Source of the DNA: a virus
Reading direction: 5' to 3' (one strand)
IMG/VR virus record: IMGVR_UViG_3300032268_000887
Location: 1-64,000 of that record
Length of the DNA stretch: 64,000 bases
This document shows, piece after piece, positions 1-64,000 of this stretch. Under the pieces are notes generated by a model. It was given only the letters and a program-made list of their open reading frames with translations, made no database searches and had not been told where the DNA came from. A program made the translations under genes and the position numbers. How positions within the stretch are numbered: position 1 is the first letter of the stretch; each line of letters opens with the position of its first letter.

Positions 1-124
1 CGTATGCAGGGCATATGGTTTGAAGGTTTGAAGGTTTGGGATAGGAAGGTTTTTCCGCCAGACATTACGAAGCCCCTATAAAAGCGCTCCATTCCCCACC
101 ACTTTACTCCACTTTACTCTACAG

Positions 125-775
125 TCAGATCCTGCTATCATCAGTAACATTTATTTGTGCTAAAACTATCTTTCTTCTCTTCTCCCAAGTGTCAATATCT
201 GCAGGAAAATCAAAGTCTTCAGTCCAATCATCTATCTCTACGGAGTGAAATTTTTGTTTATCTTGGGTTAATTGATCATGCAATCTCCAACCTCCAGCAC
301 TGTAATTCTCTTTGGATTCTATGATTTTTAATATAGCAGACTCTAGGATAGGAATGGAGGAACCTTCAAACCCTATACCCCATATCTCCTTCCATAACTT
401 TTTTGTAAGGTGAGATCCTTTGCTTCGTAGATAAAATGATAGGGCATAAGGATCATTCATAATTCGTTCAACTGCATCATCGGTAAAGTACACATCTGCA
501 AAAACCAGAATATTCTTACCCTCTGTCCAGATATCCCTACTTGAGTAGAATTTGGCTATATCTCTCCATGCTTTATTTTCAGGGGGGATATAAGTCTGGG
601 CAAAACCTTGTTCCTCATTTGCGACGATTATGACCTTATCTGCATACTTAGAAAACTGCCGATATGTACGTTCAATTAAGACTTCACCTTCAATTACGAG
701 CCTATGCTTGGGAGCACCTCTATAGTTATTCCATCTAGTGCCAGAACCTGCTGCTAGGATAAAGACTGTTTTCAT
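125..775 (-). CDS. NTP-transferase / sugar- or choline-phosphate nucleotidyltransferase (GT-A fold)
   Basis: N-terminal ILAAGSGTRW...PKH motif; ADVYF; C-terminal EDFDFPAD. Confidence 0.75.
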   Translation of the reverse strand: MKTVFILAAGSGTRWNNYRGAPKHRLVIEGEVLIERTYRQFSKYADKVIIVANEEQGFAQTYIPPENKAWRDIAKFYSSRDIWTEGKNILVFADVYFTDDAVERIMNDPYALSFYLRSKGSHLTKKLWKEIWGIGFEGSSIPILESAILKIIESKENYSAGGWRLHDQLTQDKQKFHSVEIDDWTEDFDFPADIDTWEKRRKIVLAQINVTDDSRI

Positions 776-778
776 TAC

Positions 779-1525
779 CTATAGGTCTTTTGGCATTGGT
801 AGTCTATCGTGCTTTGGATCAATCCCGTCGAAAACCAGCATAACCTTATCTGAGGTTTTTCTATTGTTTAGGTGATATTCTCTTAGATAGGAGAATGTAC
901 CACGTATGGAGGTTTCTTTGTCTGTGGTAAGGTTATAGCATAATACGGCATTACGATCCCCCAAAATATTTTCCAGTTCCTCTAAAACCTCTAAGATCTC
1001 TGGCAAAAACTCATTCCAAGCATTTCTTAGCATAAAGATAAATGGTCCTGTTTGATTTTTCAATAATTTTATTTGTTGTAGTCTTAAATTTTTTTCTTTA
1101 TGAAAAAATGATTTAAAGAAAAACTCACCAACACATCCAGATACAGCAGCAGCAGCGATGATACTGCTTGGTCCAGGCGTAGCCGAGATTGGAATTTTAT
1201 TCTCTATAGCCTTTTGAATTAAGAATTGCCCTGGATCTGCCAAACCTGGCATACCATCATCTGATAGGAAACAAACATCTTCCCCATTAAGAAGTACATT
1301 CAAGACCTCTTTGGATACCTCTATCTCAATATTTTCTTTATCTATAGTATCTGTGCTCATATAAAACATCTTAGCATTAGGGGTTTTTATATTTAGGGCT
1401 AGGAGAAATTCTTCATATTCCCCCTTATTTTCGACAACAAGGTTTGTAGCATTTTCGATTATCTCAATGTTTCTAGGTGGCATGTCGTTCCAGTTACCTA
1501 CTGGTAGCCCTACAAGATATAGCAT
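779..1525 (-). CDS. rsmI: RsmI-like 16S rRNA (C1402-2'-O)-methyltransferase, divergent
   Basis: LYLVGLPVGNWNDM (cf. LYxVxTPIGNLxDI), SDDGMPGLADPG (cf. SDAGTPxISDPG), PGPSS, YNLT (cf. RELTK). Confidence 0.75.
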   Translation of the reverse strand: MLYLVGLPVGNWNDMPPRNIEIIENATNLVVENKGEYEEFLLALNIKTPNAKMFYMSTDTIDKENIEIEVSKEVLNVLLNGEDVCFLSDDGMPGLADPGQFLIQKAIENKIPISATPGPSSIIAAAAVSGCVGEFFFKSFFHKEKNLRLQQIKLLKNQTGPFIFMLRNAWNEFLPEILEVLEELENILGDRNAVLCYNLTTDKETSIRGTFSYLREYHLNNRKTSDKVMLVFDGIDPKHDRLPMPKDL

Positions 1526-1537
1526 TAACTCAGTATA

Positions 1538-1663
1538 TCAGTTCTTCTTGTCTATTTCTTTTATTATTTCTTCTGCTATTTCTAAAGACTTTGAGTCCTT
1601 ATGTTTATAGCGCAGGTGAGGGGCTATTATTGTTGCTATCTGTTTTAAAAGACTATCATTCAT
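1538..1663 (-). CDS. small hypothetical protein (41 aa, MNDSLLKQIATIIAPHLRY...)
   Basis: Translated by hand; TGATATAAT promoter 8 nt upstream; its stop abuts the rsmI promoter. Confidence 0.5.
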   Translation of the reverse strand: MNDSLLKQIATIIAPHLRYKHKDSKSLEIAEEIIKEIDKKN

Positions 1664-1687
1664 ACAGGTATATTATATCATTATGGG

Positions 1688-1716
1688 TTGACAAACCTTT
1701 CAACCTTATGTATAAT
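1688..1716 (+). promoter_or_regulatory. consensus sigma70/SigA promoter
   Basis: TTGACA-17 nt-TATAAT. Confidence 0.8.
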
Positions 1717-1722
1717 TAATAG

Positions 1723-1817
1723 TGCAATACCCCACAAGACGAACAAATAGAGCCTGACAACGTCTATAAAGGAAAAGATCAGGATAGGACCTGGATAAGT
1801 CTTAAAACTGTCCTTTT
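1723..1817 (+). ncRNA. candidate structured small RNA with two tandem H-type pseudoknots
   Basis: Follows the consensus promoter with no substantial ORF; AGACG/CGTCT + CCTGA/TCAGG; AGGAC/GTCTT + GGATA/TGTCC followed by TTTT. Confidence 0.45.
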
Positions 1818-1928
1818 ATAATAGGCAATATAGAAGACTCTAACTGTTATTGCACCGTTAGGGGCATAGATTAGTTTACTCTTTCTATTTTCCGCCGAAT
1901 TTTAAAATCAATATGATAGACTCGTAGT

Positions 1929-2624
1929 ATGGCAAAAACTATAAAATTTTTAGCGCAAGACGACCATGTCTGGAAAGTTAGACCAAGGCCTTATCCAGCA
2001 GCAAAAAAAATTCCAGATTGGTGGAAAAATATTCCAGTTTATAGCGGTAATGGTTTCGATGTAAATCCAGCATCTACAGTTACTGTTAAAAGATGCGTTC
2101 CTACATTAGACATGCTTATTGCTGGATACTATGTGCCTCTGTGGGCAGATATTTTTGTAAAATGGGATAATCAAAGACTTAAAACAAAATGGACAACTCG
2201 TAAATCGGTAATAGAGACATGGTCTCCACAACAGGTTAGTTCTTTTAAAATACCAGAAGGTTTTAGTGACACTGTTTTTAAAAATCTGCATGGGTGGACA
2301 ATAAAAACACCTCCAGGATGGTCGTGTTTAATTATTCATCCAGTCGCATATCAAGATGCACCATTTTATACAATTCCTGGCATTGTTGATACAGATATTT
2401 ATGATGGGGAAATAAATGTACCATTTGTAATTAAAAATAATTTTGAAGGAATTTTAGAAAAAGGAACTCCGATGTTTCAAGTAATACCTTTTAAAAGAGA
2501 ACAGTGGAATTCAGAATTTGATGTTAAAAAAGAAAATCAACATTTTTTTGATAATGAAAAACTTTATTCAAAAATAGAACGTGCATATCACTCATTAATT
2601 AAAGATAAAAAAATTTATAGATAA
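1929..2624 (+). CDS. conserved phage protein, DUF6065-like with dUTPase-like C-terminus (paralog 1)
   Basis: IPDWWK...KRCVPTLD..GY...KTPPGWS...GIVDTD...KGTPMFQVIPFKRE, shared with 23308 and 24033. Confidence 0.5.
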   Translation: MAKTIKFLAQDDHVWKVRPRPYPAAKKIPDWWKNIPVYSGNGFDVNPASTVTVKRCVPTLDMLIAGYYVPLWADIFVKWDNQRLKTKWTTRKSVIETWSPQQVSSFKIPEGFSDTVFKNLHGWTIKTPPGWSCLIIHPVAYQDAPFYTIPGIVDTDIYDGEINVPFVIKNNFEGILEKGTPMFQVIPFKREQWNSEFDVKKENQHFFDNEKLYSKIERAYHSLIKDKKIYR

Positions 2625-2641
2625 TTTATATTTTTTATAGT

Positions 2642-2980
2642 TTAAGGCTTTATTTTATATGAGTACACATTAAGCAAATCGTAGTTGCTTCCACCAGTGC
2701 TTTTGTTGTAGCGGGACACAAGTGAGTTATATCTATTAATAATGTCATCAATTACAGAATTTGCTTTATCTACCGTACGAACATGGGCATCTTGTTCTCT
2801 TATTAAGTCAAGACGGCTGCTTGCAATAATATCACTTGTATATTTTATACAGTAGTTAGATTGATCTAAGGTCATCTTACGAGCCTGTTTTAAATCTCCC
2901 CCCATAAAAAGCAGGGACACAGAAAGTATTGCGATTAATGCAGATTGTACCCAGATTATGCTTTTAAGTTTAAAACTCAT
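2642..2980 (-). CDS. hypothetical protein with N-terminal membrane anchor and coiled coil
   Basis: Hydrophobic N-terminus; own -10 box. Confidence 0.5.
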   Translation of the reverse strand: MSFKLKSIIWVQSALIAILSVSLLFMGGDLKQARKMTLDQSNYCIKYTSDIIASSRLDLIREQDAHVRTVDKANSVIDDIINRYNSLVSRYNKSTGGSNYDLLNVYSYKIKP

Positions 2981-3045
2981 ATTACTCTAGTATATCTCAT
3001 AGTTAATGAATTAGTCAAGTTAAGGGGATGTTGATGTGGAAGCGT

Positions 3046-3369
3046 TCACTTAATATCCTTTATAGCACTATTAATAATCCTTATAACTTTCTTTGATGAT
3101 ATTTTCTCACTACTGAATGCTTCTGTATAGCCATCTTGAGGCATGTCTTCTTTGTTTAAGTACCGCCCAGGAAATCTATTACGAAAAACCTTTAAAACCT
3201 CCTGCTCCACAAGCCTAGCAATCTCTCTATCCTCAAAATACCAATAGTCAATAATCATCCAGCCTTTGACCCTGTGCTGTGAATATCTACGATTAGATAG
3301 ATTAGATATACCAACTTTGAACGCCCTTAGCGCTGGAGAATATATTAAGTATAGTAGTGCTCTTTCCAT
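3046..3369 (-). CDS. GIY-YIG-superfamily nuclease-like protein
   Basis: LLYLIYS...FKVGIS...R...H...VEQEVL. Confidence 0.55.
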   Translation of the reverse strand: MERALLYLIYSPALRAFKVGISNLSNRRYSQHRVKGWMIIDYWYFEDREIARLVEQEVLKVFRNRFPGRYLNKEDMPQDGYTEAFSSEKISSKKVIRIINSAIKDIK

Positions 3370-3429
3370 TTATATAGTATATCTTGACTTATCCCCGTTT
3401 TTTTGGTATACTGATACAAAGGAGAAAAA

Positions 3430-3552
3430 ATGACAGCATTATTGGTATTGTTTAGTTTTTTTATTGGTTTTATTTCTTGCTATTTTTATATGACAAAAGG
3501 CATAGATCAAGACGGAGTTTGGGTATCAAATAAACCATTTGAAGATGAATAA
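3430..3552 (+). CDS. small membrane protein (40 aa, MTALLVLFSFFIGFISCYF...)
   Basis: Translated by hand; AAGGAG SD and GGTATACT -10 upstream. Confidence 0.5.
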   Translation: MTALLVLFSFFIGFISCYFYMTKGIDQDGVWVSNKPFEDE

Positions 3553-3561
3553 GGGGTATAA

Positions 3562-3759
3562 ATGAAAAAAAGTAACGACAAAGTTTCTAAATCTAAAGTT
3601 AAAAGAGCCAACAAAAACAAAAAAAGATTATCAGATAAGGTCCAGTTGTCTAAATTTCAAAGACAACAGATAAGTATTTATGAAAAAATACGAGGAATGA
3701 CTTATGCAAATATTTTGCAAAATAAAAAAGAAAACAGCGATGAGCCAAGAAACTCATAA
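3562..3759 (+). CDS. small basic hypothetical protein
   Basis: ORF with AGGGG SD. Confidence 0.45.
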   Translation: MKKSNDKVSKSKVKRANKNKKRLSDKVQLSKFQRQQISIYEKIRGMTYANILQNKKENSDEPRNS

Positions 3760-3895
3760 AGCAATAACAAAAATTCTTTTTGAGGAAATTGGTAAAATTA
3801 AAGTTCACACAATAGACATGAATAATGCTATTTTAGAAATTGAATACGATAAAATAGCAGATAGAATTATAAATGAAATTAAAGGTTTAGATTAA
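3704..3895 (+). CDS. small hypothetical protein (true start probably MSQETH)
   Basis: ORF track; overlaps the previous ORF. Confidence 0.4.
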   Translation: MQIFCKIKKKTAMSQETHKAITKILFEEIGKIKVHTIDMNNAILEIEYDKIADRIINEIKGLD

Positions 3896-4492
3896 TTTTT
3901 TTAAATAAATATCTGAGGTAAGATTATCATTTAAAGCAAAAGCGTAAACGTACCAATCAGGGTTTTTATTAAGAAAATCGTTAATTGCAGGAACTACACC
4001 CATTTTTGCTCCTGTTTTTGTTTCATTTTCATAAATATTGTAATCATTAAAACCCAGTATCCCCTCTACATTTAGTTTAGATTTTGACATTTCTAATTGA
4101 TGAAGGACTGAGTTATAAGAAGTGTCATAATCCATATATAAAAAATCAAAAGTATCTTTATTTATTAAATTAAATTTTTCATATTTTCCTTTAAAAAGTT
4201 CTACCTCTGGCATACTAGAAAATCTTTCTTTTACAAAATTAAAATGTTCTTCTGGAGTATGCCACCTACTGCCGTTATATTCAGGAGCATGCCAATCAAT
4301 TTCTTCATATGGGTCAATTAAAATAGATTTAGATGGAGAGCACTCCTCTATTACCTTAAGAGCAAAATCTCCAGCAAGGACTCCAGCCTCTAAAAATGTT
4401 ATCCCCTTGGGCAATGTTTTTATAAAATCATACCTGGTGCTATACAACTTTGTATTATTTAGTCTATCTTGAGGAATTATAAGATTGTGCAT
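3887..4492 (-). CDS. class I SAM-dependent methyltransferase (Methyltransf_24-like)
   Basis: LEAGVLAGDFA motif I; LIDPY; FDFLYMD; GILGFNDY; GVVPAIN. Confidence 0.8.
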   Translation of the reverse strand: MHNLIIPQDRLNNTKLYSTRYDFIKTLPKGITFLEAGVLAGDFALKVIEECSPSKSILIDPYEEIDWHAPEYNGSRWHTPEEHFNFVKERFSSMPEVELFKGKYEKFNLINKDTFDFLYMDYDTSYNSVLHQLEMSKSKLNVEGILGFNDYNIYENETKTGAKMGVVPAINDFLNKNPDWYVYAFALNDNLTSDIYLKKLI

Positions 4493-4530
4493 TTAATTAT
4501 TATAGCATGCGGATAGGGTACAATAGATCT

Positions 4531-5199
4531 ATGAATAATAATGACCGTATCGCCCCAGCCAATGTGCCAACAAAAAAAATAGATAACATAAGTAAAATTA
4601 TTGGTATTGGGCCAGACACTATAAAGGTAATTAAAAATTTTATTCCGCAATCTGATATTGATGAATTTGTGAACTTTGGAAAAATGATGTCAAAAATTGA
4701 AAAAAATAAAACACATCATTTTACTGTTAATGCTAATAATATTAATAATCCTAAATTACAAAAACAATTTGAGAAATACGAAAATATATTAAGAAATAAA
4801 GCAGAAGAAGTTTACGGACTTAAATTAGATAAAGATAGGCCGTTAGACCTATTTATACATCCAGCAGGGTCTTATCTTGAGCCACATACAGACATCATTG
4901 ATTATCATCAAGAAGAAGTTTACGATCAGCCTAACCTCTTTGCCGAACAAGAAAAAACTTGGCCATTTTTATGGAGTGGGCACTTGTCTATTATTTGTTA
5001 TTTAAACAAAGATTACGATGGAGGAATTTTATATTTTCCAGATCAGGGAGTAGAAATTGTTCCCGAACCAGGAATGTTTGTATGTTTCCCTGGAAACTTA
5101 CACTTCCTTCATGGAGTAACACAGACTACTGGAACAGCAAGATTTACTATTTCGTTATGGACTAGATTTAGTGATTTTAAAAATGAGATTATAAAGTAA
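4531..5199 (+). CDS. 2OG-Fe(II) oxygenase, prolyl-4-hydroxylase-like (subfamily A)
   Basis: PHTD, YLNKDYDGGILYFP, HGV, RF; start moved to 4531 by TACAAT-6nt-ATG. Confidence 0.85.
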   Translation: MNNNDRIAPANVPTKKIDNISKIIGIGPDTIKVIKNFIPQSDIDEFVNFGKMMSKIEKNKTHHFTVNANNINNPKLQKQFEKYENILRNKAEEVYGLKLDKDRPLDLFIHPAGSYLEPHTDIIDYHQEEVYDQPNLFAEQEKTWPFLWSGHLSIICYLNKDYDGGILYFPDQGVEIVPEPGMFVCFPGNLHFLHGVTQTTGTARFTISLWTRFSDFKNEIIK

Positions 5200-5203
5200 T
5201 AAT

Positions 5204-5914
5204 ATGATAATAAATACGCAAAATCCAGGAAAAGATAACTATTTTAAAATAGATGATGTATCTACGGCAGATCCTAAAAAAATATTTGTTGATTTAACTA
5301 AAGATAGTGAGTCAAATATAATAAAAGATGAAGCAACTAAAATTTTTGGAACAAATAAAGATACTATCAAAATTATAAAAAATTTTATGCCTGAAAATGA
5401 CCTTGCTGTTATAAACAAACTATGCAATTTGTATTATAAAAGTATGGCAATTGATGAAAAGTATAATGAATCAACGCATGAATCAATGGCTAAAAAACTA
5501 ATCCTAGAATATAAAGAAAAAATTAAAAATATTTCAGAAAATTTATTTAATTTAAAGTTAGAGCACGACGATGATGCAAATAGATATCATTTAGAAAGTA
5601 ATTATTTGAATGGGAGAAAGCCTAATTTTGCTACCAACATTCATAGCGACATATTGACTGATATAGAAAATAGTAAAAAATATGGGTGGAGTGGGCATAT
5701 ATCAAATTTATTATATTTAAATGATGATTACGATGGAGGAGAGTTATATTTTCCTTATCATGATTTTAAAATTAAACCAGAACCTGGCATGTTAGTTTCT
5801 TTTCCAGGAAATTGGTACAACAGGCATGGGATAATGCCAGCAAGTGATTTTAGATACGCAATAAATATTTTTTTAAAAATATCAAATTTTCCTGATCAAC
5901 CAGAATATATATGA
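5204..5914 (+). CDS. 2OG-Fe(II) oxygenase, P4H-like (subfamily A)
   Basis: HSD, YLNDDYDGGELYFP, HGI, RY; tandem paralog of 4531 (shared WSGH). Confidence 0.85.
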   Translation: MIINTQNPGKDNYFKIDDVSTADPKKIFVDLTKDSESNIIKDEATKIFGTNKDTIKIIKNFMPENDLAVINKLCNLYYKSMAIDEKYNESTHESMAKKLILEYKEKIKNISENLFNLKLEHDDDANRYHLESNYLNGRKPNFATNIHSDILTDIENSKKYGWSGHISNLLYLNDDYDGGELYFPYHDFKIKPEPGMLVSFPGNWYNRHGIMPASDFRYAINIFLKISNFPDQPEYI

Positions 5915-6471
5915 GACCAATCTCTAAAGGTTTGCCTTATTCTTTTTGCTTGTTCAATCTCACTTAAAGGATTTACTGTGAGCGAATGTCTCCAATGATT
6001 TTCGCCAATACAATTAAAACAAATCATCTCTACAAATTCATCATCACTAAACAATACCTTTTCTCTCCAGTGCGCCTCCTCCTCTCCTTCAAAGCAAACC
6101 GCATCATTATCTAATAATTCTATTCTTTCTCCTTTAATAAACAGGTCCCACTTTTTATTAGTTTTAACTTGATAATCAAATACTACTTCGCAAGCGTAGT
6201 CATCTTTATGTGGTAATAGTTTAGGGGTCCCATATTCTTTTTTAAACCTCATAAAACCAATATCTTTTACTATTAATTTTTTATTGTATGTGTTGTTAAC
6301 ATAGGCTTCAACCTTATCGATAATATTTTTGTTTAAATTATCTAAACCAATTAACTTTCTTCCTGTCTGTCTGTATATTTTCCCAGCACCAGAATCTTCT
6401 GCTTCTTTAATAGCGTTTAATATAATATTTATTTCTTCTTCATTAAAAAAACTATTAATTATTTTATGCAT
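5896..6471 (-). CDS. 2OG-Fe(II) oxygenase-like (subfamily B)
   Basis: PKLLPHKD...DYQ...W...FEG...HWRE. Confidence 0.65.
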   Translation of the reverse strand: MHKIINSFFNEEEINIILNAIKEAEDSGAGKIYRQTGRKLIGLDNLNKNIIDKVEAYVNNTYNKKLIVKDIGFMRFKKEYGTPKLLPHKDDYACEVVFDYQVKTNKKWDLFIKGERIELLDNDAVCFEGEEEAHWREKVLFSDDEFVEMICFNCIGENHWRHSLTVNPLSEIEQAKRIRQTFRDWSHIYSG

Positions 6472-6493
6472 ATTTTTATTGTATCATTAAATA

Positions 6494-6524
6494 AAAAAGG
6501 CCACACATTTCTGCATGGCCAATT
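6494..6524 (-). terminator. rho-independent terminator
   Basis: GGCCATGCA-GAAA-TGTGTGGCC hairpin then TTTTTT on the minus strand. Confidence 0.65.
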
Positions 6525-6535
6525 TTAGATTAAAA

Positions 6536-6808
6536 CTACTTCTTTTTCTTTGCAGCAGCCTTCTTTACAGGGGCCTTAGCAGCCTTTAAAGCCTTGTCTA
6601 CGGACTCAACAGTTGGTAGTAGACCAAATGCTGGATCTCCAGGATTTATTGCACGTAATAGAACGGGCGCAACGGCAGCCACTAAAGCAGCCCATAGATC
6701 TTTTGGATCTGTAATACCAGACATGTATAGGGCAAGTCCTGCACCTAATACTGATCGACCATAGGATGCTCCCATAGCCTTTAATTGTTTAGTGTCAATG
6801 TTTGACAT
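6536..6808 (-). CDS. small 2-TM membrane protein, holin-like
   Basis: ASYGRSVLGAGLALY...APVLLRAINPGDPAFG; basic tail. Confidence 0.5.
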   Translation of the reverse strand: MSNIDTKQLKAMGASYGRSVLGAGLALYMSGITDPKDLWAALVAAVAPVLLRAINPGDPAFGLLPTVESVDKALKAAKAPVKKAAAKKKK

Positions 6809-6875
6809 GTTTCTCCTTTTTATATATTTTTTATTCCCCCGTTTAAAGGGTACTTCTATTATAGCACTATCAGCC

Positions 6876-7874
6876 CTAAACCTTTACTTTATACCCTTTC
6901 GGACATTTAGGGCTAGTTCCAGACATAGTTTTTATTAGTTTGCCCTTATAGCATTTTATTGTTTTTTGCACAACAGTTTTTGTAGTTGACTCAAATGCAA
7001 CTGCTTTTTCGGGTACTGCAATTGGAACATTATTTAAATTAATATAATCCTCAGCCTCTTTAATTAAAGATAAATAGTCATATGCAGCAACCGATCCCAT
7101 ATTCATTTCATTTGTCTTCCAACCGTTACCACTGCAATTTGGAATTCCACCAAAACCCCAAGACAATGGACCTAAATAAATAAAGTTTTCTCCATCTTTT
7201 ATGTAAAATGGTGAGCCTGAATCTCCAGAGCATGTGCTTGGTCCTCCAGGAACCTGAAGTACGTGAATTTTCATTCCATAATGGCCAACTCCAGCGTAAT
7301 TATAAACTTCTGAAATTACAGCATTAATTCTTTCATTTGAAATTAATGGAAACTGTGCATATTTTGGTTTTGTAAAATCGTTTTGTTGATGGTCTTTGCT
7401 TTGTAGGCCATAACCAATTGTTGTAACCATTGCTTTATTTTTTATATAGTTATCAACCTGTTCTTTTGTAGCAATGTATGTTTTTCCAGGAACTGAAATT
7501 TTATTTTTTAAAACTAAAACAGCAAAATCATCTGTATCCGAATAGTCTGTTCCTGTTTTGATTTTCCAATTTGAAAAAGTTTTTTCTATAGGGAATATCT
7601 CATATTCATCTGTGCCTGGTACGTAAGGCATACCTGGTTTTCCTATATACTGTTGTTGCCATAAATTTTGTGTTTTTCGGTCAAATATGCAGTGTCCTGC
7701 AGTTAAAACAATTTTTTCAGAATATAAAAACCCAGTGCAATTTTTACCACCACCCTGAATTATAAGCGGAACTGTTCTTCCGTCATTTGATGCATCAGGA
7801 GCATTCTCCATAGAATGTGCTGGAGAAGCAATAGAAATTAATAAAGCAGTTAAGATTATTTTTGTTTTTGTCAT
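6876..7874 (-). CDS. secreted trypsin-like serine protease (S1)
   Basis: Signal peptide; LTAGHC, DDFAVL, CSGDSGSP triad; C-terminal TIKCYKGK...PKCPKGYK. Confidence 0.85.
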   Translation of the reverse strand: MTKTKIILTALLISIASPAHSMENAPDASNDGRTVPLIIQGGGKNCTGFLYSEKIVLTAGHCIFDRKTQNLWQQQYIGKPGMPYVPGTDEYEIFPIEKTFSNWKIKTGTDYSDTDDFAVLVLKNKISVPGKTYIATKEQVDNYIKNKAMVTTIGYGLQSKDHQQNDFTKPKYAQFPLISNERINAVISEVYNYAGVGHYGMKIHVLQVPGGPSTCSGDSGSPFYIKDGENFIYLGPLSWGFGGIPNCSGNGWKTNEMNMGSVAAYDYLSLIKEAEDYINLNNVPIAVPEKAVAFESTTKTVVQKTIKCYKGKLIKTMSGTSPKCPKGYKVKV

Positions 7875-8005
7875 ATATAAAGTATAGTCCGAAACTAATG
7901 ATTTGTCAATATTAATATATAAAAGTTCGTGGCTTGTTTATTTGTTTTCTAATTTTTCTTATTTGTATTTTAAGTTTTATATATCTCTTTATTTTATTTA
8001 TCATA

Positions 8006-8920
8006 TTATTTTCCTAATTGCTGATATTTTTTATAGAATTCATCAGCCCAAAAATGATGAAGAACCCTCCCAGCATGACGATCTCTTTTCATATAATCAT
8101 CTTTTTTGATTTCATGGTCTTTATAGTATGTCTTGGCATAATTTTCAACCTTATTGTTTTTAATATTAACAAAATTGTCAAATGTTGCTAGTCTAGATAT
8201 ATTTTCTTTATCTATAGAATCCCAGGAAGAAAATATTAATTTAATATTTTTTTGTATACACAATTCGCTAAAAATTTTCCAAGAAATCAAAAAATAAACG
8301 AAATCCTCTAAATGCTCTTTAGGATCTGTTGCCCAGTCGGGATCGTTTGCTTTGTCAGGATTTTTCATCATATAGACTTTTGGGTATTTTTGCCAATATG
8401 CCCACGGATGTTCGTTGCCAGAATAAAGAAACTTTCTTTGATGATTTGGCAACATAATAAAATAAACATCAGGGTATCCATATTTTTTAAAATAAACTAA
8501 GGCATTTGTTATAATTCTTGACCAGCCCCAACCAGATCTTGACAAATTAAAAAATCCGGAACATTTTTCTTCTTTAGACAAAAGATCATACAAAATTTTA
8601 GACCAAGCGTCTTCTATGTTTCCGCCAACACCCTCTGTTTCTGAGCATCCAGAAAAAAGAATATGCTTTCCATTATGAACATTAGTAAAGTCATCAGATC
8701 TAAACTTTTGTTTGTTATAATTATAAGTAACCAAACCATCATCAATAGTTTCTTTTTCTGGTTCAATTATGCTAAATGTTTTTTGTTCGGTATTAATCAT
8801 CCATGTTGTATCAAATTCATTCTTAAATAAATCCATAAAAATATTATTTGGGTCAGTAAACATATAATCTTCTGTGACGAGGGAAGATGAAACATGTTTT
8901 GGAATATCATTATTTGTCAT
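8006..8920 (-). CDS. SGNH/GDSL-hydrolase-like protein (paralog of 35800)
   Basis: ILFSGCSETEG block I, FNLSRSG, DRHAG DxH-type block V. Confidence 0.55.
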   Translation of the reverse strand: MTNNDIPKHVSSSLVTEDYMFTDPNNIFMDLFKNEFDTTWMINTEQKTFSIIEPEKETIDDGLVTYNYNKQKFRSDDFTNVHNGKHILFSGCSETEGVGGNIEDAWSKILYDLLSKEEKCSGFFNLSRSGWGWSRIITNALVYFKKYGYPDVYFIMLPNHQRKFLYSGNEHPWAYWQKYPKVYMMKNPDKANDPDWATDPKEHLEDFVYFLISWKIFSELCIQKNIKLIFSSWDSIDKENISRLATFDNFVNIKNNKVENYAKTYYKDHEIKKDDYMKRDRHAGRVLHHFWADEFYKKYQQLGK

Positions 8921-9615
8921 TAGCAGTCCTTTTTTATATATATATCATAAAATCCTAGGGCATGTAATGCTATTGCATCAACGCTCCAATTATTATTATA
9001 GCGTAAAAACTCATTTACTACCTGAAATGTTGCGTATGGCTTGTCTTCAATTATTCCATCATAAATTAAATAATCATTGAGGCCAATAATTCCTCCATCT
9101 TTAACTAAAAAAGAGGCTGCTTGAAGGGTGGGCCTTATGTCTTTTCTATCGTTAGTTATATCTAAATATATATAGTCATATTTATTTAAAATATTTTTTA
9201 ATATTTTTTTACTATCCCCTTTAAACGTTTTTACGTTGTTGTATGTACTGAATTTATCAACTATATATGCTTCATGCGTTTCTGGAGTATATAATAGTTT
9301 ATGTTTTTGCCCAGAACATTTACACTCTCCAAATTTTCTCCAAGACCAACACTTTAAATCTTGATCAAAATAATCCACCAAGTGTATGCATTCTGGGGTT
9401 TTTTGTTTAGCCACTAATTCGGCATAATATCCCCAGGCTACTCCTACCTCCATATATTTTAAACCAAAAGGGAGAGTCTTAATGTATTCTTCCCTAGACG
9501 AATATATCTTTGCAAGATTAAGTTTGTTTTGATCAATTAAATAAGCACAGTCTATTTGATCATCTAACAAAACAAAGTCATCAGAAGATGCAGGAGGCAC
9601 TGGCATTCTTGACAT
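8920..9615 (-). CDS. class I SAM-dependent methyltransferase (Methyltransf_24-like), paralog of 3887
   Basis: MEVGVAWG, FKGDS, YDYIYLD, GGIIGLNDY. Confidence 0.8.
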   Translation of the reverse strand: MSRMPVPPASSDDFVLLDDQIDCAYLIDQNKLNLAKIYSSREEYIKTLPFGLKYMEVGVAWGYYAELVAKQKTPECIHLVDYFDQDLKCWSWRKFGECKCSGQKHKLLYTPETHEAYIVDKFSTYNNVKTFKGDSKKILKNILNKYDYIYLDITNDRKDIRPTLQAASFLVKDGGIIGLNDYLIYDGIIEDKPYATFQVVNEFLRYNNNWSVDAIALHALGFYDIYIKKDC

Positions 9616-9789
9616 TTAAAAAGTTCCCCCGTCTAGAGTTGTTGGAGGGGATGACAGGGTTCCACATTGTGAACATCTCATATCTAAAAAATATAAAGCA
9701 ATTCCGCCATTTTCAAACATTGCTTGTATGTCCCATATTTTTGATCCACAAACACAAATATGTTTTGGGACTCCATTTGAATCAATCAT
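9616..9789 (-). CDS. small Zn-ribbon protein (57 aa, MIDSNGVPKHICVCGS...CSQCG)
   Basis: Translated by hand; CxC and CxxC; fills the gap between neighbours. Confidence 0.6.
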   Translation of the reverse strand: MIDSNGVPKHICVCGSKIWDIQAMFENGGIALYFLDMRCSQCGTLSSPPTTLDGGTF

Positions 9790-9791
9790 AC

Positions 9792-10019
9792 TTATATGGC
9801 CTTTCTGGTTAACAAAACGATTGCCCCATTTTCTTCTAATGCTTTTTTAACTTTTATCATATATTGCACTGCTTCTATTTTATCGTCATGTCCTAATTTT
9901 ATAAAAGCAATCTCATCTGCTCGAACAACCAAAAAATGTTCATTGTCTACAAGATCAACACTAAAATTTTTAGGGGCTCTGATAGATCTAAAAGCCTTAC
10001 GCATACTGTCTGTATACAT
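9792..10019 (-). CDS. hypothetical protein
   Basis: ORF coupled to neighbours. Confidence 0.55.
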   Translation of the reverse strand: MYTDSMRKAFRSIRAPKNFSVDLVDNEHFLVVRADEIAFIKLGHDDKIEAVQYMIKVKKALEENGAIVLLTRKAI

Positions 10020-10312
10020 TACAACTCTTTATCCATTGTTAATGCTTTCCAGTGAGTTGACCATTTTTCTTTTGTTTTGTGAGAGTTAAACTCTTTTGAT
10101 GGTTCCCCTTCTTCTAAATATATTCCACCCCAAAGACCATACTCTTTTCCAGATACTCCAACGGCAAAGCATTTTTTTAATACTGGACAATTTAAACAAA
10201 ATTGATCCATGCTGTCTTTGTAGTCTAGACTGCCTTCTTCGTACTGCTCAAAAAAAACACTAGTTGGCTGACCAAGACATAAAGCAGAATCTTTCCATTT
10301 ATGGTCCTTCAT
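10019..10312 (-). CDS. whiB: WhiB family Fe-S transcriptional regulator
   Basis: W...ALC...FF...CxxCPV...C...GLWGG; start likely MKDHKW (10312). Confidence 0.9.
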   Translation of the reverse strand: MKDHKWKDSALCLGQPTSVFFEQYEEGSLDYKDSMDQFCLNCPVLKKCFAVGVSGKEYGLWGGIYLEEGEPSKEFNSHKTKEKWSTHWKALTMDKEL

Positions 10313-11033
10313 TATAATTTTTCCTAACATCAATGCCAACTGGATCTATCTTGTCAAAATCTGGGAGACCTTCCCAAAGTTGAACAGAATCCAAATATGA
10401 ATATTTTTTATTTTCATCACCTTTTGATTCATTGACATCAAATGAATACCAAGATGGCATGGTATATCTGACTCCGCTTTCTACCTTTTGCACTGTGTGT
10501 TTATATGCATTGTTTCCTGGAAACATAATCATATCTCCTGGCTTTGGTTTTAAGACTAAGTCATAATCCGGAAAAGTAATTTCTCCCCCAGTATACTTAT
10601 CATTTGGATACATCAAAACTGACACGTTGTAAGTATAAAAATTTGCAGCCATTGCTGGAGTTCCGTCTGGTTTTTCACAATCACAATGTAGTTTAGAATT
10701 CATACCAGTTATCCATTTAACAAAATGTGTAGAATTAACTGGTTTTCTAATAATGGGAATTCCGTATTTTTCAGTAAAAAGTTTATATGCTTCAGCATAT
10801 ATTTTTTCTTCATATTTGTCTATAAGTTTGCCGACTGCTGGATTTTCTTCTTTAACTTTGTCTTCTCTTAAATCTTTTCCACCCATAAAATTATCATTAT
10901 CTTTGTACAAGTCAAGATAATTGTTGATGGCTAAAAGATCGTCATCGTTAATAAAATTATTAATTATGACAATGTTGTCTTTGTTTTTTCCTAAAACATC
11001 AAAATAGTTTTGATACGGCTGATAATTTATCAT
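10299..11033 (-). CDS. 2OG-Fe(II) oxygenase, P4H-like (subfamily A)
   Basis: LHCD, YPNDKYTGGEITFP, HTV, RY. Confidence 0.85.
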   Translation of the reverse strand: MINYQPYQNYFDVLGKNKDNIVIINNFINDDDLLAINNYLDLYKDNDNFMGGKDLREDKVKEENPAVGKLIDKYEEKIYAEAYKLFTEKYGIPIIRKPVNSTHFVKWITGMNSKLHCDCEKPDGTPAMAANFYTYNVSVLMYPNDKYTGGEITFPDYDLVLKPKPGDMIMFPGNNAYKHTVQKVESGVRYTMPSWYSFDVNESKGDENKKYSYLDSVQLWEGLPDFDKIDPVGIDVRKNYNEGP

Positions 11034-11245
11034 TTTTTTGCCCCCAAACTATTTGGCAAGTACCAACCATTTTCTGTTATTGGATAGCGCCTGTCAATGC
11101 CCCAACGGTTATTAAGAAATGATCCAGATTTGTGACTAAATCCATTGTTTGTAATTTCTCTTGAAATTATGTCCCAGCCAGACCATCGTAAATCTTTATT
11201 AGACTTAACAATTTGTTCGGCTTCTTCTAGTTTTTTAATTAACAT
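11030..11245 (-). CDS. hypothetical protein
   Basis: ORF with SD GGGGAG. Confidence 0.55.
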   Translation of the reverse strand: MLIKKLEEAEQIVKSNKDLRWSGWDIISREITNNGFSHKSGSFLNNRWGIDRRYPITENGWYLPNSLGAKK

Positions 11246-11254
11246 ATCTCCCCT

Positions 11255-11611
11255 TTAGTACTGGAATGTTCCCAGTTCTACTCCCTGATCTTTGGCTTTT
11301 TTTGCCAATACCGATATTGGCTGTTTTATGTTGCTAAAAAATGCAAAATAATTCATTTGTGATAAACATGTATTAACCCAAGAATCTGTTGTTTTATACA
11401 TTTGGATTTTTTTGCCTCTTCCTTTCATTCCTCTTTCAGAAAGATTGCAAAACTCCATAGCAAATTCTTGTATCTTGCTATTCCTAGACCCTACAACGTA
11501 AAGAGCCAATTCTTTATCTTCAATTTTCATATTAGATAAAACAACGCCCATGGCACGCAAAAAAACCGAGTAGTCTTTAAACTCGTTAGTTCCCTGTATC
11601 ACTACCATCAT
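11255..11611 (-). CDS. hypothetical protein, possibly SLOG/YspA-like
   Basis: VVIQGTNEFKDY N-terminus resembles SLOG GSRxFxDY. Confidence 0.4.
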   Translation of the reverse strand: MMVVIQGTNEFKDYSVFLRAMGVVLSNMKIEDKELALYVVGSRNSKIQEFAMEFCNLSERGMKGRGKKIQMYKTTDSWVNTCLSQMNYFAFFSNIKQPISVLAKKAKDQGVELGTFQY

Positions 11612-12047
11612 TGTTTTCTACGCTCCTTAAATCATCAACAATTTTCATCAGTTTATCAATTTCTTCTATATCCATATTAGTCGTATCAACTGGTTTTGCT
11701 AACGACTGATCGATTTCTCCACCCTCAGTTATTTCTGTTTCATAAAACGTATTGTCTTGAATCCAATATGCCTTACTATTAATAACAACAACCTTGATGC
11801 GTTCTGGATTATATTTTTGATTAGACTGCTTTGCTTGTGGTGACCTCTCCCTATTCATAATTATGTTTTTAATTATGTCTTCATTGGTTGGTAAAATTAA
11901 TCTAACAGCATTATGCAAAGTGCTTTGCCTATGCCGAATCCCACCAAAAGTTTTTCCTTTTGTCAAGACTTTATTAATTTTAACCGTTACATATATTATA
12001 AAGGAAAGGACGATAGATGTCAAGCCTATAGCCACAAAGTATTCCAT
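11586..12047 (-). CDS. hypothetical protein with N-terminal TM
   Basis: Hydrophobic N-terminus. Confidence 0.55.
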   Translation of the reverse strand: MEYFVAIGLTSIVLSFIIYVTVKINKVLTKGKTFGGIRHRQSTLHNAVRLILPTNEDIIKNIIMNRERSPQAKQSNQKYNPERIKVVVINSKAYWIQDNTFYETEITEGGEIDQSLAKPVDTTNMDIEEIDKLMKIVDDLRSVENNDGSDTGN

Positions 12048-12066
12048 AATACCCCCAGTATATCAT

Positions 12067-12681
12067 TTAGTCAGAAAAGGAGATAGATATTGCATTTCTT
12101 GGGCACAAAGATTCTACGCTATGCTTTAGATTTTTTGGGATAAAAATAAGATCGCCAGAATTTAATGTATAATTTTCTTGTTCTAAATTATCATTATCAT
12201 ATACTCTCCATAGGGTTGAGCCTGCAAATTGAGTAAAAAATCCATCAACTGCATCAGAATGAATTGTAGGCTCAAACGCTTCTTTTGGAGGCAAAGGGTT
12301 AGGCATGGGATGTGGGTTTGTATTGACAAAATGCTCTTTAAAAATTTTGGCTATCTCATCGTTAATAGTATTATCATGCTTAGTTATAAAATGAATAATT
12401 GAAAAAACTGCTATTTTTTTTCCAGGATGAATTAAAGAAAATTTGTCTATAAAGCCATCAAAAATATCTGAATACTGTTCTGATTTATCGATAGTGCAAG
12501 TGCCAAAAGAGTTAAAATTAACACTGTTTGTTTTATGCGCTAACTTAAAAATATTAAAAACATCTGCCCAACTAGGAACTTCTTGCCAAAAATTTGAAGA
12601 TACTAAAACTTTGTTATTTTTTTTAGCAAAAAGTATAGATTCTTTAGTGACTTGAGACACTTTATTTAATTTTTCTACCAA
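12067..12681 (-). CDS. JmjC/cupin-like 2OG oxygenase
   Basis: IHSD..DGFFTQFAGSTLW...LNSGDLIFIPKNLKHSV...SIS. Confidence 0.7.
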   Translation of the reverse strand: MVEKLNKVSQVTKESILFAKKNNKVLVSSNFWQEVPSWADVFNIFKLAHKTNSVNFNSFGTCTIDKSEQYSDIFDGFIDKFSLIHPGKKIAVFSIIHFITKHDNTINDEIAKIFKEHFVNTNPHPMPNPLPPKEAFEPTIHSDAVDGFFTQFAGSTLWRVYDNDNLEQENYTLNSGDLIFIPKNLKHSVESLCPRNAISISFSD

Positions 12682-12693
12682 ATAAAAACATGT

Positions 12694-13569
12694 TTACCAA
12701 ATAATTCTTTGACTTGTTTTACTGATTGGTGATTCAAAAATATTTGCAAACAATGCTTTATCTCTTTCTGCGTTTGCAATTTTACGAGACCAAGAATATC
12801 CAGCATCTCCGCCCCATGCTAACCACATAATGTAACCGTTTGATGGGTTTGCTTGATTTGCCCAGTCTTTACCTTTTTTATCTACTTCATGTCTAGAAAA
12901 ATAAGAATACATTCTTTTAACAGTACTTAAAGAAATTGATTCTCCTCTTGCTAATTGCCCTGCACGAGTCCAACCTACTGATGTTCCTGCGCCATTTGCT
13001 TTGCCTTGTTCTTTAAATTTAATTGCTTTACGAGCAGCAGCCCTTGCGCCTGCTGGTGGTGAATATCCTTCAGCCTTTGACATTGTTTCTATATTATATT
13101 CAACTGTGTCGTCATCTTCAAACAAATCATCTGCTTTCGCAGCAGGAACACAATTAGGAACTGGCTTACCATTTTTCCCTGGCTTCATACCACGTTGGAC
13201 ATATCCTTTCCAGCATGGTGCTTGTTTTTCAATATTTTCTTCTGGGCAGCAGCCATCAAATTTATCCATTTCTTCTAAATCATCTTCTTCTTCATCATCT
13301 TCATTCATACTATTACTGTTCATATCTATAATTTGTGCGTCTTTGTACATCATGCCAATACTATATGCTGTTGGCTTCCACGTCCCGCCTTCTTTTTTGT
13401 AAACTCTAACAGCCATTGCTGGATTTTCTGGTGGCATTGATTGAATAGCATACTCTGTTCCAGGAACTCCATAAACTCCGCCTTCAGTCATGATGTGCTC
13501 TATAACTCCGTGAATAATTCCTTCGGATGTTGAGCCCATAACAAAATCGCCTTCTTTTAAAATAGACAT
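12694..13569 (-). CDS. modular phage protein (N-terminal beta domain, CWxGY..VPNCV motif, C-terminal KRMYSYFSRH/AWGGD domain)
   Basis: Motifs I recognise from head-associated proteins of other phages. Confidence 0.5.
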   Translation of the reverse strand: MSILKEGDFVMGSTSEGIIHGVIEHIMTEGGVYGVPGTEYAIQSMPPENPAMAVRVYKKEGGTWKPTAYSIGMMYKDAQIIDMNSNSMNEDDEEEDDLEEMDKFDGCCPEENIEKQAPCWKGYVQRGMKPGKNGKPVPNCVPAAKADDLFEDDDTVEYNIETMSKAEGYSPPAGARAAARKAIKFKEQGKANGAGTSVGWTRAGQLARGESISLSTVKRMYSYFSRHEVDKKGKDWANQANPSNGYIMWLAWGGDAGYSWSRKIANAERDKALFANIFESPISKTSQRIIW

Positions 13570-13581
13570 ATTAATATTGTA

Positions 13582-13923
13582 TCACTTTTTACTTTCTTTT
13601 AAAGCATCCCTGATTCTAGCAAAAAGTTCTGCCTTTTCTGGCAATAGTTCTGATATGGCTTTAGGATCAAAAGCCTTAGAAGTAAGAGAAATCATTGGAT
13701 TTAGACTACTAAAATCGCTAATATCCAAAAACCCTCTTTCCCAAAAATACATGGTATCTGCATAAATCATATTCAAATGTTCGTTATAAAGAGTTCTGTT
13801 TATATCTTTCATTTTTTCTGTAATCTTATATAAGAACTCTCCGCTTTCTGAGTCTATTCCTTCAAGTTCAAGCGCTCCTGACCTTATCATTTCTTCCACA
13901 ATCTCATCATTGTCTTTGTGCAT
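13582..13923 (-). CDS. hypothetical protein
   Basis: ORF. Confidence 0.55.
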   Translation of the reverse strand: MHKDNDEIVEEMIRSGALELEGIDSESGEFLYKITEKMKDINRTLYNEHLNMIYADTMYFWERGFLDISDFSSLNPMISLTSKAFDPKAISELLPEKAELFARIRDALKESKK

Positions 13924-14177
13924 TATCTTTTTATTGCTTCCTCTAAGTCTTGTTTTGTCTCAAGGACATACCTTTTATCTAAAATTTCTTTTGCAAATTT
14001 CATCATTTTGTCATAACCAACGGCATTATCCATAATTTTATTATAGTGATGGGAACAAAACATTAAGTCTCCAACTTGTCCTTTTACTAAAACTGACGCT
14101 CTTGCTCCACACTGATCACACCTGTGAGTAGAATTAAGTTCTACTTTGGAGTTTGTATCAACTACGGCGGAGTTCAT
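13923..14177 (-). CDS. actinobacterial-type small Zn-finger protein
   Basis: RCDQCGARA...LMFCSHH. Confidence 0.6.
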   Translation of the reverse strand: MNSAVVDTNSKVELNSTHRCDQCGARASVLVKGQVGDLMFCSHHYNKIMDNAVGYDKMMKFAKEILDKRYVLETKQDLEEAIKR

Positions 14178-14197
14178 ATACCAATTATACTATAGTA

Positions 14198-14731
14198 TTA
14201 GATGTACGTCAACAGAAGTATCTCTTCTTTTATAGAATAAGGCATCCTATACCTTTCATCTATAACTGTATGCTCTTTTAAAAGGTCAATTTTATTTGAT
14301 AAATATCTATAATATTTTTTTCTATAATGAAAATTACAAAATAACTCTTCTCTTCCTCCTTTAATAATACACGATACATATGCAGATAATTCACATTTTT
14401 CATTAAAACATTGCTTATTTAATATTTGTGAAGGGGTTCCAGGATCTTTAGCGAATGTTTGTTTTATGTCTTCTAATTCTTCAATTAAATATTCACAAAT
14501 CTGTGGCCAATTATCAGGAGTTCTTTCCATAACTATATCTTGTTCAAATACAAAGTGAAAATCACATAAAAATCTTTTTCCATGAATGCCTTCTGTATAC
14601 ACATATGCTGGACATAAACATGAGGTATTTTCTGTCATAGGCTTTATACCAATTTGCTCAGTTTTTGCTAAAATAGTCATCATTGGGTCAAACGCTTGAC
14701 ATAATTGTTCTTTAGGTATCCTAACAATCAT
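14198..14731 (-). CDS. Cys/His-rich protein with two Zn-binding repeats
   Basis: C..PAYV...FLCDFH and C..SAYV...LFCNFH. Confidence 0.5.
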   Translation of the reverse strand: MIVRIPKEQLCQAFDPMMTILAKTEQIGIKPMTENTSCLCPAYVYTEGIHGKRFLCDFHFVFEQDIVMERTPDNWPQICEYLIEELEDIKQTFAKDPGTPSQILNKQCFNEKCELSAYVSCIIKGGREELFCNFHYRKKYYRYLSNKIDLLKEHTVIDERYRMPYSIKEEILLLTYI

Positions 14732-14910
14732 TTTCGATTATCTGTTCTATAAAACCCATTTCCATTAAACGTTACCCCGATATTAGAATATACCCGTACC
14801 AGTGAACCATTGCACTTGTCACAGTTATATCCAGGATCTACTTCAGACATTGTTCTAATTTTTGTATATCTTAACGCACAAGGCATGCAGTCATATTCGT
14901 AGGCAGGCAT
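14728..14910 (-). CDS. FmdB-family Zn-ribbon protein
   Basis: MPAYEYDCxxC...CxxC...FNGNGFYRTD; start at MPAY. Confidence 0.8.
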   Translation of the reverse strand: MPAYEYDCMPCALRYTKIRTMSEVDPGYNCDKCNGSLVRVYSNIGVTFNGNGFYRTDNRK

Positions 14911-15551
14911 TAGACTTCTCCAGTAGACATTCTTGGTTCTTTTAAACTGTGGTACCACTGCGGTACTGCATATCTAAAACCTTTTTCAATAGGTTTTACC
15001 GTATGAGTAAAAACAAAATTTGATGGAAAAAATATAACACTTCCAGCCTCTGGTTTAATTTGAATATCTACCTGTGGAAAATATATTTCCCCGCCAACAT
15101 AATCATCATTTAAGTAAGCAACTGTAGATAAAACTCTACTGCTAACCCCCTGATCTTGATGCTCTGGCAAGTATCCCGTAGTTCCATATTTTAAAATACT
15201 TAACAATCCCTCTGTTGATTTAATATTTTGAGATGCATGTGGGTATAGTTCTTTTGAGTAATGATTGTATGCTCTTTCAATACCACCAAAAATTTTATCA
15301 TAGACAAAAGATATATGAGAATAAAGTGGGTCTAACTTAAATACATTTTTAGGTTCAGTTATAAAATGCCTTATACAAAATTTTTCTATTTCTGGGTTAG
15401 CCCCATTCCATTCATGCCACGGTAACGCAGCGCTCTTGACACCTCTTGCAAGTTGATCTTGCATATATTCAATAGAGCCAATTGTTTCTTTAGTATTTTC
15501 AATAGCATCTTTATAATAAACCATTCCGGCAGCCAAAATTTCATGTTGCAT
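14910..15551 (-). CDS. 2OG-Fe(II) oxygenase, P4H-like (subfamily A)
   Basis: EHQD, YLNDDYVGGEIYFP, FPSNF, HTV, RY; start likely MQHEI. Confidence 0.85.
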   Translation of the reverse strand: MQHEILAAGMVYYKDAIENTKETIGSIEYMQDQLARGVKSAALPWHEWNGANPEIEKFCIRHFITEPKNVFKLDPLYSHISFVYDKIFGGIERAYNHYSKELYPHASQNIKSTEGLLSILKYGTTGYLPEHQDQGVSSRVLSTVAYLNDDYVGGEIYFPQVDIQIKPEAGSVIFFPSNFVFTHTVKPIEKGFRYAVPQWYHSLKEPRMSTGEV

Positions 15552-16134
15552 CGTACTCTTCTTTCCATTCATCCTTTTTCTTTGACAGTCTTTTTTTAAA
15601 ATCAGAGTAATCTGGTCTTAGTTCGTGTTTATGAGACCAGTGGCTATCTTCTCTAAATTGAAACCACATTAAATCTAAAAATTCACCATCACTAAATTCC
15701 CTTTTAGGTCGCCAGTGCAATACATTTTCTCCCTCAAATACTAATGCATCATTATTTTCTAAAACATACTCTTTTCCTTCTACATTTAAAGACCAGGAAA
15801 TGTTGCCGTCTAGTTGATAATCTAGAGTAAACTGTGAGGGAACTTCATCCATATGGGGTCCTAATTTAGGGGTGCCAAACTCTTTGCTGTATCTTCCAAA
15901 CGCAACAGCATAAATCTCTAAAGGTTTTCCATAATGTGAAATTGCTATGTCTGTTAAAGTTTTTGTTACTCCTTCTGGTAATAAGTTAAGGTTTGGCAAT
16001 GGCTTTACTTCTCTACCAGGCCACCTTTTGCTAACAGCAACATTTTCTATGTTATCTCTAATAACTTTTATTTTTGCTATTTCTTCATCAGAAAAAATAT
16101 TTTTTACTATTGACGATTCCAAGATTACCTCCAA
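15541..16134 (-). CDS. 2OG-Fe(II) oxygenase-like (subfamily B)
   Basis: RYSKEFGTPKLGPHMD...LDYQ...VEG...HWRP. Confidence 0.65.
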   Translation of the reverse strand: MEVILESSIVKNIFSDEEIAKIKVIRDNIENVAVSKRWPGREVKPLPNLNLLPEGVTKTLTDIAISHYGKPLEIYAVAFGRYSKEFGTPKLGPHMDEVPSQFTLDYQLDGNISWSLNVEGKEYVLENNDALVFEGENVLHWRPKREFSDGEFLDLMWFQFREDSHWSHKHELRPDYSDFKKRLSKKKDEWKEEYDAT

Positions 16135-16152
16135 ACCTTATAATTTATTATA

Positions 16153-16302
16153 TCAGATATATGCTTGCATTAAAAATTTGCTATCCCAAAGGGCACCCAA
16201 AGACTCATTTCCAATATCGTCAAAGAAATATCTGTTGGCAGTAAGGCTATATGTCCAGCCTTTCCAAATATCCCCGTCATCCCAAGTTAGGTTTGTATCC
16301 AT
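16153..16302 (-). CDS. small hypothetical protein (49 aa, MDTNLTWDDGDIWKGW...)
   Basis: Translated by hand; TAATG coupling to the HNH gene. Confidence 0.5.
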   Translation of the reverse strand: MDTNLTWDDGDIWKGWTYSLTANRYFFDDIGNESLGALWDSKFLMQAYI

Positions 16303-16697
16303 TAATTCATCCTTATCTTATTTTTGGGAAACCCTAAATAATATTTAAAGTTCTTCCCTTCTTTTGTTCGCATTTCTGTTACATACCTATGACAGTTAGA
16401 ACAGATGATCTGACATTTCAACATCTCCCCCTGGATCTCTTCTATGGTTTTATCTCGTAGACCACTGCTGCTAAGGTTAAAGGATTTCTTGTATTGAGGA
16501 AGGTGGTCAAAATCAAGGGTATACCAAGGATATTCAACCTTACAACCTGGACAGGTACTATTTAAATCTTTAATATCTTTAAGGTATTGTCTCTTTGAAC
16601 TGCGCCTGCTTTTGATCCTTGCTCGTCTTATATCTTTATTGCGTTGATGCCAAAGCGCTTTATACTCAGCGTTTTTCTTTGGATCTGAATATGGCAT
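16302..16697 (-). CDS. HNH endonuclease
   Basis: CPGC...LDFDH...KCQIICSNCHR. Confidence 0.8.
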   Translation of the reverse strand: MPYSDPKKNAEYKALWHQRNKDIRRARIKSRRSSKRQYLKDIKDLNSTCPGCKVEYPWYTLDFDHLPQYKKSFNLSSSGLRDKTIEEIQGEMLKCQIICSNCHRYVTEMRTKEGKNFKYYLGFPKNKIRMN

Positions 16698-16877
16698 TTA
16701 GTCCTCACGGTTATTCATATCAACAACACCATTAGTATCAAAACAGTATTTGCATATTTCAAAGAACATACTCCCAGATGGATCTATGCTATAAATATAG
16801 TCACAGGCATGTGGGGTTTTTCGCATCTCATTAACTTTTTTCCAGGGATCCTTCATAAATTCATCTAAGTCGCTCAT
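16698..16877 (-). CDS. small hypothetical protein (59 aa, MSDLDEF...)
   Basis: Start reassigned by TGGTATGAT-6nt-ATG. Confidence 0.5.
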   Translation of the reverse strand: MSDLDEFMKDPWKKVNEMRKTPHACDYIYSIDPSGSMFFEICKYCFDTNGVVDMNNRED

Positions 16878-16909
16878 ACATTTATCATACCAGAAATCGG
16901 AGGAAATTA

Positions 16910-17005
16910 CAAGTGAGCACTTTATACACATGCTCAGGTGTGTCCAGTTATTTACTGTCGCTGTCTCCCCCGACATATCTGCGACTTCCCGATGAGAGGA
17001 TGCAG
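16910..17005 (-). ncRNA. candidate structured small RNA ending in an H-type pseudoknot
   Basis: TATAAT at 17012-17017; stems TCTGC/GCAGA, TGTCG/CGACA, CAGT/ACTG; pseudoknot ACAC/GTGT + GAGCA/TGCTC; GC-richer than flanks. Confidence 0.5.
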
Positions 17006-17022
17006 AGTTCTATTATATTGTA

Positions 17023-17454
17023 TTATTTTATTTTAATTGTTTTAGGCTTCTTTTCTTCTGGAACAATACGATCAATTTGTATTTTTAACATACCGTCCTT
17101 TAGATCAGCACTAGTAATTTCCATGTATTCTCCAAGCGCAAAAGATCTTGAGAATTGGCGAGTTGCAATTCCATTATGAACTACTTCTGGATATTTTTTT
17201 CTTCCATCAGTCTGATCCTTTAATTCACCCTTAATAAATAAAGTTCTATCATCTAGAGTGACCTCTATATCATCTTTAGAAAATCCAGCCACAGCAATAG
17301 AAACTAGATAAGAATCTTCATCTAGTTTGACTATGTTGTAAGGTGGATACGACTGTGAGTTTGTTCTATATGCACTGTTTAGGCGACTCAACTCTTTGTT
17401 GAAACCAATAAAAAATGGATCCTTAAAAAGATCCATAGCGAATGTACTTACCAT
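17023..17454 (-). CDS. Hsp20 / alpha-crystallin small heat-shock protein
   Basis: YPPYNI, AVAGF, HNGIATRQFSRSF, ADLKDGML, PEEKKPKTI. Confidence 0.95.
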   Translation of the reverse strand: MVSTFAMDLFKDPFFIGFNKELSRLNSAYRTNSQSYPPYNIVKLDEDSYLVSIAVAGFSKDDIEVTLDDRTLFIKGELKDQTDGRKKYPEVVHNGIATRQFSRSFALGEYMEITSADLKDGMLKIQIDRIVPEEKKPKTIKIK

Positions 17455-17456
17455 TT

Positions 17457-17509
17457 TATTCCTCCTTCAAGCGAATAAGTTAATGTACCCCCCATTTGAG
17501 CAGGTACAT
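17457..17509 (-). promoter_or_regulatory. ROSE-like RNA thermometer in the hsp20 5' UTR
   Basis: UAUUC-G-CUU-GAAG-GAGGAAUA hairpin sequesters the SD with a bulged G (UCGCU); upstream hairpin UGUACC/GGUACA. Confidence 0.5.
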
Positions 17510-17513
17510 ACTA

Positions 17514-17541
17514 ATTATATCATATTTGTCTTAAAGGTCAA
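17514..17541 (-). promoter_or_regulatory. promoter of hsp20
   Basis: TTGACC-16 nt (ending TGA)-TATAAT. Confidence 0.6.
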
Positions 17542-17551
17542 AGTTTTATAC

Positions 17552-17959
17552 TTAAACTTTAGATATTTTTCTTGCTTTAGCAAGTGCTTCAAAATCTTTA
17601 ATTTTTGTTTCTCCTAGATATCCCCAAGCATGACCTACGTCAATCATTTTTTGATTAATAGATCTATCTGATCCGTCCAAGAAAACCCATCCTAAAATTC
17701 TTCCATATTTTTCTGATGAATCCATTTTTTCTGTTTTAATCACAACAGATTTGGCTGCCTCAATTTCATGTTTTAAAAATGCTTTTGCTTCAAGACCTAA
17801 AGCCTTTTCTGCTTTATCTGCTGTACGAGATTCTGGAGTGTCTATCCCAGCAAGTCTTACTCTTGAACTAAAAGATATGTCAAACCCTAAATCTATATCT
17901 ACATCAATTGTATCCCCATCTACAATTTTATTTACTTTTTTAACATAATACTCAAACAT
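17552..17959 (-). CDS. thermonuclease (SNase-like)
   Basis: IVDGDTI, RVRLAGIDTPE, KYGRILG. Confidence 0.9.
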   Translation of the reverse strand: MFEYYVKKVNKIVDGDTIDVDIDLGFDISFSSRVRLAGIDTPESRTADKAEKALGLEAKAFLKHEIEAAKSVVIKTEKMDSSEKYGRILGWVFLDGSDRSINQKMIDVGHAWGYLGETKIKDFEALAKARKISKV

Positions 17960-18072
17960 TACTTTACCTTCTTTTTTTCTTTTACATACCAGACTGGTAA
18001 CTTTAGATCATCGCCAGACCACTGGTATCCAAGAGCCTTTACAACAAACTTAATAATTTTAATACGCATCAT
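17959..18072 (-). CDS. small basic protein (37 aa, MMRIKIIKFVVKALGYQW...)
   Basis: Translated by hand; GGAGG SD; TAATG coupling. Confidence 0.5.
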   Translation of the reverse strand: MMRIKIIKFVVKALGYQWSGDDLKLPVWYVKEKKKVK

Positions 18073-18116
18073 TCCTCCTATTCTAGTAGACTTGCGCCTC
18101 TTTCTATTATATCAAA

Positions 18117-20033
18117 CTAATTGTGATTATGTGTCATTTCTGCTTGATTAGCCATGTATATATTCTTATACCCTCTTTCTTGAAATTCTTGACAAACAAC
18201 TACCATTTCACAGTCTGGCTCACCAGTTTCTTTGTTTATATGGCCATATCTAGCCCCATCTTTAAATGGTTGGGCTTGGTATAAACAAAACCCACTAGAA
18301 ACAGAATAATATTTTGTATATTTTTGTTTTTTGTATTGCTCAAACAATTCTTGAATTGCTGGATCATACCTAGGACCTTCTCTTGTTGCCCACTGATCAT
18401 ATAACATTCTTCTTCTTTTAGTTGCTGCTGCCACAATATCAAAATTAGGCTCTAGGTCTTTAAAATTTAATATTTTTTCGACATCAGACATTTTAAAATC
18501 TACATCTACATCTATCATTAAAACATAGTCAACGCTATTTAAAAAATTGTTTGCCGTAAGGGCTTTATTCCTTGCTAATGATAGGTTTTTTACTCTATCC
18601 TCATCTTTGGAAGAACCATAAAACCGTGTATTAATTTTTTCAGAAATAATTGACACACCATTAAACATTGAATAGTCTTGTTTAAGCATTAAACTGCTTG
18701 TTGCGTCTACTGAGTCATTTTCATATAAAGACAAATAAAACTCATATTCTGGAAAAAAATCCACCATTCCTTTAATTTTCTTGTAATAGTCTAAATAAAA
18801 ATGTTCATCGTTTCTAATAATAGAACATATTAAAATTTTTTCTTTTTCTTTTTTGAGATCAAGATCCTCTGTTTTGTTTTCAACATATTTATCTATAAAG
18901 CCATCAATGAAATCTGCATAGTCTTTTTTTATTTTATCCCAATTGTAGGTTTGTGAGTGTTTGTATGCGTTTTCACATAAATTTTTATAAACTTCTTTAT
19001 CTTTAAGTATTTTAATTTTTTCATAAAAACTATCCTCATCATCTGCGATTAACATTGCTTCTTCTATTTCTTGATTAGAAAATCCTCTTGCTCCGACAGT
19101 TGATGTGATTATTGGAATCCCATATCCTAGGGCTTTCATCATTTTTAAATGTGTTCCCGAACCATCAAGCATTGGATTAACAAAAGCAAAGGATGTTCTA
19201 AAATATTTATCTAATAGTTCATCATTTACGTGACCAACAATTTGGACATTGCTAGAAATATTTTGAGATTTAATCCCATTGCCACATCCGCCTATAATAA
19301 TAAAATTAAATTCTGGCATCGATTGTGCAAATGCAACAACTTTTTTTGCTGCTGCTTTGTTAGGTGGGTGACCACTACCAACAAAAATAATATCTCTAGA
19401 CTTAAGCCTATTTTCATAATTTATTTTGTCCTGAACCACCGTTCCATTTGGCACATATTTTCCACTAACACTTTGCCCATAGTAATCTTTTATTTTTATA
19501 AAGTCTGAAGAAGAGCAGTATGTAATTTCTTGTGCTTGCTTTAAAATACGAGTTTCCATTTTTTCAACTATTTTTATTAGTTCTTTGTTTTCCCCATGAA
19601 CTTGTTTTGCTAAATCAAGTTCTGCATTATGAGAATTATAAATAATTGGAATGTTTTTAATGTTTTGAAGAAGAGGAGAAACAGAATAATGATCAACAAT
19701 TATAAAATCACAATTTTTTGACAATTCTTTTACTCTGGAGGTAAAGATTTCTAAGTCGTCTTTTAAAAGTTCAAAAACTGTATCATGATTAAGTTTTGCA
19801 AAATCATTAATTAATGTTTGCCTACGCCTGTAAAGGTTGTGCCCTATTTGTGGCTGGAAATAGTATAAATTTTTATTAATTTTTTTATTAATTAGTTCAT
19901 TATTCCAGTTAAAAGATAAAAATGTTACTTCATGTTCTAATAGTGCTTCAATTAATGTTAGAGTTCTTTCTTTACCGCCACTATTTTTAGACCAATCTGG
20001 AAGATTTGCGCTTATAACTAATATTTTTGCCAT
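18117..20033 (-). CDS. fused glycosyltransferase: GT4 (GT-B) + C-terminal GT-A (CAP59/Anp1-like)
   Basis: SHNAE, GSGTHLKM..ALGYGIPIITS..GARG; YENDSVD, RVKNLSLARN, DVD, YDQWA, DCE. Confidence 0.75.
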   Translation of the reverse strand: MAKILVISANLPDWSKNSGGKERTLTLIEALLEHEVTFLSFNWNNELINKKINKNLYYFQPQIGHNLYRRRQTLINDFAKLNHDTVFELLKDDLEIFTSRVKELSKNCDFIIVDHYSVSPLLQNIKNIPIIYNSHNAELDLAKQVHGENKELIKIVEKMETRILKQAQEITYCSSSDFIKIKDYYGQSVSGKYVPNGTVVQDKINYENRLKSRDIIFVGSGHPPNKAAAKKVVAFAQSMPEFNFIIIGGCGNGIKSQNISSNVQIVGHVNDELLDKYFRTSFAFVNPMLDGSGTHLKMMKALGYGIPIITSTVGARGFSNQEIEEAMLIADDEDSFYEKIKILKDKEVYKNLCENAYKHSQTYNWDKIKKDYADFIDGFIDKYVENKTEDLDLKKEKEKILICSIIRNDEHFYLDYYKKIKGMVDFFPEYEFYLSLYENDSVDATSSLMLKQDYSMFNGVSIISEKINTRFYGSSKDEDRVKNLSLARNKALTANNFLNSVDYVLMIDVDVDFKMSDVEKILNFKDLEPNFDIVAAATKRRRMLYDQWATREGPRYDPAIQELFEQYKKQKYTKYYSVSSGFCLYQAQPFKDGARYGHINKETGEPDCEMVVVCQEFQERGYKNIYMANQAEMTHNHN

Positions 20034-20066
20034 ATTATTAATTATACACCATGCTATAATTTTAAG

Positions 20067-20774
20067 ATGGACTATGTTTATATTGCTCGTAATGGAGACA
20101 ATGAAGAATTAAAATATTCTTTAAGGTCAATTGAGCAAAATATGCCAAAGGGAAGGGTCTGGGTTTTAGGCTATCGACCAGTTTGGTATATCGGTGATTT
20201 TATATATATAGAAGATACTGCTAAAAAATTTGACAACATTAGAAATTGCATTAAAGTTGCATCAGAACATCCAGAAATATCTGATGACTTTGTTTTAATG
20301 AATGATGATTTTTTTGCTTTAAACAAAATGGAAACTGTTCCAAATTTTCACGGGGGGCTTCTTGCCGATAAAATTAAACAATATAAAGAGTTAAAAATGG
20401 CGTCAGTCTATATACGTCTGTTAGAATTAACATACAAACAGTTAGTTCTGAGCGGGGTAAAAGATCCAATTGATTATGACATTCATGTTCCTATGGTTAT
20501 GAATAAAAACAAACTTAGGGAATCTTTAAACATTGCTTATTTCCCAAGGTCATCTTACGGTAATTTTGCTAAAATTGGTGGAGAGGAAATAAAAGATGTA
20601 AAAATTTATAATTCTACAGAAAAAATACAATTGGATAAAAATCTTTATTTTGTTTCTGTTGATGATAGATCTTTTCTTAGATTAAAAAATTCAACACTTG
20701 AGTCTGCCTTTCCATTGCCAAGCAGTTTAGAAAATCCTGAATATAGTCTTGCAGATTTTGCTTTAATTAATTAA
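20067..20774 (+). CDS. Stealth-like sugar-phosphotransferase (CR1/CR2-like motifs)
   Basis: MDYVY, EELKYSLRSI, FVLMNDDFF, HVP. Confidence 0.55.
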   Translation: MDYVYIARNGDNEELKYSLRSIEQNMPKGRVWVLGYRPVWYIGDFIYIEDTAKKFDNIRNCIKVASEHPEISDDFVLMNDDFFALNKMETVPNFHGGLLADKIKQYKELKMASVYIRLLELTYKQLVLSGVKDPIDYDIHVPMVMNKNKLRESLNIAYFPRSSYGNFAKIGGEEIKDVKIYNSTEKIQLDKNLYFVSVDDRSFLRLKNSTLESAFPLPSSLENPEYSLADFALIN

Positions 20775-20782
20775 CAAACTAG

Positions 20783-20853
20783 AGCGACTAGCGAGAATCG
20801 AACTCGCACATCAACCTTGGCAAGGTTACGCACTACCACTATGCAATAGTCGC
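20783..20853 (-). tRNA. tRNA-Gly(GCC)
   Basis: GCGACTA...TAGTCGC acceptor stem, anticodon loop TTGCCAA, GTTCGATTC; no encoded CCA. Confidence 0.9.
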
Positions 20854-20857
20854 TAAG

Positions 20858-20931
20858 TACACCAGGTAGGACTTGAACCTACGATATCCGAATTATGAGT
20901 TCGGGGCCTTAACCAACTTGGCTACTGGTGC
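20858..20931 (-). tRNA. tRNA with CAT anticodon (Ile2-like or elongator Met)
   Basis: GCACCAG...CTGGTGT, CTCATAA loop, GTTCAAGTC; lacks initiator GGG/CCC. Confidence 0.85.
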
Positions 20932-20937
20932 TTATCG

Positions 20938-21010
20938 TGTCCCCAACGGGATTTGAACCCGTGTTAACGCCGTGAAAGGGCGACGTCCTAGGCCACTAGA
21001 CGATGGGGAC
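20938..21010 (-). tRNA. tRNA-Glu(TTC)
   Basis: GTCCCCA...TGGGGAC, CTTTCAC loop, GTTCAAATC. Confidence 0.9.
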
Positions 21011-21015
21011 CTGCG

Positions 21016-21088
21016 CTGGCTCACCAGGTTTCGATCCTGGGACATCCGAATTAACAGTTCGGCACTCTACCAACTGAGTTATGAGCCA
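21016..21088 (-). tRNA. tRNA-Asn(GTT)
   Basis: TGGCTCA...TGAGCCA-G, CTGTTAA loop; atypical T-loop GATCGAAAC. Confidence 0.85.
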
Positions 21089-21143
21089 ATCTAATAATTG
21101 TATCATTTCTGTGGCTTTATTGCAATGGGTGTATACTTAAAGT

Positions 21144-21815
21144 ATGAGCCTTGATATTTTAAATTTTAAACCAATAATTATAAATAATTTTTTTACAAAT
21201 TATGAAATAGATGAAATGTATTCTGTAATCAATAATAAGATTATTAAAAATATTAATAATAATTTATTTGAATATGATGGTTTTGAAATTAATCAAGGCC
21301 ATGGTTCTTTTATGTATAATCAAACAGGTAAAAATGATACTATATTTTCTAAAAATATATACACAAAAATTAAAACAGAAATAGAAAAAATTTTAAACAC
21401 AGAGTTTGAAATGCCATCATTATGTTTTCAGAGATATTCTTTAATGACTGGAAAAAATCCGAGATTGCATCCTCACACGGATCAATATAAGATTGCAGAA
21501 GGTAAACACAATAAAAATAATTCTGTTCATTCCAACATTCATTTAATTAGTCTTTCAGTACCCCTAAAAAATAATTTTAACTGGGATATATCTGTTAATC
21601 GGACAAGTTATCAATTAAATAATAATGATGCTCTTTTATTTTCTGCAACCGCAGACCTTCATTGCAGGCCTCATAGGGAATTTAAGATAGAAGAAAAACA
21701 TGATGTGTTAATAGTTAGAATTATACCAAAAAATAATCAAGTGTCTGTGAATGAGTCAAAATATGAAGATATCAAATCAGAAATAAGCAAAATGCAAAAA
21801 ATTAATCAATATTAG
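21144..21815 (+). CDS. 2OG-Fe(II) oxygenase-like (divergent subfamily B)
   Basis: QRYS..GKNPRLHPHTD...WDISVN...LNNNDALLF...HCRP. Confidence 0.6.
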   Translation: MSLDILNFKPIIINNFFTNYEIDEMYSVINNKIIKNINNNLFEYDGFEINQGHGSFMYNQTGKNDTIFSKNIYTKIKTEIEKILNTEFEMPSLCFQRYSLMTGKNPRLHPHTDQYKIAEGKHNKNNSVHSNIHLISLSVPLKNNFNWDISVNRTSYQLNNNDALLFSATADLHCRPHREFKIEEKHDVLIVRIIPKNNQVSVNESKYEDIKSEISKMQKINQY

Positions 21816-21832
21816 AAAAAATAACTGGGGAA

Positions 21833-22381
21833 TTATAGTTTAAAATCTGGGTCTTGAAATGCTTTTTGTGAGGTGTGCATATATAAAGCGGTATATCTGT
21901 GCCCAGTTTTTACTTCTGTGATTCCATGTATATACTCTGTGCCAGCACTTGGAAAAAATACGGCAGAAAATTTTTTAGGTTTATATGAAAATCCTTGATT
22001 TGGAAAATAAATCTCTCCGCCTTCATACTCTAAGGGATCATTAAGATACATTATAGTGCTCCACTCAATAAATGGCTCTGGTCCCTGGGCATCAATATGT
22101 AGGTCCCCTTTTGTTCCAGCAGTCCAATGGGAACCAAATGCTTTAAATACATAAATATCTTTTAAATATCCATTTAGCCCTTTATGCATTTCATTGCTTT
22201 TGTGGCCATATTTAGTTAACAAATTTATTACTTTTTGATTATAAGGAAACGCCGTTCCCCCATATCTTTTTTTATAATAATCTGGGTATGGATTTGTTTG
22301 AGATGGATTGTTCATTTCACCAATTAAAAGGTTGGCGTCTTCTTCAGAAATAAAATTATTGACTACGGTAATTCTGTGCAC
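21833..22381 (-). CDS. 2OG-Fe(II) oxygenase, P4H-like (subfamily A)
   Basis: LHID, YLND..YEGGEIYFP, HGI, RY. Confidence 0.85.
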   Translation of the reverse strand: MHRITVVNNFISEEDANLLIGEMNNPSQTNPYPDYYKKRYGGTAFPYNQKVINLLTKYGHKSNEMHKGLNGYLKDIYVFKAFGSHWTAGTKGDLHIDAQGPEPFIEWSTIMYLNDPLEYEGGEIYFPNQGFSYKPKKFSAVFFPSAGTEYIHGITEVKTGHRYTALYMHTSQKAFQDPDFKL

Positions 22382-23308
22382 TTAGTCCACCTTTTTTATG
22401 TCTTTAATAAATCTGTTTCCATCTATTTTATCATACTTTGAATCTGTAATTCTATAACTAACATCGTTTGTAGCAAATGGTAGATATTCCAAAGACTTAA
22501 AATTAAAATTATGGTACTGACTAAACTTATCAATAATATCTAAATTTATTTGTCCCACTACACTGTTATGGCCATGTTTAAAAAGATTAATGAGTTCGTT
22601 ATAATTGTGGTATTTAGAAAATGGAACATAATAGTTAAAATCTTCCAATGTGGTATATCCATCTATGTTTACAACATTTTCTGGGGCTGCGTATATTTCT
22701 ATGCCATCTTTAAAGTATTGCAAAGAAAGCGCTTCTTCTTCTCCATAATATTTTAACCATCCTGGTAAATTATAGGGCCCCATAAAACTATTTTTCATCA
22801 TAACAACATTTCCAAATATAAAATTTCTATCTATAAAATTTGTTAATGTGAAATCTTGAATGTTGGAAAATTCTTTTTTAACAAAGAATAAGTCTTTATT
22901 TGTTATTGATACTTTTTTGTTTCCAGAAACTATAACATTTTTATCTTTTACAAAATTAATTAAGTTTAAATCCCAATCCTGATCTACCATTGTTCCAGGA
23001 GTGATAGTTAGGTGATACCTGCCCCCTAACGTAACCTTTAATCTTAAATTTTTATATAATGCAGCACCATCTATGTCATCCCAAGCAACTGGAACATAAG
23101 TTCCATTGCAATTATCATAACTATTTACTAAATCTATTAATAGTTTTGATCTATCTACCCCATTTTGATCATGCCAATGAATAAATAAAAATATTTTTCC
23201 AGACCATTTTTGCATTAAATTTTCTAAAGTCTTAATTGCCTCTTTGCTTTTATAAGAATACATTACAACATTAATGCTATCTATTGTTGTATTTTGTTTT
23301 TCTGCCAT
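22382..23308 (-). CDS. degenerate GT-A protein resembling the GT60 (Gnt1, Skp1-hydroxyproline GlcNAc-transferase) family
   Basis: YHLTITPGTMVDQDWD (cf. YxLQIDSHxRFxxxWD), NFIFG, YYGEEEALS...GIEIYA. Confidence 0.4.
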   Translation of the reverse strand: MAEKQNTTIDSINVVMYSYKSKEAIKTLENLMQKWSGKIFLFIHWHDQNGVDRSKLLIDLVNSYDNCNGTYVPVAWDDIDGAALYKNLRLKVTLGGRYHLTITPGTMVDQDWDLNLINFVKDKNVIVSGNKKVSITNKDLFFVKKEFSNIQDFTLTNFIDRNFIFGNVVMMKNSFMGPYNLPGWLKYYGEEEALSLQYFKDGIEIYAAPENVVNIDGYTTLEDFNYYVPFSKYHNYNELINLFKHGHNSVVGQINLDIIDKFSQYHNFNFKSLEYLPFATNDVSYRITDSKYDKIDGNRFIKDIKKVD

Positions 23309-24036
23309 TATGAAAACCTCTTTTTTTGCCAGACTTCTTCTTTGTAATATCCTGTGACCATAGTTCTTCTTTGCTCAGCCTTAAATTCTTCTTCTTCTAT
23401 AGACTCTTTATCATTTTTAACTTCAATTTCCCATTCATCTCTTTTAAAAGGAATAAATTGCATAATTGGTGTTCCTTTAGGAATTGTGCCAATAAAGTCT
23501 CGTTTTAGAAAAAAGGAAAAAAATACTGGCAATCCCCAGATATCTGAGTCTACCATTCCCGAAAGAGTATAAAATGGCAAATCATACCTATTCATCGGAT
23601 GAGTAACCAAAACAGAGTGTCCTGGTGGGGTACGATAAAACCAATTCATTCTAAATCCAAAATGTAATTGGTGGCAATCGCTTGGAATAGGAACCTGCAA
23701 GGTTGGTCTTTTATCAATTAACATGACTTCGCCTTTCCATGTTAACGTTGGAAAGCCTTCTTTATTTAAACTAACATGTAGATCATCTTCTAGTAAATAA
23801 TAATATCCTGAAGTAATCGCATCAAAAAATGGCATACATTTTTTTGTGTCTACCAAAGTGCCATCAGTTCCTATATGATTTACTGGTTGTAAATTTTTTA
23901 TATCATTTGAGTCTCCATATAGGGCAAGACTTTTATACCATTCTGGAACCATAGTTATTGCTGGAACTGGTGGGATATACATATCTTTAAAATTTTCCAA
24001 TGAAGGAATAAAAGTTATTTTATTTGTTTCACTCAT
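23308..24036 (-). CDS. DUF6065-like / dUTPase-like-fold protein (paralog 2)
   Basis: PEWYK, KKCMPFFDA..GY, RTPPGHS, GMVDSD, KGTPIMQFIPFKR. Confidence 0.5.
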   Translation of the reverse strand: MSETNKITFIPSLENFKDMYIPPVPAITMVPEWYKSLALYGDSNDIKNLQPVNHIGTDGTLVDTKKCMPFFDAITSGYYYLLEDDLHVSLNKEGFPTLTWKGEVMLIDKRPTLQVPIPSDCHQLHFGFRMNWFYRTPPGHSVLVTHPMNRYDLPFYTLSGMVDSDIWGLPVFFSFFLKRDFIGTIPKGTPIMQFIPFKRDEWEIEVKNDKESIEEEEFKAEQRRTMVTGYYKEEVWQKKRFS

Positions 24037-24758
24037 CTATATTCCTTTTTTTGTCTAAGGCTATCTCTATAAAAATTTTTAAATCTACTTCTAACTGATA
24101 TTCTTTGTTTTCCTATAACTTTTGCTGATGTTTCAGGATCTACCTTCTCCATTTCATATTTTTCTCTTTTAAATGGAATAACTTGAACTAATGGAGTTCC
24201 TCTTTCAATTACTCCTTTAAAATCTTTTTCAATATACATTGATAAATGGCCATCGCTTATAAATTGATCAGTATCAATAATTGCTGAAAATGCTTGGAAA
24301 GGCAATCCATCTCTATGAATAGGATGTGTAAACAAGCAACTATATCCGCTTTCTGTTCCTACCGACCAAAATGGGAGTATTCTAAAAACTTCTTTGTGAT
24401 ATTTTTTTTCATCTCTTGGATAATGTGAAACTTGTTCTGGACTATGAGATGATACAAGATCTCTTTTAATCATTTTCATTTTTTCTGGAATAGACCAAGT
24501 TATTTTTTCTGGATCAGTAGCATCTATGTAGACATCGCATGGAAAATATATTAAATACCCACAATTTAATGCGTCAAATACTGGCATGCATCTTTTAACA
24601 GTAGAAGAAGATGCTCCTTTTTTAAGAAATTGTTCTTCATCTCCACCATAGGCTGGCTGTTTTTTATACCACTGTGGTATGTTTTTTGATGCTGGAGTTG
24701 GTTCTGGAGACATATCTATTGTCTCCTGATTAAATGGATAAAACTTAACTTTGGCCAT
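24033..24758 (-). CDS. DUF6065-like / dUTPase-like-fold protein (paralog 3)
   Basis: PQWYK, KRCMPVFDA..GY, IIDTD, RGTPLVQVIPFKRE. Confidence 0.5.
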   Translation of the reverse strand: MAKVKFYPFNQETIDMSPEPTPASKNIPQWYKKQPAYGGDEEQFLKKGASSSTVKRCMPVFDALNCGYLIYFPCDVYIDATDPEKITWSIPEKMKMIKRDLVSSHSPEQVSHYPRDEKKYHKEVFRILPFWSVGTESGYSCLFTHPIHRDGLPFQAFSAIIDTDQFISDGHLSMYIEKDFKGVIERGTPLVQVIPFKREKYEMEKVDPETSAKVIGKQRISVRSRFKNFYRDSLRQKKEYR

Positions 24759-25389
24759 AAAACTCCTTTATTCTCTTTACCATTATATCACTACCTGCAA
24801 ATTTTATCAAATATGCCGACTGATTCCTTTTTATTCTACCACATTCCTCGTCTATCATGTGACTTCCTTTATTTTTAAATTTAAAAAATAACATTATTGG
24901 ATCAACTTTATTTTTATTATTTATTTTGCTTTTATATGAAAAATTATAAAAATAGAATGGAGATTGATCAACATTTAAAATCTCAACTTCAATATTATCC
25001 TCATCAATAAACCATGGCATTGCCCACCGAAATACTGGATCAAAATAATCGGGATCTGATGCTTTTATAATTTTAGACAAATAAAATTGTCTCATATGAA
25101 TTTTTTCTATTGCTCTTAAATTTTTTGAATTTCTTATTTTTAATAAAAATATTTCAGCAAAATTTTCTTGACATAGAGTTACAATATTATTATCAATAGA
25201 TATTAATTTTGGTGGTGGGCACAATTTATACATGTATTTGTTTATTGGTTTAATTATTGAATCTTTATGCTCAGTCTTTAATACTTCATCATAATTTAAC
25301 CACTCTGGTTTAATGTTTGATCTTTCATTAATAAATAAAAATGATTCATCAAAAGATTTATACCAAATATTAAAATCAGGACTGTTCAT
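24745..25389 (-). CDS. hypothetical protein
   Basis: ORF; start likely MNSPDF. Confidence 0.5.
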   Translation of the reverse strand: MNSPDFNIWYKSFDESFLFINERSNIKPEWLNYDEVLKTEHKDSIIKPINKYMYKLCPPPKLISIDNNIVTLCQENFAEIFLLKIRNSKNLRAIEKIHMRQFYLSKIIKASDPDYFDPVFRWAMPWFIDEDNIEVEILNVDQSPFYFYNFSYKSKINNKNKVDPIMLFFKFKNKGSHMIDEECGRIKRNQSAYLIKFAGSDIMVKRIKEFYGQS

Positions 25390-26827
25390 TTTTGCCACGT
25401 ATAACTTTGGCGTTATATGTTTTTTCCCATGCCAAAATATCCTCTTCGTCATTTAATAGTGGCTGCCCTTTAATATTTAAACTGGTATTTAATAATACTG
25501 GGACACCAGTAAGTGCATACCAACTAGATAAAACTTCATGTAGTCCAGGATGCTGATCTTTGTTTACTGTTTGTACTCTTGACGTTCCATCTTTATGAAC
25601 TACTGCTGGAATTTTATCTGGCTGCAAACATTTAACTGCATACTGCATATATGGAGATGTAAAGTTCATATCAAACCATTTATCAGCATATTCTTCCAAA
25701 ACTACTGGAGCAAATGGTCTAAAAAGTTCTCTTTTTTTAATTTTATTTACTTCATCTTTTATATTTGCATCTCTTGGATCTGCTAGGATGCTTCTATTTC
25801 CTAATGCTCTTGGTCCATATTCTGCTCTACCGACAGCAACTGCTGCCACTTTATTTCTAATTAACTCTGTAATTATTTCTGATACTGGATAAGTACCGCC
25901 CAAATCATAGCCTAGATAAGGATTTTGCCATTTAATATGCTTTCCATGTGATGCAACTGCTGCTCCTAGTGAACTGCCAGAATCTCCAGGATTTGGCATA
26001 ATCCAGACATCATCAAATATATCCCATAATTTTGTATTAGCAGAACAGTTTAATGCACAGCCACCCATGAATACTAACTCAGTTTTTCCTGTGATAGTTC
26101 TTGCCATTTTCATAAATTCAATAAGTCTAAGTTCATAAACTTTTTGAACTGATGCTGCAATATCAAACTTATCTTGTTCTGTTACCCATCCCCAATCGGT
26201 AATACCTTTATGAAAATTATATTTTTGTTTATTGTGCTCTGGAAAATAATCTTTTACTTTATTATAATATTTATTTGCATCCCCGTAGGCTGCCATACCC
26301 ATAAAAATATATTCTTCTTCATTTGGCTTTAGGCCAACTAATTGTGTAAATGCTGAATAGAATAACCCAAAACTAAATGGATAATTTTTTTTGTAAACTT
26401 GTTTAATGCTTGAGCCATCTCCTACCCATATGGTAGAGGTGTTGTACTCGCCAATAGCATCTAAAACAACAATAACAGCATCACGAAATGGGCTTGTGTA
26501 GTAGCCTGCTGCTGCGTGTGAATAGTGATGGCTAAATGATTCTCTTGGCACCCACCTTAAATCTTTTCTGTCTAAGTAGTGTGGCTTATCTCCACCAAAA
26601 CCACCCTTTAATAATATTCTAGATTTTTTTAACCAACGATTTTCATAATAGGCTATGCGATCTGGCTTTCCATATTGAAGTGCACAATCAATTAATTTAT
26701 CATTAGTAAACCAGTCATTTTTTTGTTTACTGAAGCGTTCTGCGTGTGCAGCAAAAACCAACTCTCCATGTTTTAATAAAGATACTGATGCATCATGAGT
26801 TGTTTCATTAATGCCTAAGATTATCAT
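25376..26827 (-). CDS. carbamoyltransferase (NodU/CmcH family)
   Basis: HDAS, HHYSHAAA, DAIGE, GGCALNC, PGDSGSSLG, EYGPRALGNRSIL, NTSLN. Confidence 0.92.
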   Translation of the reverse strand: MIILGINETTHDASVSLLKHGELVFAAHAERFSKQKNDWFTNDKLIDCALQYGKPDRIAYYENRWLKKSRILLKGGFGGDKPHYLDRKDLRWVPRESFSHHYSHAAAGYYTSPFRDAVIVVLDAIGEYNTSTIWVGDGSSIKQVYKKNYPFSFGLFYSAFTQLVGLKPNEEEYIFMGMAAYGDANKYYNKVKDYFPEHNKQKYNFHKGITDWGWVTEQDKFDIAASVQKVYELRLIEFMKMARTITGKTELVFMGGCALNCSANTKLWDIFDDVWIMPNPGDSGSSLGAAVASHGKHIKWQNPYLGYDLGGTYPVSEIITELIRNKVAAVAVGRAEYGPRALGNRSILADPRDANIKDEVNKIKKRELFRPFAPVVLEEYADKWFDMNFTSPYMQYAVKCLQPDKIPAVVHKDGTSRVQTVNKDQHPGLHEVLSSWYALTGVPVLLNTSLNIKGQPLLNDEEDILAWEKTYNAKVIRGKNEQS

Positions 26828-27033
26828 TAACTAATAACTTTCAGTACAACTTGACAAGGATCTCCACCATCTTCCCATTCTTGTTCTTCTTCTTGAGTCA
26901 TATATGGGTCTCCATCGTGTGTGTTGCAAAATGGAGGAGTTATCCATTTTCTATTAATTCCATTTTCTAGCCAAATTTCAAATTCTTGAATATTTGCTAA
27001 CTCTTCTTTTTCTTCTTTAAAGATATCACTCAT
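26827..27033 (-). CDS. small acidic Cys/His protein
   Basis: FCNTHDG...GGDPC. Confidence 0.55.
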   Translation of the reverse strand: MSDIFKEEKEELANIQEFEIWLENGINRKWITPPFCNTHDGDPYMTQEEEQEWEDGGDPCQVVLKVIS

Positions 27034-27554
27034 TATGCACTCACCGTATCTATTGGCCCTTTACATGAAGGGGAGTATTCTATTGCTGATGCAACTGCTT
27101 GTCTTACTCTATTTCTAGGATTTTTTTGTTTTTGTGTTGAATATAAAGATCCATATGCATACCCTGATCCAGATCCCATACACAAGAATGGCTGTTGATA
27201 TTCTGTTAAAGACATGTCTATTGCGTTATGCTCAAAGATTCTTCCACGAACACAAATGATCATTCCAAAATCAGCATCTTTAGTCGTATCTACCCACCAC
27301 TCTTCATAAAATTTACGTAATGATTTGATAAATTTTGTATACATAAACTTATCTAAATTTCCTTCTGGTAGTGGCGGTTTAAAGTTATGTCTAATTCTTT
27401 CACCATCCATTGTTCCAGCATATCCAAAAAGATATGGTCCAGTTTTCCAAACTTTGGGAGCGACAATAGACATTATATTATCATCATCAGAGGCACCACG
27501 ATCTCCTGCCATATAGACCTTACCATCTTGTTTAACGACAGCAATGATTGTCAT
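27033..27554 (-). CDS. HslV/proteasome-beta-like Ntn threonine protease
   Basis: M-T-IIAV start, AGD, PKV, MGSGSGYAYG. Confidence 0.7.
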   Translation of the reverse strand: MTIIAVVKQDGKVYMAGDRGASDDDNIMSIVAPKVWKTGPYLFGYAGTMDGERIRHNFKPPLPEGNLDKFMYTKFIKSLRKFYEEWWVDTTKDADFGMIICVRGRIFEHNAIDMSLTEYQQPFLCMGSGSGYAYGSLYSTQKQKNPRNRVRQAVASAIEYSPSCKGPIDTVSA

Positions 27555-27614
27555 AGGCTCCCCTTCACTTTTTCTATTTAAGTATACCAAAAAATTTTGG
27601 CTAGTCAAGCACTA

Positions 27615-28190
27615 TTATTTTATAGTTTGTCCACATGCTGAGCATGTTTTAATTTTGTTTGAGGGTTTTTTTGCTGTAGTTGGAGCAGCCCCACCAAATT
27701 TAGGTCTACCAAAGCCTACAATAGACACTAAAATGTTTTTCTTATTTTTCTTATAAGCACGAAGTTTTTTGCAAACCTCTCCACCATTACGCTGGCTACC
27801 CTTTGGATCTCCGGAAGTGTTACCTTCAACACACCAGACTGTTCCGTCTCCATTGTCTGCTACTACTATTGCTACGTGGCTAATTCTATCTACCCCGTCA
27901 GATGGAAAATCAAAATATGCAATGTCTCCTGGCTCTGGATCTGCTAAGTCTCCGTCAATCCAACTACCTGCTTTTTTAAATGCTGCTGCTCCACCAGGCG
28001 TGTAAACAGTGTTAGGAATTTTTACTCCTGCTTCATTCCCGCACCAGTTTACAAAAGATCCGCACCATGGTTGAAAGTCTGCCTTAGTAAATTTACCATA
28101 CTTAGTTTCATTATCTTTAGGACCTTCAACAGTTCCTACTTCTGAAGTAGCAACTTCAATAAGACGGGCTGCTGTACCTTGCTCCGCCAT
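27615..28190 (-). CDS. CHAP-domain endolysin
   Basis: PWCGSFV, PGDI, SHVAIV, VEGNT, VGFGRP. Confidence 0.85.
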   Translation of the reverse strand: MAEQGTAARLIEVATSEVGTVEGPKDNETKYGKFTKADFQPWCGSFVNWCGNEAGVKIPNTVYTPGGAAAFKKAGSWIDGDLADPEPGDIAYFDFPSDGVDRISHVAIVVADNGDGTVWCVEGNTSGDPKGSQRNGGEVCKKLRAYKKNKKNILVSIVGFGRPKFGGAAPTTAKKPSNKIKTCSACGQTIK

Positions 28191-28336
28191 TATTTACTAC
28201 CTTTTTTTGTTTTGTATGGACCTAAGTCCGCTTTAACGGTACCGTCTTTTCTTAAACGAACAATTCTTCCGTCTTTAATTTGCATTGCGTTAAATCCATA
28301 ATCTTTAAAATAAGAGGCAGATGATCTGTTAGCCAT
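28190..28336 (-). CDS. small basic protein (48 aa, MANRSSASYF...)
   Basis: Translated by hand; TAATG coupling on both sides. Confidence 0.55.
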   Translation of the reverse strand: MANRSSASYFKDYGFNAMQIKDGRIVRLRKDGTVKADLGPYKTKKGSK

Positions 28337-28740
28337 TATTTAATCCAATCAGTGTCTACTGGCTGTTCTTCTGGCATTGCACCATCAGGTTTGTTTAGTC
28401 TCCGTGCTTTTGCTTCATCAATTTCTGATTCAAGTTTTTTATCTGCTAATGTATTTTTAGAATCCATTTCTTTATTAGACAACTGTGCATCCATAATATC
28501 TTTTGCACCAGACTGACCAATTAAAATACCTGCAAGCGTTCCAGTAATAAAAGTTGCTACGCTACCCAAAACATTAAAAAACATTTTGTCGTTTTCAGAT
28601 TGACCAATTAGTGGTTGCTCAACAAAAACGAGGGCATATAAAATACCCATTGTTGTAAAGAATAAAATTGCTCCTAAAGTAAGACCTAATACAAACTTTA
28701 ATAAACCATCTAGTTCTGCTTGCGTTCTACGTTTACCCAT
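28336..28740 (-). CDS. 2-TM membrane protein (possible holin/lysis accessory)
   Basis: Two hydrophobic segments, charged tail; upstream of the endolysin. Confidence 0.55.
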   Translation of the reverse strand: MGKRRTQAELDGLLKFVLGLTLGAILFFTTMGILYALVFVEQPLIGQSENDKMFFNVLGSVATFITGTLAGILIGQSGAKDIMDAQLSNKEMDSKNTLADKKLESEIDEAKARRLNKPDGAMPEEQPVDTDWIK

Positions 28741-28918
28741 TGTCAGTTTCCTTTACTAAATCTTTTGTACATGTACCGCTTGCCTCACACTCTGGCGGAA
28801 TGCACTTTGTTTCTTTCCAGTTTGCTGGGTCTTGACAGGCATACCTGTAGCGACTTGAACAAGCAGAAAGGCTCATTACAAGTATACCGCAAAGTAGGGC
28901 TGAGGTCAACTTTTTCAT
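28733..28918 (-). CDS. small lipoprotein
   Basis: Lipobox LSAC; four further Cys. Confidence 0.6.
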   Translation of the reverse strand: MKKLTSALLCGILVMSLSACSSRYRYACQDPANWKETKCIPPECEASGTCTKDLVKETDNG

Positions 28919-28978
28919 ATTAATATTATACTATACATTAAGATAATGTTTTATAGTATTATTAATAGGATAGTGTTA

Positions 28979-29158
28979 TTACTCTTCCCCTTTTTCACGA
29001 ATGCCCATAGTTAAAAACCATAGGGCTACTGAGGCTATAGTTACATATCCTACTACTGTTTTTGCGCTGCCCTCAAGTACTACCCAGGCTACGAAAAACC
29101 CTAGAAATGTAAAGTTTTCATTTAGGGCTGCCATGCCCCATTTTTTTAACCATTTCAT
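28979..29158 (-). CDS. small membrane protein
   Basis: Two hydrophobic segments; GGAGG SD. Confidence 0.55.
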   Translation of the reverse strand: MKWLKKWGMAALNENFTFLGFFVAWVVLEGSAKTVVGYVTIASVALWFLTMGIREKGEE

Positions 29159-29159
29159 T

Positions 29160-31763
29160 TTATTTCCTCCTTCTTGATGCAGTTCCAACTATCACTTGGC
29201 CAGCAATGATTGTTACAACTACAATATCTTCCGCTTTTTCACGTTCTGGAATAGACATATCAGCACCGATGTTAAGCAAGGCTTTTCCTAACTCACACTT
29301 TTGCTCTTCTGTCAAACCTTCTATTGCTTGTTCTGGATTAAAACACCCAGCAATCGCTTCTGCTAATGCTGCTGGGTTTTCTAACACAAGTAATGCAGAT
29401 GCTACCTCTGCTTGAATTACTACGGGGTTTCCATTAATGTCTTCTCTTACTTCTACTGGAATTGTAGGAGGAAGATCACGATATTCAAGTCCCGCCGATT
29501 CTATGTTTGCAGCAGTTACTGGTGCTCCTTCTGCTGAGGTTACCAATACATCTGCAACTAGATCCTTTTCTGCTAAAGTAAATTTACCGTCTTCAGATAA
29601 GACTTCAGATAAATTAGCAACTTCTTCAATTGTTATTTCTCCATCTGCAGATAACATTTCTGTAATAAAATCTGCTTCTGATTCTGTTAATCCACCCTCT
29701 GATAATGTTGATGAAACTTCTGCAGCAATTTCTTCAGATACTTCTCCACCATTAGCAATCGCCTCTAAAACTTCGGTAACTTCAGAAGCATCCAAACCAC
29801 TATCTGAAACCAAATCACTAACTATATCTTGCACTTCTTCTACAGATAAGGTATCATTATCTTGTGCAATTTCTTCAAAAGAATCCTGACTTTCTTCAAG
29901 AATATTTTCTAGTTCATCGTTGGATGAAGATTCATCAGATTCAGGTGTATCCGTTTCAGGAGATTCAATTTCTTCGGAAGGCACTTCTTCAGCAGGGATC
30001 TCTTCCACAGGAGTTTCCTCTACAGGAATCTCTTCTGTTTCTGTACTCTCCTCTTCAGTTGGAATGGTCTCGTCTGGTAAGGTTTGTTCAGGCGCATAAA
30101 TAAAAACTGGCTCTGGGGCTGGGGCTATAATAATTTCTTCTGGTGCGGGTATAGAAATAACAACCTCTGTATATTCACTTACAGGTCCAGACCAGTTAGC
30201 AACTCTAACAGTATAAGTAGCGCCTTCTGTCAAACCACTTAATTCAATAGATGCAGGAGCACCATCTGTATTGTATGTTCCACCAGCATATGGATTTTCT
30301 GCATCAGGATCTTCAGTTACTACCTGATAAAACCAAGTGTTTCCTTCATACCCTGTTGGCATATCTACTTCAACATACATCAATGGACCAACTGCTGGGA
30401 TTGTAATAATGGGTGCTGGAGTTGGAATATTAGCACTAATTGCTGTAGTTAACTCTTGAGCATTTGTGTTTAATTGTGTTTGTAAGTTTGTCTTACTAGA
30501 TACCGCTGAGTTTACGGTATTAGTTAAAGATGTTGTATTAATAGCATTTATTGCTGATGTGTTTGTAGTATTTTGAGCAACTACTGGAGTAAGGCTTGAA
30601 TTTAGTTGTGCAATAGTTGCATTTGCTGCATCAACTGCTGCTTGAACTGTTTCTGTGTTTGGATCTACATACGGAGTAAATGCTGCACCTTGACTTATTT
30701 GTCCAGCAAAACCTGCTCCAACATTAGTATCTGTAATTGGAATAAGTGCGCCATTGGTTGTTTCTCTAACATTAAATCTTGCTTGATCTGGTATTGGCCC
30801 ATTAGCAGTTACACTTGCCATCCAAGCACCATCATTTGGATTTACATCAGCATTAAATCTTATTTGAACCATTTGTGTAGAAGCGTCTTGTTGTGGGTAT
30901 GGACGTAGGTCCCAAGCAATATCTAAACTTGTACCAGTTGTTGCATAAGTAATACCTGTTCCTGTGCTCCAGGTTGTCCAGTCCCATCCCGCTATAGATA
31001 CCGATGGGGCACTTGGAGTTGTATGGTATATGGCACCCTCATTTACACCAAATGTTATAGTTGCATTAGACCCAACATAAACGTTGTTATAAACAGTTCC
31101 ACCCATTTGCATTCCAAACGGAAGATTCATTTGAATACCAGCATCATCTACACCAGCAAGGACATTTGTACTTGTTCCAATAGTAGCCTGCAAATTATTT
31201 ACTGCTGTTTGTGCATTATCAATTGCAATGTTGGCTTGAGTTAGTTCGGTTTGTGCGGTGGCTTGTGCTGTTGTTGCTGTTGTTTTTGCTGCAACGGCTT
31301 CAGATATTTGTACCTGTGCAGTAGATGTGTCAATATTATTTATGGAGGTTTGGCCTGTTGTAATTGTATTTTTTGCATCTATAACTATTTGAGAACTTTG
31401 ATCTATTGGAGTAACGGTTAAGTTTATGTTATTAATTGTTGCAGTGGCTGTGTCTACTAAGGCTATATTTGATTGTGCTATTACTACTGTGGCTGTTACT
31501 GTGTCTACCGCTGCCTGAGCCTCTACCCTTTCAGCAACTGCTACTGCTATGGTGGCGGTGGCGCTATCAGTGGCTGTAATAGCCTGCTGAACCTCTGTAA
31601 TAGCCGTTTCAAGGGCTGTATTAACTGCCTGTTGGGCAGGACTTATAACGACTTGCTCTTGATTATCTGTAGCATAAGCCTCATTGGGCGCCATAAAAGC
31701 AAAAACGGTTATGCACAAGGCAGAACCGAATATAATAAAAAATTTACGTTTTATACTATTCAA
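29160..31763 (-). CDS. large secreted/surface protein (signal peptide, Ala/Thr coiled coil, NIDO-like and FN3-like domains, acidic stalk, C-terminal TM)
   Basis: AYA cleavage site; DDA..MNLPF..YNNVYVGSN; LSGLTEGATYTVRV; E/P-rich region; VVVTIIAGQVIVG-RRRK. Confidence 0.65.
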   Translation of the reverse strand: MNSIKRKFFIIFGSALCITVFAFMAPNEAYATDNQEQVVISPAQQAVNTALETAITEVQQAITATDSATATIAVAVAERVEAQAAVDTVTATVVIAQSNIALVDTATATINNINLTVTPIDQSSQIVIDAKNTITTGQTSINNIDTSTAQVQISEAVAAKTTATTAQATAQTELTQANIAIDNAQTAVNNLQATIGTSTNVLAGVDDAGIQMNLPFGMQMGGTVYNNVYVGSNATITFGVNEGAIYHTTPSAPSVSIAGWDWTTWSTGTGITYATTGTSLDIAWDLRPYPQQDASTQMVQIRFNADVNPNDGAWMASVTANGPIPDQARFNVRETTNGALIPITDTNVGAGFAGQISQGAAFTPYVDPNTETVQAAVDAANATIAQLNSSLTPVVAQNTTNTSAINAINTTSLTNTVNSAVSSKTNLQTQLNTNAQELTTAISANIPTPAPIITIPAVGPLMYVEVDMPTGYEGNTWFYQVVTEDPDAENPYAGGTYNTDGAPASIELSGLTEGATYTVRVANWSGPVSEYTEVVISIPAPEEIIIAPAPEPVFIYAPEQTLPDETIPTEEESTETEEIPVEETPVEEIPAEEVPSEEIESPETDTPESDESSSNDELENILEESQDSFEEIAQDNDTLSVEEVQDIVSDLVSDSGLDASEVTEVLEAIANGGEVSEEIAAEVSSTLSEGGLTESEADFITEMLSADGEITIEEVANLSEVLSEDGKFTLAEKDLVADVLVTSAEGAPVTAANIESAGLEYRDLPPTIPVEVREDINGNPVVIQAEVASALLVLENPAALAEAIAGCFNPEQAIEGLTEEQKCELGKALLNIGADMSIPEREKAEDIVVVTIIAGQVIVGTASRRRK

Positions 31764-31836
31764 TTGGGTGGGTCTCCAATGTATCTCTACACTGCCAATT
31801 ATATCATTTATTAATTAATTAATGATAATAAAAAAT

Positions 31837-31870
31837 AAAAAAGAGGGTAGAAATTAATCTACCCTCAATT
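31837..31870 (-). terminator. rho-independent terminator
   Basis: GAGGGTAGA-TTAATT-TCTACCCTC-TTTTTT on the minus strand. Confidence 0.75.
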
Positions 31871-31885
31871 TTTATAAGGAGTTTA

Positions 31886-33484
31886 TTAAGCCTTTACCTT
31901 TTTTTGAATCTTAAGAACTAGGTTCATAATAGTTGTAATTAAGGCTTTAAGTTGTGCTACAACTACAGATAATGCAGCCACAGCAGCAAGTGCTTGTGAT
32001 GCTGAATCAGTAACTGTTGCAGATGCTGACACCTTTACTTGACCTGCTGCTGGTAAATCAGTTCCACCAGTTGCGCTGATAGTAACTGCTCCTGCAGATA
32101 ATGGCATGTAAACTTTGTAAGTTTTTACACCATCTGCGTCAGTTGTAATAGATGTTGCAGTAATAGTATCGCTTGATCCACCAAAAGAATAACTTGTAGT
32201 AATTCCTGTAGAAGCAAGTAGGCTAGCATATGTCTTTCCAGACAATACTGCACCTGTTGCATCAATTGGTGAAAGAGTAATTGTGGCTTGCTCTCCTGCT
32301 ACATAGTTTGCTTTATCAAAAGCCAACTTAATAGAAGCAACGGCAGCCTCTACACGCACAGTAACTGTGTCTGCAGAGATTGTTCCACTCTTTACTACTA
32401 CCCCTGCTGAACCAGTCTTAACACCAGCCAAAGAGAACAACGCTGCACCATTAGAAATGGAAGCAGTTGTTGCTGAATTGCTGATTACTGTAAGATCGTT
32501 TGAAGTAACTGTTAATGTTCCCGCTCCTACAACTACGCCAGCAGCATCATATGCTACGGCAGAAATTGCGTCTGCGTTAGAACCTACAGCAATTGCTGGC
32601 TTCTTTACAGTTGTAACAACTTTGGCAATGTCACCATAAAATGTTACTTTCTCTGTTGCTAACAATGCTCCAGACTGTGAAGTAAGTGTAATTGTTCCTA
32701 CTCCAGATGTTCCATCAGAGAATACTCCAATGTAGTTTCCTGCAGGCACAACTAATGATCGACCAAGACCGTTAATTGTTGTATGGTTTGTACCATATCC
32801 TAACATACCTGCTCCTGAGATTGTTGCAGTAACAGATTCTGAAGCAGAAGCGTTAACAGCATTCTTTTGAGTTAAAACAATAACTGCTGCTGCATCAGAT
32901 GAGACTGTCTTTGAAGCATATACAGTGGCATCTGTTGTTGCTGAAATTGTTTCTCCAGTATTAATAAAAGATGTTGTATAAGCAGTTGATGCCTTAAGGT
33001 CTGGAGCGGTAACAGTAACTGTCCATGTAATGGCAGCAGATGTAACTGAACCAGATGCGCTAGTCAATGTAGGAATAAATCTAACTACATATGATCCAGC
33101 AACGGTAGGCACATAAAATGATGATGTTAACTTTGCAGTAACATAACCAGAAGTATTAGTTGCTGGTGATACTGCTGCTGTTTTTGTGTCTGCTGATAAT
33201 GCCACTGTTGCGCTAGATGTTTCTGTAACGGCAAACTGTGGAACGCTAGCAGTAGATGGGGCAGATAGTACTGCAGATATTACCGAAACGGTATCTCCAA
33301 CACTTGTTCCCAAAAATGATACTGATACTACTGCTGTTGCAGTCTCACCAGGATTAATTGTATCTGCTACGGCATCAATGGTGACAACGTCAGCATATAC
33401 TGTAGCCTGCGTCGGAAGTGCCGACATCACGCCAAGTGTTAAGGCTGCAGCCAAAACGGTGGCAATTTTCTTGAATGAATTCAT
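31886..33484 (-). CDS. S-layer-like / Ig-domain cell-surface protein of host type
   Basis: MNSFKKIA signal peptide, A/T/S/V-rich beta domains, C-terminal helix ...LVLKIQKKVKA; GAGGAG SD; own terminator. Confidence 0.6.
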   Translation of the reverse strand: MNSFKKIATVLAAALTLGVMSALPTQATVYADVVTIDAVADTINPGETATAVVSVSFLGTSVGDTVSVISAVLSAPSTASVPQFAVTETSSATVALSADTKTAAVSPATNTSGYVTAKLTSSFYVPTVAGSYVVRFIPTLTSASGSVTSAAITWTVTVTAPDLKASTAYTTSFINTGETISATTDATVYASKTVSSDAAAVIVLTQKNAVNASASESVTATISGAGMLGYGTNHTTINGLGRSLVVPAGNYIGVFSDGTSGVGTITLTSQSGALLATEKVTFYGDIAKVVTTVKKPAIAVGSNADAISAVAYDAAGVVVGAGTLTVTSNDLTVISNSATTASISNGAALFSLAGVKTGSAGVVVKSGTISADTVTVRVEAAVASIKLAFDKANYVAGEQATITLSPIDATGAVLSGKTYASLLASTGITTSYSFGGSSDTITATSITTDADGVKTYKVYMPLSAGAVTISATGGTDLPAAGQVKVSASATVTDSASQALAAVAALSVVVAQLKALITTIMNLVLKIQKKVKA

Positions 33485-33498
33485 CTTTCTCCTCATAT

Positions 33499-35280
33499 CT
33501 ATAGTAAATTGAACCTATCCAAATATTCTTTTACGTCATCTGGTATAGGCTTATATTGTATCACGTTATCAGGTAGGTCGTCAACTTGCCTTGGCCTATC
33601 TTTAAATGTGTGAACCTCTATTTCTTGATTTACATTTTTAGGTGTAAAACTAATGGCACCAAAGACCGCCCCACAAACGGCATCTGCCAAATCTTTAGAC
33701 TTTTTGCGTGGGTGGTCTACTTTTTTATCATTAATTATTTTAAGTTCTCCCATTTCTTCTAACAAGAGGGGGATTAATGGCATAGCAACTCTCTCTTCAT
33801 AAATTAACATAGCAAAATCTTCATAATGTTTTTTGGCAACAGATACAGTATCAGTCCTAATACCAACAGACTTTAGTTCTTGTTGAATATCAAATGACTG
33901 CCATCGGTCAAATGTGACCATGCCAATATTAAATCCTTGCCTTCTAAGATTAATAATCCAGTTTTTTACATCGCTAAGATTAACTGGGCCTTCGACTTTT
34001 GGTTCCCACCAAGCAACAGCATCAACAATAACAACTGGAGCAATCTGTTCATAGTCTTTTAAAACTTGAACATTTACCCATTTGTCAACATGTGCTATTG
34101 CTACGGCGCACTTATCATGTTTTTGTGCAAGGTCAGCATGAATATAATAAATCTTTTCTGGATCTGGTTTAAAAGAAGAATCAAACCTTTTGTTATTATC
34201 TATTGGATTTCTTAAAGACATACATTTTTCTAGTTTATCTCTTTGTTTAAAAAAAGCATCAGACGAATACGTTGGCTTGCATGCAAAACGCATTAAGGCA
34301 TCTCCAGGATCTGTAAAAAATGATAACTTAAAATCTTCAATTTTTCTTGTTGGGTTTACTTCCCATGTTGGTCTTTTGATTGCCAATACTCCTGGAAATT
34401 TGTATGACTTAATATAATCTTCGTCCCAATTTATTTCAAAAGTGTTGTCTGGGTTGTCTTCTGGCAATGCTGGATTAATTATAAACGTATGTTTTTTTTC
34501 AATAATTTCTTTTTCTGCAATTACATCTTCATATCTTTTAGAAATAAAATCTCCAACATACCTTGGAAAAGATAAGAGTGCAACTTTTCCTAAATCTGGA
34601 AAACGAGAATCTACTGATCCACGAAATGCTTTATAGATATTTTCCGCAGTTTTGCCTTGCTCATTTGCGGTTCCAACTTCTGATGCAAAACCAGAAATCT
34701 CATCAAGCACTGCAAGTATTAAGTTTAAGCCTTCATGAGACTCTCTTTCTGAATGTCCAGAATAAACTGTTATTGATTTATTAAACTCTACGCTATCTGC
34801 TTTAGCATAAAATTTTCCAGCAAACCATGGAGAAGATTCTATCTTTGTTTTAAAACCTTTAAAGAAAACGTTCTTTGCTTGTTGTGCATTTATGGCAACG
34901 TTAATCAAATCTATAGCGTCCCCACTTGGTTTACCAAAATATTTTGCTGGGTCTTTAAGGCATAAAAGTTTATAAACTAAATATGCACATCCTACTGTAG
35001 ATGTAAAGTCTTTTCCGCTACCCTTGCCAAGTTGTAAAATGATTTCATTTTTTGTATATTTATCATAATGGGCACTTCCATTATTTGTACCCATCAGATC
35101 TTCAAGATCTTTTTTATAATAAATTTGACTCATGGCCTCTACAATGTTATATTGTATTTCTGACAGTGGTGGCTGCCCAAGATAGTTTGAGGACTCAACA
35201 AATGTTTTTACATCTACCGGATTTTCTTCAAAAACATTATCTGTTAAGACATCAAGAAAATCATTAAACGTCTTGGACAA
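33499..35280 (-). CDS. terL: terminase large subunit
   Basis: LGKGSGKD Walker A, AVLDE Walker B, HADLA and KDLADAV RNase-H-like nuclease motifs. Confidence 0.85.
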   Translation of the reverse strand: MSKTFNDFLDVLTDNVFEENPVDVKTFVESSNYLGQPPLSEIQYNIVEAMSQIYYKKDLEDLMGTNNGSAHYDKYTKNEIILQLGKGSGKDFTSTVGCAYLVYKLLCLKDPAKYFGKPSGDAIDLINVAINAQQAKNVFFKGFKTKIESSPWFAGKFYAKADSVEFNKSITVYSGHSERESHEGLNLILAVLDEISGFASEVGTANEQGKTAENIYKAFRGSVDSRFPDLGKVALLSFPRYVGDFISKRYEDVIAEKEIIEKKHTFIINPALPEDNPDNTFEINWDEDYIKSYKFPGVLAIKRPTWEVNPTRKIEDFKLSFFTDPGDALMRFACKPTYSSDAFFKQRDKLEKCMSLRNPIDNNKRFDSSFKPDPEKIYYIHADLAQKHDKCAVAIAHVDKWVNVQVLKDYEQIAPVVIVDAVAWWEPKVEGPVNLSDVKNWIINLRRQGFNIGMVTFDRWQSFDIQQELKSVGIRTDTVSVAKKHYEDFAMLIYEERVAMPLIPLLLEEMGELKIINDKKVDHPRKKSKDLADAVCGAVFGAISFTPKNVNQEIEVHTFKDRPRQVDDLPDNVIQYKPIPDDVKEYLDRFNLL

Positions 35281-35797
35281 TTGTAATCACCTCATTTTCT
35301 TTGGCAATATCGGATAGCCTTCTCATGATTTTATCTCTTACCTCTGGATGCTCGCTTGCAATGTCTCTTAATATTTCAACAAGAATTTCTTGTCTTTTTT
35401 CTATTTCAACTATTTCTTCAGCCAATTCTTTATTTTCTAATAAGCCTGCCTTTTGTAACATTTCAATTCTAGCCTTTTCAATATCTACAACCAACTTAAT
35501 TGCTTGAGTTTTTGCTGAAAGATTATTTGTTAGGCTGGCCTCATCAATAACTTCGTATGCTTTTGTAATTAATTTGCCATAGTGAGCGTCCATTGATGCC
35601 ATTGCTTCTTTGGCACGTGCACGAATTGCATCGTTAGCCGAAGCCATGACTTTCCACTCATTGATCAATGCAACAACACGAGTTCTAGGGATATCTAGAT
35701 CTTTAGATATCTTTGTTGGATCACTTCCTTTTAGATATTCTTCAACTACTTGGTTGACTTGATCTAAATGTTTTACTATTTCTTGTTCTTGTGACAT
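35264..35797 (-). CDS. putative terminase small subunit (HTH + coiled coil)
   Basis: N-terminal HTH; immediately upstream of terL. Confidence 0.5.
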   Translation of the reverse strand: MSQEQEIVKHLDQVNQVVEEYLKGSDPTKISKDLDIPRTRVVALINEWKVMASANDAIRARAKEAMASMDAHYGKLITKAYEVIDEASLTNNLSAKTQAIKLVVDIEKARIEMLQKAGLLENKELAEEIVEIEKRQEILVEILRDIASEHPEVRDKIMRRLSDIAKENEVITIVQDV

Positions 35798-35799
35798 TT

Positions 35800-36570
35800 T
35801 TAACTCCCCTGCTTGTACAAACTATAATAAATATTTGCCCAGAATTCATGATACGCTTCTCCAAAATGTGTACCGTCTCTAGCAGATATGGCATATTCAT
35901 TATCAGGATATCTTATGCAAAATTTTTCAACACTTGCATCTAAAACGTTTTTGTCTATTTCAAAAAATCTATTTAAATCCATTGTAGGAAAATGGTTATC
36001 GTATGAAAAATAGTATAGTTTAATGTCATTTGATTTACAAAACATTTCTAAAAACATTAAGTAGTGAAATGAATGAACTTGAACGATGGGATAGTATTCA
36101 TCTGATTTATAATTTTTATATACAGCATGGTGAATGTTTTTTTCATGGTCTTGGTTATCATTAGGCATATAAACATATCTTCGTTTTAAAGGTGGCAACA
36201 AAATAAAAATTAAATCTGGTTTATTGAAACTATTAATATATTTAAAAACATTGGCAACAATGTCACAAATACCAGTTCCAGGTATTGCTAAATTAAAAAA
36301 TCCAGAAACAGAAGTTTCTTGTTTTATTTTATAATATAATTTTTTAGCCCAAGTTTCATCTTCTAGCAGGCCTTGGCCATATGCAACAGAACATCCAGAA
36401 AATAGTATGTGTTTTCCTTCATGATTTTTTTTAAATTCATCACATCTAAATGCCCTGCTATTAAGTCTTAAATCTGGATAGACAGAGTCTTGAACTAGCC
36501 CTTCAAATCCAGTTAGTTCCATTTCAAATAAATTAGGTACTTTTTGACCAACGTTTAGGGAATCAGACAT
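35800..36570 (-). CDS. SGNH-like protein (paralog of 8006)
   Basis: HILFSGCSVAYG, FNLAIPG, DGTHFG. Confidence 0.55.
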   Translation of the reverse strand: MSDSLNVGQKVPNLFEMELTGFEGLVQDSVYPDLRLNSRAFRCDEFKKNHEGKHILFSGCSVAYGQGLLEDETWAKKLYYKIKQETSVSGFFNLAIPGTGICDIVANVFKYINSFNKPDLIFILLPPLKRRYVYMPNDNQDHEKNIHHAVYKNYKSDEYYPIVQVHSFHYLMFLEMFCKSNDIKLYYFSYDNHFPTMDLNRFFEIDKNVLDASVEKFCIRYPDNEYAISARDGTHFGEAYHEFWANIYYSLYKQGS

Positions 36571-36895
36571 TTTTTTCTTTAGCCACCTTTAGTAAAATTA
36601 AATATCCAATTAAATCATCAATATCATTGTCCCCAATCATTGCTGTTCCCTTCATTAAACGACTCAATTTATCGTCTATTCTTACATGAAGTTGTTCTAT
36701 AGGGTTGGCTTTACTAAAAATTCTTACAGGCTTTAATGCAGAATCTCCATAGGATATGTTTTTTTCAATTAACATTTGGGCTATTGCTAAACAGTTCATT
36801 AGAATATCTGTTCCAGATGGGGCAGATAAAGCATGCATATATAAATCATTGTAAACAAAATGATCAACATCTTGATACACTGGAACTGGTTTCAT
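36563..36895 (-). CDS. nucleotide-modification-associated domain 1 (Nmad1/DUF1599-like)
   Basis: KNISYGDS...RIDDKLSR...DLIGY. Confidence 0.65.
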   Translation of the reverse strand: MKPVPVYQDVDHFVYNDLYMHALSAPSGTDILMNCLAIAQMLIEKNISYGDSALKPVRIFSKANPIEQLHVRIDDKLSRLMKGTAMIGDNDIDDLIGYLILLKVAKEKNV

Positions 36896-37047
36896 CTTTT
36901 AGATCTCCTTAAGCCAAACTTAGCAAGATATACGCAAATAGTTTCTACGCTAGCCCCGCACTCTTTTGCAATTTCTTGTGGAGACTTTTTATCCATAACG
37001 TATCGTTTACGAAGCCAAGTCTCGCTTGTATATAGTTTAGCAGGCAT
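36892..37047 (-). CDS. small HTH protein
   Basis: WLRKRY...SPQEIAKECGAS.ETI..YL.KFGL. Confidence 0.6.
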   Translation of the reverse strand: MPAKLYTSETWLRKRYVMDKKSPQEIAKECGASVETICVYLAKFGLRRSKR

Positions 37048-37051
37048 CAGA

Positions 37052-37696
37052 TTATTTGTCAACCCCAGTCTCATTAATATCATAGTTAAACCTATCACTG
37101 TCTTCTAGGGTCCATTTGTCTTGATTTTCTACGTCCCACTTATACTTATTAATTATTCTATCTATTACATAGTCCTTTTTTAAAGTAAATGAAGGTTCAT
37201 ATATGCGAACTCTATTGTTAGGTTGAATAGCAAAATTTCCATCATCTCTTTGTATAACATGCCCACACTTATGTTCAGAGGGACTTTCAGAATATCCATC
37301 ATCCATTACGTTACTATCTGGATTGTGCCAATCAAGAGTAAACAAATAAGTACCATTGTGTTTTGTTTTTGTTCTATCAATGTATGACATTCTAAGGTTT
37401 GTAAGGCTTTCAAATTTAGTTACAGATATGTGGTGACTAAAAGCATTCCATAAAACTAAATTATGTATGTCTATTTCTGGAACCCCAGGCTTTGTACAAA
37501 ATGCACTAATTGGTAATCTCCACCACAGCCCACCGTCCTCCATCATTATATGAAATAAAGGACTTCTGTTTTTTATACTGGCAACACCAAATATAAAACA
37601 TGGAAAATATTTATCATGACTATCTAATTGATTTCTTAAGTAGTTTCCACGCACATAACATTCTATTGGTGGTATATTTGCATTTAACTCTGGCAT
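37052..37696 (-). CDS. conserved phage hypothetical protein
   Basis: LNANIP...RLPISAF...YLFTLDW...EHKC.H...GNFAIQPNNR. Confidence 0.6.
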   Translation of the reverse strand: MPELNANIPPIECYVRGNYLRNQLDSHDKYFPCFIFGVASIKNRSPLFHIMMEDGGLWWRLPISAFCTKPGVPEIDIHNLVLWNAFSHHISVTKFESLTNLRMSYIDRTKTKHNGTYLFTLDWHNPDSNVMDDGYSESPSEHKCGHVIQRDDGNFAIQPNNRVRIYEPSFTLKKDYVIDRIINKYKWDVENQDKWTLEDSDRFNYDINETGVDK

Positions 37697-37698
37697 TA

Positions 37699-37869
37699 TT
37701 ATTCACCTCTTTTCATGGTTTTAAGTTTATCCCAAAATCCGCCAGGATTTCCTTGATATGTTTGTCCAGTTTCACGATCTATTAATAACCATTTTTCCGG
37801 AGACAATGTTTTTACAATTAAAGAAACCTCACTATCTTCTTCTTTAAAAACAAAACTATTTCTATTCAT
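37699..37869 (-). CDS. small hypothetical protein
   Basis: Start likely MNRNSF. Confidence 0.5.
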   Translation of the reverse strand: MNRNSFVFKEEDSEVSLIVKTLSPEKWLLIDRETGQTYQGNPGGFWDKLKTMKRGE

Positions 37870-38458
37870 AATTTCCCATTGCCTTATTCCAATTATTAAT
37901 AGCCCAGTGACCAATGCCACAAGCATCAGCAACATCGTTATCTGTTATTGCTTTGTCGTACTGCATATTAATAAACCTAATTGTCTTTTCTTTTCTAACT
38001 TCTCTTTCTTGAGTTTTATACCAAGATTCTGATTTGTTAGGCATTGCTGCTCTCATTGATATTTTTTCTTCTTTGCTAAATCTTTTATTACCAATATAGT
38101 TTTGCCAAGTAATGGGAGAAACTGATCCCATATCTTTTACTCCACAAGACCACATGGCAGCAAGAACTCCGCCTTGTACTAATGCTAAATCTGATACTGT
38201 TTTGGGGCTATTCATAAATACTGTGTGTTCAATTACAACTGCATCAATCTTATATAAATCAAATAGTGCTTTTGTTTTTGCATGGGCGTCTCCTATTTTT
38301 TTATATATGGTGCTGCCACTAAAATTTAACTTACCGACATATTTTATTTCTTTTTTATTAAAAACTGCAAACGCAATATTATTGGTGCTGGCGTCTATAG
38401 CACAAATATTTTCAGGCGTTGCATTATTGCTATTAAGTATCTTTGCTATCACGAGCAA
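37862..38458 (-). CDS. RuvC-like Holliday junction resolvase
   Basis: AIDAST, VVIE, DNDVADACGIG. Confidence 0.75.
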   Translation of the reverse strand: MLVIAKILNSNNATPENICAIDASTNNIAFAVFNKKEIKYVGKLNFSGSTIYKKIGDAHAKTKALFDLYKIDAVVIEHTVFMNSPKTVSDLALVQGGVLAAMWSCGVKDMGSVSPITWQNYIGNKRFSKEEKISMRAAMPNKSESWYKTQEREVRKEKTIRFINMQYDKAITDNDVADACGIGHWAINNWNKAMGNYE

Positions 38459-38726
38459 TCCTTTTTATTTTTTTTAAAACTTTAAAAACATCTTTATTAT
38501 TAATTCTACAAGTATTGCATAAACTGTCGTCATTGTAGATAGATAAAGTTATGCCACATCCGCCCAAACATTTTCTTATTTTGTTTTTTCTTTTTTGTCT
38601 TTTTGCAACAGAATACCTTGCTACAATTTTTTCTTTTGTGGCAAGGTCTCTACAATCAGCGCTGCAGTAAATTTGGTAAGTTACTTTAGGCTTAAAGTCT
38701 TGATTGCACCAACTACATTGTTTCAC
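38433..38726 (-). CDS. Zn-binding hypothetical protein
   Basis: CxxC, YCSxxC, CxxxC, CxxC. Confidence 0.55.
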   Translation of the reverse strand: MKQCSWCNQDFKPKVTYQIYCSADCRDLATKEKIVARYSVAKRQKRKNKIRKCLGGCGITLSIYNDDSLCNTCRINNKDVFKVLKKIKRIARDSKDT

Positions 38727-39534
38727 TTAATTCCTTTAGAGAGGCTATCTTAATTACTCCATCCCCAGCCTCGTCACAAGTTTTTCTGACTGGACAATTT
38801 TTACAGACCTTAGAATTATTTCTATAGTTTTTGATTGGCAACTGTTTATTTTTCCAAGCACTATGGACTTCGTTCATCCATTCAAATGTATTATCGATCC
38901 ACTGTCTATAGTGATCGTTAACTTCAATAGGAAACAACAACAACTCGTGATTGTTTTTGTTTTCATAAATCACAATACCTTTAGATCTTTTGAGAATTTT
39001 CATGTATATAAGAGTTTGTTCTATATGATCTAGTTTAGCCTTGCCAACTTTTTTTCTATATTCAAACGCTTCTTGACTTGTTGTTTTTATTTCTCCAACA
39101 ATCTCTTCATCATTCCAAACTAGCATACAGTCACCATATCCAAAAATTGGTGGTTGAGAATTTGATACTTTAAACTCTGTTGTATCATTGTTATCGTCAT
39201 CTTTAAAAGATTTTGCAATTCCAGAATCAAGCATTACTTTTTGAATTCTGCTATGTGACAAAACCCCATTTCCCATATTGGCTATACTAGTAGCAGTATT
39301 GTTACTTTCAAAAGTTGTGCCCTCAAAAGCAATATACCAATACCTTGGACAAACCCCGTTGCCATCACTATAAGATATTGTTGATGGGGCAAATGTTTTT
39401 TTCTTAGTAAATTTTGGAACCTGCCCAATAAGGTACCCATCGTTAATCTTTTCAATCATTCCAGACACATCAAAGTCTGGCTTTGGAATGCTATCTGCTT
39501 TAATCATAATTTGCTGTAATAAGTTTTTAGTCAT
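38713..39534 (-). CDS. Cas4-like PD-(D/E)XK exonuclease
   Basis: CPRYWY, GYGD...GEIKT, QxxxY, CxxCPxxxxC. Confidence 0.75.
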   Translation of the reverse strand: MTKNLLQQIMIKADSIPKPDFDVSGMIEKINDGYLIGQVPKFTKKKTFAPSTISYSDGNGVCPRYWYIAFEGTTFESNNTATSIANMGNGVLSHSRIQKVMLDSGIAKSFKDDDNNDTTEFKVSNSQPPIFGYGDCMLVWNDEEIVGEIKTTSQEAFEYRKKVGKAKLDHIEQTLIYMKILKRSKGIVIYENKNNHELLLFPIEVNDHYRQWIDNTFEWMNEVHSAWKNKQLPIKNYRNNSKVCKNCPVRKTCDEAGDGVIKIASLKELSETM

Positions 39535-39569
39535 ATCTCTCTTTTCATTAGCATTCAGTATATCAGTTA

Positions 39570-39875
39570 TCAACGTGCTATGTATTTAAGAGCAGACACT
39601 AAATTGTTTACTGACTCTGCTGCAGTGTAGTATATGTTTTTCTTTGCCCTGTTATTTTTATCTACATTAGCCATCCAAGTTGCTTTTAAAGATAGTTTTG
39701 CTGCGATGGCTTGTAATCTAACTATTTCTACAGTTGCCACTGCAATTGGAATGTCTGGCCTAATAATTAATTTAGCAATCATTTCCAATGAAGTTGTAAG
39801 TTCTTCGTCGTCCATATATTCTGCAATTTCTGCTAAACCATTAATGCTTTCAAGCGTTGTTTTTACTGGCTCCAT
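39570..39875 (-). CDS. hypothetical helical protein
   Basis: ORF with SD AGAGG. Confidence 0.55.
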   Translation of the reverse strand: MEPVKTTLESINGLAEIAEYMDDEELTTSLEMIAKLIIRPDIPIAVATVEIVRLQAIAAKLSLKATWMANVDKNNRAKKNIYYTAAESVNNLVSALKYIAR

Positions 39876-40530
39876 CTTTTCCTCTTTTCAGTTTGTCTAG
39901 TTGTTCAAAAAATTGTTTTCTATACTCAATCATTCTTGGCATATTATTATGTTTTGCCACAATAAATTCTCTTTCTATTGGAGACATTTGTTTTTCTGCA
40001 TAAGGCTTATGGTCATGTTTATTAGAAAAATGAAACACAATTACTTCACATCTATCGTTTTCTTTTAATGTAACGGGTGCTCTCCAGTGTATTCTTTCTG
40101 CTGCCTCAAAAACTAAAACCTCATTGTTTTTTAAAAAGAACTCTTGTCCTTCTACAACTACAGCCCAATCTATGTTACTTGACATTTGATAGTCAATGCT
40201 TACTTTTGTATAATAATTCTCTGTATCTAAATGTGGCGGAAGCATAGGGGAGTTTCCATTTCCATATTTTCCATAGTAGTCTAAATATTGATAATGAGTT
40301 AATTCCAGATCTGGGTCATTAACATATTCTAAAGCAAGATTTTTTAATTTTTCTACAATATTGCCTGGAGCATCGAACTCAATCTGTACCCTTGACATGC
40401 TCTCAATTGTCATAGGGGAGTATCTGCTTACTCCAGGAGTTAGCATTCTATTTGTTTCAACTAGTAGTCTAAGTTCTTCTTCTTCTTCTCTTGTAAAAAA
40501 ATTTTTTACAATTCCGCAATTAGTATTCAT
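39850..40530 (-). CDS. 2OG-Fe(II) oxygenase-like (subfamily B)
   Basis: PMLPPHLD...IDYQ...WAVVVEG...HWRA. Confidence 0.65.
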   Translation of the reverse strand: MNTNCGIVKNFFTREEEEELRLLVETNRMLTPGVSRYSPMTIESMSRVQIEFDAPGNIVEKLKNLALEYVNDPDLELTHYQYLDYYGKYGNGNSPMLPPHLDTENYYTKVSIDYQMSSNIDWAVVVEGQEFFLKNNEVLVFEAAERIHWRAPVTLKENDRCEVIVFHFSNKHDHKPYAEKQMSPIEREFIVAKHNNMPRMIEYRKQFFEQLDKLKRGKDGASKNNA

Positions 40531-40537
40531 ATTAAAA

Positions 40538-40828
40538 TTATACCCTATCTACCAAATCTTCAATAACCGATAGTTCGGCAACTAGCAATCGTGTTTTTTT
40601 AGGCCCATTGCCTAACACTATTATTAGTGCTGGAGATTTATTAATTCCAGATTTAATGGCATCTGTTGTTATTTTTGCCCAAACATTTTCATTTAACGTA
40701 AAAGATTTTTTTGCTTCCTTTATATCAACCACAAAAGATTTCCAGGTAGCATCTCCTTTTTTATTTCCTCTTCCAGAATTTTTATGAGGAATAGCATTCA
40801 TTCTTTTTATTTCATTTTTTTCACTCAT
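40538..40828 (-). CDS. PD-(D/E)XK nuclease, Hjc-like resolvase
   Basis: NSGRG..KGDA...VDIKE..KSF. Confidence 0.55.
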   Translation of the reverse strand: MSEKNEIKRMNAIPHKNSGRGNKKGDATWKSFVVDIKEAKKSFTLNENVWAKITTDAIKSGINKSPALIIVLGNGPKKTRLLVAELSVIEDLVDRV

Positions 40829-42155
40829 TGCTATACCTTTTTATGGCTTCCTTTAAATCTAAGTTTTCTTTCATTAGATCGACAGAAAATTTATTTGAAA
40901 ATCTCATCATGTTTGACTCTATTTTTTGCTTTTCATCTAAAGTTATTGGCAGACTATCCTCTAAAGAAAAATGACAAAACAGCATTTCTACAAAATCTCC
41001 ATCTTTAAATTCTATTGGTTTTCTCCAATGAACTTGATGTGTTCCAGAAAAAGCAGCAGCCATGTTATTTCCAAGTTTAATTTCGTAATCTTCTACTACA
41101 ATTGCCCACTCAACGTTAGCCCTTAGTTGTACATCTAATGTAACCCTGGGATGCGTAAATGTATTGTCATAGTGTGGAGTTAATACTGGAATGTCTGAGT
41201 ATTCTTTAGAGTATCTTGCAAAAGAGATTTCTTCTAGTTTTACATTTTGCATATGAATAGTTTTCATTTGCATTGCAACTTTATCTTTTATTGTTTGAGG
41301 AAGATCTATAAACCAAACTTTTTGTCCATAAATTTTAACCTTTGTCGTGCCCTCACTAGAGTTTAAATCTATTGTTTTGTAAATTAGGTCAATCTCATCT
41401 TGTGTAAAAATATTGCCGTATCTTCCTTTATGGGTTAGTGGTGATCTTTTTTCAACGCCAGATTCTTTATAGCCTTCTATTTTTATTGGAATATCGCTTA
41501 TTTGTGTTTCTTCTTTTAGCAACTTTTTGCGTTTTTCCATAATTGTATAACTATCGTTGCTAAACTCTCTTTGTTTTTTATGGGTTAAAAAAACAAACAT
41601 TAAAACTGTTTCTTGTCCTGGTTTTATTTTTTTATTTTCTCGCCAATGCATCTGGTTAGTCCCGCCAAATAAAATTGCTTGCCCATCTTTTAGATCATAA
41701 TCTTTTCCTTCTACAACAAGATTCCATTTATGATTAGATAATATTTGAAGATCAAAGATAAGTGTTTCTAATGCCCTTGAATCGTAATGCGGAAATAGTT
41801 TTACTTCCCAGCCAAAGTCAGCAGTATATTTTGTTAAAGAAAGGTTTGCAATTTCTAACTCTTCTCCATAGGCTTCGCTACAGAATTGTTGAATTCTTTT
41901 ATGAATTGATTTAAATGTTGGATCTTCCATTGAAATATTTAAGTTTGCTTGGCCATCCCAATTTTTAAGAACAATTTTATCTTCTGGAATATTTTTAACT
42001 AAATTTTGAATATATAATAATTCATCTGAAGATAAAAAATTGTCAAAAATAAAAGGTGGCAAATCTTCATCATTTACAATTTCATTTTTTTCTTTTTGTT
42101 CTTCTCTTAACTTTTTATATTCTGGCAATTTAGAGTAGTCTGGAAAATTATTCAT
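40821..42155 (-). CDS. tandem two-domain 2OG-Fe(II) oxygenase-like protein (subfamily B x2)
   Basis: LFPHYD...HWRE and LTPHYD...HWRK; start MNNFPD by leaderless promoter. Confidence 0.65.
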   Translation of the reverse strand: MNNFPDYSKLPEYKKLREEQKEKNEIVNDEDLPPFIFDNFLSSDELLYIQNLVKNIPEDKIVLKNWDGQANLNISMEDPTFKSIHKRIQQFCSEAYGEELEIANLSLTKYTADFGWEVKLFPHYDSRALETLIFDLQILSNHKWNLVVEGKDYDLKDGQAILFGGTNQMHWRENKKIKPGQETVLMFVFLTHKKQREFSNDSYTIMEKRKKLLKEETQISDIPIKIEGYKESGVEKRSPLTHKGRYGNIFTQDEIDLIYKTIDLNSSEGTTKVKIYGQKVWFIDLPQTIKDKVAMQMKTIHMQNVKLEEISFARYSKEYSDIPVLTPHYDNTFTHPRVTLDVQLRANVEWAIVVEDYEIKLGNNMAAAFSGTHQVHWRKPIEFKDGDFVEMLFCHFSLEDSLPITLDEKQKIESNMMRFSNKFSVDLMKENLDLKEAIKRYSNE

Positions 42156-42162
42156 GTTAATA

Positions 42163-42831
42163 TTATACACTTTCCCTTAAGGTTTCGTCACTTAAAATAT
42201 TGGTCTCTCTTTGAAGAACTTTTTGTCTTTCAAGCATATTAACTGATTGAGTTTCAGATATAGGTTTTGAAATTTTATGCTTAAGCCAGCAGAACATCAT
42301 TAGAATTTCTGAGTTATCTTGCAATTTTTTATTTTCTCTCCAGTGCATCTGTTGAGTACCAGAAAATAATAGGGCCTGATTGTCTAAAAGATTAAATTGT
42401 TTGCCTTCAACAATTATTCCCCAATCCTCATTTGTTTGCAATTGAATATCAAAAACAAACATCTCATACGGCCTTGTGTCATAATGTGGAAATAGTTTAA
42501 CTTCATATCCGTATTCAGGAGAATACCTGACAATAGAATATTCTGCAACAATCAAGTCTTTATTGCATGCTTCTGATGCTAAGTTTTGTATTTTTGCAAT
42601 TACGCTATTTGAAATTTTTATATGATCTAAAACTCCTTGCCCACCCCATTTTTGAATTCTAATTTTTTCTAAAGGAAATTCTTTGGCTGTTTGCAATATA
42701 TCTTTTAGTTCTTTATCAGTAAAAATATTATCTACTAATATTGGAATAAAATCTTGATCAGACACATAGTCTTGAGATGTGCGTAATTTTTTATACTCAG
42801 GAAATTCATCTAGGTTAGGGAAAATACTCAT
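42163..42831 (-). CDS. 2OG-Fe(II) oxygenase-like (subfamily B)
   Basis: RYSPEYGYEVKLFPHYD...FDIQ...HWRE; close paralog of the N-domain of 40821. Confidence 0.65.
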   Translation of the reverse strand: MSIFPNLDEFPEYKKLRTSQDYVSDQDFIPILVDNIFTDKELKDILQTAKEFPLEKIRIQKWGGQGVLDHIKISNSVIAKIQNLASEACNKDLIVAEYSIVRYSPEYGYEVKLFPHYDTRPYEMFVFDIQLQTNEDWGIIVEGKQFNLLDNQALLFSGTQQMHWRENKKLQDNSEILMMFCWLKHKISKPISETQSVNMLERQKVLQRETNILSDETLRESV

Positions 42832-42838
42832 AATAATA

Positions 42839-43018
42839 TTATACCCTACCCCTCTTTGTATAACTTGTTTGCTTAACTAGTGTTAATCTTGATAAATGTT
42901 TTTTACTGCACATCCACGTACACTCTGTTGTTTCTGGAAAAAGTCTCATAGATGTTACTTCTTCTTTACAGGTCTGACATAAAAATTTGCCAGGATATAC
43001 CGAATACTGTTTATCCAA
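42839..43018 (-). CDS. small Zn-binding protein (59 aa, TTG start, DKQYSVYPGKFLCQTC...CSKKH)
   Basis: Translated by hand; fills the gap downstream of recA. Confidence 0.55.
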   Translation of the reverse strand: MDKQYSVYPGKFLCQTCKEEVTSMRLFPETTECTWMCSKKHLSRLTLVKQTSYTKRGRV

Positions 43019-44048
43019 ACTCTTTGACCTTACTTAGGATGTCTGCAAACAATTCTTTGTCTTCTCTAACTTTACTGATAAAACCTTCTCTTCCTTGAAC
43101 CTTTGTTTCATCTGGAAGAATGTACCAAGCACCAGTCCTGTTTACAATACCCATTAACTCTGCTGTATCTACTAGATCGGCAATTGTGTCAATTCCTGTT
43201 TTGCCCCCTCGAAAATAGAAGTCATACTCTCCAGATTGAAATCCAGGGGATGTCTTTGAAAATTGTAAGTCCCACCTAATTTTTCTTCCAACCTTTTCTT
43301 CTATTAATTTATCACCTACATGGATCTTGCCTTTGATGGCTTGATTATCTGACTCTGAAGAAAATAATTTAATAACACAAGAAGAGTAGAATTTTGTAGC
43401 CTGACCACCAGAAGGTTGTTGGCTAGTATACATAGCATTAATATTATTCCTAGATTGAGAAATTAAAATAAATAAAGTTGGCTTAACTTTGTTGTTTGCA
43501 TAATTGATCATTTTCCATGCGTTACTAAAGTCACGAGACTCTGCCCCAATTTGTTTTGTATTTTCTAATTGCTTTAATTCGCTTGAATCTTTTTCAAAAT
43601 AAATTGCCGGAAGTAAAGAGGTTATTGAGTCTACAACAACTAAATCTACACCCGCATTAATTAGGTTAGTTCCAACATCAACCATTTCATTAATAGTTCT
43701 GGCAGAAGAGTAAATTAATTTTGAAGTATCTACTCCTAAACTTTGTGCCCAATCTTCAGAGTATGACATCTCTGCATCTATCCAAGCACAAACCTTTCCT
43801 TCTTGTTGAGCAAGAGCAATTGTTTGTAAACATAAAGATGACTTGGCACTTGATTTACTGCCCCAAATTAACACTTGGCGACCATATGGAAGTCCACCAT
43901 TTAGTGCTTTGTTAAGTCCATGGCTTGGTGTTGGCTGATACTCTACACGAATGCCTTCTCCGTTTGTTAAATTTTTTCTAATTCTTGGATCAAGTTGTGC
44001 TAATACATCTTCTGTGGTCATTGTCATTTTTATTTTTTCCTTTTCCAT
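43011..44048 (-). CDS. recA: RecA/UvsX recombinase
   Basis: GGLPYGR, GSKSSAKS, WIDAE, VVDSI, SQSR, GG..KFYSS, GAWY. Confidence 0.9.
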   Translation of the reverse strand: MEKEKIKMTMTTEDVLAQLDPRIRKNLTNGEGIRVEYQPTPSHGLNKALNGGLPYGRQVLIWGSKSSAKSSLCLQTIALAQQEGKVCAWIDAEMSYSEDWAQSLGVDTSKLIYSSARTINEMVDVGTNLINAGVDLVVVDSITSLLPAIYFEKDSSELKQLENTKQIGAESRDFSNAWKMINYANNKVKPTLFILISQSRNNINAMYTSQQPSGGQATKFYSSCVIKLFSSESDNQAIKGKIHVGDKLIEEKVGRKIRWDLQFSKTSPGFQSGEYDFYFRGGKTGIDTIADLVDTAELMGIVNRTGAWYILPDETKVQGREGFISKVREDKELFADILSKVKEFG

Positions 44049-44051
44049 ATT

Positions 44052-47000
44052 TTAAATAAGTACATCATCTAGTATAACAGTTCCATCTTTTGTTTTTCCA
44101 AAAACAAAATTATACGAGTTGCCTTCTTTAATATTCATATAGGCCTTAGCAAATGCCGTAGGAAATATAAGCACAGATTTTAATTCCCTAGATGTATTAG
44201 CCAAGGTCATTGAGGCCATTTTTTTACCTTCTTTAGTTGTTCTTGGTTTAAATGCAACAACAAACATTTCTTCATCTTTAAATGGTAATTGTTTATAACT
44301 TAAAAATTTAACAAGAGCACTAGAAGATTGCTTTATTTCATCAATAGGAACTGAAGATATAATCCTATTATCATTAGCAAGAACCAGGTAAGTGCGACCC
44401 GTCTCAATAACTGTTCCTTCTTCATCAAATATACCAACACTCCCAGTTTTGTCCAGAATTTCAACTCGTGACCAACCCTTTCCTCGCTTAATTGCTTTTA
44501 CCATACCCATCAAAATAAAAGAACCTTTTTCTTCAAACTCATCAACTTGCTGAATAAAAGCATGGTAATGAGATGGAATATTAATATTAAATTCTGGAAG
44601 ATTTAAATATTCGTATAGATTTTCTTTTATTTGATCATCATTACGAGGGTTGTCTAAAAAGGTTAATGATCCAACAGCATTCATTGCTGCTAATGCACGA
44701 CTGTTTACCCCGTTACCTTTAGTAAAAGTAAAATCTTCTACCTCTTTATAAGATTTAAATGGTCTTGCAGCAATATATTTATCTGCTATCTTGTCCGATA
44801 TATATTTAATTGCAGTTAGGCCAAATCTAATTCCTTTTCCCTCAATTTGAAAATCTTTGCCAGAGTCATTAATATGTGGAAGTTTAACTGGAATTCCCAT
44901 TCGTTTTGCTTCAATTAAATACTCAGTTCTGTTGTCAGGATTTTTTTCATTTTTTAATAAAGCAAACATAAATTCTAGTGGATAGTAATACTTTAACCAC
45001 GCCGTCCAATACGAGAGCGTAGAATAAGCAACCGCATGACTCTTGTTGAACGAATAGCCTGCATGCGCCTCAAAGTCATGCCATAAATCACGAGCCTGAT
45101 TAGGAGTAATATAGGAAGAAGCGCCAGTAATAAAACGTTCTTTATAAATATCGAACTCTTTGGCGTCTTTCTTTTTTCCAATGATCTTTCTAACTTTATC
45201 TGCTTCAGACATGGACATTTGTCCAAGGTGTACGCATGCTTGCATAACTTGTTCCTGGTAAAGAATGCAGCCATAGGTGTCCTCCGTGTAAGGCTTTAAT
45301 ATCTGATGTAAATATGATACAGCCTGTTTTCCGTGTTTTCTTGCAACGTAGTCTTTTCCAATAGTATTCATTGCTCCTGGTCTAACAAGAGCGTTTGATG
45401 CTGCTAATTCATTAAGATTTTTTACACCCATCTTAACAATTAAATTGGTGTAGGGCGTTGCTTCACACTGAAAAATTCCTTTAGTGTGTCCATCTGAAAT
45501 CATTTCGTACACTTTGGGATCTTCCATGTCTATCTCAAGTGGATTAATTTTAACAAAATGATTTTTTTCAATCATCTTGATAGTATCATCTAAAACACTT
45601 AAAGTTTTTAGTCCTAGGGCATCGATTTTAATTAGGCCTATTCTTTCTGCTTCTTCCATATCTACCCCGACAACTGGTATGCGATTTTCTGATCCTGGAG
45701 AAGACCTTGTTTCTAGTGGAGCATGTTTAAAAATTGGCTCTTTACTAGTAACAATTCCAGCAGCATGAATTCCGGTGCCTCTAATACGGCCACGCAATTG
45801 TTCTCCATAAACTTCCACCTCTGGATATTTTTCTCTAAATTCTAACGTAGATTTAGAAGTACAAAAATCATCCCATGTATCTACTGTTTTTAAAATTTTG
45901 TTTACATCTGATAATGGAATATTAAGAACTCTGGCAACATCACGAACAATTCCTTTTCCTGTAAACTCTAAAAATGTTGCAATAGAGGCTACATGCCTAT
46001 ACTGTCTAACAAGATAATCTTTTACTTCTTCTCTTCTAGAATCTTGAATGTCTGTGTCAATATCTGGGAAATCGTTACGTTCTGGATTAATAAATCGAAA
46101 GAACAAAAGCCCATGCTCTATTGGATCAATTTCTGTAATTCCAATTAAATAACAAAGTAAAGAGCCAGCAGAAGATCCACGACCTGGACCAACTCTAATG
46201 CCTTCTTTTTTTGCCCAATTAATCATGTTGCTTACAACAAGAAAATAGGGAGCAAATTTTTTATCTCTAATAATTGATAGTTCTTCATCAAGTCTTTGTT
46301 CGTATATATCATTACCAAGCCAGTTAGAGTTAAGTCTTTTTTCTTCTAGTCCAGCAAAGGCAAGGTTTGCCAACTCTTGATCTGGATTTTTATATTGAAC
46401 TGGCAATAAGTTTAAATGTTCTTTAATATCATAATCTTCTACTTTATTCATAATTTCAAGAGTTGAATCAAACATGTCTGTTCTTGTAAACATTTGTTTT
46501 TGCATTTCTTCTAACATTTCTGTTCCACTTAATAGGTGAATATTAAACTTGTTAAAACTCATTTGTCTATCTTTGCCATACAAATAATCAAGTTTTGTCA
46601 TCATGTCATTATACTTTTTAGATTTTTCGTAAGTAACGTTTTTCTCTAATTTTGCATGAGTATTTAAAATTAACTTTAATTCTTGGATTTCTTTTTGACT
46701 TTTATCCGAATGATGACAATCTGGAGTAACAACAATTTTTATATTAAATTCATCTGCTAAATCCATTAAATGCATGTTTACTTGCTGTGGGTTATGTGGC
46801 ATTATTTCTATATAGTAGTCGTCCTTAAATGTATCTTTAAACCATTTTATAGACTTTTTGGCTTTTGCAAATTCTTCAAGTTCTACTGCCTTGGTAACAA
46901 TTCCACTTAAACATCCCGATGTAACAATAATTCCTTCTTTGTATTTTTCTAATGTTTCAAAATCAAACCTTGGTTTTCTAAAGTAACCCTCAGTCCATGC

Positions 47001-47336
47001 AATTTCATTAATTTTGTTAAGATTTTCCAAGCCCTGTTTATTCTTGGCTAGAAGAACTATATGGTTGTATACATTATCTAGTGGATCTTTTCTTTCTGCC
47101 CTGTCTCTTTTATCAAAACGGTCAGCACACATATAGCCTTCTATGCCAAGAATTGGTTTTATACCTTTTTCTTTTGCAATGCGGTAGAACTCACGATGCC
47201 CAGATAGAGTGCCATGATCTGTAATTGCCAGTGCTGGCATACCAAGAGTCACGGCACGTTCTAAATATTCTTCTGGTGTAGCAACACCATCCATTAATGA
47301 ATAGTGCGTATGTACGTGTAGTCCTATATAATTCAC
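44052..47336 (-). CDS. dnaE: DNA polymerase III alpha subunit
   Basis: HVHTHYSLMDG PHP, GRGSSAGSL, PDIDTD, HAAG, KIDALGL, YSFNKSHA. Confidence 0.97.
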   Translation of the reverse strand: MNYIGLHVHTHYSLMDGVATPEEYLERAVTLGMPALAITDHGTLSGHREFYRIAKEKGIKPILGIEGYMCADRFDKRDRAERKDPLDNVYNHIVLLAKNKQGLENLNKINEIAWTEGYFRKPRFDFETLEKYKEGIIVTSGCLSGIVTKAVELEEFAKAKKSIKWFKDTFKDDYYIEIMPHNPQQVNMHLMDLADEFNIKIVVTPDCHHSDKSQKEIQELKLILNTHAKLEKNVTYEKSKKYNDMMTKLDYLYGKDRQMSFNKFNIHLLSGTEMLEEMQKQMFTRTDMFDSTLEIMNKVEDYDIKEHLNLLPVQYKNPDQELANLAFAGLEEKRLNSNWLGNDIYEQRLDEELSIIRDKKFAPYFLVVSNMINWAKKEGIRVGPGRGSSAGSLLCYLIGITEIDPIEHGLLFFRFINPERNDFPDIDTDIQDSRREEVKDYLVRQYRHVASIATFLEFTGKGIVRDVARVLNIPLSDVNKILKTVDTWDDFCTSKSTLEFREKYPEVEVYGEQLRGRIRGTGIHAAGIVTSKEPIFKHAPLETRSSPGSENRIPVVGVDMEEAERIGLIKIDALGLKTLSVLDDTIKMIEKNHFVKINPLEIDMEDPKVYEMISDGHTKGIFQCEATPYTNLIVKMGVKNLNELAASNALVRPGAMNTIGKDYVARKHGKQAVSYLHQILKPYTEDTYGCILYQEQVMQACVHLGQMSMSEADKVRKIIGKKKDAKEFDIYKERFITGASSYITPNQARDLWHDFEAHAGYSFNKSHAVAYSTLSYWTAWLKYYYPLEFMFALLKNEKNPDNRTEYLIEAKRMGIPVKLPHINDSGKDFQIEGKGIRFGLTAIKYISDKIADKYIAARPFKSYKEVEDFTFTKGNGVNSRALAAMNAVGSLTFLDNPRNDDQIKENLYEYLNLPEFNINIPSHYHAFIQQVDEFEEKGSFILMGMVKAIKRGKGWSRVEILDKTGSVGIFDEEGTVIETGRTYLVLANDNRIISSVPIDEIKQSSSALVKFLSYKQLPFKDEEMFVVAFKPRTTKEGKKMASMTLANTSRELKSVLIFPTAFAKAYMNIKEGNSYNFVFGKTKDGTVILDDVLI

Positions 47337-47339
47337 ATA

Positions 47340-47990
47340 CTACCAATCAGCATTTGTTGCTGAAGTTACTGACGGTGAATCAAAGCCAAGATAAAAACTT
47401 TCTTGCTCTGCATATGGAATACGACGCAAAGCCAGTTCAAGTGGATAAGGCGCTATGCCTTCCCAATTAAATGGTTCTTTATCTGGAGCAGACGGAATCA
47501 TGGTATAACTAGTTTCTGTGCTTTGTCCATTACGCTTAAGTTTCCAAGTTAGATTTGAGATGCTTCCTGTTTCTAAAGCAAACTCACGAATTGTATTAAA
47601 TGATGATTGCTTGCTAACACCCATTGACCAAATTGCCACATATGGTGGTTCAATACCATCATCTACTAAAACGTTGCAATAAAAACGAAGGCGTGCTCTC
47701 CAGCCAGCCTTTGGATCTTTTCTGTGCATTTCTTCTGCCCAGTCACGACCTTCGGCATCCATGGTGTCTACAGCCTTGCGCTTATAGTCTTTTGGATTAA
47801 CATGTTCTTTTACAACAAGAGCAAGACCACGATCTGCATTGTAACTTGCAGAATCCTCATCTAGTTCTTCTATAAAACGAATTTTAACTGATTGTCCGTC
47901 AGCCAACTTAAGCCAACGAACTTTTGGTGAATCTGATTTTGGTTTGTCGAGCAGGGCGTTGATGTTCTTTAGTCCCTTAATAACGCTCAT
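47340..47990 (-). CDS. single-stranded DNA-binding protein (gp32-like)
   Basis: WLKLADGQSVKIRF...KRNG..TETSY; position between primase and polymerase. Confidence 0.55.
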   Translation of the reverse strand: MSVIKGLKNINALLDKPKSDSPKVRWLKLADGQSVKIRFIEELDEDSASYNADRGLALVVKEHVNPKDYKRKAVDTMDAEGRDWAEEMHRKDPKAGWRARLRFYCNVLVDDGIEPPYVAIWSMGVSKQSSFNTIREFALETGSISNLTWKLKRNGQSTETSYTMIPSAPDKEPFNWEGIAPYPLELALRRIPYAEQESFYLGFDSPSVTSATNADW

Positions 47991-48016
47991 AGTTTTCTCC
48001 TTTGTGTTTTGTATAT

Positions 48017-48949
48017 CTAGTTTAGCATAAGCGATATAGATTTGTCAAACTGAAATTCTAGATTCCTGATTGCATTATCATCCATATCGCCTATGTCTTT
48101 ATATTCTGTATTAAGTTGTATTACGGAGACACGAGATTTTAATTTTTCAATTATTCTCTCTTTCATGTTTCCCCCTGCTTCATCGTTATCTGCAATAACA
48201 ATAATGTTATTGAAATATTTTTGAAGCAAATCTATTTGTGTGTTTGATACATTGGCCCCTAGGGTAGCAACAGCAGCAAAGCCAACCTGATCTAGCCTAA
48301 TTGCATCAAATGAAGATTCTACTACATAAACCTTTTCTGATGCCTTAACTCTGTAAAGATTAAAAAGTGTTTTTGCTTTTGGAAGTTTGGGAGTATTTTT
48401 AAAATCTTTTCCTTCAATAGACCTTCCAACAAAACCAACTGCCAATCCGTCTGGAGAATGAACTGGAACAGTAACCATATCTTGTTTTTCTGAATAGCCT
48501 AAGTTAAATTTAATAACTGAGTCTTTTGTTATTTTTCTGCTTTCATAATAAGACATAGCCCTTGGTGAAATTAATGCGTGATTATTTAATCTTTTAATAA
48601 CTAATTCATCAAAAGCAATATATTCTGGAACATCTACAAGGGCTTTGTTAACAAACTGTTCAATGTTTGTTTCTTTCCCTTTACTTGCAATAAATCTAAT
48701 TGTTTCAAAGTAGGTTCTATTTGTAGCATTCATGACTAACTCAACTAAATCTTTAGTTTCTTGACAAGAAAAACAAAAGAATGTTCCTTTTGTTTTTGAC
48801 ACTTCTCCTGCAGGGGTTCTAAAATTATTGTGATACGGACAAAATATCATAAAGTCATTATCCATTTCTGACTCTATATTAATACCAGATCCGTCTAGTA
48901 CTCTTTTTACCTGATCTTCGCTATATAAATCTATTTTATTATTTGCCAC
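48017..48949 (-). CDS. dnaG: DNA primase (Zn finger + Toprim)
   Basis: CPYH...CFSC, GFVGR, VVESSFDAI, DNDEAG, KDIGD. Confidence 0.9.
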   Translation of the reverse strand: MANNKIDLYSEDQVKRVLDGSGINIESEMDNDFMIFCPYHNNFRTPAGEVSKTKGTFFCFSCQETKDLVELVMNATNRTYFETIRFIASKGKETNIEQFVNKALVDVPEYIAFDELVIKRLNNHALISPRAMSYYESRKITKDSVIKFNLGYSEKQDMVTVPVHSPDGLAVGFVGRSIEGKDFKNTPKLPKAKTLFNLYRVKASEKVYVVESSFDAIRLDQVGFAAVATLGANVSNTQIDLLQKYFNNIIVIADNDEAGGNMKERIIEKLKSRVSVIQLNTEYKDIGDMDDNAIRNLEFQFDKSISLMLN

Positions 48950-50168
48950 TTAGATCCTCAAAATCTTTATATCGATAGTATCCTTTATCAAAGTCTGCTT
49001 GAACTAAAAATTCTCCCATAAAACCATTTCTATTTTTTCTAAAAGCACATTCAATAATATCACTATTTGCTGCTCGGCCTAATGCTAGCACCCAGTCTGC
49101 ATCATAGGCAATCTGTCTAGACCAAGCGGTTTGGCCCAGTGTAGGCACTGTGTTAAGGTTTGTGACATCATCTGGGGTTGCTGATGAGATAGCAATGATA
49201 GGTACTTCTTCACCAATTGCCATAAGTTTTAATTCTCTTGAAAGGTTTTTCATTCTTACCGTTTCGTTATCAGATTTTTGGTTTGGAGACATTAGTTGTA
49301 GATAATCTACAATAACAAAGTCTGGTCTGTATTGATCAATTTTTCCACGGACAACTGAAGGGTTTACTTCTCCACCACTGTCATTTGAAATAATGTGAAA
49401 CTCTGGTTTTCCAACTAGATTTTTTTCATGCCATGACTTTAACATATCTAGTTCAATCTCACCATTGCTTATTTTTCTGTGTGACCAAACGCCTTGTCCC
49501 ATAATAGTGTATACACGATTTCTAACTTCTACCTCTGACATTTCTAAACTTATTACTAGTGGAGACTTGCCTTGTTTCCACGCTTGTACCGCAAAATAAA
49601 GAGCAAGCCAAGATTTACCAATTCCTGGATATGCAAGAAAAACGCCAAGTTGTCCTGGCATGATTCCAGATGGCAGGTAATTATCAAATCCTGGTAAGCC
49701 TGTTTTAATTCCAATTGCGCCCAACTCTTTCATCTTTTGAACATTAGTAAAATACGCAAGAGCAGAGTCTAAATCCGTAGCATCAATATCTCTAATTGTT
49801 GCAACATTCTTTTTTAATTCTGATGTTTTATTAATTAACCCTGTTAGGGCTATGTCTCCATTTCCACCCTGAACATCTGTTGCAGCAGACCTTAAAATAT
49901 CTTTTAAACTATCGGTTAAATATTCGGCCTGTAATTCTTCTAAATGATACTTAGTTGCACCAATATTTTCTATTGTTTGAAAATCCCTAAATTTTTCAAC
50001 AACCAATGACTCGGGAGGAACTGCATTGTTGGCCTCATAATACTTTCTTATAAATAGCCAAAGGTCTGTATGTGTTTTTAAAAGATTTTCAACATTAGCC
50101 TGCAAAAGAACATGCATTTGTTTATCTTTAAGAAGTGCCGATATAAGTTTAGATTCTGTGTTATTCAC
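48939..50168 (-). CDS. dnaB: replicative DnaB-like helicase
   Basis: AYPGIGKS, SLEMS, VDYLQLM, SRELK, YDAD, KNRNG. Confidence 0.92.
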   Translation of the reverse strand: MNNTESKLISALLKDKQMHVLLQANVENLLKTHTDLWLFIRKYYEANNAVPPESLVVEKFRDFQTIENIGATKYHLEELQAEYLTDSLKDILRSAATDVQGGNGDIALTGLINKTSELKKNVATIRDIDATDLDSALAYFTNVQKMKELGAIGIKTGLPGFDNYLPSGIMPGQLGVFLAYPGIGKSWLALYFAVQAWKQGKSPLVISLEMSEVEVRNRVYTIMGQGVWSHRKISNGEIELDMLKSWHEKNLVGKPEFHIISNDSGGEVNPSVVRGKIDQYRPDFVIVDYLQLMSPNQKSDNETVRMKNLSRELKLMAIGEEVPIIAISSATPDDVTNLNTVPTLGQTAWSRQIAYDADWVLALGRAANSDIIECAFRKNRNGFMGEFLVQADFDKGYYRYKDFEDLSGK

Positions 50169-50469
50169 TTAGCCACTCCTTTGCAAGTCTTTTTCGTTCT
50201 TCACGTTCTTTATCATCTTTAATTTTATTTAATTTTGCTTGAAGTATTTTCTCTGCATTGTATGCAAAGTAATTCCAAGAGGGGGCTGAAGCAACATCAA
50301 AATAGTACTGAAGTAAATCATAGCACTGTCCTATGCCGTAGGATTCTATTAAAGCGTCAGAAGCCCATTGCTCAACATTTAAGTTTAACGATGCTTTTTG
50401 CTCATACTTTGCCGTATGTAACTTACTATACCTACTTAGCAAAGCCATTCGGTCTTTGCGTTCAGCCAC
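50161..50469 (-). CDS. hypothetical protein
   Basis: ORF in the replication operon. Confidence 0.55.
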   Translation of the reverse strand: MAERKDRMALLSRYSKLHTAKYEQKASLNLNVEQWASDALIESYGIGQCYDLLQYYFDVASAPSWNYFAYNAEKILQAKLNKIKDDKEREERKRLAKEWLSE

Positions 50470-50696
50470 TATACGTCTATTTCTGCTTTGGCTTCGTTAA
50501 GTTTATTGGTTAATTTATCTTCAACAAACTTATAAACTCTTTCAAAAGCCTGATCCGTATTTTCCCCATCACGCCTGCTATCGACTACGCCAAGATCAAG
50601 CCTTAGTGATTGGAAATTTCCAAGGTTTAGCGTATAGCCAAGTGTTACTGATACTTTGGTTGGTTCATTTATTGCCACAGGATTATTGTCTGACAT
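50469..50696 (-). CDS. hypothetical protein
   Basis: LGYTLNLGNFQSLRLD; SD AAGGGG. Confidence 0.55.
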   Translation of the reverse strand: MSDNNPVAINEPTKVSVTLGYTLNLGNFQSLRLDLGVVDSRRDGENTDQAFERVYKFVEDKLTNKLNEAKAEIDV

Positions 50697-50718
50697 CTTG
50701 TTACCCCTTTCAATTTAA

Positions 50719-51264
50719 CTATCTTATTGATTCGTTCCAAATAGGAATAAATCTTCCATCTTCAGTTTTCGTATATGTAAGTATACCATCGCCCATTTTT
50801 CTTGTCAACTCTTGTTTTGTGGGAGTCATATTGTTTGTAATTAATCCATCCTTTCTAGGTTGGCCAATATGTATACTTGCAAGTATATCACGTATCTCTT
50901 TTACTTGTGATTCAGAGTAGTATGCTCTTATCTGATATCCACGCTTTCCATTTTCAGAACAGCCAAGTGGAGGAGGAATGACTCCTCGTTTTATTAAACT
51001 TGGCATGTATTTTCTATGCCTATTGACAAGTTTAGCGGTCTCTGCTATAGTATATGCCTTTTCTCTATTTTTTTTAAAATCTAAAATAAAACAAAGTTCA
51101 ATTTTATTTTTAACAATATTATAAATAGCAACAGTTCCATCTGATCTATTGTAGTGACGAATTCTAACTAAGTCTTTATTTAAAAACCAAACTGAGCCAC
51201 TACCTTTTATTACAGATGACTGATTGTATTCTTGGCCCTCAATTTTTCCTTTTGCAGTAGCCAT
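50719..51264 (-). CDS. MerR-like HTH DNA-binding protein
   Basis: YTIAETAKLVNR...RGVIPPP...RAYYSE.QV. Confidence 0.6.
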   Translation of the reverse strand: MATAKGKIEGQEYNQSSVIKGSGSVWFLNKDLVRIRHYNRSDGTVAIYNIVKNKIELCFILDFKKNREKAYTIAETAKLVNRHRKYMPSLIKRGVIPPPLGCSENGKRGYQIRAYYSESQVKEIRDILASIHIGQPRKDGLITNNMTPTKQELTRKMGDGILTYTKTEDGRFIPIWNESIR

Positions 51265-51401
51265 AGCCCCTCACTTGATGTTGACGGTGGATTATAAAAT
51301 TTTCTAGTACCACATTTTAAGCAAAATGTTTCTAAGTGCTGTTCTTGACTGTACTGTCGATCAATAAACATTCTATCTTTACATTTTGGACATTTAATCA
51401 T
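51210..51401 (-). CDS. small Zn-ribbon protein
   Basis: CPKC...CLKCG. Confidence 0.55.
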   Translation of the reverse strand: MIKCPKCKDRMFIDRQYSQEQHLETFCLKCGTRKFYNPPSTSSEGLWLLQKEKLRAKNTISHL

Positions 51402-51844
51402 TAATTTGGAATGCCTACAATAATAAGATTTACCCATACTGATAAATCTCCAGACGCTCCGAATTTTACGCTCCCCTCTACACGAGAAGTTGTAATATTT
51501 TTTAAAATTATAGATACATTTTTTCCTGCTGGAGTGTTTCCTACGTTAACTGGGGTTGCCGTAACAATTGGAGCATACTTAAAGTTAGTGCTAAAGTTAT
51601 AGAAAAAATCTTTTTCTGTTGTTGGCGTTACGGTCGTGTTATTAAAAATTTCAACTCGGCCAGCAACTACTCTTAACTCTGAGGTTTTTACGTTTGTTTT
51701 ATCTGATCCAATTGTGTCTACTGTTGCATAATTAGAAGTTGTTGAAGAAACTTCTGACGCAAGATCATTTACGGCTTCGGCCAATTGGTAGATGTACGTT
51801 ACATCTAAAGGCTGTCCTCTTTCTGGTAATGGTATTTTTGACAT
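51401..51844 (-). CDS. virion/tail-associated protein (H-type-lectin-like C-terminus)
   Basis: FKYAPIVTATP...VNLIIVG; end of the tail gene block. Confidence 0.45.
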   Translation of the reverse strand: MSKIPLPERGQPLDVTYIYQLAEAVNDLASEVSSTTSNYATVDTIGSDKTNVKTSELRVVAGRVEIFNNTTVTPTTEKDFFYNFSTNFKYAPIVTATPVNVGNTPAGKNVSIILKNITTSRVEGSVKFGASGDLSVWVNLIIVGIPN

Positions 51845-51865
51845 TTTTCTCCTTTTACTATTATA

Positions 51866-52420
51866 TCAGGTCAAACTTTTTAAATCACTAATTAGATACG
51901 TGGCTGCATTAAATGGTCCCTTTAATATGGTCACCTTTTGCACTCTAATTTTAATATGGCTTGGAGCATCAACAGTATATGGATAAGAGATTGAATAACT
52001 TGTTCCTGTAGATTTTCCAACCCAAATCCAGTTACTTAAAACGCTGTCTGTTGTCCATTGAACATAAATATCAAATTCTTTAATTGATGCCTGCTCTGCT
52101 TGTAATATTTTTTCTTCATCTGTTGGATCAGCAATTAATAAGGAAGGCAGTGTCCATGAAATATTAACTATGTGTGCGCTAGTGTCAACACTAACATTGT
52201 GAGGAATGTTAGTAGTTTCTGGACTACTTGGATTAAAGCCAGTTTCAATAAATGTATTTTGTATTTCTATTTGTTTTATTGGAGACCAGTGTGAGAACCT
52301 GTTCTTGTCTTCTGATAATATTCGATATCTTAGCGTATAGACTAAGTTTGTATTGTCTCCTAATGTTGGGGGGAGGTCAGATGACTTTATAATACTTTGT
52401 TTAATGCCAGCGTCTGCCAT
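51866..52420 (-). CDS. putative tail/structural protein
   Basis: YRILSEDKNRFSHWSP, FN3-like; position. Confidence 0.5.
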   Translation of the reverse strand: MADAGIKQSIIKSSDLPPTLGDNTNLVYTLRYRILSEDKNRFSHWSPIKQIEIQNTFIETGFNPSSPETTNIPHNVSVDTSAHIVNISWTLPSLLIADPTDEEKILQAEQASIKEFDIYVQWTTDSVLSNWIWVGKSTGTSYSISYPYTVDAPSHIKIRVQKVTILKGPFNAATYLISDLKSLT

Positions 52421-53544
52421 TATCCCACACCAATAGAAAATTTAAATTCTACGTAGTTGCTTGTGTTTGAAGATTTAATAATTGTTGTAGCGTTGTCATT
52501 TTGAACAACTGAATACCCCACTAGTCCATAAAGTGGATTTATTGTGTTTAAATTTTCAAGTCTGAGTGCATCTAAGACAACATAAAAGTCATCAGACTCA
52601 GTCCCACCATCAACAACTGACACATAAATATTAATAGTATCAGCAGTGGCCCATGTAAAATTTGATGTGGTGTAAAGTTCCTGCTTTTGTTTTTTTACAA
52701 TGCAATATCTGTTATTTACAAAATCTTGTTGTCCAGAACCACTACCGTTAGCAACGGTTGCTTCAAATCTGGAAAATTTAGTTTCATCACTACTGCTAAC
52801 AAACTCAACAATAACTTTAACTGTATCTGGAACTGCTACAGAATCTCCGTCTTTATTTATTACAGAAAATGCTAGGCTTAATTCATCTGAAGGAGCATTC
52901 TTCGAAAGATCTAAAGATATCCCACTTGTTCTAATGTGTTGAGGGTCACTTCCTACAACTAAATGTCCTCCAGAACTTGTCATTGTCGAAGAGTCTCCAC
53001 GTATTGCAATAATGTTATTGTAATATCTGCAACGCTCATACCTTTCTGCCCTGTTTGTATTATAAAAAATTTTGTTGTCTGCATTGGTTTCAAAAATTTT
53101 TGACGTTGTTTCAATTACGTTATCTGATAACGATCCATCTAGGGGCTGCGTAATTCTTTCAATATCTACAGTTGCGCTTGGAGAAACGTGTTGCCAATTT
53201 TCTGTTTGTGTAAAAGTTAACAAAGTTCTACTATCATAGGCTCCAGCATAAGGGTTTGATCCAGCAGAATAAATACCAATTTCAGAAATTTCATACCTTT
53301 CTTCTGTTGGTAACTCTGCTGTTAACACCAACTTTGACTGTCCATCTTCTACAACATATCCTCTTGAACTTATTGGTATGCGAAACATTTCAAAATCTAA
53401 ATTTTCTTTTGTAGCGTAATCTGGTGGGCTATCGGATGTATCTAGGGGTTTAGGTCCGCAGCCAAGAGCCATGTATGAAGCATATGCTGGAGTCTGGCCC
53501 AACAAATATTTTGCAATAATGTACTTTCCAGTGTTAGTTATCAT
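52420..53544 (-). CDS. putative tail/baseplate protein
   Basis: MITNTG...YMALG...ISEIGIY; position. Confidence 0.55.
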   Translation of the reverse strand: MITNTGKYIIAKYLLGQTPAYASYMALGCGPKPLDTSDSPPDYATKENLDFEMFRIPISSRGYVVEDGQSKLVLTAELPTEERYEISEIGIYSAGSNPYAGAYDSRTLLTFTQTENWQHVSPSATVDIERITQPLDGSLSDNVIETTSKIFETNADNKIFYNTNRAERYERCRYYNNIIAIRGDSSTMTSSGGHLVVGSDPQHIRTSGISLDLSKNAPSDELSLAFSVINKDGDSVAVPDTVKVIVEFVSSSDETKFSRFEATVANGSGSGQQDFVNNRYCIVKKQKQELYTTSNFTWATADTINIYVSVVDGGTESDDFYVVLDALRLENLNTINPLYGLVGYSVVQNDNATTIIKSSNTSNYVEFKFSIGVG

Positions 53545-54221
53545 GATTCTCCCGCTTCAAGCACTATAGTATACATTGTACCACTTATGCTCAATTGCAC
53601 CTCTATCTGTTCGTCTATATCCAAATTCACTAAATCAATAACAATGTCTTGGCTATCATTTAAATATACATTTTCTCCATTAGGGCCGTTACCAATAAAA
53701 GGTATTTTATTTTCTAGTTTAATACCAAAATTAGAAAAATATTTGTCTGAAGTATTTTGTAGGCTTAATAAGCGCTTTGAAGAAAATTCTTGATTTAAAG
53801 ATGTTAAATTTTTAATCAATTGATTAGGAACGTAATCTCCTGAAATTGTGTCATGTCTGGACATAGACAAAAGTTCTTGTCCTCCAATGTCTTCAAACAA
53901 AATATCAATTAACGTTATGGCTGGCAGAGTTTCATCATCAAACAAAATTATTTCCGGTGTAGCAGTTTTTACTTTATACGTTGTTGGTGGGGGTGGTGGT
54001 GGGGCTGGTAAATTTATTGGAACCGCAGTAACGGTTGGCACAAAGATAACAGGGTCGGAAGAAAATGGTACTATGTCTACTACTACTGTTTTATCTTTTG
54101 CTTTAATTGATGTAGTATCTCCTCTTTCTCCCGCTCTATAATTATTCCAGTCCTCACCTCTTGTTACGGCTTTTGTTGTTTTTGAAATAAACTTACCTTC
54201 TCCCGAATTTTCTCCTGGCAT
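53541..54221 (-). CDS. putative tail protein with polyproline linker
   Basis: LPAPPPPPPTT; position. Confidence 0.5.
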   Translation of the reverse strand: MPGENSGEGKFISKTTKAVTRGEDWNNYRAGERGDTTSIKAKDKTVVVDIVPFSSDPVIFVPTVTAVPINLPAPPPPPPTTYKVKTATPEIILFDDETLPAITLIDILFEDIGGQELLSMSRHDTISGDYVPNQLIKNLTSLNQEFSSKRLLSLQNTSDKYFSNFGIKLENKIPFIGNGPNGENVYLNDSQDIVIDLVNLDIDEQIEVQLSISGTMYTIVLEAGES

Positions 54222-54222
54222 G

Positions 54223-57200
54223 TTACACCTCCGCCATATATAGTGTCATGCTTGGGCCACTAACATTTCTTTTATAGTCTATGTTATATATAACAAACTG
54301 TTTATTTGAGTCTGAAATTAAATCTACCCCATCTTTGTTGTAATCAATTTTAACTATATCCCCTAGTTGAATTATTGGTAATGAGAATATTTCTGCGCCA
54401 ACTAGTTTTTTAGGTTTCATTGATTTTTCAACAATCCACCCCAAAATATTTTCAGCGTCTGACGATGTTTGAATATATGGAGTTTCTAAAGTAAAACTAC
54501 TAACCCCATAATTTATTCTACTTTGCTTAATTTGATTGTAATCTTGAATGTTTATTAATTCAGACCTAATTGTTGTATTATCTAAATTGTTTGACTCAGA
54601 AAAATTTGACTTTTTATTAAAATAATCATCCACAGATAACGTGTATGTTGTGTCTTGTGTAAATGTTATTCCTTGAATTTTTAAAAAATTTCCTCCAGTT
54701 CCATCTAAGGAAAGTACGGAATCTGTTGCATTAAATACTAAAAATTCTGCTCCGTAAGAGTCTGCTTGAAAACCGGAAACAACGTATCCTTTTATTGTGC
54801 TTGGGGAGGGGGACATTTTTGCATACAACGCTGGATATGCTTTATCATATTTTATATTAAAAGATGCAACTTCTCTAAAAATAGAACCAAACTCATCATA
54901 ATACATGTTGTATCTTGGTGGCTCTAAACTGGATATTCCACTCAAATATGTAGATTGAACAATTCCACTCATTGCATATTTTCTTAGTGCTGAATTGGCG
55001 TTAACCTGGTTTGCTCCAAATACTGAAGATATAGAGTCAGTAACATTAAACACTGTATTCTGAGAATAATTTTCTCCTAAAGCATAAATATTTTCAAACA
55101 TGCATTTTGAAGACCCTCTTACAAAAAGAGAAACATTGTTGTATGCTGGCAAGGGTTCAGCGTCGTCAACTATACCAACTAATTTATTGTTAATATATAA
55201 ATAAAATTTTCTTGTTGTTCCGACATTGGAGTACTCAACTGCTAAGTCATATACGGTTGGATTTTCTTCTCCAGATTTTCTATACTGGCCAGTAAACTTG
55301 CCATCATCTACCAAGACATTAGTTAACCCTGACCAAAGTTTTATTGGTATGGCATTTCCAGAACTATCTTTTTTAATTTTATAAAAAACAATATTTGAAA
55401 TACTGTTTTCAGATGACCCATCAGAATTAACTTTTAAATATGATTCAACATTTTTTTCTGTTAATGCAACTATTTCAAAGTAATAGCCATTATTTGTTTC
55501 TGGGTTGATCATAAGACCAAGACCGCCAGATCCGCCACCAATGCTTGAATTTTGATTTGGCTGTGTTGTTGGCACTTGATAATATGCTGAACTGCCTATT
55601 GGGGTTTGAAGTCTATCTTCATTACTTCCCTGATTTCCAACAATTCTTATTCTAGTTCCAAAATGTTTATAAGAATTGTTTAATGGTTTGTATACATAAG
55701 ATATAAAGTCTATAGGGGTATCTGTAGAGGTAAATGATGGGCCAGACATGACTAAGGCTGAGGACTGCATAGTTCCGCTTTGGGTTGATTGCAGACTATT
55801 AAGTTCTGTCTCTGTTAAATAATTGCTTGCCATAAAATTTCTGACTATGCCAGTTCTTGAAGATTTTTTAGCCAATACGTTATTAATTCCAGCAGCCCCT
55901 TCTGTAAGATTTAGAGGATACTCAATTGTTGAATTGGTTGTAAACAGATATTCCGATTTCATCGTACATCCACGAAGATATGTATTTTCAGTCCAATGAC
56001 TGGATATTCCAGACAAATGTTCGCTAATTAGAGTTCCAAACTGTCCCCTGCCATGTTCAAAAACTGGACCATTTTTTATTTTTGTTTCGCCATCTATTGT
56101 TTCATAATACGGGTTTGCTAAAATTCTAATAAGTCCAGTAGGATATATTTTTCCATTAAAGGGAAGAGATGCCATGTACTCTTGATACTCTTGATTATTT
56201 GATATCCAAACATTTCCAGTTCCTGTTACATTAAACTGGACAGCATCATATCTAAGAATTTCCCCATTAGAATAAAAATAACCTTTGTGTTGAGTTATCC
56301 AATAAATATTTTCTCCAAGATCCACAACATTATTAATAATGGATCTATTGACAACTGACGGAACTAATGCTGGTAAATTAGAATTAATTGGCATAGCGCT
56401 TAGCGCAAGACTTGACTGTTTGGCTACTTGTGAATTTATTGTTTTTAGTACGTCTTGTCCTGATGCTTCCCATAGCAATGATGGTTTATATATCCAAGTT
56501 TTTTCTTTATCAATTAACGTGCTTTGTTTAATCGATCCATAAGATCTTTGTATGTACCTTTGAGTATAATTTATTTTCCCGTCGTTGTATATTTTTTTAT
56601 CATTTGAGGATATAGAAATGATGTTAGGCAATTCTGATGATGTTTGTTTGTTTTTAATTTGACCAAGTTTTGCCTGATTGTTGGTGCCAACTAAAGTAAA
56701 AGATGACTCTCTTTCTCCAGCATTTGGCATTATGTAGTTTTTACTCATAACAGTAAAATTATTGTATTCATCAAAAAACATTGCAGTTTGAGTTGATACG
56801 GCCAAGTCATTTAGAACTTGGGCTAAAGTTTGATCTGGAGCAATAAAGAAAAAGGGAATGGTTGGGTCTTTTTCTAGTCCTATTCTTTTAAATGTATAGT
56901 TAGAAAATCCGACTGAGTCTAGTAATGTCGATATTGCAAAACTTAAAGAAACATCTGTCAATAGCATTCTTGGTGCCGTTTGAGATTCAAAATAAAAATA
57001 AAAATCACGTAATTCAATTGAGACTAAAGAGCCGTCATCGCTTGCTTGTGGAAAATTGTCTGAGTATAATGTTTTTATTGGTACAAAATAATCAATAGTA
57101 AAATCATCATTATATATGTTTTCATAAAAAACAAATTTTATATTTTTATTTAAATAATTTTTTATAATACTGTTTTCATTGTTTTCATTAAAAGATAAGT

Positions 57201-58353
57201 CTTCATCAAAAATAGATATAGTTCCATTTGAGGCAAGTAGTTGTCCTACTGGCATAGCCCCTTGAGACATATCGGACATTGTCTTTGTTATTGAAAAATC
57301 TAAAACGTTGTTTGAAACATTTATAGCAAGTCTTGGAGATATCTCAATTAAATCAAAGACTGAGTCAAATTTATTCATTGATAAAACTACTACTCTTATT
57401 CCGTCAATATATTCAAACTCATTATAAAAAAATGTATTATCACTATTAGTTGTCTTTAGTGGGTTAGAAATTTTTGTAACAAATGGGGTTTCATTGTCAA
57501 CTGTTTCAGATTTTAAAAACCATTCATTGTTTAAATATGATAATTCTAAATATCCATCTGGACCAATAATATCAGAACCATCTGCTCTTGTATCATTTTG
57601 ATTAATACTTAAAATATCTATCCAGTTATTATTCTTTAAAACTTGTATTTTAAATCTATTTGGAACGGTTTTATTTTCATTGCCATAAAATGGACTAGAG
57701 TTTGTTCCAAGAATATCTTGAAAATTTCCTGGATCTTCTTGTCCTACGTTAGTTTGCATTTTTATTACAATTCTGTTGCAAGGAACGCTTTCTTTATAGA
57801 CTACAAAGGGGCATGAGTCTTCTATATAATTAATGCCATTTACTTTGTTGTTTGCAATTCCCCTCTCAATTCCATCTTCTTTTCTATAGGATGTCCAATA
57901 TTTAAAAATATCATTTCTTGAAGACATGTAGTATCTTGGGGCATTATTTCCAAACATAACATTTGTTGGTATATATTTTTTAGTAAAAAAAGACATCTTA
58001 TTAATGCCAGACCTTGGTCTAAAAGGTTTAATACAATCTTCTAGCGAGTAATATAAAGATCTTTTTTGGTCTAAAGATTTAAAAATTTGTGGAGTAGCGT
58101 CAGTATTATATGTATTTTGTTTTTGTTCATAAGACAATTCGGCATCTGTATAATAGTCTCCGCTATCTTCTAAATCAAAAGTATTTGGAATATTTCTATA
58201 AATGCTAGAATTGTTTTGTGGTCTATATCTATAATTTCCTATCTTTTTTATATTGCCAGGAGTATTCATATTCCATTCAGCAATAACAATTGACCTCAAA
58301 GAAACATCGCTAGATGTTTTTAAATAATCTACAAGATCGCTATTACTAAACAT
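54223..58353 (-). CDS. large tail/baseplate hub (Tal-like) protein
   Basis: 1376 aa, two genes after the TMP; MFFDEYN; PIIQLGDIVKI C-terminus. Confidence 0.6.
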   Translation of the reverse strand: MFSNSDLVDYLKTSSDVSLRSIVIAEWNMNTPGNIKKIGNYRYRPQNNSSIYRNIPNTFDLEDSGDYYTDAELSYEQKQNTYNTDATPQIFKSLDQKRSLYYSLEDCIKPFRPRSGINKMSFFTKKYIPTNVMFGNNAPRYYMSSRNDIFKYWTSYRKEDGIERGIANNKVNGINYIEDSCPFVVYKESVPCNRIVIKMQTNVGQEDPGNFQDILGTNSSPFYGNENKTVPNRFKIQVLKNNNWIDILSINQNDTRADGSDIIGPDGYLELSYLNNEWFLKSETVDNETPFVTKISNPLKTTNSDNTFFYNEFEYIDGIRVVVLSMNKFDSVFDLIEISPRLAINVSNNVLDFSITKTMSDMSQGAMPVGQLLASNGTISIFDEDLSFNENNENSIIKNYLNKNIKFVFYENIYNDDFTIDYFVPIKTLYSDNFPQASDDGSLVSIELRDFYFYFESQTAPRMLLTDVSLSFAISTLLDSVGFSNYTFKRIGLEKDPTIPFFFIAPDQTLAQVLNDLAVSTQTAMFFDEYNNFTVMSKNYIMPNAGERESSFTLVGTNNQAKLGQIKNKQTSSELPNIISISSNDKKIYNDGKINYTQRYIQRSYGSIKQSTLIDKEKTWIYKPSLLWEASGQDVLKTINSQVAKQSSLALSAMPINSNLPALVPSVVNRSIINNVVDLGENIYWITQHKGYFYSNGEILRYDAVQFNVTGTGNVWISNNQEYQEYMASLPFNGKIYPTGLIRILANPYYETIDGETKIKNGPVFEHGRGQFGTLISEHLSGISSHWTENTYLRGCTMKSEYLFTTNSTIEYPLNLTEGAAGINNVLAKKSSRTGIVRNFMASNYLTETELNSLQSTQSGTMQSSALVMSGPSFTSTDTPIDFISYVYKPLNNSYKHFGTRIRIVGNQGSNEDRLQTPIGSSAYYQVPTTQPNQNSSIGGGSGGLGLMINPETNNGYYFEIVALTEKNVESYLKVNSDGSSENSISNIVFYKIKKDSSGNAIPIKLWSGLTNVLVDDGKFTGQYRKSGEENPTVYDLAVEYSNVGTTRKFYLYINNKLVGIVDDAEPLPAYNNVSLFVRGSSKCMFENIYALGENYSQNTVFNVTDSISSVFGANQVNANSALRKYAMSGIVQSTYLSGISSLEPPRYNMYYDEFGSIFREVASFNIKYDKAYPALYAKMSPSPSTIKGYVVSGFQADSYGAEFLVFNATDSVLSLDGTGGNFLKIQGITFTQDTTYTLSVDDYFNKKSNFSESNNLDNTTIRSELINIQDYNQIKQSRINYGVSSFTLETPYIQTSSDAENILGWIVEKSMKPKKLVGAEIFSLPIIQLGDIVKIDYNKDGVDLISDSNKQFVIYNIDYKRNVSGPSMTLYMAEV

Positions 58354-58354
58354 G

Positions 58355-58957
58355 TTAAACTTCTTCTAGCGTTAAATTAATATTCCATAGGTCATGAGTA
58401 GTTGATCCTCTTTTTACTACAGAGTAAGAAAAATCTGTAAAATACATTTGAATTATTTGATTGTATTTAGTGTTATCATCATATTTATCATATGCCAAAT
58501 AGACCCAAAAAGGACCTTTATGATTTTCGTACCACTCTAATAATTCTAATCCGCCAGCGCCACCATCAACAGTAAATTCATCGGTAGTTCCCTTAAGAGA
58601 TGTTAGGCCTGATGTATCAAATGCTGGGTTATCAGCGTATGCTTTTGATGGTAACATTTGCCAAGATGTTGATAAACTAATCTTATCTGCAATGTTATAT
58701 GCCCTCATATTTCCATTGATCATTCTTTCTCTTTTTTGTATTCTTTCTTGACTAAAGGCTAGTTCAGCCCTATTATGATCCGACAAAATTAAAAATGTAT
58801 TCTGTTCATCTGTTGGAACCCCCGCTAAATCTGATCCAATTTCATATCCGTCTGGATAATAAAATCCGCTAGATAAAGTTCCTGAATTTTCAGACCAAAG
58901 CATTGCTTGCGGAAGTCCATACTTACGTCTACCTGCTAAATATGCTGAGTTAGCCAT
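58355..58957 (-). CDS. distal tail (Dit-like) protein
   Basis: Directly after the TMP; ends WNINLTLEEV. Confidence 0.55.
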   Translation of the reverse strand: MANSAYLAGRRKYGLPQAMLWSENSGTLSSGFYYPDGYEIGSDLAGVPTDEQNTFLILSDHNRAELAFSQERIQKRERMINGNMRAYNIADKISLSTSWQMLPSKAYADNPAFDTSGLTSLKGTTDEFTVDGGAGGLELLEWYENHKGPFWVYLAYDKYDDNTKYNQIIQMYFTDFSYSVVKRGSTTHDLWNINLTLEEV

Positions 58958-61900
58958 TAGTATGTATTCCCCCTCAATCTTCTAGCATCCATTTGTCTAA
59001 TTTGTGTAATTACTGTTCTTGCAATATCATCTGGACTTGCAGAGGTATCATTTACCCCCACACTTAGACTATAATTATACACTGAAGTGTTGTTGTTATT
59101 TACTGAATTATTATTAATTGCTGTGACTGTAGGAGTTCCTCCAAGAGACAAACTGTCTGGATATTTGGACTCATTTATTCTTTCTAGTAATGGCCCAAAT
59201 TTTTGTGAAGCAGCCCTATTCATAACAAACTCTCCTGGGGTAAGCATTGCACGAACGCTGTCCGTCATTCCGGATCCAGAAACTGAGCCTCCTGATGAAT
59301 ATTTCTTTATAAACCCACCGTACATGTTTCTTTCTCCTGCACGAAAATTTTGATATGCTGCATTATTTTTATATCCTGCCCCTAATGCGCTTGCTGTTAT
59401 GTTTGCGTCTGGGGCCTGTGTGCCAGCCTTTATTGCTGATGAAATTGGCGTACCTACTGTATTAACACTTAATGTTATATTTTTATCTTTAATATCGTCC
59501 CAAAGTTTTTTAATTGCAGCAACAATACCTTCTCCAATTTTAAATCTATCATTGGTTTTATCTGCTTCAAATGCTGCCGCTTGTATAGCCAGTTGTTGAT
59601 TTTCCCATGCTGTTCTTGCTGTATCAATATTTTTAATTCTTGCATCCAAAGCATCTCTAAGCGGTTGTAACTCATTAACCTGATAATTATAGTTTTTATC
59701 TTGTAGCGCTGTAATTTCAGCAATTATTGGTAATCTTTTTTGTTCAAGATTATATATTTTTTCTTCAATTTGCGCCCTAGTAAATCCTCCTGCTGTAAGT
59801 GCTGAAATTTCTGATTCTTTTGCTGTCTGTAAAGCATTAGAACTTATCTGTATGGCATTTGCAGCATCGGTAGCACGCATTTCTTGTGCTGCTCTTGCTG
59901 CAGCAGAAATATCTCCACTTGTTAAAGCATCTGCAAGATTTAATCTTCCTCTTTCTTGTTCAGCAATTTCTTGATTAAGACTAGATATTTTTTCAAGTGC
60001 TTTTTCTTGTTTATCATATTTTTTATTAATATCATCTGCAGCCTTATTAATTATTGCTAAGTCTTGATTAAGTTTTTCAATTGGTCTGTCATAATCCATC
60101 TCAATGCTGCGTTGCTTAATGTCGATTAATTTTTCGTTAGCATCAATAAGTCCGTTAACTCTATCAATTTCTGGTTGAGCAGCAGCCCTTGCTTGTTTTT
60201 CAAGGAAGTCATAATATTTCATTGCCTTATTCATTTGAATATCAAAGGCTTTTTCTGGGTCAGTGTCTTCTAATAATTTTTGTTCTGCAGCCACTCTTTC
60301 ATTATATTTTGCAATTAACTTATCCTGTAACTCAATACTTTTTGCCTGTTGTAGGTCATACATAAATTGTTCATCGCTCATCATTTCTAAAGAGTCTGCA
60401 ACAGAAACTCCAGCCTCTCTAAGCCTAATAAAACCTTCTGTCTGCATCTTTATTGCGGTTATTGCTGTATCAGCCTCTGCAGCAAAACCACCTAAGCCTG
60501 CTTCTTGCATAAGTTGCATAGCCTTTTCTCCAACAGGAGTAAGTTCTACGAATCCCTCTTTAAGTTTTGCAACATTAAGGTATGCTGCTTGAGTTTTATT
60601 GTCTAATCCTTCAATAAAATTAACAAAGTCAAGGTTTGCACCCATGTCATTAAGTTGTTGAATAACACCAGTGAATTTTGTCATATCTCCGCCAGACTCT
60701 TTAAATATTCTATTAAGTTCTCCTATTCCACCTTCTGCATCAATACCTGCATCCCTTGTCATTTTTAATTTTCTTAAAAGATCGTCAAGGGTTGTATCTC
60801 GATCGCCACCGCCTAAGCCAGCACCGCCTGGTTGATTGCCTGAACTTGTTTTTTCTTTAGGAAGATATTCTTTTGTTGCTTTTGCAGCACCTTTATCACT
60901 TATTTTATATGAATATACTTTTTCTCCTTCTTTGTCTACACCTTCTATTTTTTCTATAGATCCTGCACCTTCTGCAATGAGTTGGCTTTCTTTTATATCT
61001 CTTCCTATACCCGTTAAACCAACTAGTTGATCGTCTATGTTTTGTGCTGCTGCTGCATTGGCTGAAGCCAGATCTGCATACCTTGTTTCACGAATTGTTA
61101 CAAATTTAGAAATTGCTTCTTTTTGTATTGAGTCTGGTAAAGCATCAAAATCTTTCCATTGTGACATTAAAAGTTCTAGTGACTTTTCGTCAAGTCCAGT
61201 TCCATTAAGTGCACCATCTTTAAGAGATTGTATAATAATCTTTTTAGATAATTTTTTAGGTAATTTTTCTACAATTGATAGTTTATCTGCTAACTTTACT
61301 AGTCCATCATATCCAACAGTCTCTATATATGCAGACATATTTACTTCATGACCATCTAATACTTGCAGTGCAGCAAGTGCTTCTCCAATTTTATCAAAAG
61401 TTGCAGGATCAGAGTTTATAATTTGTGTAGATATCTTAACTGCTTTTTCTTTATCTAAATCAAGACCTGTAAAAAAGTCTAGCATTGCTACAGTTTTTTC
61501 TGATCCCTGTTTTCTAATTCCAAGGGCAAGTGTTTGTTGTAACTCTGGCAATTTGCCTGCAAATAAATCTAGCAAGGCATTACTTTGCTCTGGATTTAAA
61601 ATTTTATTTTTCAATAACAAAGACATTTGAACTTCAAGTTCTTGGGCTTTTTCTGCTGATCCAAAACCACTTTTTGTTTTTCCACCATCAAGTAGGGAAA
61701 GACCGCCGGTTAAATCACTTAATTTAGAAAGACGTTTTAATGCATTGCTAGCAAGGCCTTCATACTCTGTACCTTTATATGCATCTTTTACTGTTGATTT
61801 AAGAGAGTCAAAATATGCGTCTTCTCGCATATTTGTATCGTTAAATGGCAAATCAATAGCAAATTGATCTTTAGTCTGAATCCTTGTTTTAAATATTTCT

Positions 61901-64000
61901 ATTTCTTTTTGTAGCCTATCGGATAACATGGTATTAATTTTTGAAACATCTGTTGCTTGATTTGTTTCTAAATCTGATATTTGTTGTTTTATTTGAAGTT
62001 GTTTTTCAAGGCTTGCTGTTGTTTCTAATTGCTTGTTTAGTAAATCAATTTGTTTTTGATACATCATGTTGGTCGCATCTGCTTGAGCCTGTATGATTTC
62101 TAAGTTATTTGCACCAACTGCTGCAATTCTTGCTGCTTCATTTCTTCCGGTAGTCGATCCAGACTCTGCTTTTGATAACCTTGTTAATTCTTTATCTGTT
62201 CGCTTAATAGCCTGAGCAATAATTTGTGTTCTAATTCTTAATGGGTCTTTTGCTAAATCTTCTCCATTTGGACCTATAATTGATCTAATATTTCCTTTAA
62301 TTTCAATGCCATATTTTTGATTTCCAAGTTGAATGCCTATTTGTTCTGCTATTCCCTCTGCTTGTTCGGCAGTTAAAACACCATCAGATACATATGTTGA
62401 TAGTTGTAATGCAAAGTCTGATGCTGCTTGTTTTGATCCAAACTTTTCCATATTTTCAACAAAACCTTTAACCATGTTTTTGCCAAGATCGGATTGTAAG
62501 AATTTATCTCCAAACATTGAACCTGCTCTTTGAGCATCATTATATGCTCCAAAAGAGCCAGATCTTCTCCTTCTTTCCATTATTTGCGAAGCACCGACTG
62601 CTCCTGTTATTTTTCCAACTTCTTCCATTTTCTGTGCTGTTCCAGATGTTGCTTTTACGAACTCTGCTTGTTTCTTTGCGCTTTGTTCTAAATTTTTACT
62701 TAATAATAAAAATCCCCCAGCAAGTGCTGCTGCAGCGGCTGCTGCTGCGACATATGGGTTCATTAGCATTGGGAGCATTGATGTTACAGCAGATGCACCC
62801 ATTAATCCCATACCCAAATTATTATTGCCAGTCATAAATGCACCCATAGAGGCCATACCTAACGCACCCGCTGCTGGTCCCGCAACAGATCCAACTCTTT
62901 GTGCACGTTGTGCCCTTTGTTCACGTTTTAGATCTTTAGCACTTTGTGTTGTTGGCTGTGTTAGTTTATCTGTTGCCTCTGTGTTTGCATTTAATGATGT
63001 AATTAACTGTTGAAGTTGTGTGCCAGGAACATTTATATTTGGAGCAATACTGCTCATTGGGGCAACATTGCCCATTTTAAATCCTGATCCTGGCGTAGTA
63101 ACAGAAGGATTCACCCATCCACCATCTGCGCCTAAAGCAAAACTTCCAGGGCCTTTAAATCCAGGCCTAGGAATAACTCTCATAACCTTTGACGCATCCA
63201 AAAGACGAGTATCTCGCTTACTTCCACCTATTTGTGTTGTATCTTTTGTTTTAGAGTTTCCAGTTGATGGTGTTACTTGACTTGCTCTTCCTTTATTGTC
63301 TATAACGCCTTCTCCCGGAGCCACAGCAATTTTAGGCTTTGTGCCACCTCTCATTGCCTCAAGTAAGGCGTTGTCTTCTCTATCGTAACGGGCCTGCTGA
63401 ATTCTACGTATGTCATCTACTATAGTGCTTCCTGTTTTTCCTGCTACAGTAGATGCTGTAGGTTGGTACCCTTGTGCCAAAGATTTATCTGAAAAATAAA
63501 TTCTATTGGCTTTTGATCCACGGCCAAGACTTACTTCTTTTCCATCGTTAGTTTTAATAATAAGACTTTTTGTTGCTGTTGCTCCAGATTGTCTTTGTCT
63601 TGTTTCCACTCTAAAGTCTTTAATAATCCCAGCACGTTTTGCTTGTTCTAAAACTTTAGCGCTAGTCTCAGGAGTAGATCCTAATCCTCTTCCTAAAGAG
63701 TATCCCCCAATTCTGTCATACTGACTTAGCATTTTTTGATATGCTGGAGTAGATTTAATATTGTCAGGAACATTCTTAAAAGCATTTTCTATAACGGCAT
63801 CAGTAACTCTTGGAGATCTTCTTATTTGATCCATCATTGCTGAATCAATTGATTGGGCTTGTGCTGAAGTTAATCCTGAAGGTGCCCACTTATTTGGGCG
63901 ACTTGTCCATTCTCTTTCAAAATCGATTAAAGACACACCATTCTTTGTTGCCAAACCTTTATTTAGGTTAGGATCAAATGAAAGTGCTAAGGAGCCATAT
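58957..64000 (-). CDS. tape measure protein (5' end lies beyond the window)
   Basis: >1665 aa, Ala/Gly hydrophobic patch, long coiled coils, GG.V.G...DSVRAMLTPGEFVM motif. Confidence 0.85.
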   Translation of the reverse strand, partial: YGSLALSFDPNLNKGLATKNGVSLIDFEREWTSRPNKWAPSGLTSAQAQSIDSAMMDQIRRSPRVTDAVIENAFKNVPDNIKSTPAYQKMLSQYDRIGGYSLGRGLGSTPETSAKVLEQAKRAGIIKDFRVETRQRQSGATATKSLIIKTNDGKEVSLGRGSKANRIYFSDKSLAQGYQPTASTVAGKTGSTIVDDIRRIQQARYDREDNALLEAMRGGTKPKIAVAPGEGVIDNKGRASQVTPSTGNSKTKDTTQIGGSKRDTRLLDASKVMRVIPRPGFKGPGSFALGADGGWVNPSVTTPGSGFKMGNVAPMSSIAPNINVPGTQLQQLITSLNANTEATDKLTQPTTQSAKDLKREQRAQRAQRVGSVAGPAAGALGMASMGAFMTGNNNLGMGLMGASAVTSMLPMLMNPYVAAAAAAAALAGGFLLLSKNLEQSAKKQAEFVKATSGTAQKMEEVGKITGAVGASQIMERRRRSGSFGAYNDAQRAGSMFGDKFLQSDLGKNMVKGFVENMEKFGSKQAASDFALQLSTYVSDGVLTAEQAEGIAEQIGIQLGNQKYGIEIKGNIRSIIGPNGEDLAKDPLRIRTQIIAQAIKRTDKELTRLSKAESGSTTGRNEAARIAAVGANNLEIIQAQADATNMMYQKQIDLLNKQLETTASLEKQLQIKQQISDLETNQATDVSKINTMLSDRLQKEIEIFKTRIQTKDQFAIDLPFNDTNMREDAYFDSLKSTVKDAYKGTEYEGLASNALKRLSKLSDLTGGLSLLDGGKTKSGFGSAEKAQELEVQMSLLLKNKILNPEQSNALLDLFAGKLPELQQTLALGIRKQGSEKTVAMLDFFTGLDLDKEKAVKISTQIINSDPATFDKIGEALAALQVLDGHEVNMSAYIETVGYDGLVKLADKLSIVEKLPKKLSKKIIIQSLKDGALNGTGLDEKSLELLMSQWKDFDALPDSIQKEAISKFVTIRETRYADLASANAAAAQNIDDQLVGLTGIGRDIKESQLIAEGAGSIEKIEGVDKEGEKVYSYKISDKGAAKATKEYLPKEKTSSGNQPGGAGLGGGDRDTTLDDLLRKLKMTRDAGIDAEGGIGELNRIFKESGGDMTKFTGVIQQLNDMGANLDFVNFIEGLDNKTQAAYLNVAKLKEGFVELTPVGEKAMQLMQEAGLGGFAAEADTAITAIKMQTEGFIRLREAGVSVADSLEMMSDEQFMYDLQQAKSIELQDKLIAKYNERVAAEQKLLEDTDPEKAFDIQMNKAMKYYDFLEKQARAAAQPEIDRVNGLIDANEKLIDIKQRSIEMDYDRPIEKLNQDLAIINKAADDINKKYDKQEKALEKISSLNQEIAEQERGRLNLADALTSGDISAAARAAQEMRATDAANAIQISSNALQTAKESEISALTAGGFTRAQIEEKIYNLEQKRLPIIAEITALQDKNYNYQVNELQPLRDALDARIKNIDTARTAWENQQLAIQAAAFEADKTNDRFKIGEGIVAAIKKLWDDIKDKNITLSVNTVGTPISSAIKAGTQAPDANITASALGAGYKNNAAYQNFRAGERNMYGGFIKKYSSGGSVSGSGMTDSVRAMLTPGEFVMNRAASQKFGPLLERINESKYPDSLSLGGTPTVTAINNNSVNNNNTSVYNYSLSVGVNDTSASPDDIARTVITQIRQMDARRLRGNTY

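Follow-up and report, generated by a model that had tools for sequence, protein, structure and literature searches.

We analyzed a window of 64,000 nt from an IMG/VR virus contig, the record of a lake phage of 102,686 bp that is rated 94% complete. Locus B lies on the minus strand of this window, where a compact module that fits an H-type RNA pseudoknot (copy B of the knot) is located after the stop codon of an hsp20 gene and before the promoter of the gene that follows. The features of this locus are the following:

17023..17454, minus strand: hsp20 gene (PF00011, phrog_432), stop codon TAA at 17025-17023
17012..17017, minus strand: TATAAT box, a putative -10, with a transcript start predicted at ~17005, at the base of hairpin 1
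16978..17006, minus strand: hairpin 1, TCTGC (17006-17002) with GCAGA (16982-16978), inner stem UCCU/GGGA
16956..16975, minus strand: hairpin 2, TGTCG (16975-16971) with CGACA (16960-16956)
16915..16941, minus strand: copy B of the knot; stem 1, 16941-16938 with 16929-16926; loop 1 (CU), 16937-16936; stem 2, 16935-16931 with 16919-16915; junction U, 16930; loop 3 (AUAAAG), 16925-16920
16884..16912, minus strand: sigma-70-like promoter, TTGTAA (16912-16907), 17 nt, TG-TATGAT (16889-16884), with an ATG 6 nt later
16698..16877, minus strand: small conserved gene of 59 aa (MSDLDEFMKDPW...), start codon ATG at 16877-16875

The first-pass annotation of this DNA had placed a TATAAT box and three hairpins upstream of the module. 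The box and hairpin 1 are kept in six related loci, together with a hairpin at the place of hairpin 2, in the order (A)TAGTATAAT box, hairpin 1, second hairpin, knot; the third of the hairpins (CAGT/ACTG), which shares positions with hairpin 2, is not conserved in the relatives and was dropped. The box is retained 6-7 nt before hairpin 1 (in L291, L303, L304/L212, L305, L314 and L239), and no convincing -35 was identified for the TATAAT box of locus B. Hairpin 1 reads TCTGC...GCAGR in the relatives, with an inner stem CCCC/GGGG. Hairpin 2 shows a compensatory change in L239 (AGTCG/CGACT), and in the other relatives its place holds a wholly different sequence in which pairing is retained. A long-range helix in the minimum free energy fold of locus B (16973-16963 with 16906-16896) is absent in L239 and L291 and was taken as chance.

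Downstream of copy B, the -35 of the promoter of the next gene begins after 2 nt, and with 6 nt between this promoter and the ATG the mRNA should be leaderless. Many contigs keep this arrangement of promoter and start codon before the homologous small gene. A promoter class defined by the spacer CCNCCGAWTT was considered as a repeat and rejected, as it is not multi-copy in the genome. Homologues of the small gene comprise 22 proteins, of which the distant ones all start at the methionine of 16877-16875, indicating that copy B is non-coding. An ORF of 92 aa with CxxC motifs, which runs from an ATG at 16976 over copy B, is regarded as spurious, since the extension shows no conservation at the protein level. 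The knot is missing next to the closest protein relatives of the small gene, which makes the spacer of locus B mosaic. The 40 nt that follow copy B are unusually unstructured (-0.4 kcal/mol).

Locus A lies on the plus strand, and contains no ORF of at least 30 aa:

1688..1716, plus strand: consensus promoter before the leader, TTGACA-17-TATAAT, 12/12 matches
1723..1786, plus strand: locus A leader upstream of the knot, with a possible looser pseudoknot (AGACG/CGUCU with CCUGA/UCAGG)
1787..1813, plus strand: copy A of the knot, GGAC-CU-GGAUA-A-GUCU-UAAAAC-UGUCC as RNA

The leader of locus A is near-invariant among its relatives, which places the possible second knot beyond the reach of covariation. 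Copy A is followed by UUUU, and copy B is without a U tract. No hairpin was found within 11 nt after copy A, where the window continues for 115 nt and another -10-like box before the next gene.

Covariation and extent of the pseudoknot family

Copy B reads ACAC-CT-GAGCA-T-GTGT-ATAAAG-TGCTC on the minus strand (16941..16915) and copy A reads GGAC-CT-GGATA-A-GTCT-TAAAAC-TGTCC on the plus strand (1787..1813), the latter sequence occurring once. The first-pass annotation had described a shared module with identical spacing in which both stems pair, and this can be read directly at the two loci: each copy comprises 27 bases in the same 4-2-5-1-4-6-5 arrangement and fits an H-type pseudoknot with 9/9 positions paired. 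Stem 2 of copy B can be extended to 7 bp (U16936-A16914 and U16930-G16920). The invariance of CT and AAA, part of the same description, holds for the two copies in the window; across the family these letters were fixed by the retrieval patterns.

A search of the whole genome and of relatives with a strict descriptor of the module had also been proposed. In the genome it matched the two sites and nothing else, and in 30 Markov shuffles the number of matches was 0; a descriptor with structure only is common by chance (57 observed vs 41 expected in the genome). The local match of the strict descriptor is a post hoc test and suggestive by itself, with newly fetched DNA as the independent test. For this, 81 loci encoding the small gene downstream of copy B were fetched. 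Among them, L001/L002/L003/L054 carry the module in the homologous spacer with stem 1 altered at two pairs, and L016 and L044 contain further perfect copies elsewhere in the fetched DNA. The perfect copies of these loci, together with the pairing that persists when stem 1 is left free (below), exclude a chance origin of the module. Copies identical to copy A were identified by a pattern scan of viral DNA in at least seven loci, with three distinct contexts.

The viral collection was scanned with two patterns, in which stem 2 and the loop letters were fixed and the three variable pairs of stem 1 were free. Also fixed were the C that precedes CT, the G that follows the single W and the last A in the 5' strand of stem 2. 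Each of the two scans yielded at least 119 loci, with several contigs carrying 3-4 copies. Among the matches listed, the unconstrained stem 1 was fully paired in 98/127 and 46/68 unique copies, compared to 3/127 and 4/68 in a control with the partner shifted by one column. Overall, pairing is kept in more than 200 copies whose retrieval placed no constraint on stem 1. When 148 listed copies (147 distinct rows) were aligned, 93.4% of cells paired vs 27-37% for slid partners, and the observed value was reached by 0/500 shuffles of these listed copies. At the two middle positions of stem 1 all four Watson-Crick pairs are present; among the matches listed, columns 4-17 hold GC 74, AU 27, UA 24 and CG 22 (unpaired 0), and columns 5-16 hold AU 67, UA 65, CG 9 and GC 4.

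In the converse test, stem 1 was required and the two seed types of stem 2 were excluded. Stem 2 was fully paired in 33/52 copies, with 15 pair types, vs 0/52 in the shifted control. The compensatory changes in both stems indicate that both are selected for pairing, and G-U pairs such as those in GGAUA/UGUCC fit an RNA read from the given strand. The stem-1-free and stem-2-free tests thus confirm family-wide what had been proposed from two copies, namely that the stems change in a compensatory manner, and the covariation bears out a reusable pseudoknot common to two otherwise unrelated non-coding regions. The earlier description, of two small RNAs (sRNAs) in one phage, is too narrow in scope: the module represents a family of H-type RNA pseudoknots, of which unrelated phages carry hundreds of copies.

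The consensus of the family is NNNC-CU-GRRYA-W-GNNN-WWAAAC-URYYC, often followed by an A that is able to pair with the U of CU. Copies A and B belong to this family, as they share its spacing, its pairing and its non-coding, sense-strand position between expression units. Copy B departs at one letter, carrying G in loop 3 where 96% of copies carry C after AAA, a position that was left free by the patterns. A covariance model built from 148 copies scores copy A at 37.4 bits and copy B at 36.7 bits (E 2e-8), matches that are partly by construction as both copies are included in the model. According to this model A and B are the only two copies in the genome, the next-best match having 9.9 bits; relaxed matches at 63174 and 95777 in the genome score below 10 bits and were taken as chance. 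Single-sequence folding gave z-scores of -1.3 and 0.0 for the knots, under nested-only energy rules that cannot score a pseudoknot, and of -1.8 and -0.5 for the leaders, which under the same rules are uninformative. The stability of the knot would be expected by analogy with known knots of this kind.

Cassette structure and transcription

Copies A and B form the last element of structured leaders of ~90 nt. Promoter, leader and knot make up a portable cassette, which is present before different genes in related phages. Three other genomic contexts contain the promoter, leader and knot of locus A at 73-100% identity; in these, a Shine-Dalgarno sequence (SD) and start codon are located 21-29 nt downstream of the knot. 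In the relatives of the B cassette, the SD and start codon of a staphylococcal-nuclease-like gene follow 21-23 nt after the knot, and the cassette lies 3' of an hsp20 stop codon in 5/6 related loci, as it does here. As the cassettes of the relatives run into an SD and start codon, A and B look like portable 5' leaders. Both cassettes in the window, unlike those of the relatives, are followed by a separate promoter and not by an SD and start codon. A further gene is linked to the B cassette in the contig of P0021.

We infer promoter activity of the TATAAT box of locus B from its sequence, and transcription of each leader would likewise start from its own promoter box. With the separate promoter that follows each leader in the window, stand-alone RNAs of ~90 nt from A and B are possible. 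Assemblies from lake metatranscriptomes contain relatives, 90-95% identical, that extend from hsp20 across the leader and into variant knots, as contigs in which carry-over of DNA is possible. One loose end among these contigs reads, on the RNA strand, UGAC-CU-GAGUA-A-GUCU-GUAAAC-UGCUC. A terminator scan found no intrinsic terminator at locus A or B.

The homology of the A cassette falls to random exactly at the 3' end of the knot in all three contexts, and the nearest relatives of the gene after copy B are without the knot, in a spacer that is mosaic. Both observations would suit a knot sequence that serves mainly as a recombination junction for the shuffling of regulatory cassettes, in the manner of the promoter-early stem-loops (PeSLs) discussed below, with the RNA fold being secondary. 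We consider this very unlikely, however, as the extensive compensatory change in both stems reflects selection on pairing and not on DNA sequence, and as the stem sequences differ between copies of one genome, which makes them poor substrates for homologous exchange.

Positions of the family copies and a possible roadblock role

Positions were analyzed for 213 unique perfect copies among the matches listed. The knots are often anchored to an upstream gene end: 75/181 listed copies begin 5-14 nt past the stop codon of a same-strand ORF, with 19 listed copies at exactly 5 nt and one that is closer. This anchoring is independent of the distance to the next gene: for 46/67 stop-proximal listed copies the next ORF lies beyond 80 nt. 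The genes that precede the knots are varied, and include those for DUF932 proteins, ribonucleotide reductase, portal, SSB, polymerase and another hsp20. Cultured carriers include Roseophage SIO1 (knot at 22200-22229, 9 nt past the stop codon of ribonucleotide reductase), the Lentibacter phages ICBM1-3 and Celeribacter phage P12053L. On the downstream side, the next start codon lies at least ~18-20 nt away in all but few listed copies, with a cluster at 20-37 nt. Some copies are found 4-12 nt 5' of the first tRNA in a cluster, often tRNA-Asp(GUC), and some are in tandem. An arrangement of -35, 17 nt, -10, ~6 nt and ATG within 0-6 nt of the knot is present in 6/210 listed copies, vs 0.34 expected. 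The 9 nt 3' of the knot are G-poor and U-rich across the family.

The knot was also retrieved, by the GGATA-type scan, from small contigs (2.5-3.3 kb) that are RNA-virus-like and encode an S-domain coat protein, which we take to be typical of small RNA viruses. In one of these, L196, the knot separates the large ORF from the coat gene, and 1 nt after it a hairpin of 7 bp begins.

These positional rules fit a fold that is kept intact between translated or processed units. By analogy with the RNA-virus elements compared below, the knot could be a roadblock for nucleases or ribosomes that protects ends at the boundaries of expression units, the likeliest reading, to which we give an even chance. 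The knot would then act by its fold and not by its stem sequences, as a small, triplex-type obstacle to processive enzymes (exoribonucleases, scanning RNase E or RNase J, and ribosomes) that delimits and protects the ends of expression units. It would sit just outside the footprints of terminating and initiating ribosomes, and also before RNase P sites and promoters. Copy B, in particular, would close the RNA of hsp20, or that driven by the TATAAT box, 2 nt before the promoter of a leaderless gene. A role at the 3' end as a nuclease block, one of the possibilities raised in the first-pass annotation, has held up as one of the two best-fitting readings, with copies 5-14 nt past stop codons and before promoters and tRNAs. 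The anchoring to stop codons and the composites of knot and promoter, including that of copy B, favour protection of the upstream RNA from 3' exonucleases. The analogy with coremin, an RNA-virus element described below, and the leader position of the knot in the relatives of A and B would favour protection of the downstream RNA from 5'-end-dependent decay. Many hosts of the carrier phages may be without a 5'-3' exonuclease.

It was originally proposed that A and B are discrete phage sRNAs, here of ~90-95 nt, which the knot would cap at the 3' end or terminate in a non-canonical manner. Points in common with this proposal are the separate promoter, in place of an SD and start codon, that follows both leaders in the window, the UUUU after copy A, and the placement of family copies directly after stop codons and before promoters. 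In addition, at least 5 U in the 8 nt after the knot were counted for 40/211 listed copies (19%) vs 8/211 in the control (4%). Nevertheless, ~81% of the listed family copies are without such a U tract, neither A nor B scores as an intrinsic terminator, the cassettes of the relatives lead to an SD and start codon at a distance of 21-29 nt from the knot, and tandem copies, as well as the location of most copies inside operons, speak against efficient termination. We therefore judge the sRNA proposal to be unlikely.

The many copies located 20-39 nt before a start codon, and followed by an A/U-rich, G-poor stretch, raise the question of whether the knot is bound by a protein or by the ribosome, either as a translational operator or enhancer before the ribosome binding site, comparable to the gene 32 leader pseudoknot of T4, or as an S1 or standby site. 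The nucleotides of the loops and the junction are invariant, as for a recognition surface, an invariance that is mostly fixed by the retrieval patterns. We regard such a binding site as improbable, since it is the upstream stop codon to which most copies are anchored, also where the next gene is far away (beyond 80 nt for 46/67 stop-proximal listed copies), and others precede tRNAs and the promoters of leaderless genes, where loading of ribosomes is unneeded. Its presence in very different phages also disfavours a phage-specific protein partner.

Returning to the knot as a roadblock, this would account for the partition and stabilization of long phage transcripts, and would offer synthetic biology a very small part for insulation or stabilization. 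As a covarying 27-nt fold with hundreds of copies, the knot ranks among the most frequent structured RNAs in phage genomes. Its location at the edges of mosaic cassettes bears on how regulatory modules are shuffled among phages. For annotation, the knot marks gene ends and non-coding spacers, and here it exposes the false 92-aa ORF.

Comparison with known elements

A comparison with Rfam supports the first-pass statement that the module cannot be assigned to a named family. At the gathering threshold, Rfam 15 identified four tRNAs in the whole window and nothing at the knots. With cmscan at E values up to 10, locus A gave no match, and locus B gave chance matches to miRNA and CRISPR models, all outside the knot, so that neither knot was matched. 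Our literature search found no paper that pairs the motif sequence with the term "pseudoknot", and by topic found no phage element of such a kind. The search covered key terms in the main text of a catalogue of candidate viral RNAs (PMC10690425). BLAST of the flanks of the module against cultured phages yielded a single short match, to hsp20.

The preQ1-I riboswitch (RF00522) folds into a compact H-type knot as well, in which an A-rich 3' loop runs along stem 1. This same topology, and the presence of several family copies before tRNA-Asp(GUC), a queuosine tRNA, could point to a small ligand-sensing aptamer of the preQ1-I type. However, no match to RF00522 or to any other Rfam model is obtained even at E 10, and the single-base junction of the knot leaves no room for the ligand-pairing loop, which in preQ1-I comprises 4-6 nt. 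The motif is moreover untied to queuosine genes, and occurs in several copies per genome beside unrelated genes, tRNAs and promoters. A riboswitch is thus highly improbable.

The PeSLs of T4-type phages, attributed to Arbiol and co-workers (2010), are reportedly cassettes with simple hairpins. They would resemble the phage knot in placing a structured element directly before a sigma-70-type promoter in an intergenic spacer, and in forming mosaic cassettes among related phages. The corresponding observations here are copy B at 2 nt before a -35, six more composites of knot and promoter, and the break of homology at the knot of locus A. In contrast to the phage knot, PeSLs are not known to have a conserved pseudoknot or loop sequence, or to occur outside T4-like phages.

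The pseudoknot in the mRNA leader of gene 32 of T2/T4 is specific to one autoregulated gene. It resembles the module in being an H-type knot of a phage 5' leader, with an unstructured A/U-rich stretch between the knot and the start codon. Its sequence is different and it serves one gene, whereas the phage module is generic and multi-copy.

A likeness in size is found in the pseudoknot of BWYV, a -1 frameshift element of luteoviruses and enamoviruses, which is a compact H-type knot of the triplex type that comprises 28 nt. The two are near-identical in dimensions: stem 1 has 4-5 bp, loop 1 has 2 nt with C first, the junction is a single base, and the A-rich loop, of 6-7 nt, is able to form minor-groove triples in both. 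The distance of 5-9 nt between stop codon and phage knot is similar to that from slippery site to knot in the frameshift elements. Unlike in BWYV, stem 2 is longer and there is no slippery heptamer or overlapping frame. As A and B are located in non-coding leaders that no ORF enters, stimulation of -1 frameshifting was rejected as their function. Knots of the BWYV type have been described alongside the element that we consider last (PMC10321173).

This element, the closest of those known, is coremin, or xrRNA-C, of beny-, cucumo- and many other RNA viruses, located in intergenic and untranslated regions and at times repeated (PMC6546385, PMC10520033, PMC10321173). It consists of a hairpin of 3-5 bp with a loop starting with C, a UUAAAC spacer that contacts this loop, and a second hairpin downstream; it stalls Xrn1 as well as scanning ribosomes, and promotes frameshifting (PMC6546385, PMC10520033, PMC10321173). 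The phage knot has in common with coremin a short first hairpin, a C-first loop, a spacer similar to UUAAAC-U whose 3' part interacts with the hairpin loop, and an H-type knot of BWYV-like size, and some phage copies read GACG-UUAAAC-U exactly. The RNA-virus-like contigs carry the family knot together with a coremin-type second hairpin 1 nt downstream. The coremin spacer of ~10 nt (GUUAAACUAC) is overlapped at UUAAACU by the WWAAAC-U of the family, for which copy A has UAAAAC-U and copy B AUAAAG-U.

The differences concern the loop, stem 2, the second hairpin and the carriers. The hairpin loops of the copies comprise 8 nt (CUGRRYAW; CUGAGCAU in copy B and CUGGAUAA in copy A, on a stem of 4 bp), and depart from the coremin loop rule YGAD/YGNNAD, having U and not G as the second base. 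In the phage knot, stem 2 is a full Watson-Crick helix of 5-6 bp in place of the 3' part of the spacer. A, B and most phage copies are without the second hairpin, which coremin needs for resistance to Xrn1, and their carriers are DNA phages of bacteria, which are without Xrn1. Based on the missing second hairpin and the misfit of the loop, A and B are not members of coremin by its published definition. Frameshifter pseudoknots of like size do not stall Xrn1 (PMC6546385, PMC10520033, PMC10321173), indicating that a small H-type knot is not automatically a roadblock.

By analogy, we consider the knot to be of the coremin/BWYV-like H-type kind, new in DNA phages in its Watson-Crick stem 2 and in being without the second hairpin, and plausibly with the same way of working. 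A broader proposal, which we put forward tentatively and with some doubt, is that a universal, portable roadblock resembling coremin/xrRNA-C is common to the DNA phages of many bacterial groups and to eukaryote-type RNA viruses, through homology or convergence, that phages would use it to fix and protect the ends of messages, and that in the window it would stabilize two free RNAs of ~90 nt (A and B), each transcribed from its own promoter. If the knot does block exonucleases or ribosomes, xrRNA-like biology would reach from the RNA viruses of eukaryotes to bacteriophages.

Promoter and reading frame of the small gene that follows knot B

Knot B is followed on the minus strand by a small gene, whose product begins MSDLDEF, and its promoter.

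16875-16912, minus: sigma-70-like promoter and ATG of the small gene
16302-16697, minus: HNH-endonuclease-like gene (phrog_3106), immediately after the small gene

The promoter region and start codon are conserved in the fetched loci L004-L007, L028, L030, L041, L065-L069 and L072, and comprise TTGACW and, after a spacer of 17 nt that is rich in CCCCCGAAWTT, a TG-extended -10 element 6 nt before the ATG. The conserved layout is that of a leaderless mRNA, which may hint at a host with leaderless translation. An overlong reading of 92 aa, which gene callers would predict, was indeed called in several metagenome proteins (for example P0001-P0007). We rejected its N-terminal extension (16878-16976, minus) as spurious, as it corresponds to the translated pseudoknot and promoter. 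The HNH-endonuclease-like neighbor is consistent with mosaic, mobile surroundings of knot B.

Locus A leader and a shared intergenic block

An intergenic block lies 3' of knot A; relatives without knot B have it 5' of the small gene.

1846-1905, plus: shared intergenic block, also present in the loci L016, L044 and L045-L053

In this block a GCMC-N5-GGGC hairpin precedes RGGTTTGTTA-like and CTCTATTTT sequences, and the block as a whole is located immediately 5' of the CCGCCGAA-type promoter spacer. Separately, the locus A leader contains a candidate second, looser pseudoknot (1737-1783, plus), in which AGACG/CGUCU would cross CCUGA/UCAGG; the region is near-invariant among relatives, leaving no covariation by which to judge the pairing.

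Tandem knots and knots next to tRNA genes

Tandem pairs, with a knot of the GGAUA-type (the class of knot A) preceding one of the GAGCA-type (that of knot B) at a distance of 7-8 nt, were identified in loci L099, L110, L118, L120, L148 and L153, and 3-4 copies occur inside a few kb in L293 and L316. In eight loci (L292, L308, L316, L200, L204, L290, L223 and L180) a knot is positioned 4-12 nt 5' of a tRNA-Asp(GUC) gene, the first of a tRNA cluster, and directly 3' of a DUF932 gene (phrog_1221). If RNase P cleaves at these sites, the upstream RNA would carry the knot at its 3' end. The present genome has its own tRNA cluster, upstream of which no knot was found.

20782-21088, minus: compact cluster of four tRNA genes, for Asn, Glu, Met and Gly

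Comparison with the coremin arrangement

In the contigs L196 (1131-1157, minus), L101, L111, L127 and L132, and also in L113, L143, L160 and L198, the knot is followed at once by a stable hairpin. Among the carriers are small contigs with a gene for an S-domain coat protein (PF00729); others are labeled as giant-virus MAGs. Their layout of knot plus hairpin matches the two-part organization of coremin (xrRNA-C), the exonuclease-stalling knot of RNA viruses with a second hairpin downstream, whereas the phage copies differ from it in having no adjoining hairpin.

What the first reader, a model, noticed from the sequence alone, without database searches (positions are those of the whole stretch)
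21833..26827. Candidate phage hydroxylate-then-decorate operon: carbamoyltransferase, dUTPase-fold pair, GT60-like glycosyltransferase, prolyl-hydroxylase-like oxygenase
Seen: six abutting or overlapping minus-strand genes, in order a NodU-type carbamoyltransferase, an unknown, two DUF6065-like paralogs, a GT-A protein with Gnt1/GT60-like motifs (DQDWD, YYGEE), and a P4H-like oxygenase. Known: in protists a prolyl-4-hydroxylase (PhyA) and the GT60 enzyme Gnt1 act in sequence on Skp1, and NodU enzymes carbamoylate hydroxyl groups of sugars or hydroxymethyl bases. Inference: this is a phage pathway that creates hydroxyls and then glycosylates or carbamoylates them. Pro-rich stretches in this phage's own proteins (PAPPPPPP in 53541; PTPAP and PAPEP in 29160) are candidate substrates. 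Caveat: the GT lacks the canonical DSH motif (it has TPG), so it may be catalytically dead.
Basis: partly seen in the sequence, partly recalled or inferred. Interest (0 to 1): 0.78.

Follow-up and report, generated by a model that had tools for sequence, protein, structure and literature searches.

The report
Actinophage hydroxylase-glycosyltransferase tailoring cassette
An uncultured lake phage of actinobacteria keeps a fixed block of genes (a prolyl-hydroxylase-type enzyme, a protein-type sugar transferase, three related proteins of unknown role and a nearby carbamoyl-adding enzyme) that probably decorates a protein chemically, but its target is unknown and the sugar transferase in this phage has lost its usual metal-binding site.

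Summary
The six minus-strand genes exist exactly as described and are translationally coupled. The core order unknown-DUF6065-DUF6065-GT-oxygenase is kept in all 48 related viral contigs found with the GT, even where the GT is only about 33% identical. The carbamoyltransferase moves: upstream in this clade, 1.5-3.5 kb downstream in the others.

The GT model (pLDDT 89) is a GT-A fold. It is closest to polypeptide GalNAc-transferases (Z 17-20) and is homologous to a PF11397/GT60-type protein (hhalign 95.6%).

The family's S-D-D/S-D-N site, which aligns with the D-A-H of the PF11397-type protein, is T-P-G in this clade. Even so, dN/dS (0.23) equals that of the clade that keeps the Asp.

The oxygenase keeps H95-x-D97, H152 and R162, and its nearest solved relatives are collagen prolyl hydroxylases. 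The DUF6065 pair has a dUTPase-like fold (Z 9.7) but no dUTPase sequence signature. The "unknown" gene is probably a third, diverged paralog (hhalign 79%, E 1.5e-5).

The genome has WhiB and no ThyA, ThyX or TET, which argues against DNA 5hmC carbamoylation.

Best reading (about 0.4): a protein hydroxylation/glycosylation cassette with an unidentified substrate. This scan has noted the same cassette in other phage genomes.

The parts
25376..26827 (-). NodU/NovN/TobZ-type O-carbamoyltransferase (483 aa). It is linked to the core cassette but changes position between clades.
   Evidence: Pfam PF16861 1.2e-53 and PF02543 8.4e-41. phrog_1601 5.6e-106. PDB: NovN 1.1e-56, GdmN, TobZ 1e-41, with HHYSH aligned to the HHLAH of NovN. 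It lies directly upstream of the core in the 17 T/N-P-G loci and 1.5-3.5 kb downstream of the oxygenase in the others.
24745..25452 (-). First core gene, previously 'unknown' (ORF 235 aa; likely start M22 at 25389, giving 214 aa). Probably a third, highly diverged DUF6065-type paralog.
   Evidence: No Pfam, PHROG, NCBIfam or PDB hit. Relatives start at residue 22. The family has only 70 representatives among 1.84 billion proteins. The broad profile A5 against DUF6065 profile A2 gives hhalign probability 79%, E 1.5e-5 over 116 colinear columns, with a shared G-[IV]-I-x-x-G-T-P motif. dN/dS 0.21.
24033..24758 (-). DUF6065-type paralog A (241 aa) with a dUTPase-like beta-barrel fold.
   Evidence: phrog_7084 8e-47. 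Homologs carry PF19541. AF2 model pLDDT 87.8. In VIA-align against 48,161 chains, the top 22 hits are all dUTPase, dCTP-deaminase or herpesvirus dUTPase-related proteins, Z 9.7 to 5.7, and then Z drops below 5. Foldseek E 3e-3.
23308..24036 (-). DUF6065-type paralog B (242 aa), 29% identical to paralog A.
   Evidence: PF19541 1.7e-6, 28.1 bits, above the cut-off. phrog_7084 9e-35. It keeps the invariant K-x-C...D, V-D-S-D and G-T-P-x-x-Q motifs but lacks the S-x-H-x-x-E-Q segment of paralog A. dN/dS 0.09.
22382..23308 (-). Soluble GT-A glycosyltransferase-fold protein (308 aa) related to GT60/PF11397 and GT27. The DxD/DxH position reads T-P-G.
   Evidence: AF2 pLDDT 89.3. Polypeptide GalNAc-T2 at Z 20.0, rmsd 3.3 over 244 residues, with the next families at Z about 15-16. 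Foldseek E 7e-9. PF11397 in 11 of 35 and PF00535 in 9 of 35 family members. hhalign to a PF11397-type GT: probability 95.6%, E 1.2e-8. T-P-G replaces S-D-D/S-D-N. dN/dS 0.23.
21833..22381 (-). P4H/P3H-type 2OG-Fe(II) oxygenase (182 aa). It is always directly downstream of the GT.
   Evidence: phrog_61 1.3e-14. H95-x-D97, H152 and R162 are invariant in 10 orthologs. Profile against the PDB: prolyl 3-hydroxylase 1 at 8.4e-5, Bacillus anthracis P4H at 2e-3, PKHD at 7e-3. dN/dS 0.08.
26827..28190 (-). Upstream genes in the same coupled run: CHAP endolysin (27615-28190), HslV-like peptidase (27033-27608) and a 68-aa ORF (26827-27033).
   Evidence: PF05257 CHAP 1.7e-10. Endolysin PHROGs and phrog_1040 HslV at 8.6e-19. 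Conserved upstream of the cassette in both clades.
18117..20774 (.). Neighbouring glycan genes, conserved only in this clade: a GT-B (GT4) plus GT-A (CAP59/Anp1) fusion at 18117-20033 (-), and a phrog_7999 protein with a weak Stealth CR2 match at 20067-20774 (+).
   Evidence: PF13692 1.6e-13, PF11735 8.5e-13, PF03452 3e-7. phrog_7999 5e-55. Present in L002-L018 only.
29160..31763 (-). Candidate substrate (inference only): an 867-aa protein with an N-terminal signal-peptide-like segment and a hypervariable Pro/Glu/Thr stalk (about residues 533-625), 2.3 kb upstream on the same strand.
   Evidence: Sequence and composition. In relatives, tblastn aligns residues 115-532 and 626-867 but not the stalk. 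The gene is conserved upstream in the near clade and found only patchily elsewhere.

Best explanation
This is a conserved tailoring cassette of uncultured freshwater actinophages, transcribed with the lysis genes.

Shown: five genes always travel together. They are three DUF6065-type proteins with a dUTPase-like fold (one very diverged), a soluble GT-A protein of the GT60/GT27 protein-O-glycosyltransferase lineage, and a collagen-P3H/P4H-type 2OG-Fe(II) oxygenase with an intact active site. A sugar-type O-carbamoyltransferase always lies within a few kb.

Inferred:
- The oxygenase hydroxylates a residue, most likely proline, on a phage- or host-encoded protein in the cytoplasm.
- The GT-family protein recognises that site and, in clades that keep the Asp, adds the first sugar.
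- Neighbouring glycosyltransferases extend the glycan, and the carbamoyltransferase O-carbamoylates a sugar hydroxyl.
- In this phage's clade the GT has lost its metal-binding motif but remains under purifying selection. It therefore either works without a metal or has become a non-catalytic recognition or scaffold subunit, with sugar transfer left to the adjacent GT-B/GT-A fusion.
- The three dUTPase-fold paralogs plausibly form a hetero-oligomer, as dUTPases are trimers. Its role (binding a uridine nucleotide, or presenting the substrate) is unknown.
For: - Gene order unk-DUF-DUF-GT-P4H is kept in 48 of 48 loci despite GT divergence to 33% identity, and in 33 of 79 further DUF6065 loci in three arrangements.
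- The reading frames overlap or abut, and there is no internal terminator-like site.
- All six genes have dN/dS of 0.06-0.23.
- The GT fold is closest to protein O-GalNAc transferases (Z 20). LH3 and ColGalT1, which glycosylate hydroxylysine, are also among the hits.
- The GT family is homologous to a PF11397/GT60-type protein, and 11 of 35 members match PF11397.
- The oxygenase's nearest solved relatives are collagen P3H1 and a bacterial P4H, and its HxD...H...R set is intact.
- The carbamoyltransferase is nearest to NovN, GdmN and TobZ, which carbamoylate sugar or polyketide hydroxyls.
- Further GTs flank the cassette in both clades.
- The genome lacks ThyA, ThyX and a TET/JBP match above cut-off.
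- From established knowledge: P4H followed by a GT60 enzyme acts on Skp1 in protists, and actinophage GTs glycosylate virion proteins in mycobacteriophages.
Against: - No substrate is identified. No fibre or Pro-Phe repeat gene adjoins the cassette here, and the Pro-rich candidates are guesses.
- This phage's GT has T-P-G where relatives have S-D-D, S-D-N or D-A-H, so it may not transfer sugar at all.
- Fold similarity does not prove a protein acceptor.
- Three loci keep the triad and the GT without the oxygenase.
- DUF6065 is solitary in most other viruses and in Rhizobiales.
- The genome holds many other 2OG oxygenases, so oxygenase adjacency alone is weak evidence.
- The role of the dUTPase-fold proteins in protein glycosylation has no precedent.
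Confidence: 0.4

Rival explanations
1. Nucleotide or DNA modification pathway. The dUTPase-fold proteins handle a pyrimidine nucleotide, the oxygenase makes a hydroxylated base or sugar, the GT-A glycosylates it as the base-J glucosyltransferase does, and the carbamoyltransferase caps a hydroxymethyl group as in 5-carbamoyloxymethylcytosine.
For: The two DUF6065 paralogs, and probably a third protein, have a dUTPase/dCTP-deaminase fold. A phage carbamoyltransferase that modifies 5hmC in DNA is proven (PMC8670742). Phage DNA hypermodification genes do cluster.
Against: The 94%-complete genome has no ThyA, no ThyX and no TET/JBP match above cut-off. PMC8670742 reports carbamoyltransferases next to glycosyltransferases only in unmodified contigs. 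The oxygenase is P3H/P4H-type, not TET/JBP. The GT is closest to protein GTs. DUF6065 has no dUTPase sequence signature, no PF00692 match and no Gly-rich motif V.
Confidence: 0.13
2. Host-envelope or free-glycan remodelling. The genes build or alter a carbamoylated cell-surface polysaccharide or glycolipid during infection, like the LPS-type gene clusters with a Nol-like carbamoyltransferase in cyanomyophage P-SSM2.
For: The carbamoyltransferase's DNA-level relatives are the Nol-like genes of P-SSM2, S-SCSM1 and a Pelagibacter phage. The flanks hold a GT4/GT-A fusion and a protein with a weak Stealth match. The cassette is expressed with the lysis genes.
Against: No lipid-carrier, flippase, polymerase or nucleotide-sugar synthesis genes were seen in the flanks scanned. 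All cassette proteins look soluble. A P4H-type oxygenase and dUTPase-fold proteins have no known role in polysaccharide synthesis. The GT fold is nearest to polypeptide GTs.
Confidence: 0.17
3. Small-molecule pathway. The cassette makes a hydroxylated, glycosylated and carbamoylated metabolite, for example a nucleoside- or aminocoumarin-like compound, used against the host or its competitors.
For: The closest solved relatives of the carbamoyltransferase are natural-product tailoring enzymes: NovN, GdmN and TobZ. 2OG oxygenases and GTs are common tailoring enzymes.
Against: No scaffold-forming genes (PKS, NRPS, cyclases) are present, the cassette is small, and the GT's nearest folds are protein GTs.
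Confidence: 0.08
4. No shared pathway. These are independent auxiliary genes that sit together by descent in one phage lineage, and this phage's GT is a decaying pseudo-enzyme.
For: The carbamoyltransferase moves relative to the core. The GT lost its metal site, and it evolves fastest together with the first gene. DUF6065 is often solitary.
Against: The core order survives divergence to 33% identity and one permutation of the triad, always with the GT directly followed by the same oxygenase ortholog. The genes are translationally coupled. dN/dS of the GT is 0.23 in the clade that lost the Asp and 0.22 in the clade that keeps it, so there is no sign of decay.
Confidence: 0.1

Closest known systems
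Skp1 hydroxyproline glycosylation pathway of Dictyostelium and Toxoplasma (PhyA prolyl 4-hydroxylase, Gnt1 of family GT60, then further GTs including a two-domain GT)
   Same: A cytoplasmic P4H-class 2OG oxygenase sits next to a soluble GT-A of the GT60/PF11397 lineage. Additional GTs are nearby, including a two-domain GT fusion.
   Different: This is a viral, prokaryotic setting with no Skp1. The oxygenase's nearest solved relatives are collagen P3H/P4H types. This phage's GT lacks the DxH metal motif. Three dUTPase-fold proteins and a carbamoyltransferase have no counterpart in the Skp1 pathway. No chemistry has been shown.
Polypeptide GalNAc-transferases (GT27)
   Same: Best structural match: Z 17-20, about 244 aligned residues, rmsd 3.0-3.3.
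   Different: Sequence identity is only 10-12%. There is no lectin domain and no DxH motif. The acceptor is unknown.
Virion glycosylation by phage-encoded glycosyltransferases in mycobacteriophages (cited from papers listed, and from my own knowledge)
   Same: Actinophage-encoded soluble GTs expressed late and acting on phage proteins.
   Different: Those systems have no hydroxylase, no DUF6065 proteins and no carbamoyltransferase. Here no glycosylated virion protein is known.
Giant-virus hydroxylation/glycosylation enzymes (chlorovirus PBCV-1 prolyl 4-hydroxylase, PDB 5c5t; mimivirus lysyl hydroxylase-glycosyltransferase, from my own knowledge)
   Same: A virus-encoded collagen-type hydroxylase together with a GT. 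5c5t is among the weak sequence hits. The phage genome has a 12-triplet collagen-like protein.
   Different: Those are eukaryotic viruses with a different gene architecture. The collagen-like protein here has Pro only in the X position and lies about 72 kb from the cassette.
5-hydroxymethylcytosine carbamoyltransferase of phages (PMC8670742)
   Same: The same Carbam_trans_N/C enzyme family, encoded by a phage.
   Different: That enzyme co-occurs with a thymidylate-synthase-like dCMP hydroxymethylase. This genome has none, and its carbamoyltransferase sits among glycosyltransferases, the context the paper reports for unmodified contigs.
Trimeric dUTPase / dCTP deaminase superfamily
   Same: Paralog A has the same beta-barrel fold (Z 9.7-5.7 for the top 22 hits). 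By eye, I-D-T-D and G-T-P-x-x-Q resemble dUTPase motifs III and IV.
   Different: There is no sequence-level match, no Gly-rich motif V and no motif IV Arg. The proteins are about 100 residues longer, and three paralogs are encoded in tandem.

Membership tests
NodU/CmcH/TobZ O-carbamoyltransferases | Carbam_trans_N (Kae1-like) plus Carbam_trans_C (YrdC-like) domains above Pfam cut-offs | tested here: met
   141 and 181.6 bits against cut-offs of 24 and 27. NovN 1.1e-56.
NodU/CmcH/TobZ O-carbamoyltransferases | H-x-x-x-H metal motif in the N-terminal domain | tested here: met
   HHYSH aligns with the HHLAH of NovN.
Phage 5hmC carbamoyltransferase system (PMC8670742) | Co-occurring thymidylate-synthase-like dCMP hydroxymethylase, or another source of 5hmC | tested here: not met
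   No PF00303, no PF02511, and no PF12851 match above cut-off in the 94%-complete genome.
GT-A fold glycosyltransferases | Rossmann-like GT-A fold | tested here: met
   Model pLDDT 89. 998 of 999 aligned GT chains score Z >= 5, and the best is Z 20.
GT-A fold glycosyltransferases | DxD/DxH metal-binding motif after beta-4 | tested here: not met
   T-P-G in the query and N-P-G in close kin. S-D-D, S-D-N or G-D-D in other clades, and D-A-H in the PF11397-type relative.
GT60 / Pfam PF11397 (GlcNAc) | Match above the Pfam gathering score | tested here: inconclusive
   The query scores 17.4 bits against a cut-off of 21, over the N-terminal 27 residues only. 11 of 35 family members match at E <= 0.01. 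hhalign to a PF11397 protein (1e-14) gives probability 95.6%.
GT27 polypeptide GalNAc-transferases | Catalytic-domain fold, DxH motif and usually a C-terminal ricin-type lectin domain | tested here: not met
   The fold is shared, but there is no DxH, and at 308 aa the protein has no room for a lectin domain.
2OG-Fe(II) oxygenases, P4H/P3H class | HxD...H iron triad plus a basic residue that binds 2OG | tested here: met
   H95, D97, H152 and R162 are invariant. P3H1 8.4e-5 and BaP4H 2e-3.
2OG-Fe(II) oxygenases, P4H/P3H class | Prolyl hydroxylase activity on a defined peptide | not testable with these tools
   Needs an enzyme assay.
Skp1-type Hyp-glycosylation pathway | A defined protein substrate carrying the target proline | tested here: inconclusive
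   No adjacent fibre or Pro-Phe repeat gene. Only speculative Pro-rich candidates.
DUF6065 (PF19541) | Match above the gathering score | tested here: met
   23308-24036 scores 28.1 bits against 26.6. 24033-24758 belongs through phrog_7084 and through homologs that carry PF19541.
Canonical trimeric dUTPase | Sequence motifs I-V (PF00692) | tested here: not met
   No PF00692 match in the genome at E <= 0.1. No dUTPase in the profile search of the PDB. No Gly-rich C-terminal arm. Only the fold is shared.

The most novel reading that the evidence does not exclude
The three tandem dUTPase-fold paralogs form a heterotrimeric adaptor or enzyme that works with a prolyl-hydroxylase and a GT60-type transferase to put hydroxyproline-linked, carbamoylated glycans on a phage or host protein. 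That would be the first Hyp O-glycosylation system in a prokaryotic virus and a new job for the dUTPase fold. In this clade the GT would have become a metal-independent or non-catalytic subunit.
Probability: 0.2. Interest if true: 0.8.

Novelty: new variant of a known kind. Interest (0 to 1): 0.58.

Why it matters
Aquatic phages carry large, unexplained sets of 2OG-Fe(II) oxygenases and glycosyltransferases. A fixed cassette that joins a collagen-type hydroxylase to a protein-type GT gives a concrete, testable biochemical hypothesis: hydroxylation-dependent protein glycosylation in phages of very abundant lake actinobacteria.

It also defines DUF6065, which has hundreds of viral members and further members in haloarchaeal viruses and Rhizobiales, as a dUTPase-fold family. 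Here that family occurs as a probable triad.

The natural loss of the GT metal site under continued purifying selection offers a built-in comparison between Asp-keeping and Asp-less orthologs.

Tried and rejected
- Sequence searches of the PDB with the GT (single sequence and profile), the DUF6065 profile and the unk235 profile gave nothing significant.
- tblastn of the GT against 50,697 phage records gave no match, so no cultured phage carries it.
- The narrow unk235 profile (13 sequences) against DUF6065 was not significant (hhalign probability 1.6%; local hmmsearch). Only the broader 39-sequence profile gave 79%.
- The ESM Atlas gave no usable hit for unk235 and only DUF6065 viral clusters for paralog A.
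- Promoter-like and terminator-like sites were not more frequent than in shuffled sequence.
- There is no Pro-Phe repeat protein in this genome, so that lead from other phages does not apply here.
- The Rhizobiales context of DUF6065 (ECF sigma factor, a 247-aa unknown, an S8 subtilase) gave no link to glycosylation.
- Gnt1 structures did not appear in the 50 rows shown by VIA-align. This does not exclude them.

Full report
**Observation.** The window is the first 64 kb of a single 102.7-kb viral contig that CheckV rates 94% complete. GC content is about 33%.

They overlap by 1, 4 or 14 nt or abut with no gap. The coupled run continues upstream through a 68-aa ORF, an HslV-like peptidase and a CHAP endolysin. 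No terminator-like site lies on the minus strand inside the run, and promoter-like sites are no more frequent than in shuffled sequence.

The host call is supported. The genome has a WhiB gene at 10109-10297 (41 bits). Its DnaE-type polymerase is closest to those of Streptomyces phages, at 53% identity.

**Synteny.** A scan of IMG/VR with the GT found 48 loci. In every one the order is unknown, DUF6065-A, DUF6065-B, GT, oxygenase, all on one strand.

This holds in a near clade (GT 58-72% identical) and in a far clade, where the GT is only 32-36% identical. In the far clade the other genes are 45% (unknown), 55%, 60%, 69% (oxygenase) and 72% (carbamoyltransferase) identical.

The carbamoyltransferase is not fixed. 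It lies directly upstream of the core in the near clade and 1.5-3.5 kb downstream of the oxygenase in the far clade, after a second oxygenase and other genes.

A second scan with the DUF6065 profile gave at least 592 viral matches. Of 79 new loci:
- 33 carry the whole cassette, including a third arrangement with the triad permuted (DUF, unknown, DUF, a 1-2 kb insert, GT, oxygenase).
- Three loci carry the triad and the GT but no oxygenase.
- 46 lack the GT. Eight of these have an oxygenase directly adjacent, and 31 have none that the ortholog-specific model detects.

All six genes are under purifying selection, with Nei-Gojobori dN/dS of 0.06-0.23. dS is saturated at about 1.2, so these values are approximate.

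**The glycosyltransferase.** The family has about 91 clusters at 90% identity, none with a name. An AlphaFold2 model built on 35 sequences has pLDDT 89.3.

Foldseek and VIA-align place it in the GT-A fold. Polypeptide GalNAc-transferases lead at Z 17-20 (244 residues, rmsd 3.0-3.3). Chondroitin and heparosan synthases, cellulose synthase, LH3 and ColGalT1 follow at Z about 15-16.

At sequence level the query matches PF11397 only below threshold. Eleven of 35 family members match PF11397 and nine match PF00535. The family profile aligns to a true PF11397 protein from a far-clade locus (1e-14) with hhalign probability 95.6% and E 1.2e-8 over 239 columns.

That alignment puts the relative's D-A-H on the family's S-D-D and on this protein's T-P-G. 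Across 80 cassettes the central Asp is present in most lineages (S-D-N, S-D-D, G-D-D). It is replaced by T-P-G or N-P-G in every locus of the clade with the upstream carbamoyltransferase. It was lost separately a few more times (S-Y-G, K-Q-H, Q-Q-C, and T-P-D or S-P-D).

Other invariant residues are kept: Y19, K22, D47, W76-D77, W112-D113, S128-G129, K186-Y187, G189-E192 and H234-N235. dN/dS is the same in the clade that lost the Asp (0.23) and the clade that keeps it (0.22).

**The oxygenase.** Ten orthologs share 77% mean column identity, with invariant H95-x-D97, H152 and R162. The profile's best solved relatives are collagen prolyl 3-hydroxylase 1 (8.4e-5), Bacillus anthracis P4H (2e-3) and PKHD-type hydroxylases.

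It is not a TET/JBP enzyme. The weak PF12851 matches in the genome are all below cut-off and fall on other oxygenases.

**The DUF6065 proteins.** Paralog B passes the PF19541 threshold, and both paralogs match phrog_7084. The model of paralog A (pLDDT 87.8) was aligned to 48,161 representative chains. The top 22 are all dUTPases, dCTP deaminases or herpesvirus dUTPase-related proteins (Z 9.7 to 5.7), and then Z falls below 5. Foldseek agrees weakly.

There is no sequence-level match to dUTPases. The family has many invariant polar residues (K55, C57, D62, D75, T135, S140, D162, D164, Q192, R198), which looks enzyme-like. By eye, I-D-T-D and G-T-P-x-x-Q recall dUTPase motifs III and IV, but the motif IV Arg and the Gly-rich motif V are missing. 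This motif comparison is my reading, not a test.

Homologs are solitary in haloarchaeal Hafunaviridae, next to the tail-fibre genes. In Rhizobiales they sit beside an ECF sigma factor, an unknown 247-aa protein and an S8 subtilase.

**The 'unknown' gene.** Relatives start at residue 22. A full HMMER search of 1.84 billion representatives found only 70 members, all about 210-240 aa.

A 39-sequence profile aligns colinearly with the DUF6065 profile: hhalign probability 79%, E 1.5e-5, 116 columns, sharing G-[IV]-I-x-x-G-T-P. The narrower 13-sequence profile did not reach significance.

I read it as a probable third, diverged paralog without the I-D-T-D motif. Three tandem paralogs of a fold that normally forms trimers suggests a hetero-oligomer. 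That is inference.

**The carbamoyltransferase and the DNA-modification rival.** The enzyme is nearest to NovN (1e-56), GdmN and TobZ. A phage carbamoyltransferase that converts 5hmC to 5-carbamoyloxymethylcytosine is proven (PMC8670742). There the gene co-occurs with a thymidylate-synthase homolog, and carbamoyltransferases flanked by glycosyltransferases were found in unmodified contigs. This genome has no ThyA, no ThyX and no TET/JBP above threshold.

**Surroundings and candidate substrates.** In this clade the cassette is followed by a GT4 plus CAP59/Anp1 GT fusion and a phrog_7999 protein with a weak Stealth match. The far clade instead has a PF11397 GT and a weak GDSL-type protein after the carbamoyltransferase.

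No Pro-Phe repeat protein or fibre gene adjoins the cassette here. Other notes of this scan describe such neighbours for similar cassettes in other phages.

Candidate substrates are only guesses:
- The 867-aa protein 2.3 kb upstream. It has a signal-peptide-like start and a hypervariable Pro/Glu/Thr stalk.
- The tail-region protein at 53541-54221, with PAPPPPPPTT.
- A 12-triplet collagen-like protein at genome 97544-98266. Its Pro residues are in the X position and its Lys residues in the Y position.

What is shown:
- A conserved, selected, co-transcribed five-gene cassette, with a loosely attached carbamoyltransferase.
- Its parts are a protein-GT-like GT-A, a collagen-type hydroxylase and a probable triad of dUTPase-fold proteins.

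What is inferred: the cassette hydroxylates and glycosylates a protein. I put this at about 0.4. Envelope-glycan remodelling, nucleotide or DNA modification, a small-molecule pathway, and no common pathway are the rivals.

For this phage the GT has lost its metal site, so sugar transfer by this protein is doubtful. The same kind of cassette has been noted by this scan in several other phage genomes. I used those notes as leads only.

Noticed in passing
window 10109-10297 (-): WhiB-family gene (PF02467, 41 bits), which points to an actinobacterial host.
   Followed up: partly
G000:C1:97544-98266 (-) (locus L050): A 240-aa protein with 12 collagen-like G-X-Y triplets (GPQGPQGAQGPAGPKGDTGLTGPEGARGEKGKDGKT). 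Pro is in the X position and Lys in the Y position.
   Followed up: partly
window 29160-31763 (-): An 867-aa protein with a signal-peptide-like N-terminus and a Pro/Glu/Thr-rich stalk (about residues 533-625). The stalk does not align in relatives although both flanking parts are 76-89% identical, so it is a hypervariable linker.
   Followed up: partly
window 27033-27608 (-): An HslV/proteasome-beta-like peptidase (phrog_1040, 8.6e-19) sits between the CHAP endolysin and the cassette. It is conserved there in both clades.
   Followed up: no
window 18117-20033 (-): A 638-aa fusion of a GT-B (GT4-type) domain and a GT-A domain of the CAP59/Anp1 mannosyltransferase type. It is present only in the clade whose cassette GT lost the Asp motif.
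   Followed up: partly
L182:4189-6642 and about 50 other Rhizobiales loci (L142-L214): Cellular DUF6065 homologs lie downstream of an ECF sigma factor and an unknown 247-aa protein, with an S8 subtilase nearby. This context is quite unlike the phage one.
   Followed up: partly
L093:312-347 (+): A PPFFPPFFPPFF repeat lies upstream of a bank of oxygenases and DUF6065 genes in another viral contig. This lineage lacks such a repeat.
   Followed up: no
L028:8888-9514 and other far-clade loci: Far-clade orthologs of the oxygenase carry a conserved C-terminal extension of about 26 residues (…KNPTWQAVEYPLEREAAERE…) that is absent in this phage.
   Followed up: no
L074, L076: Cassette variants with the triad and a GT whose motif reads K-Q-H or Q-Q-C. 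No oxygenase lies within 3 kb downstream.
   Followed up: no
window 4984-5172, 10479-10634, 14979-15212: Other 2OG oxygenases of the genome give weak Tet_JBP matches, all below threshold. None is the cassette's oxygenase.
   Followed up: no
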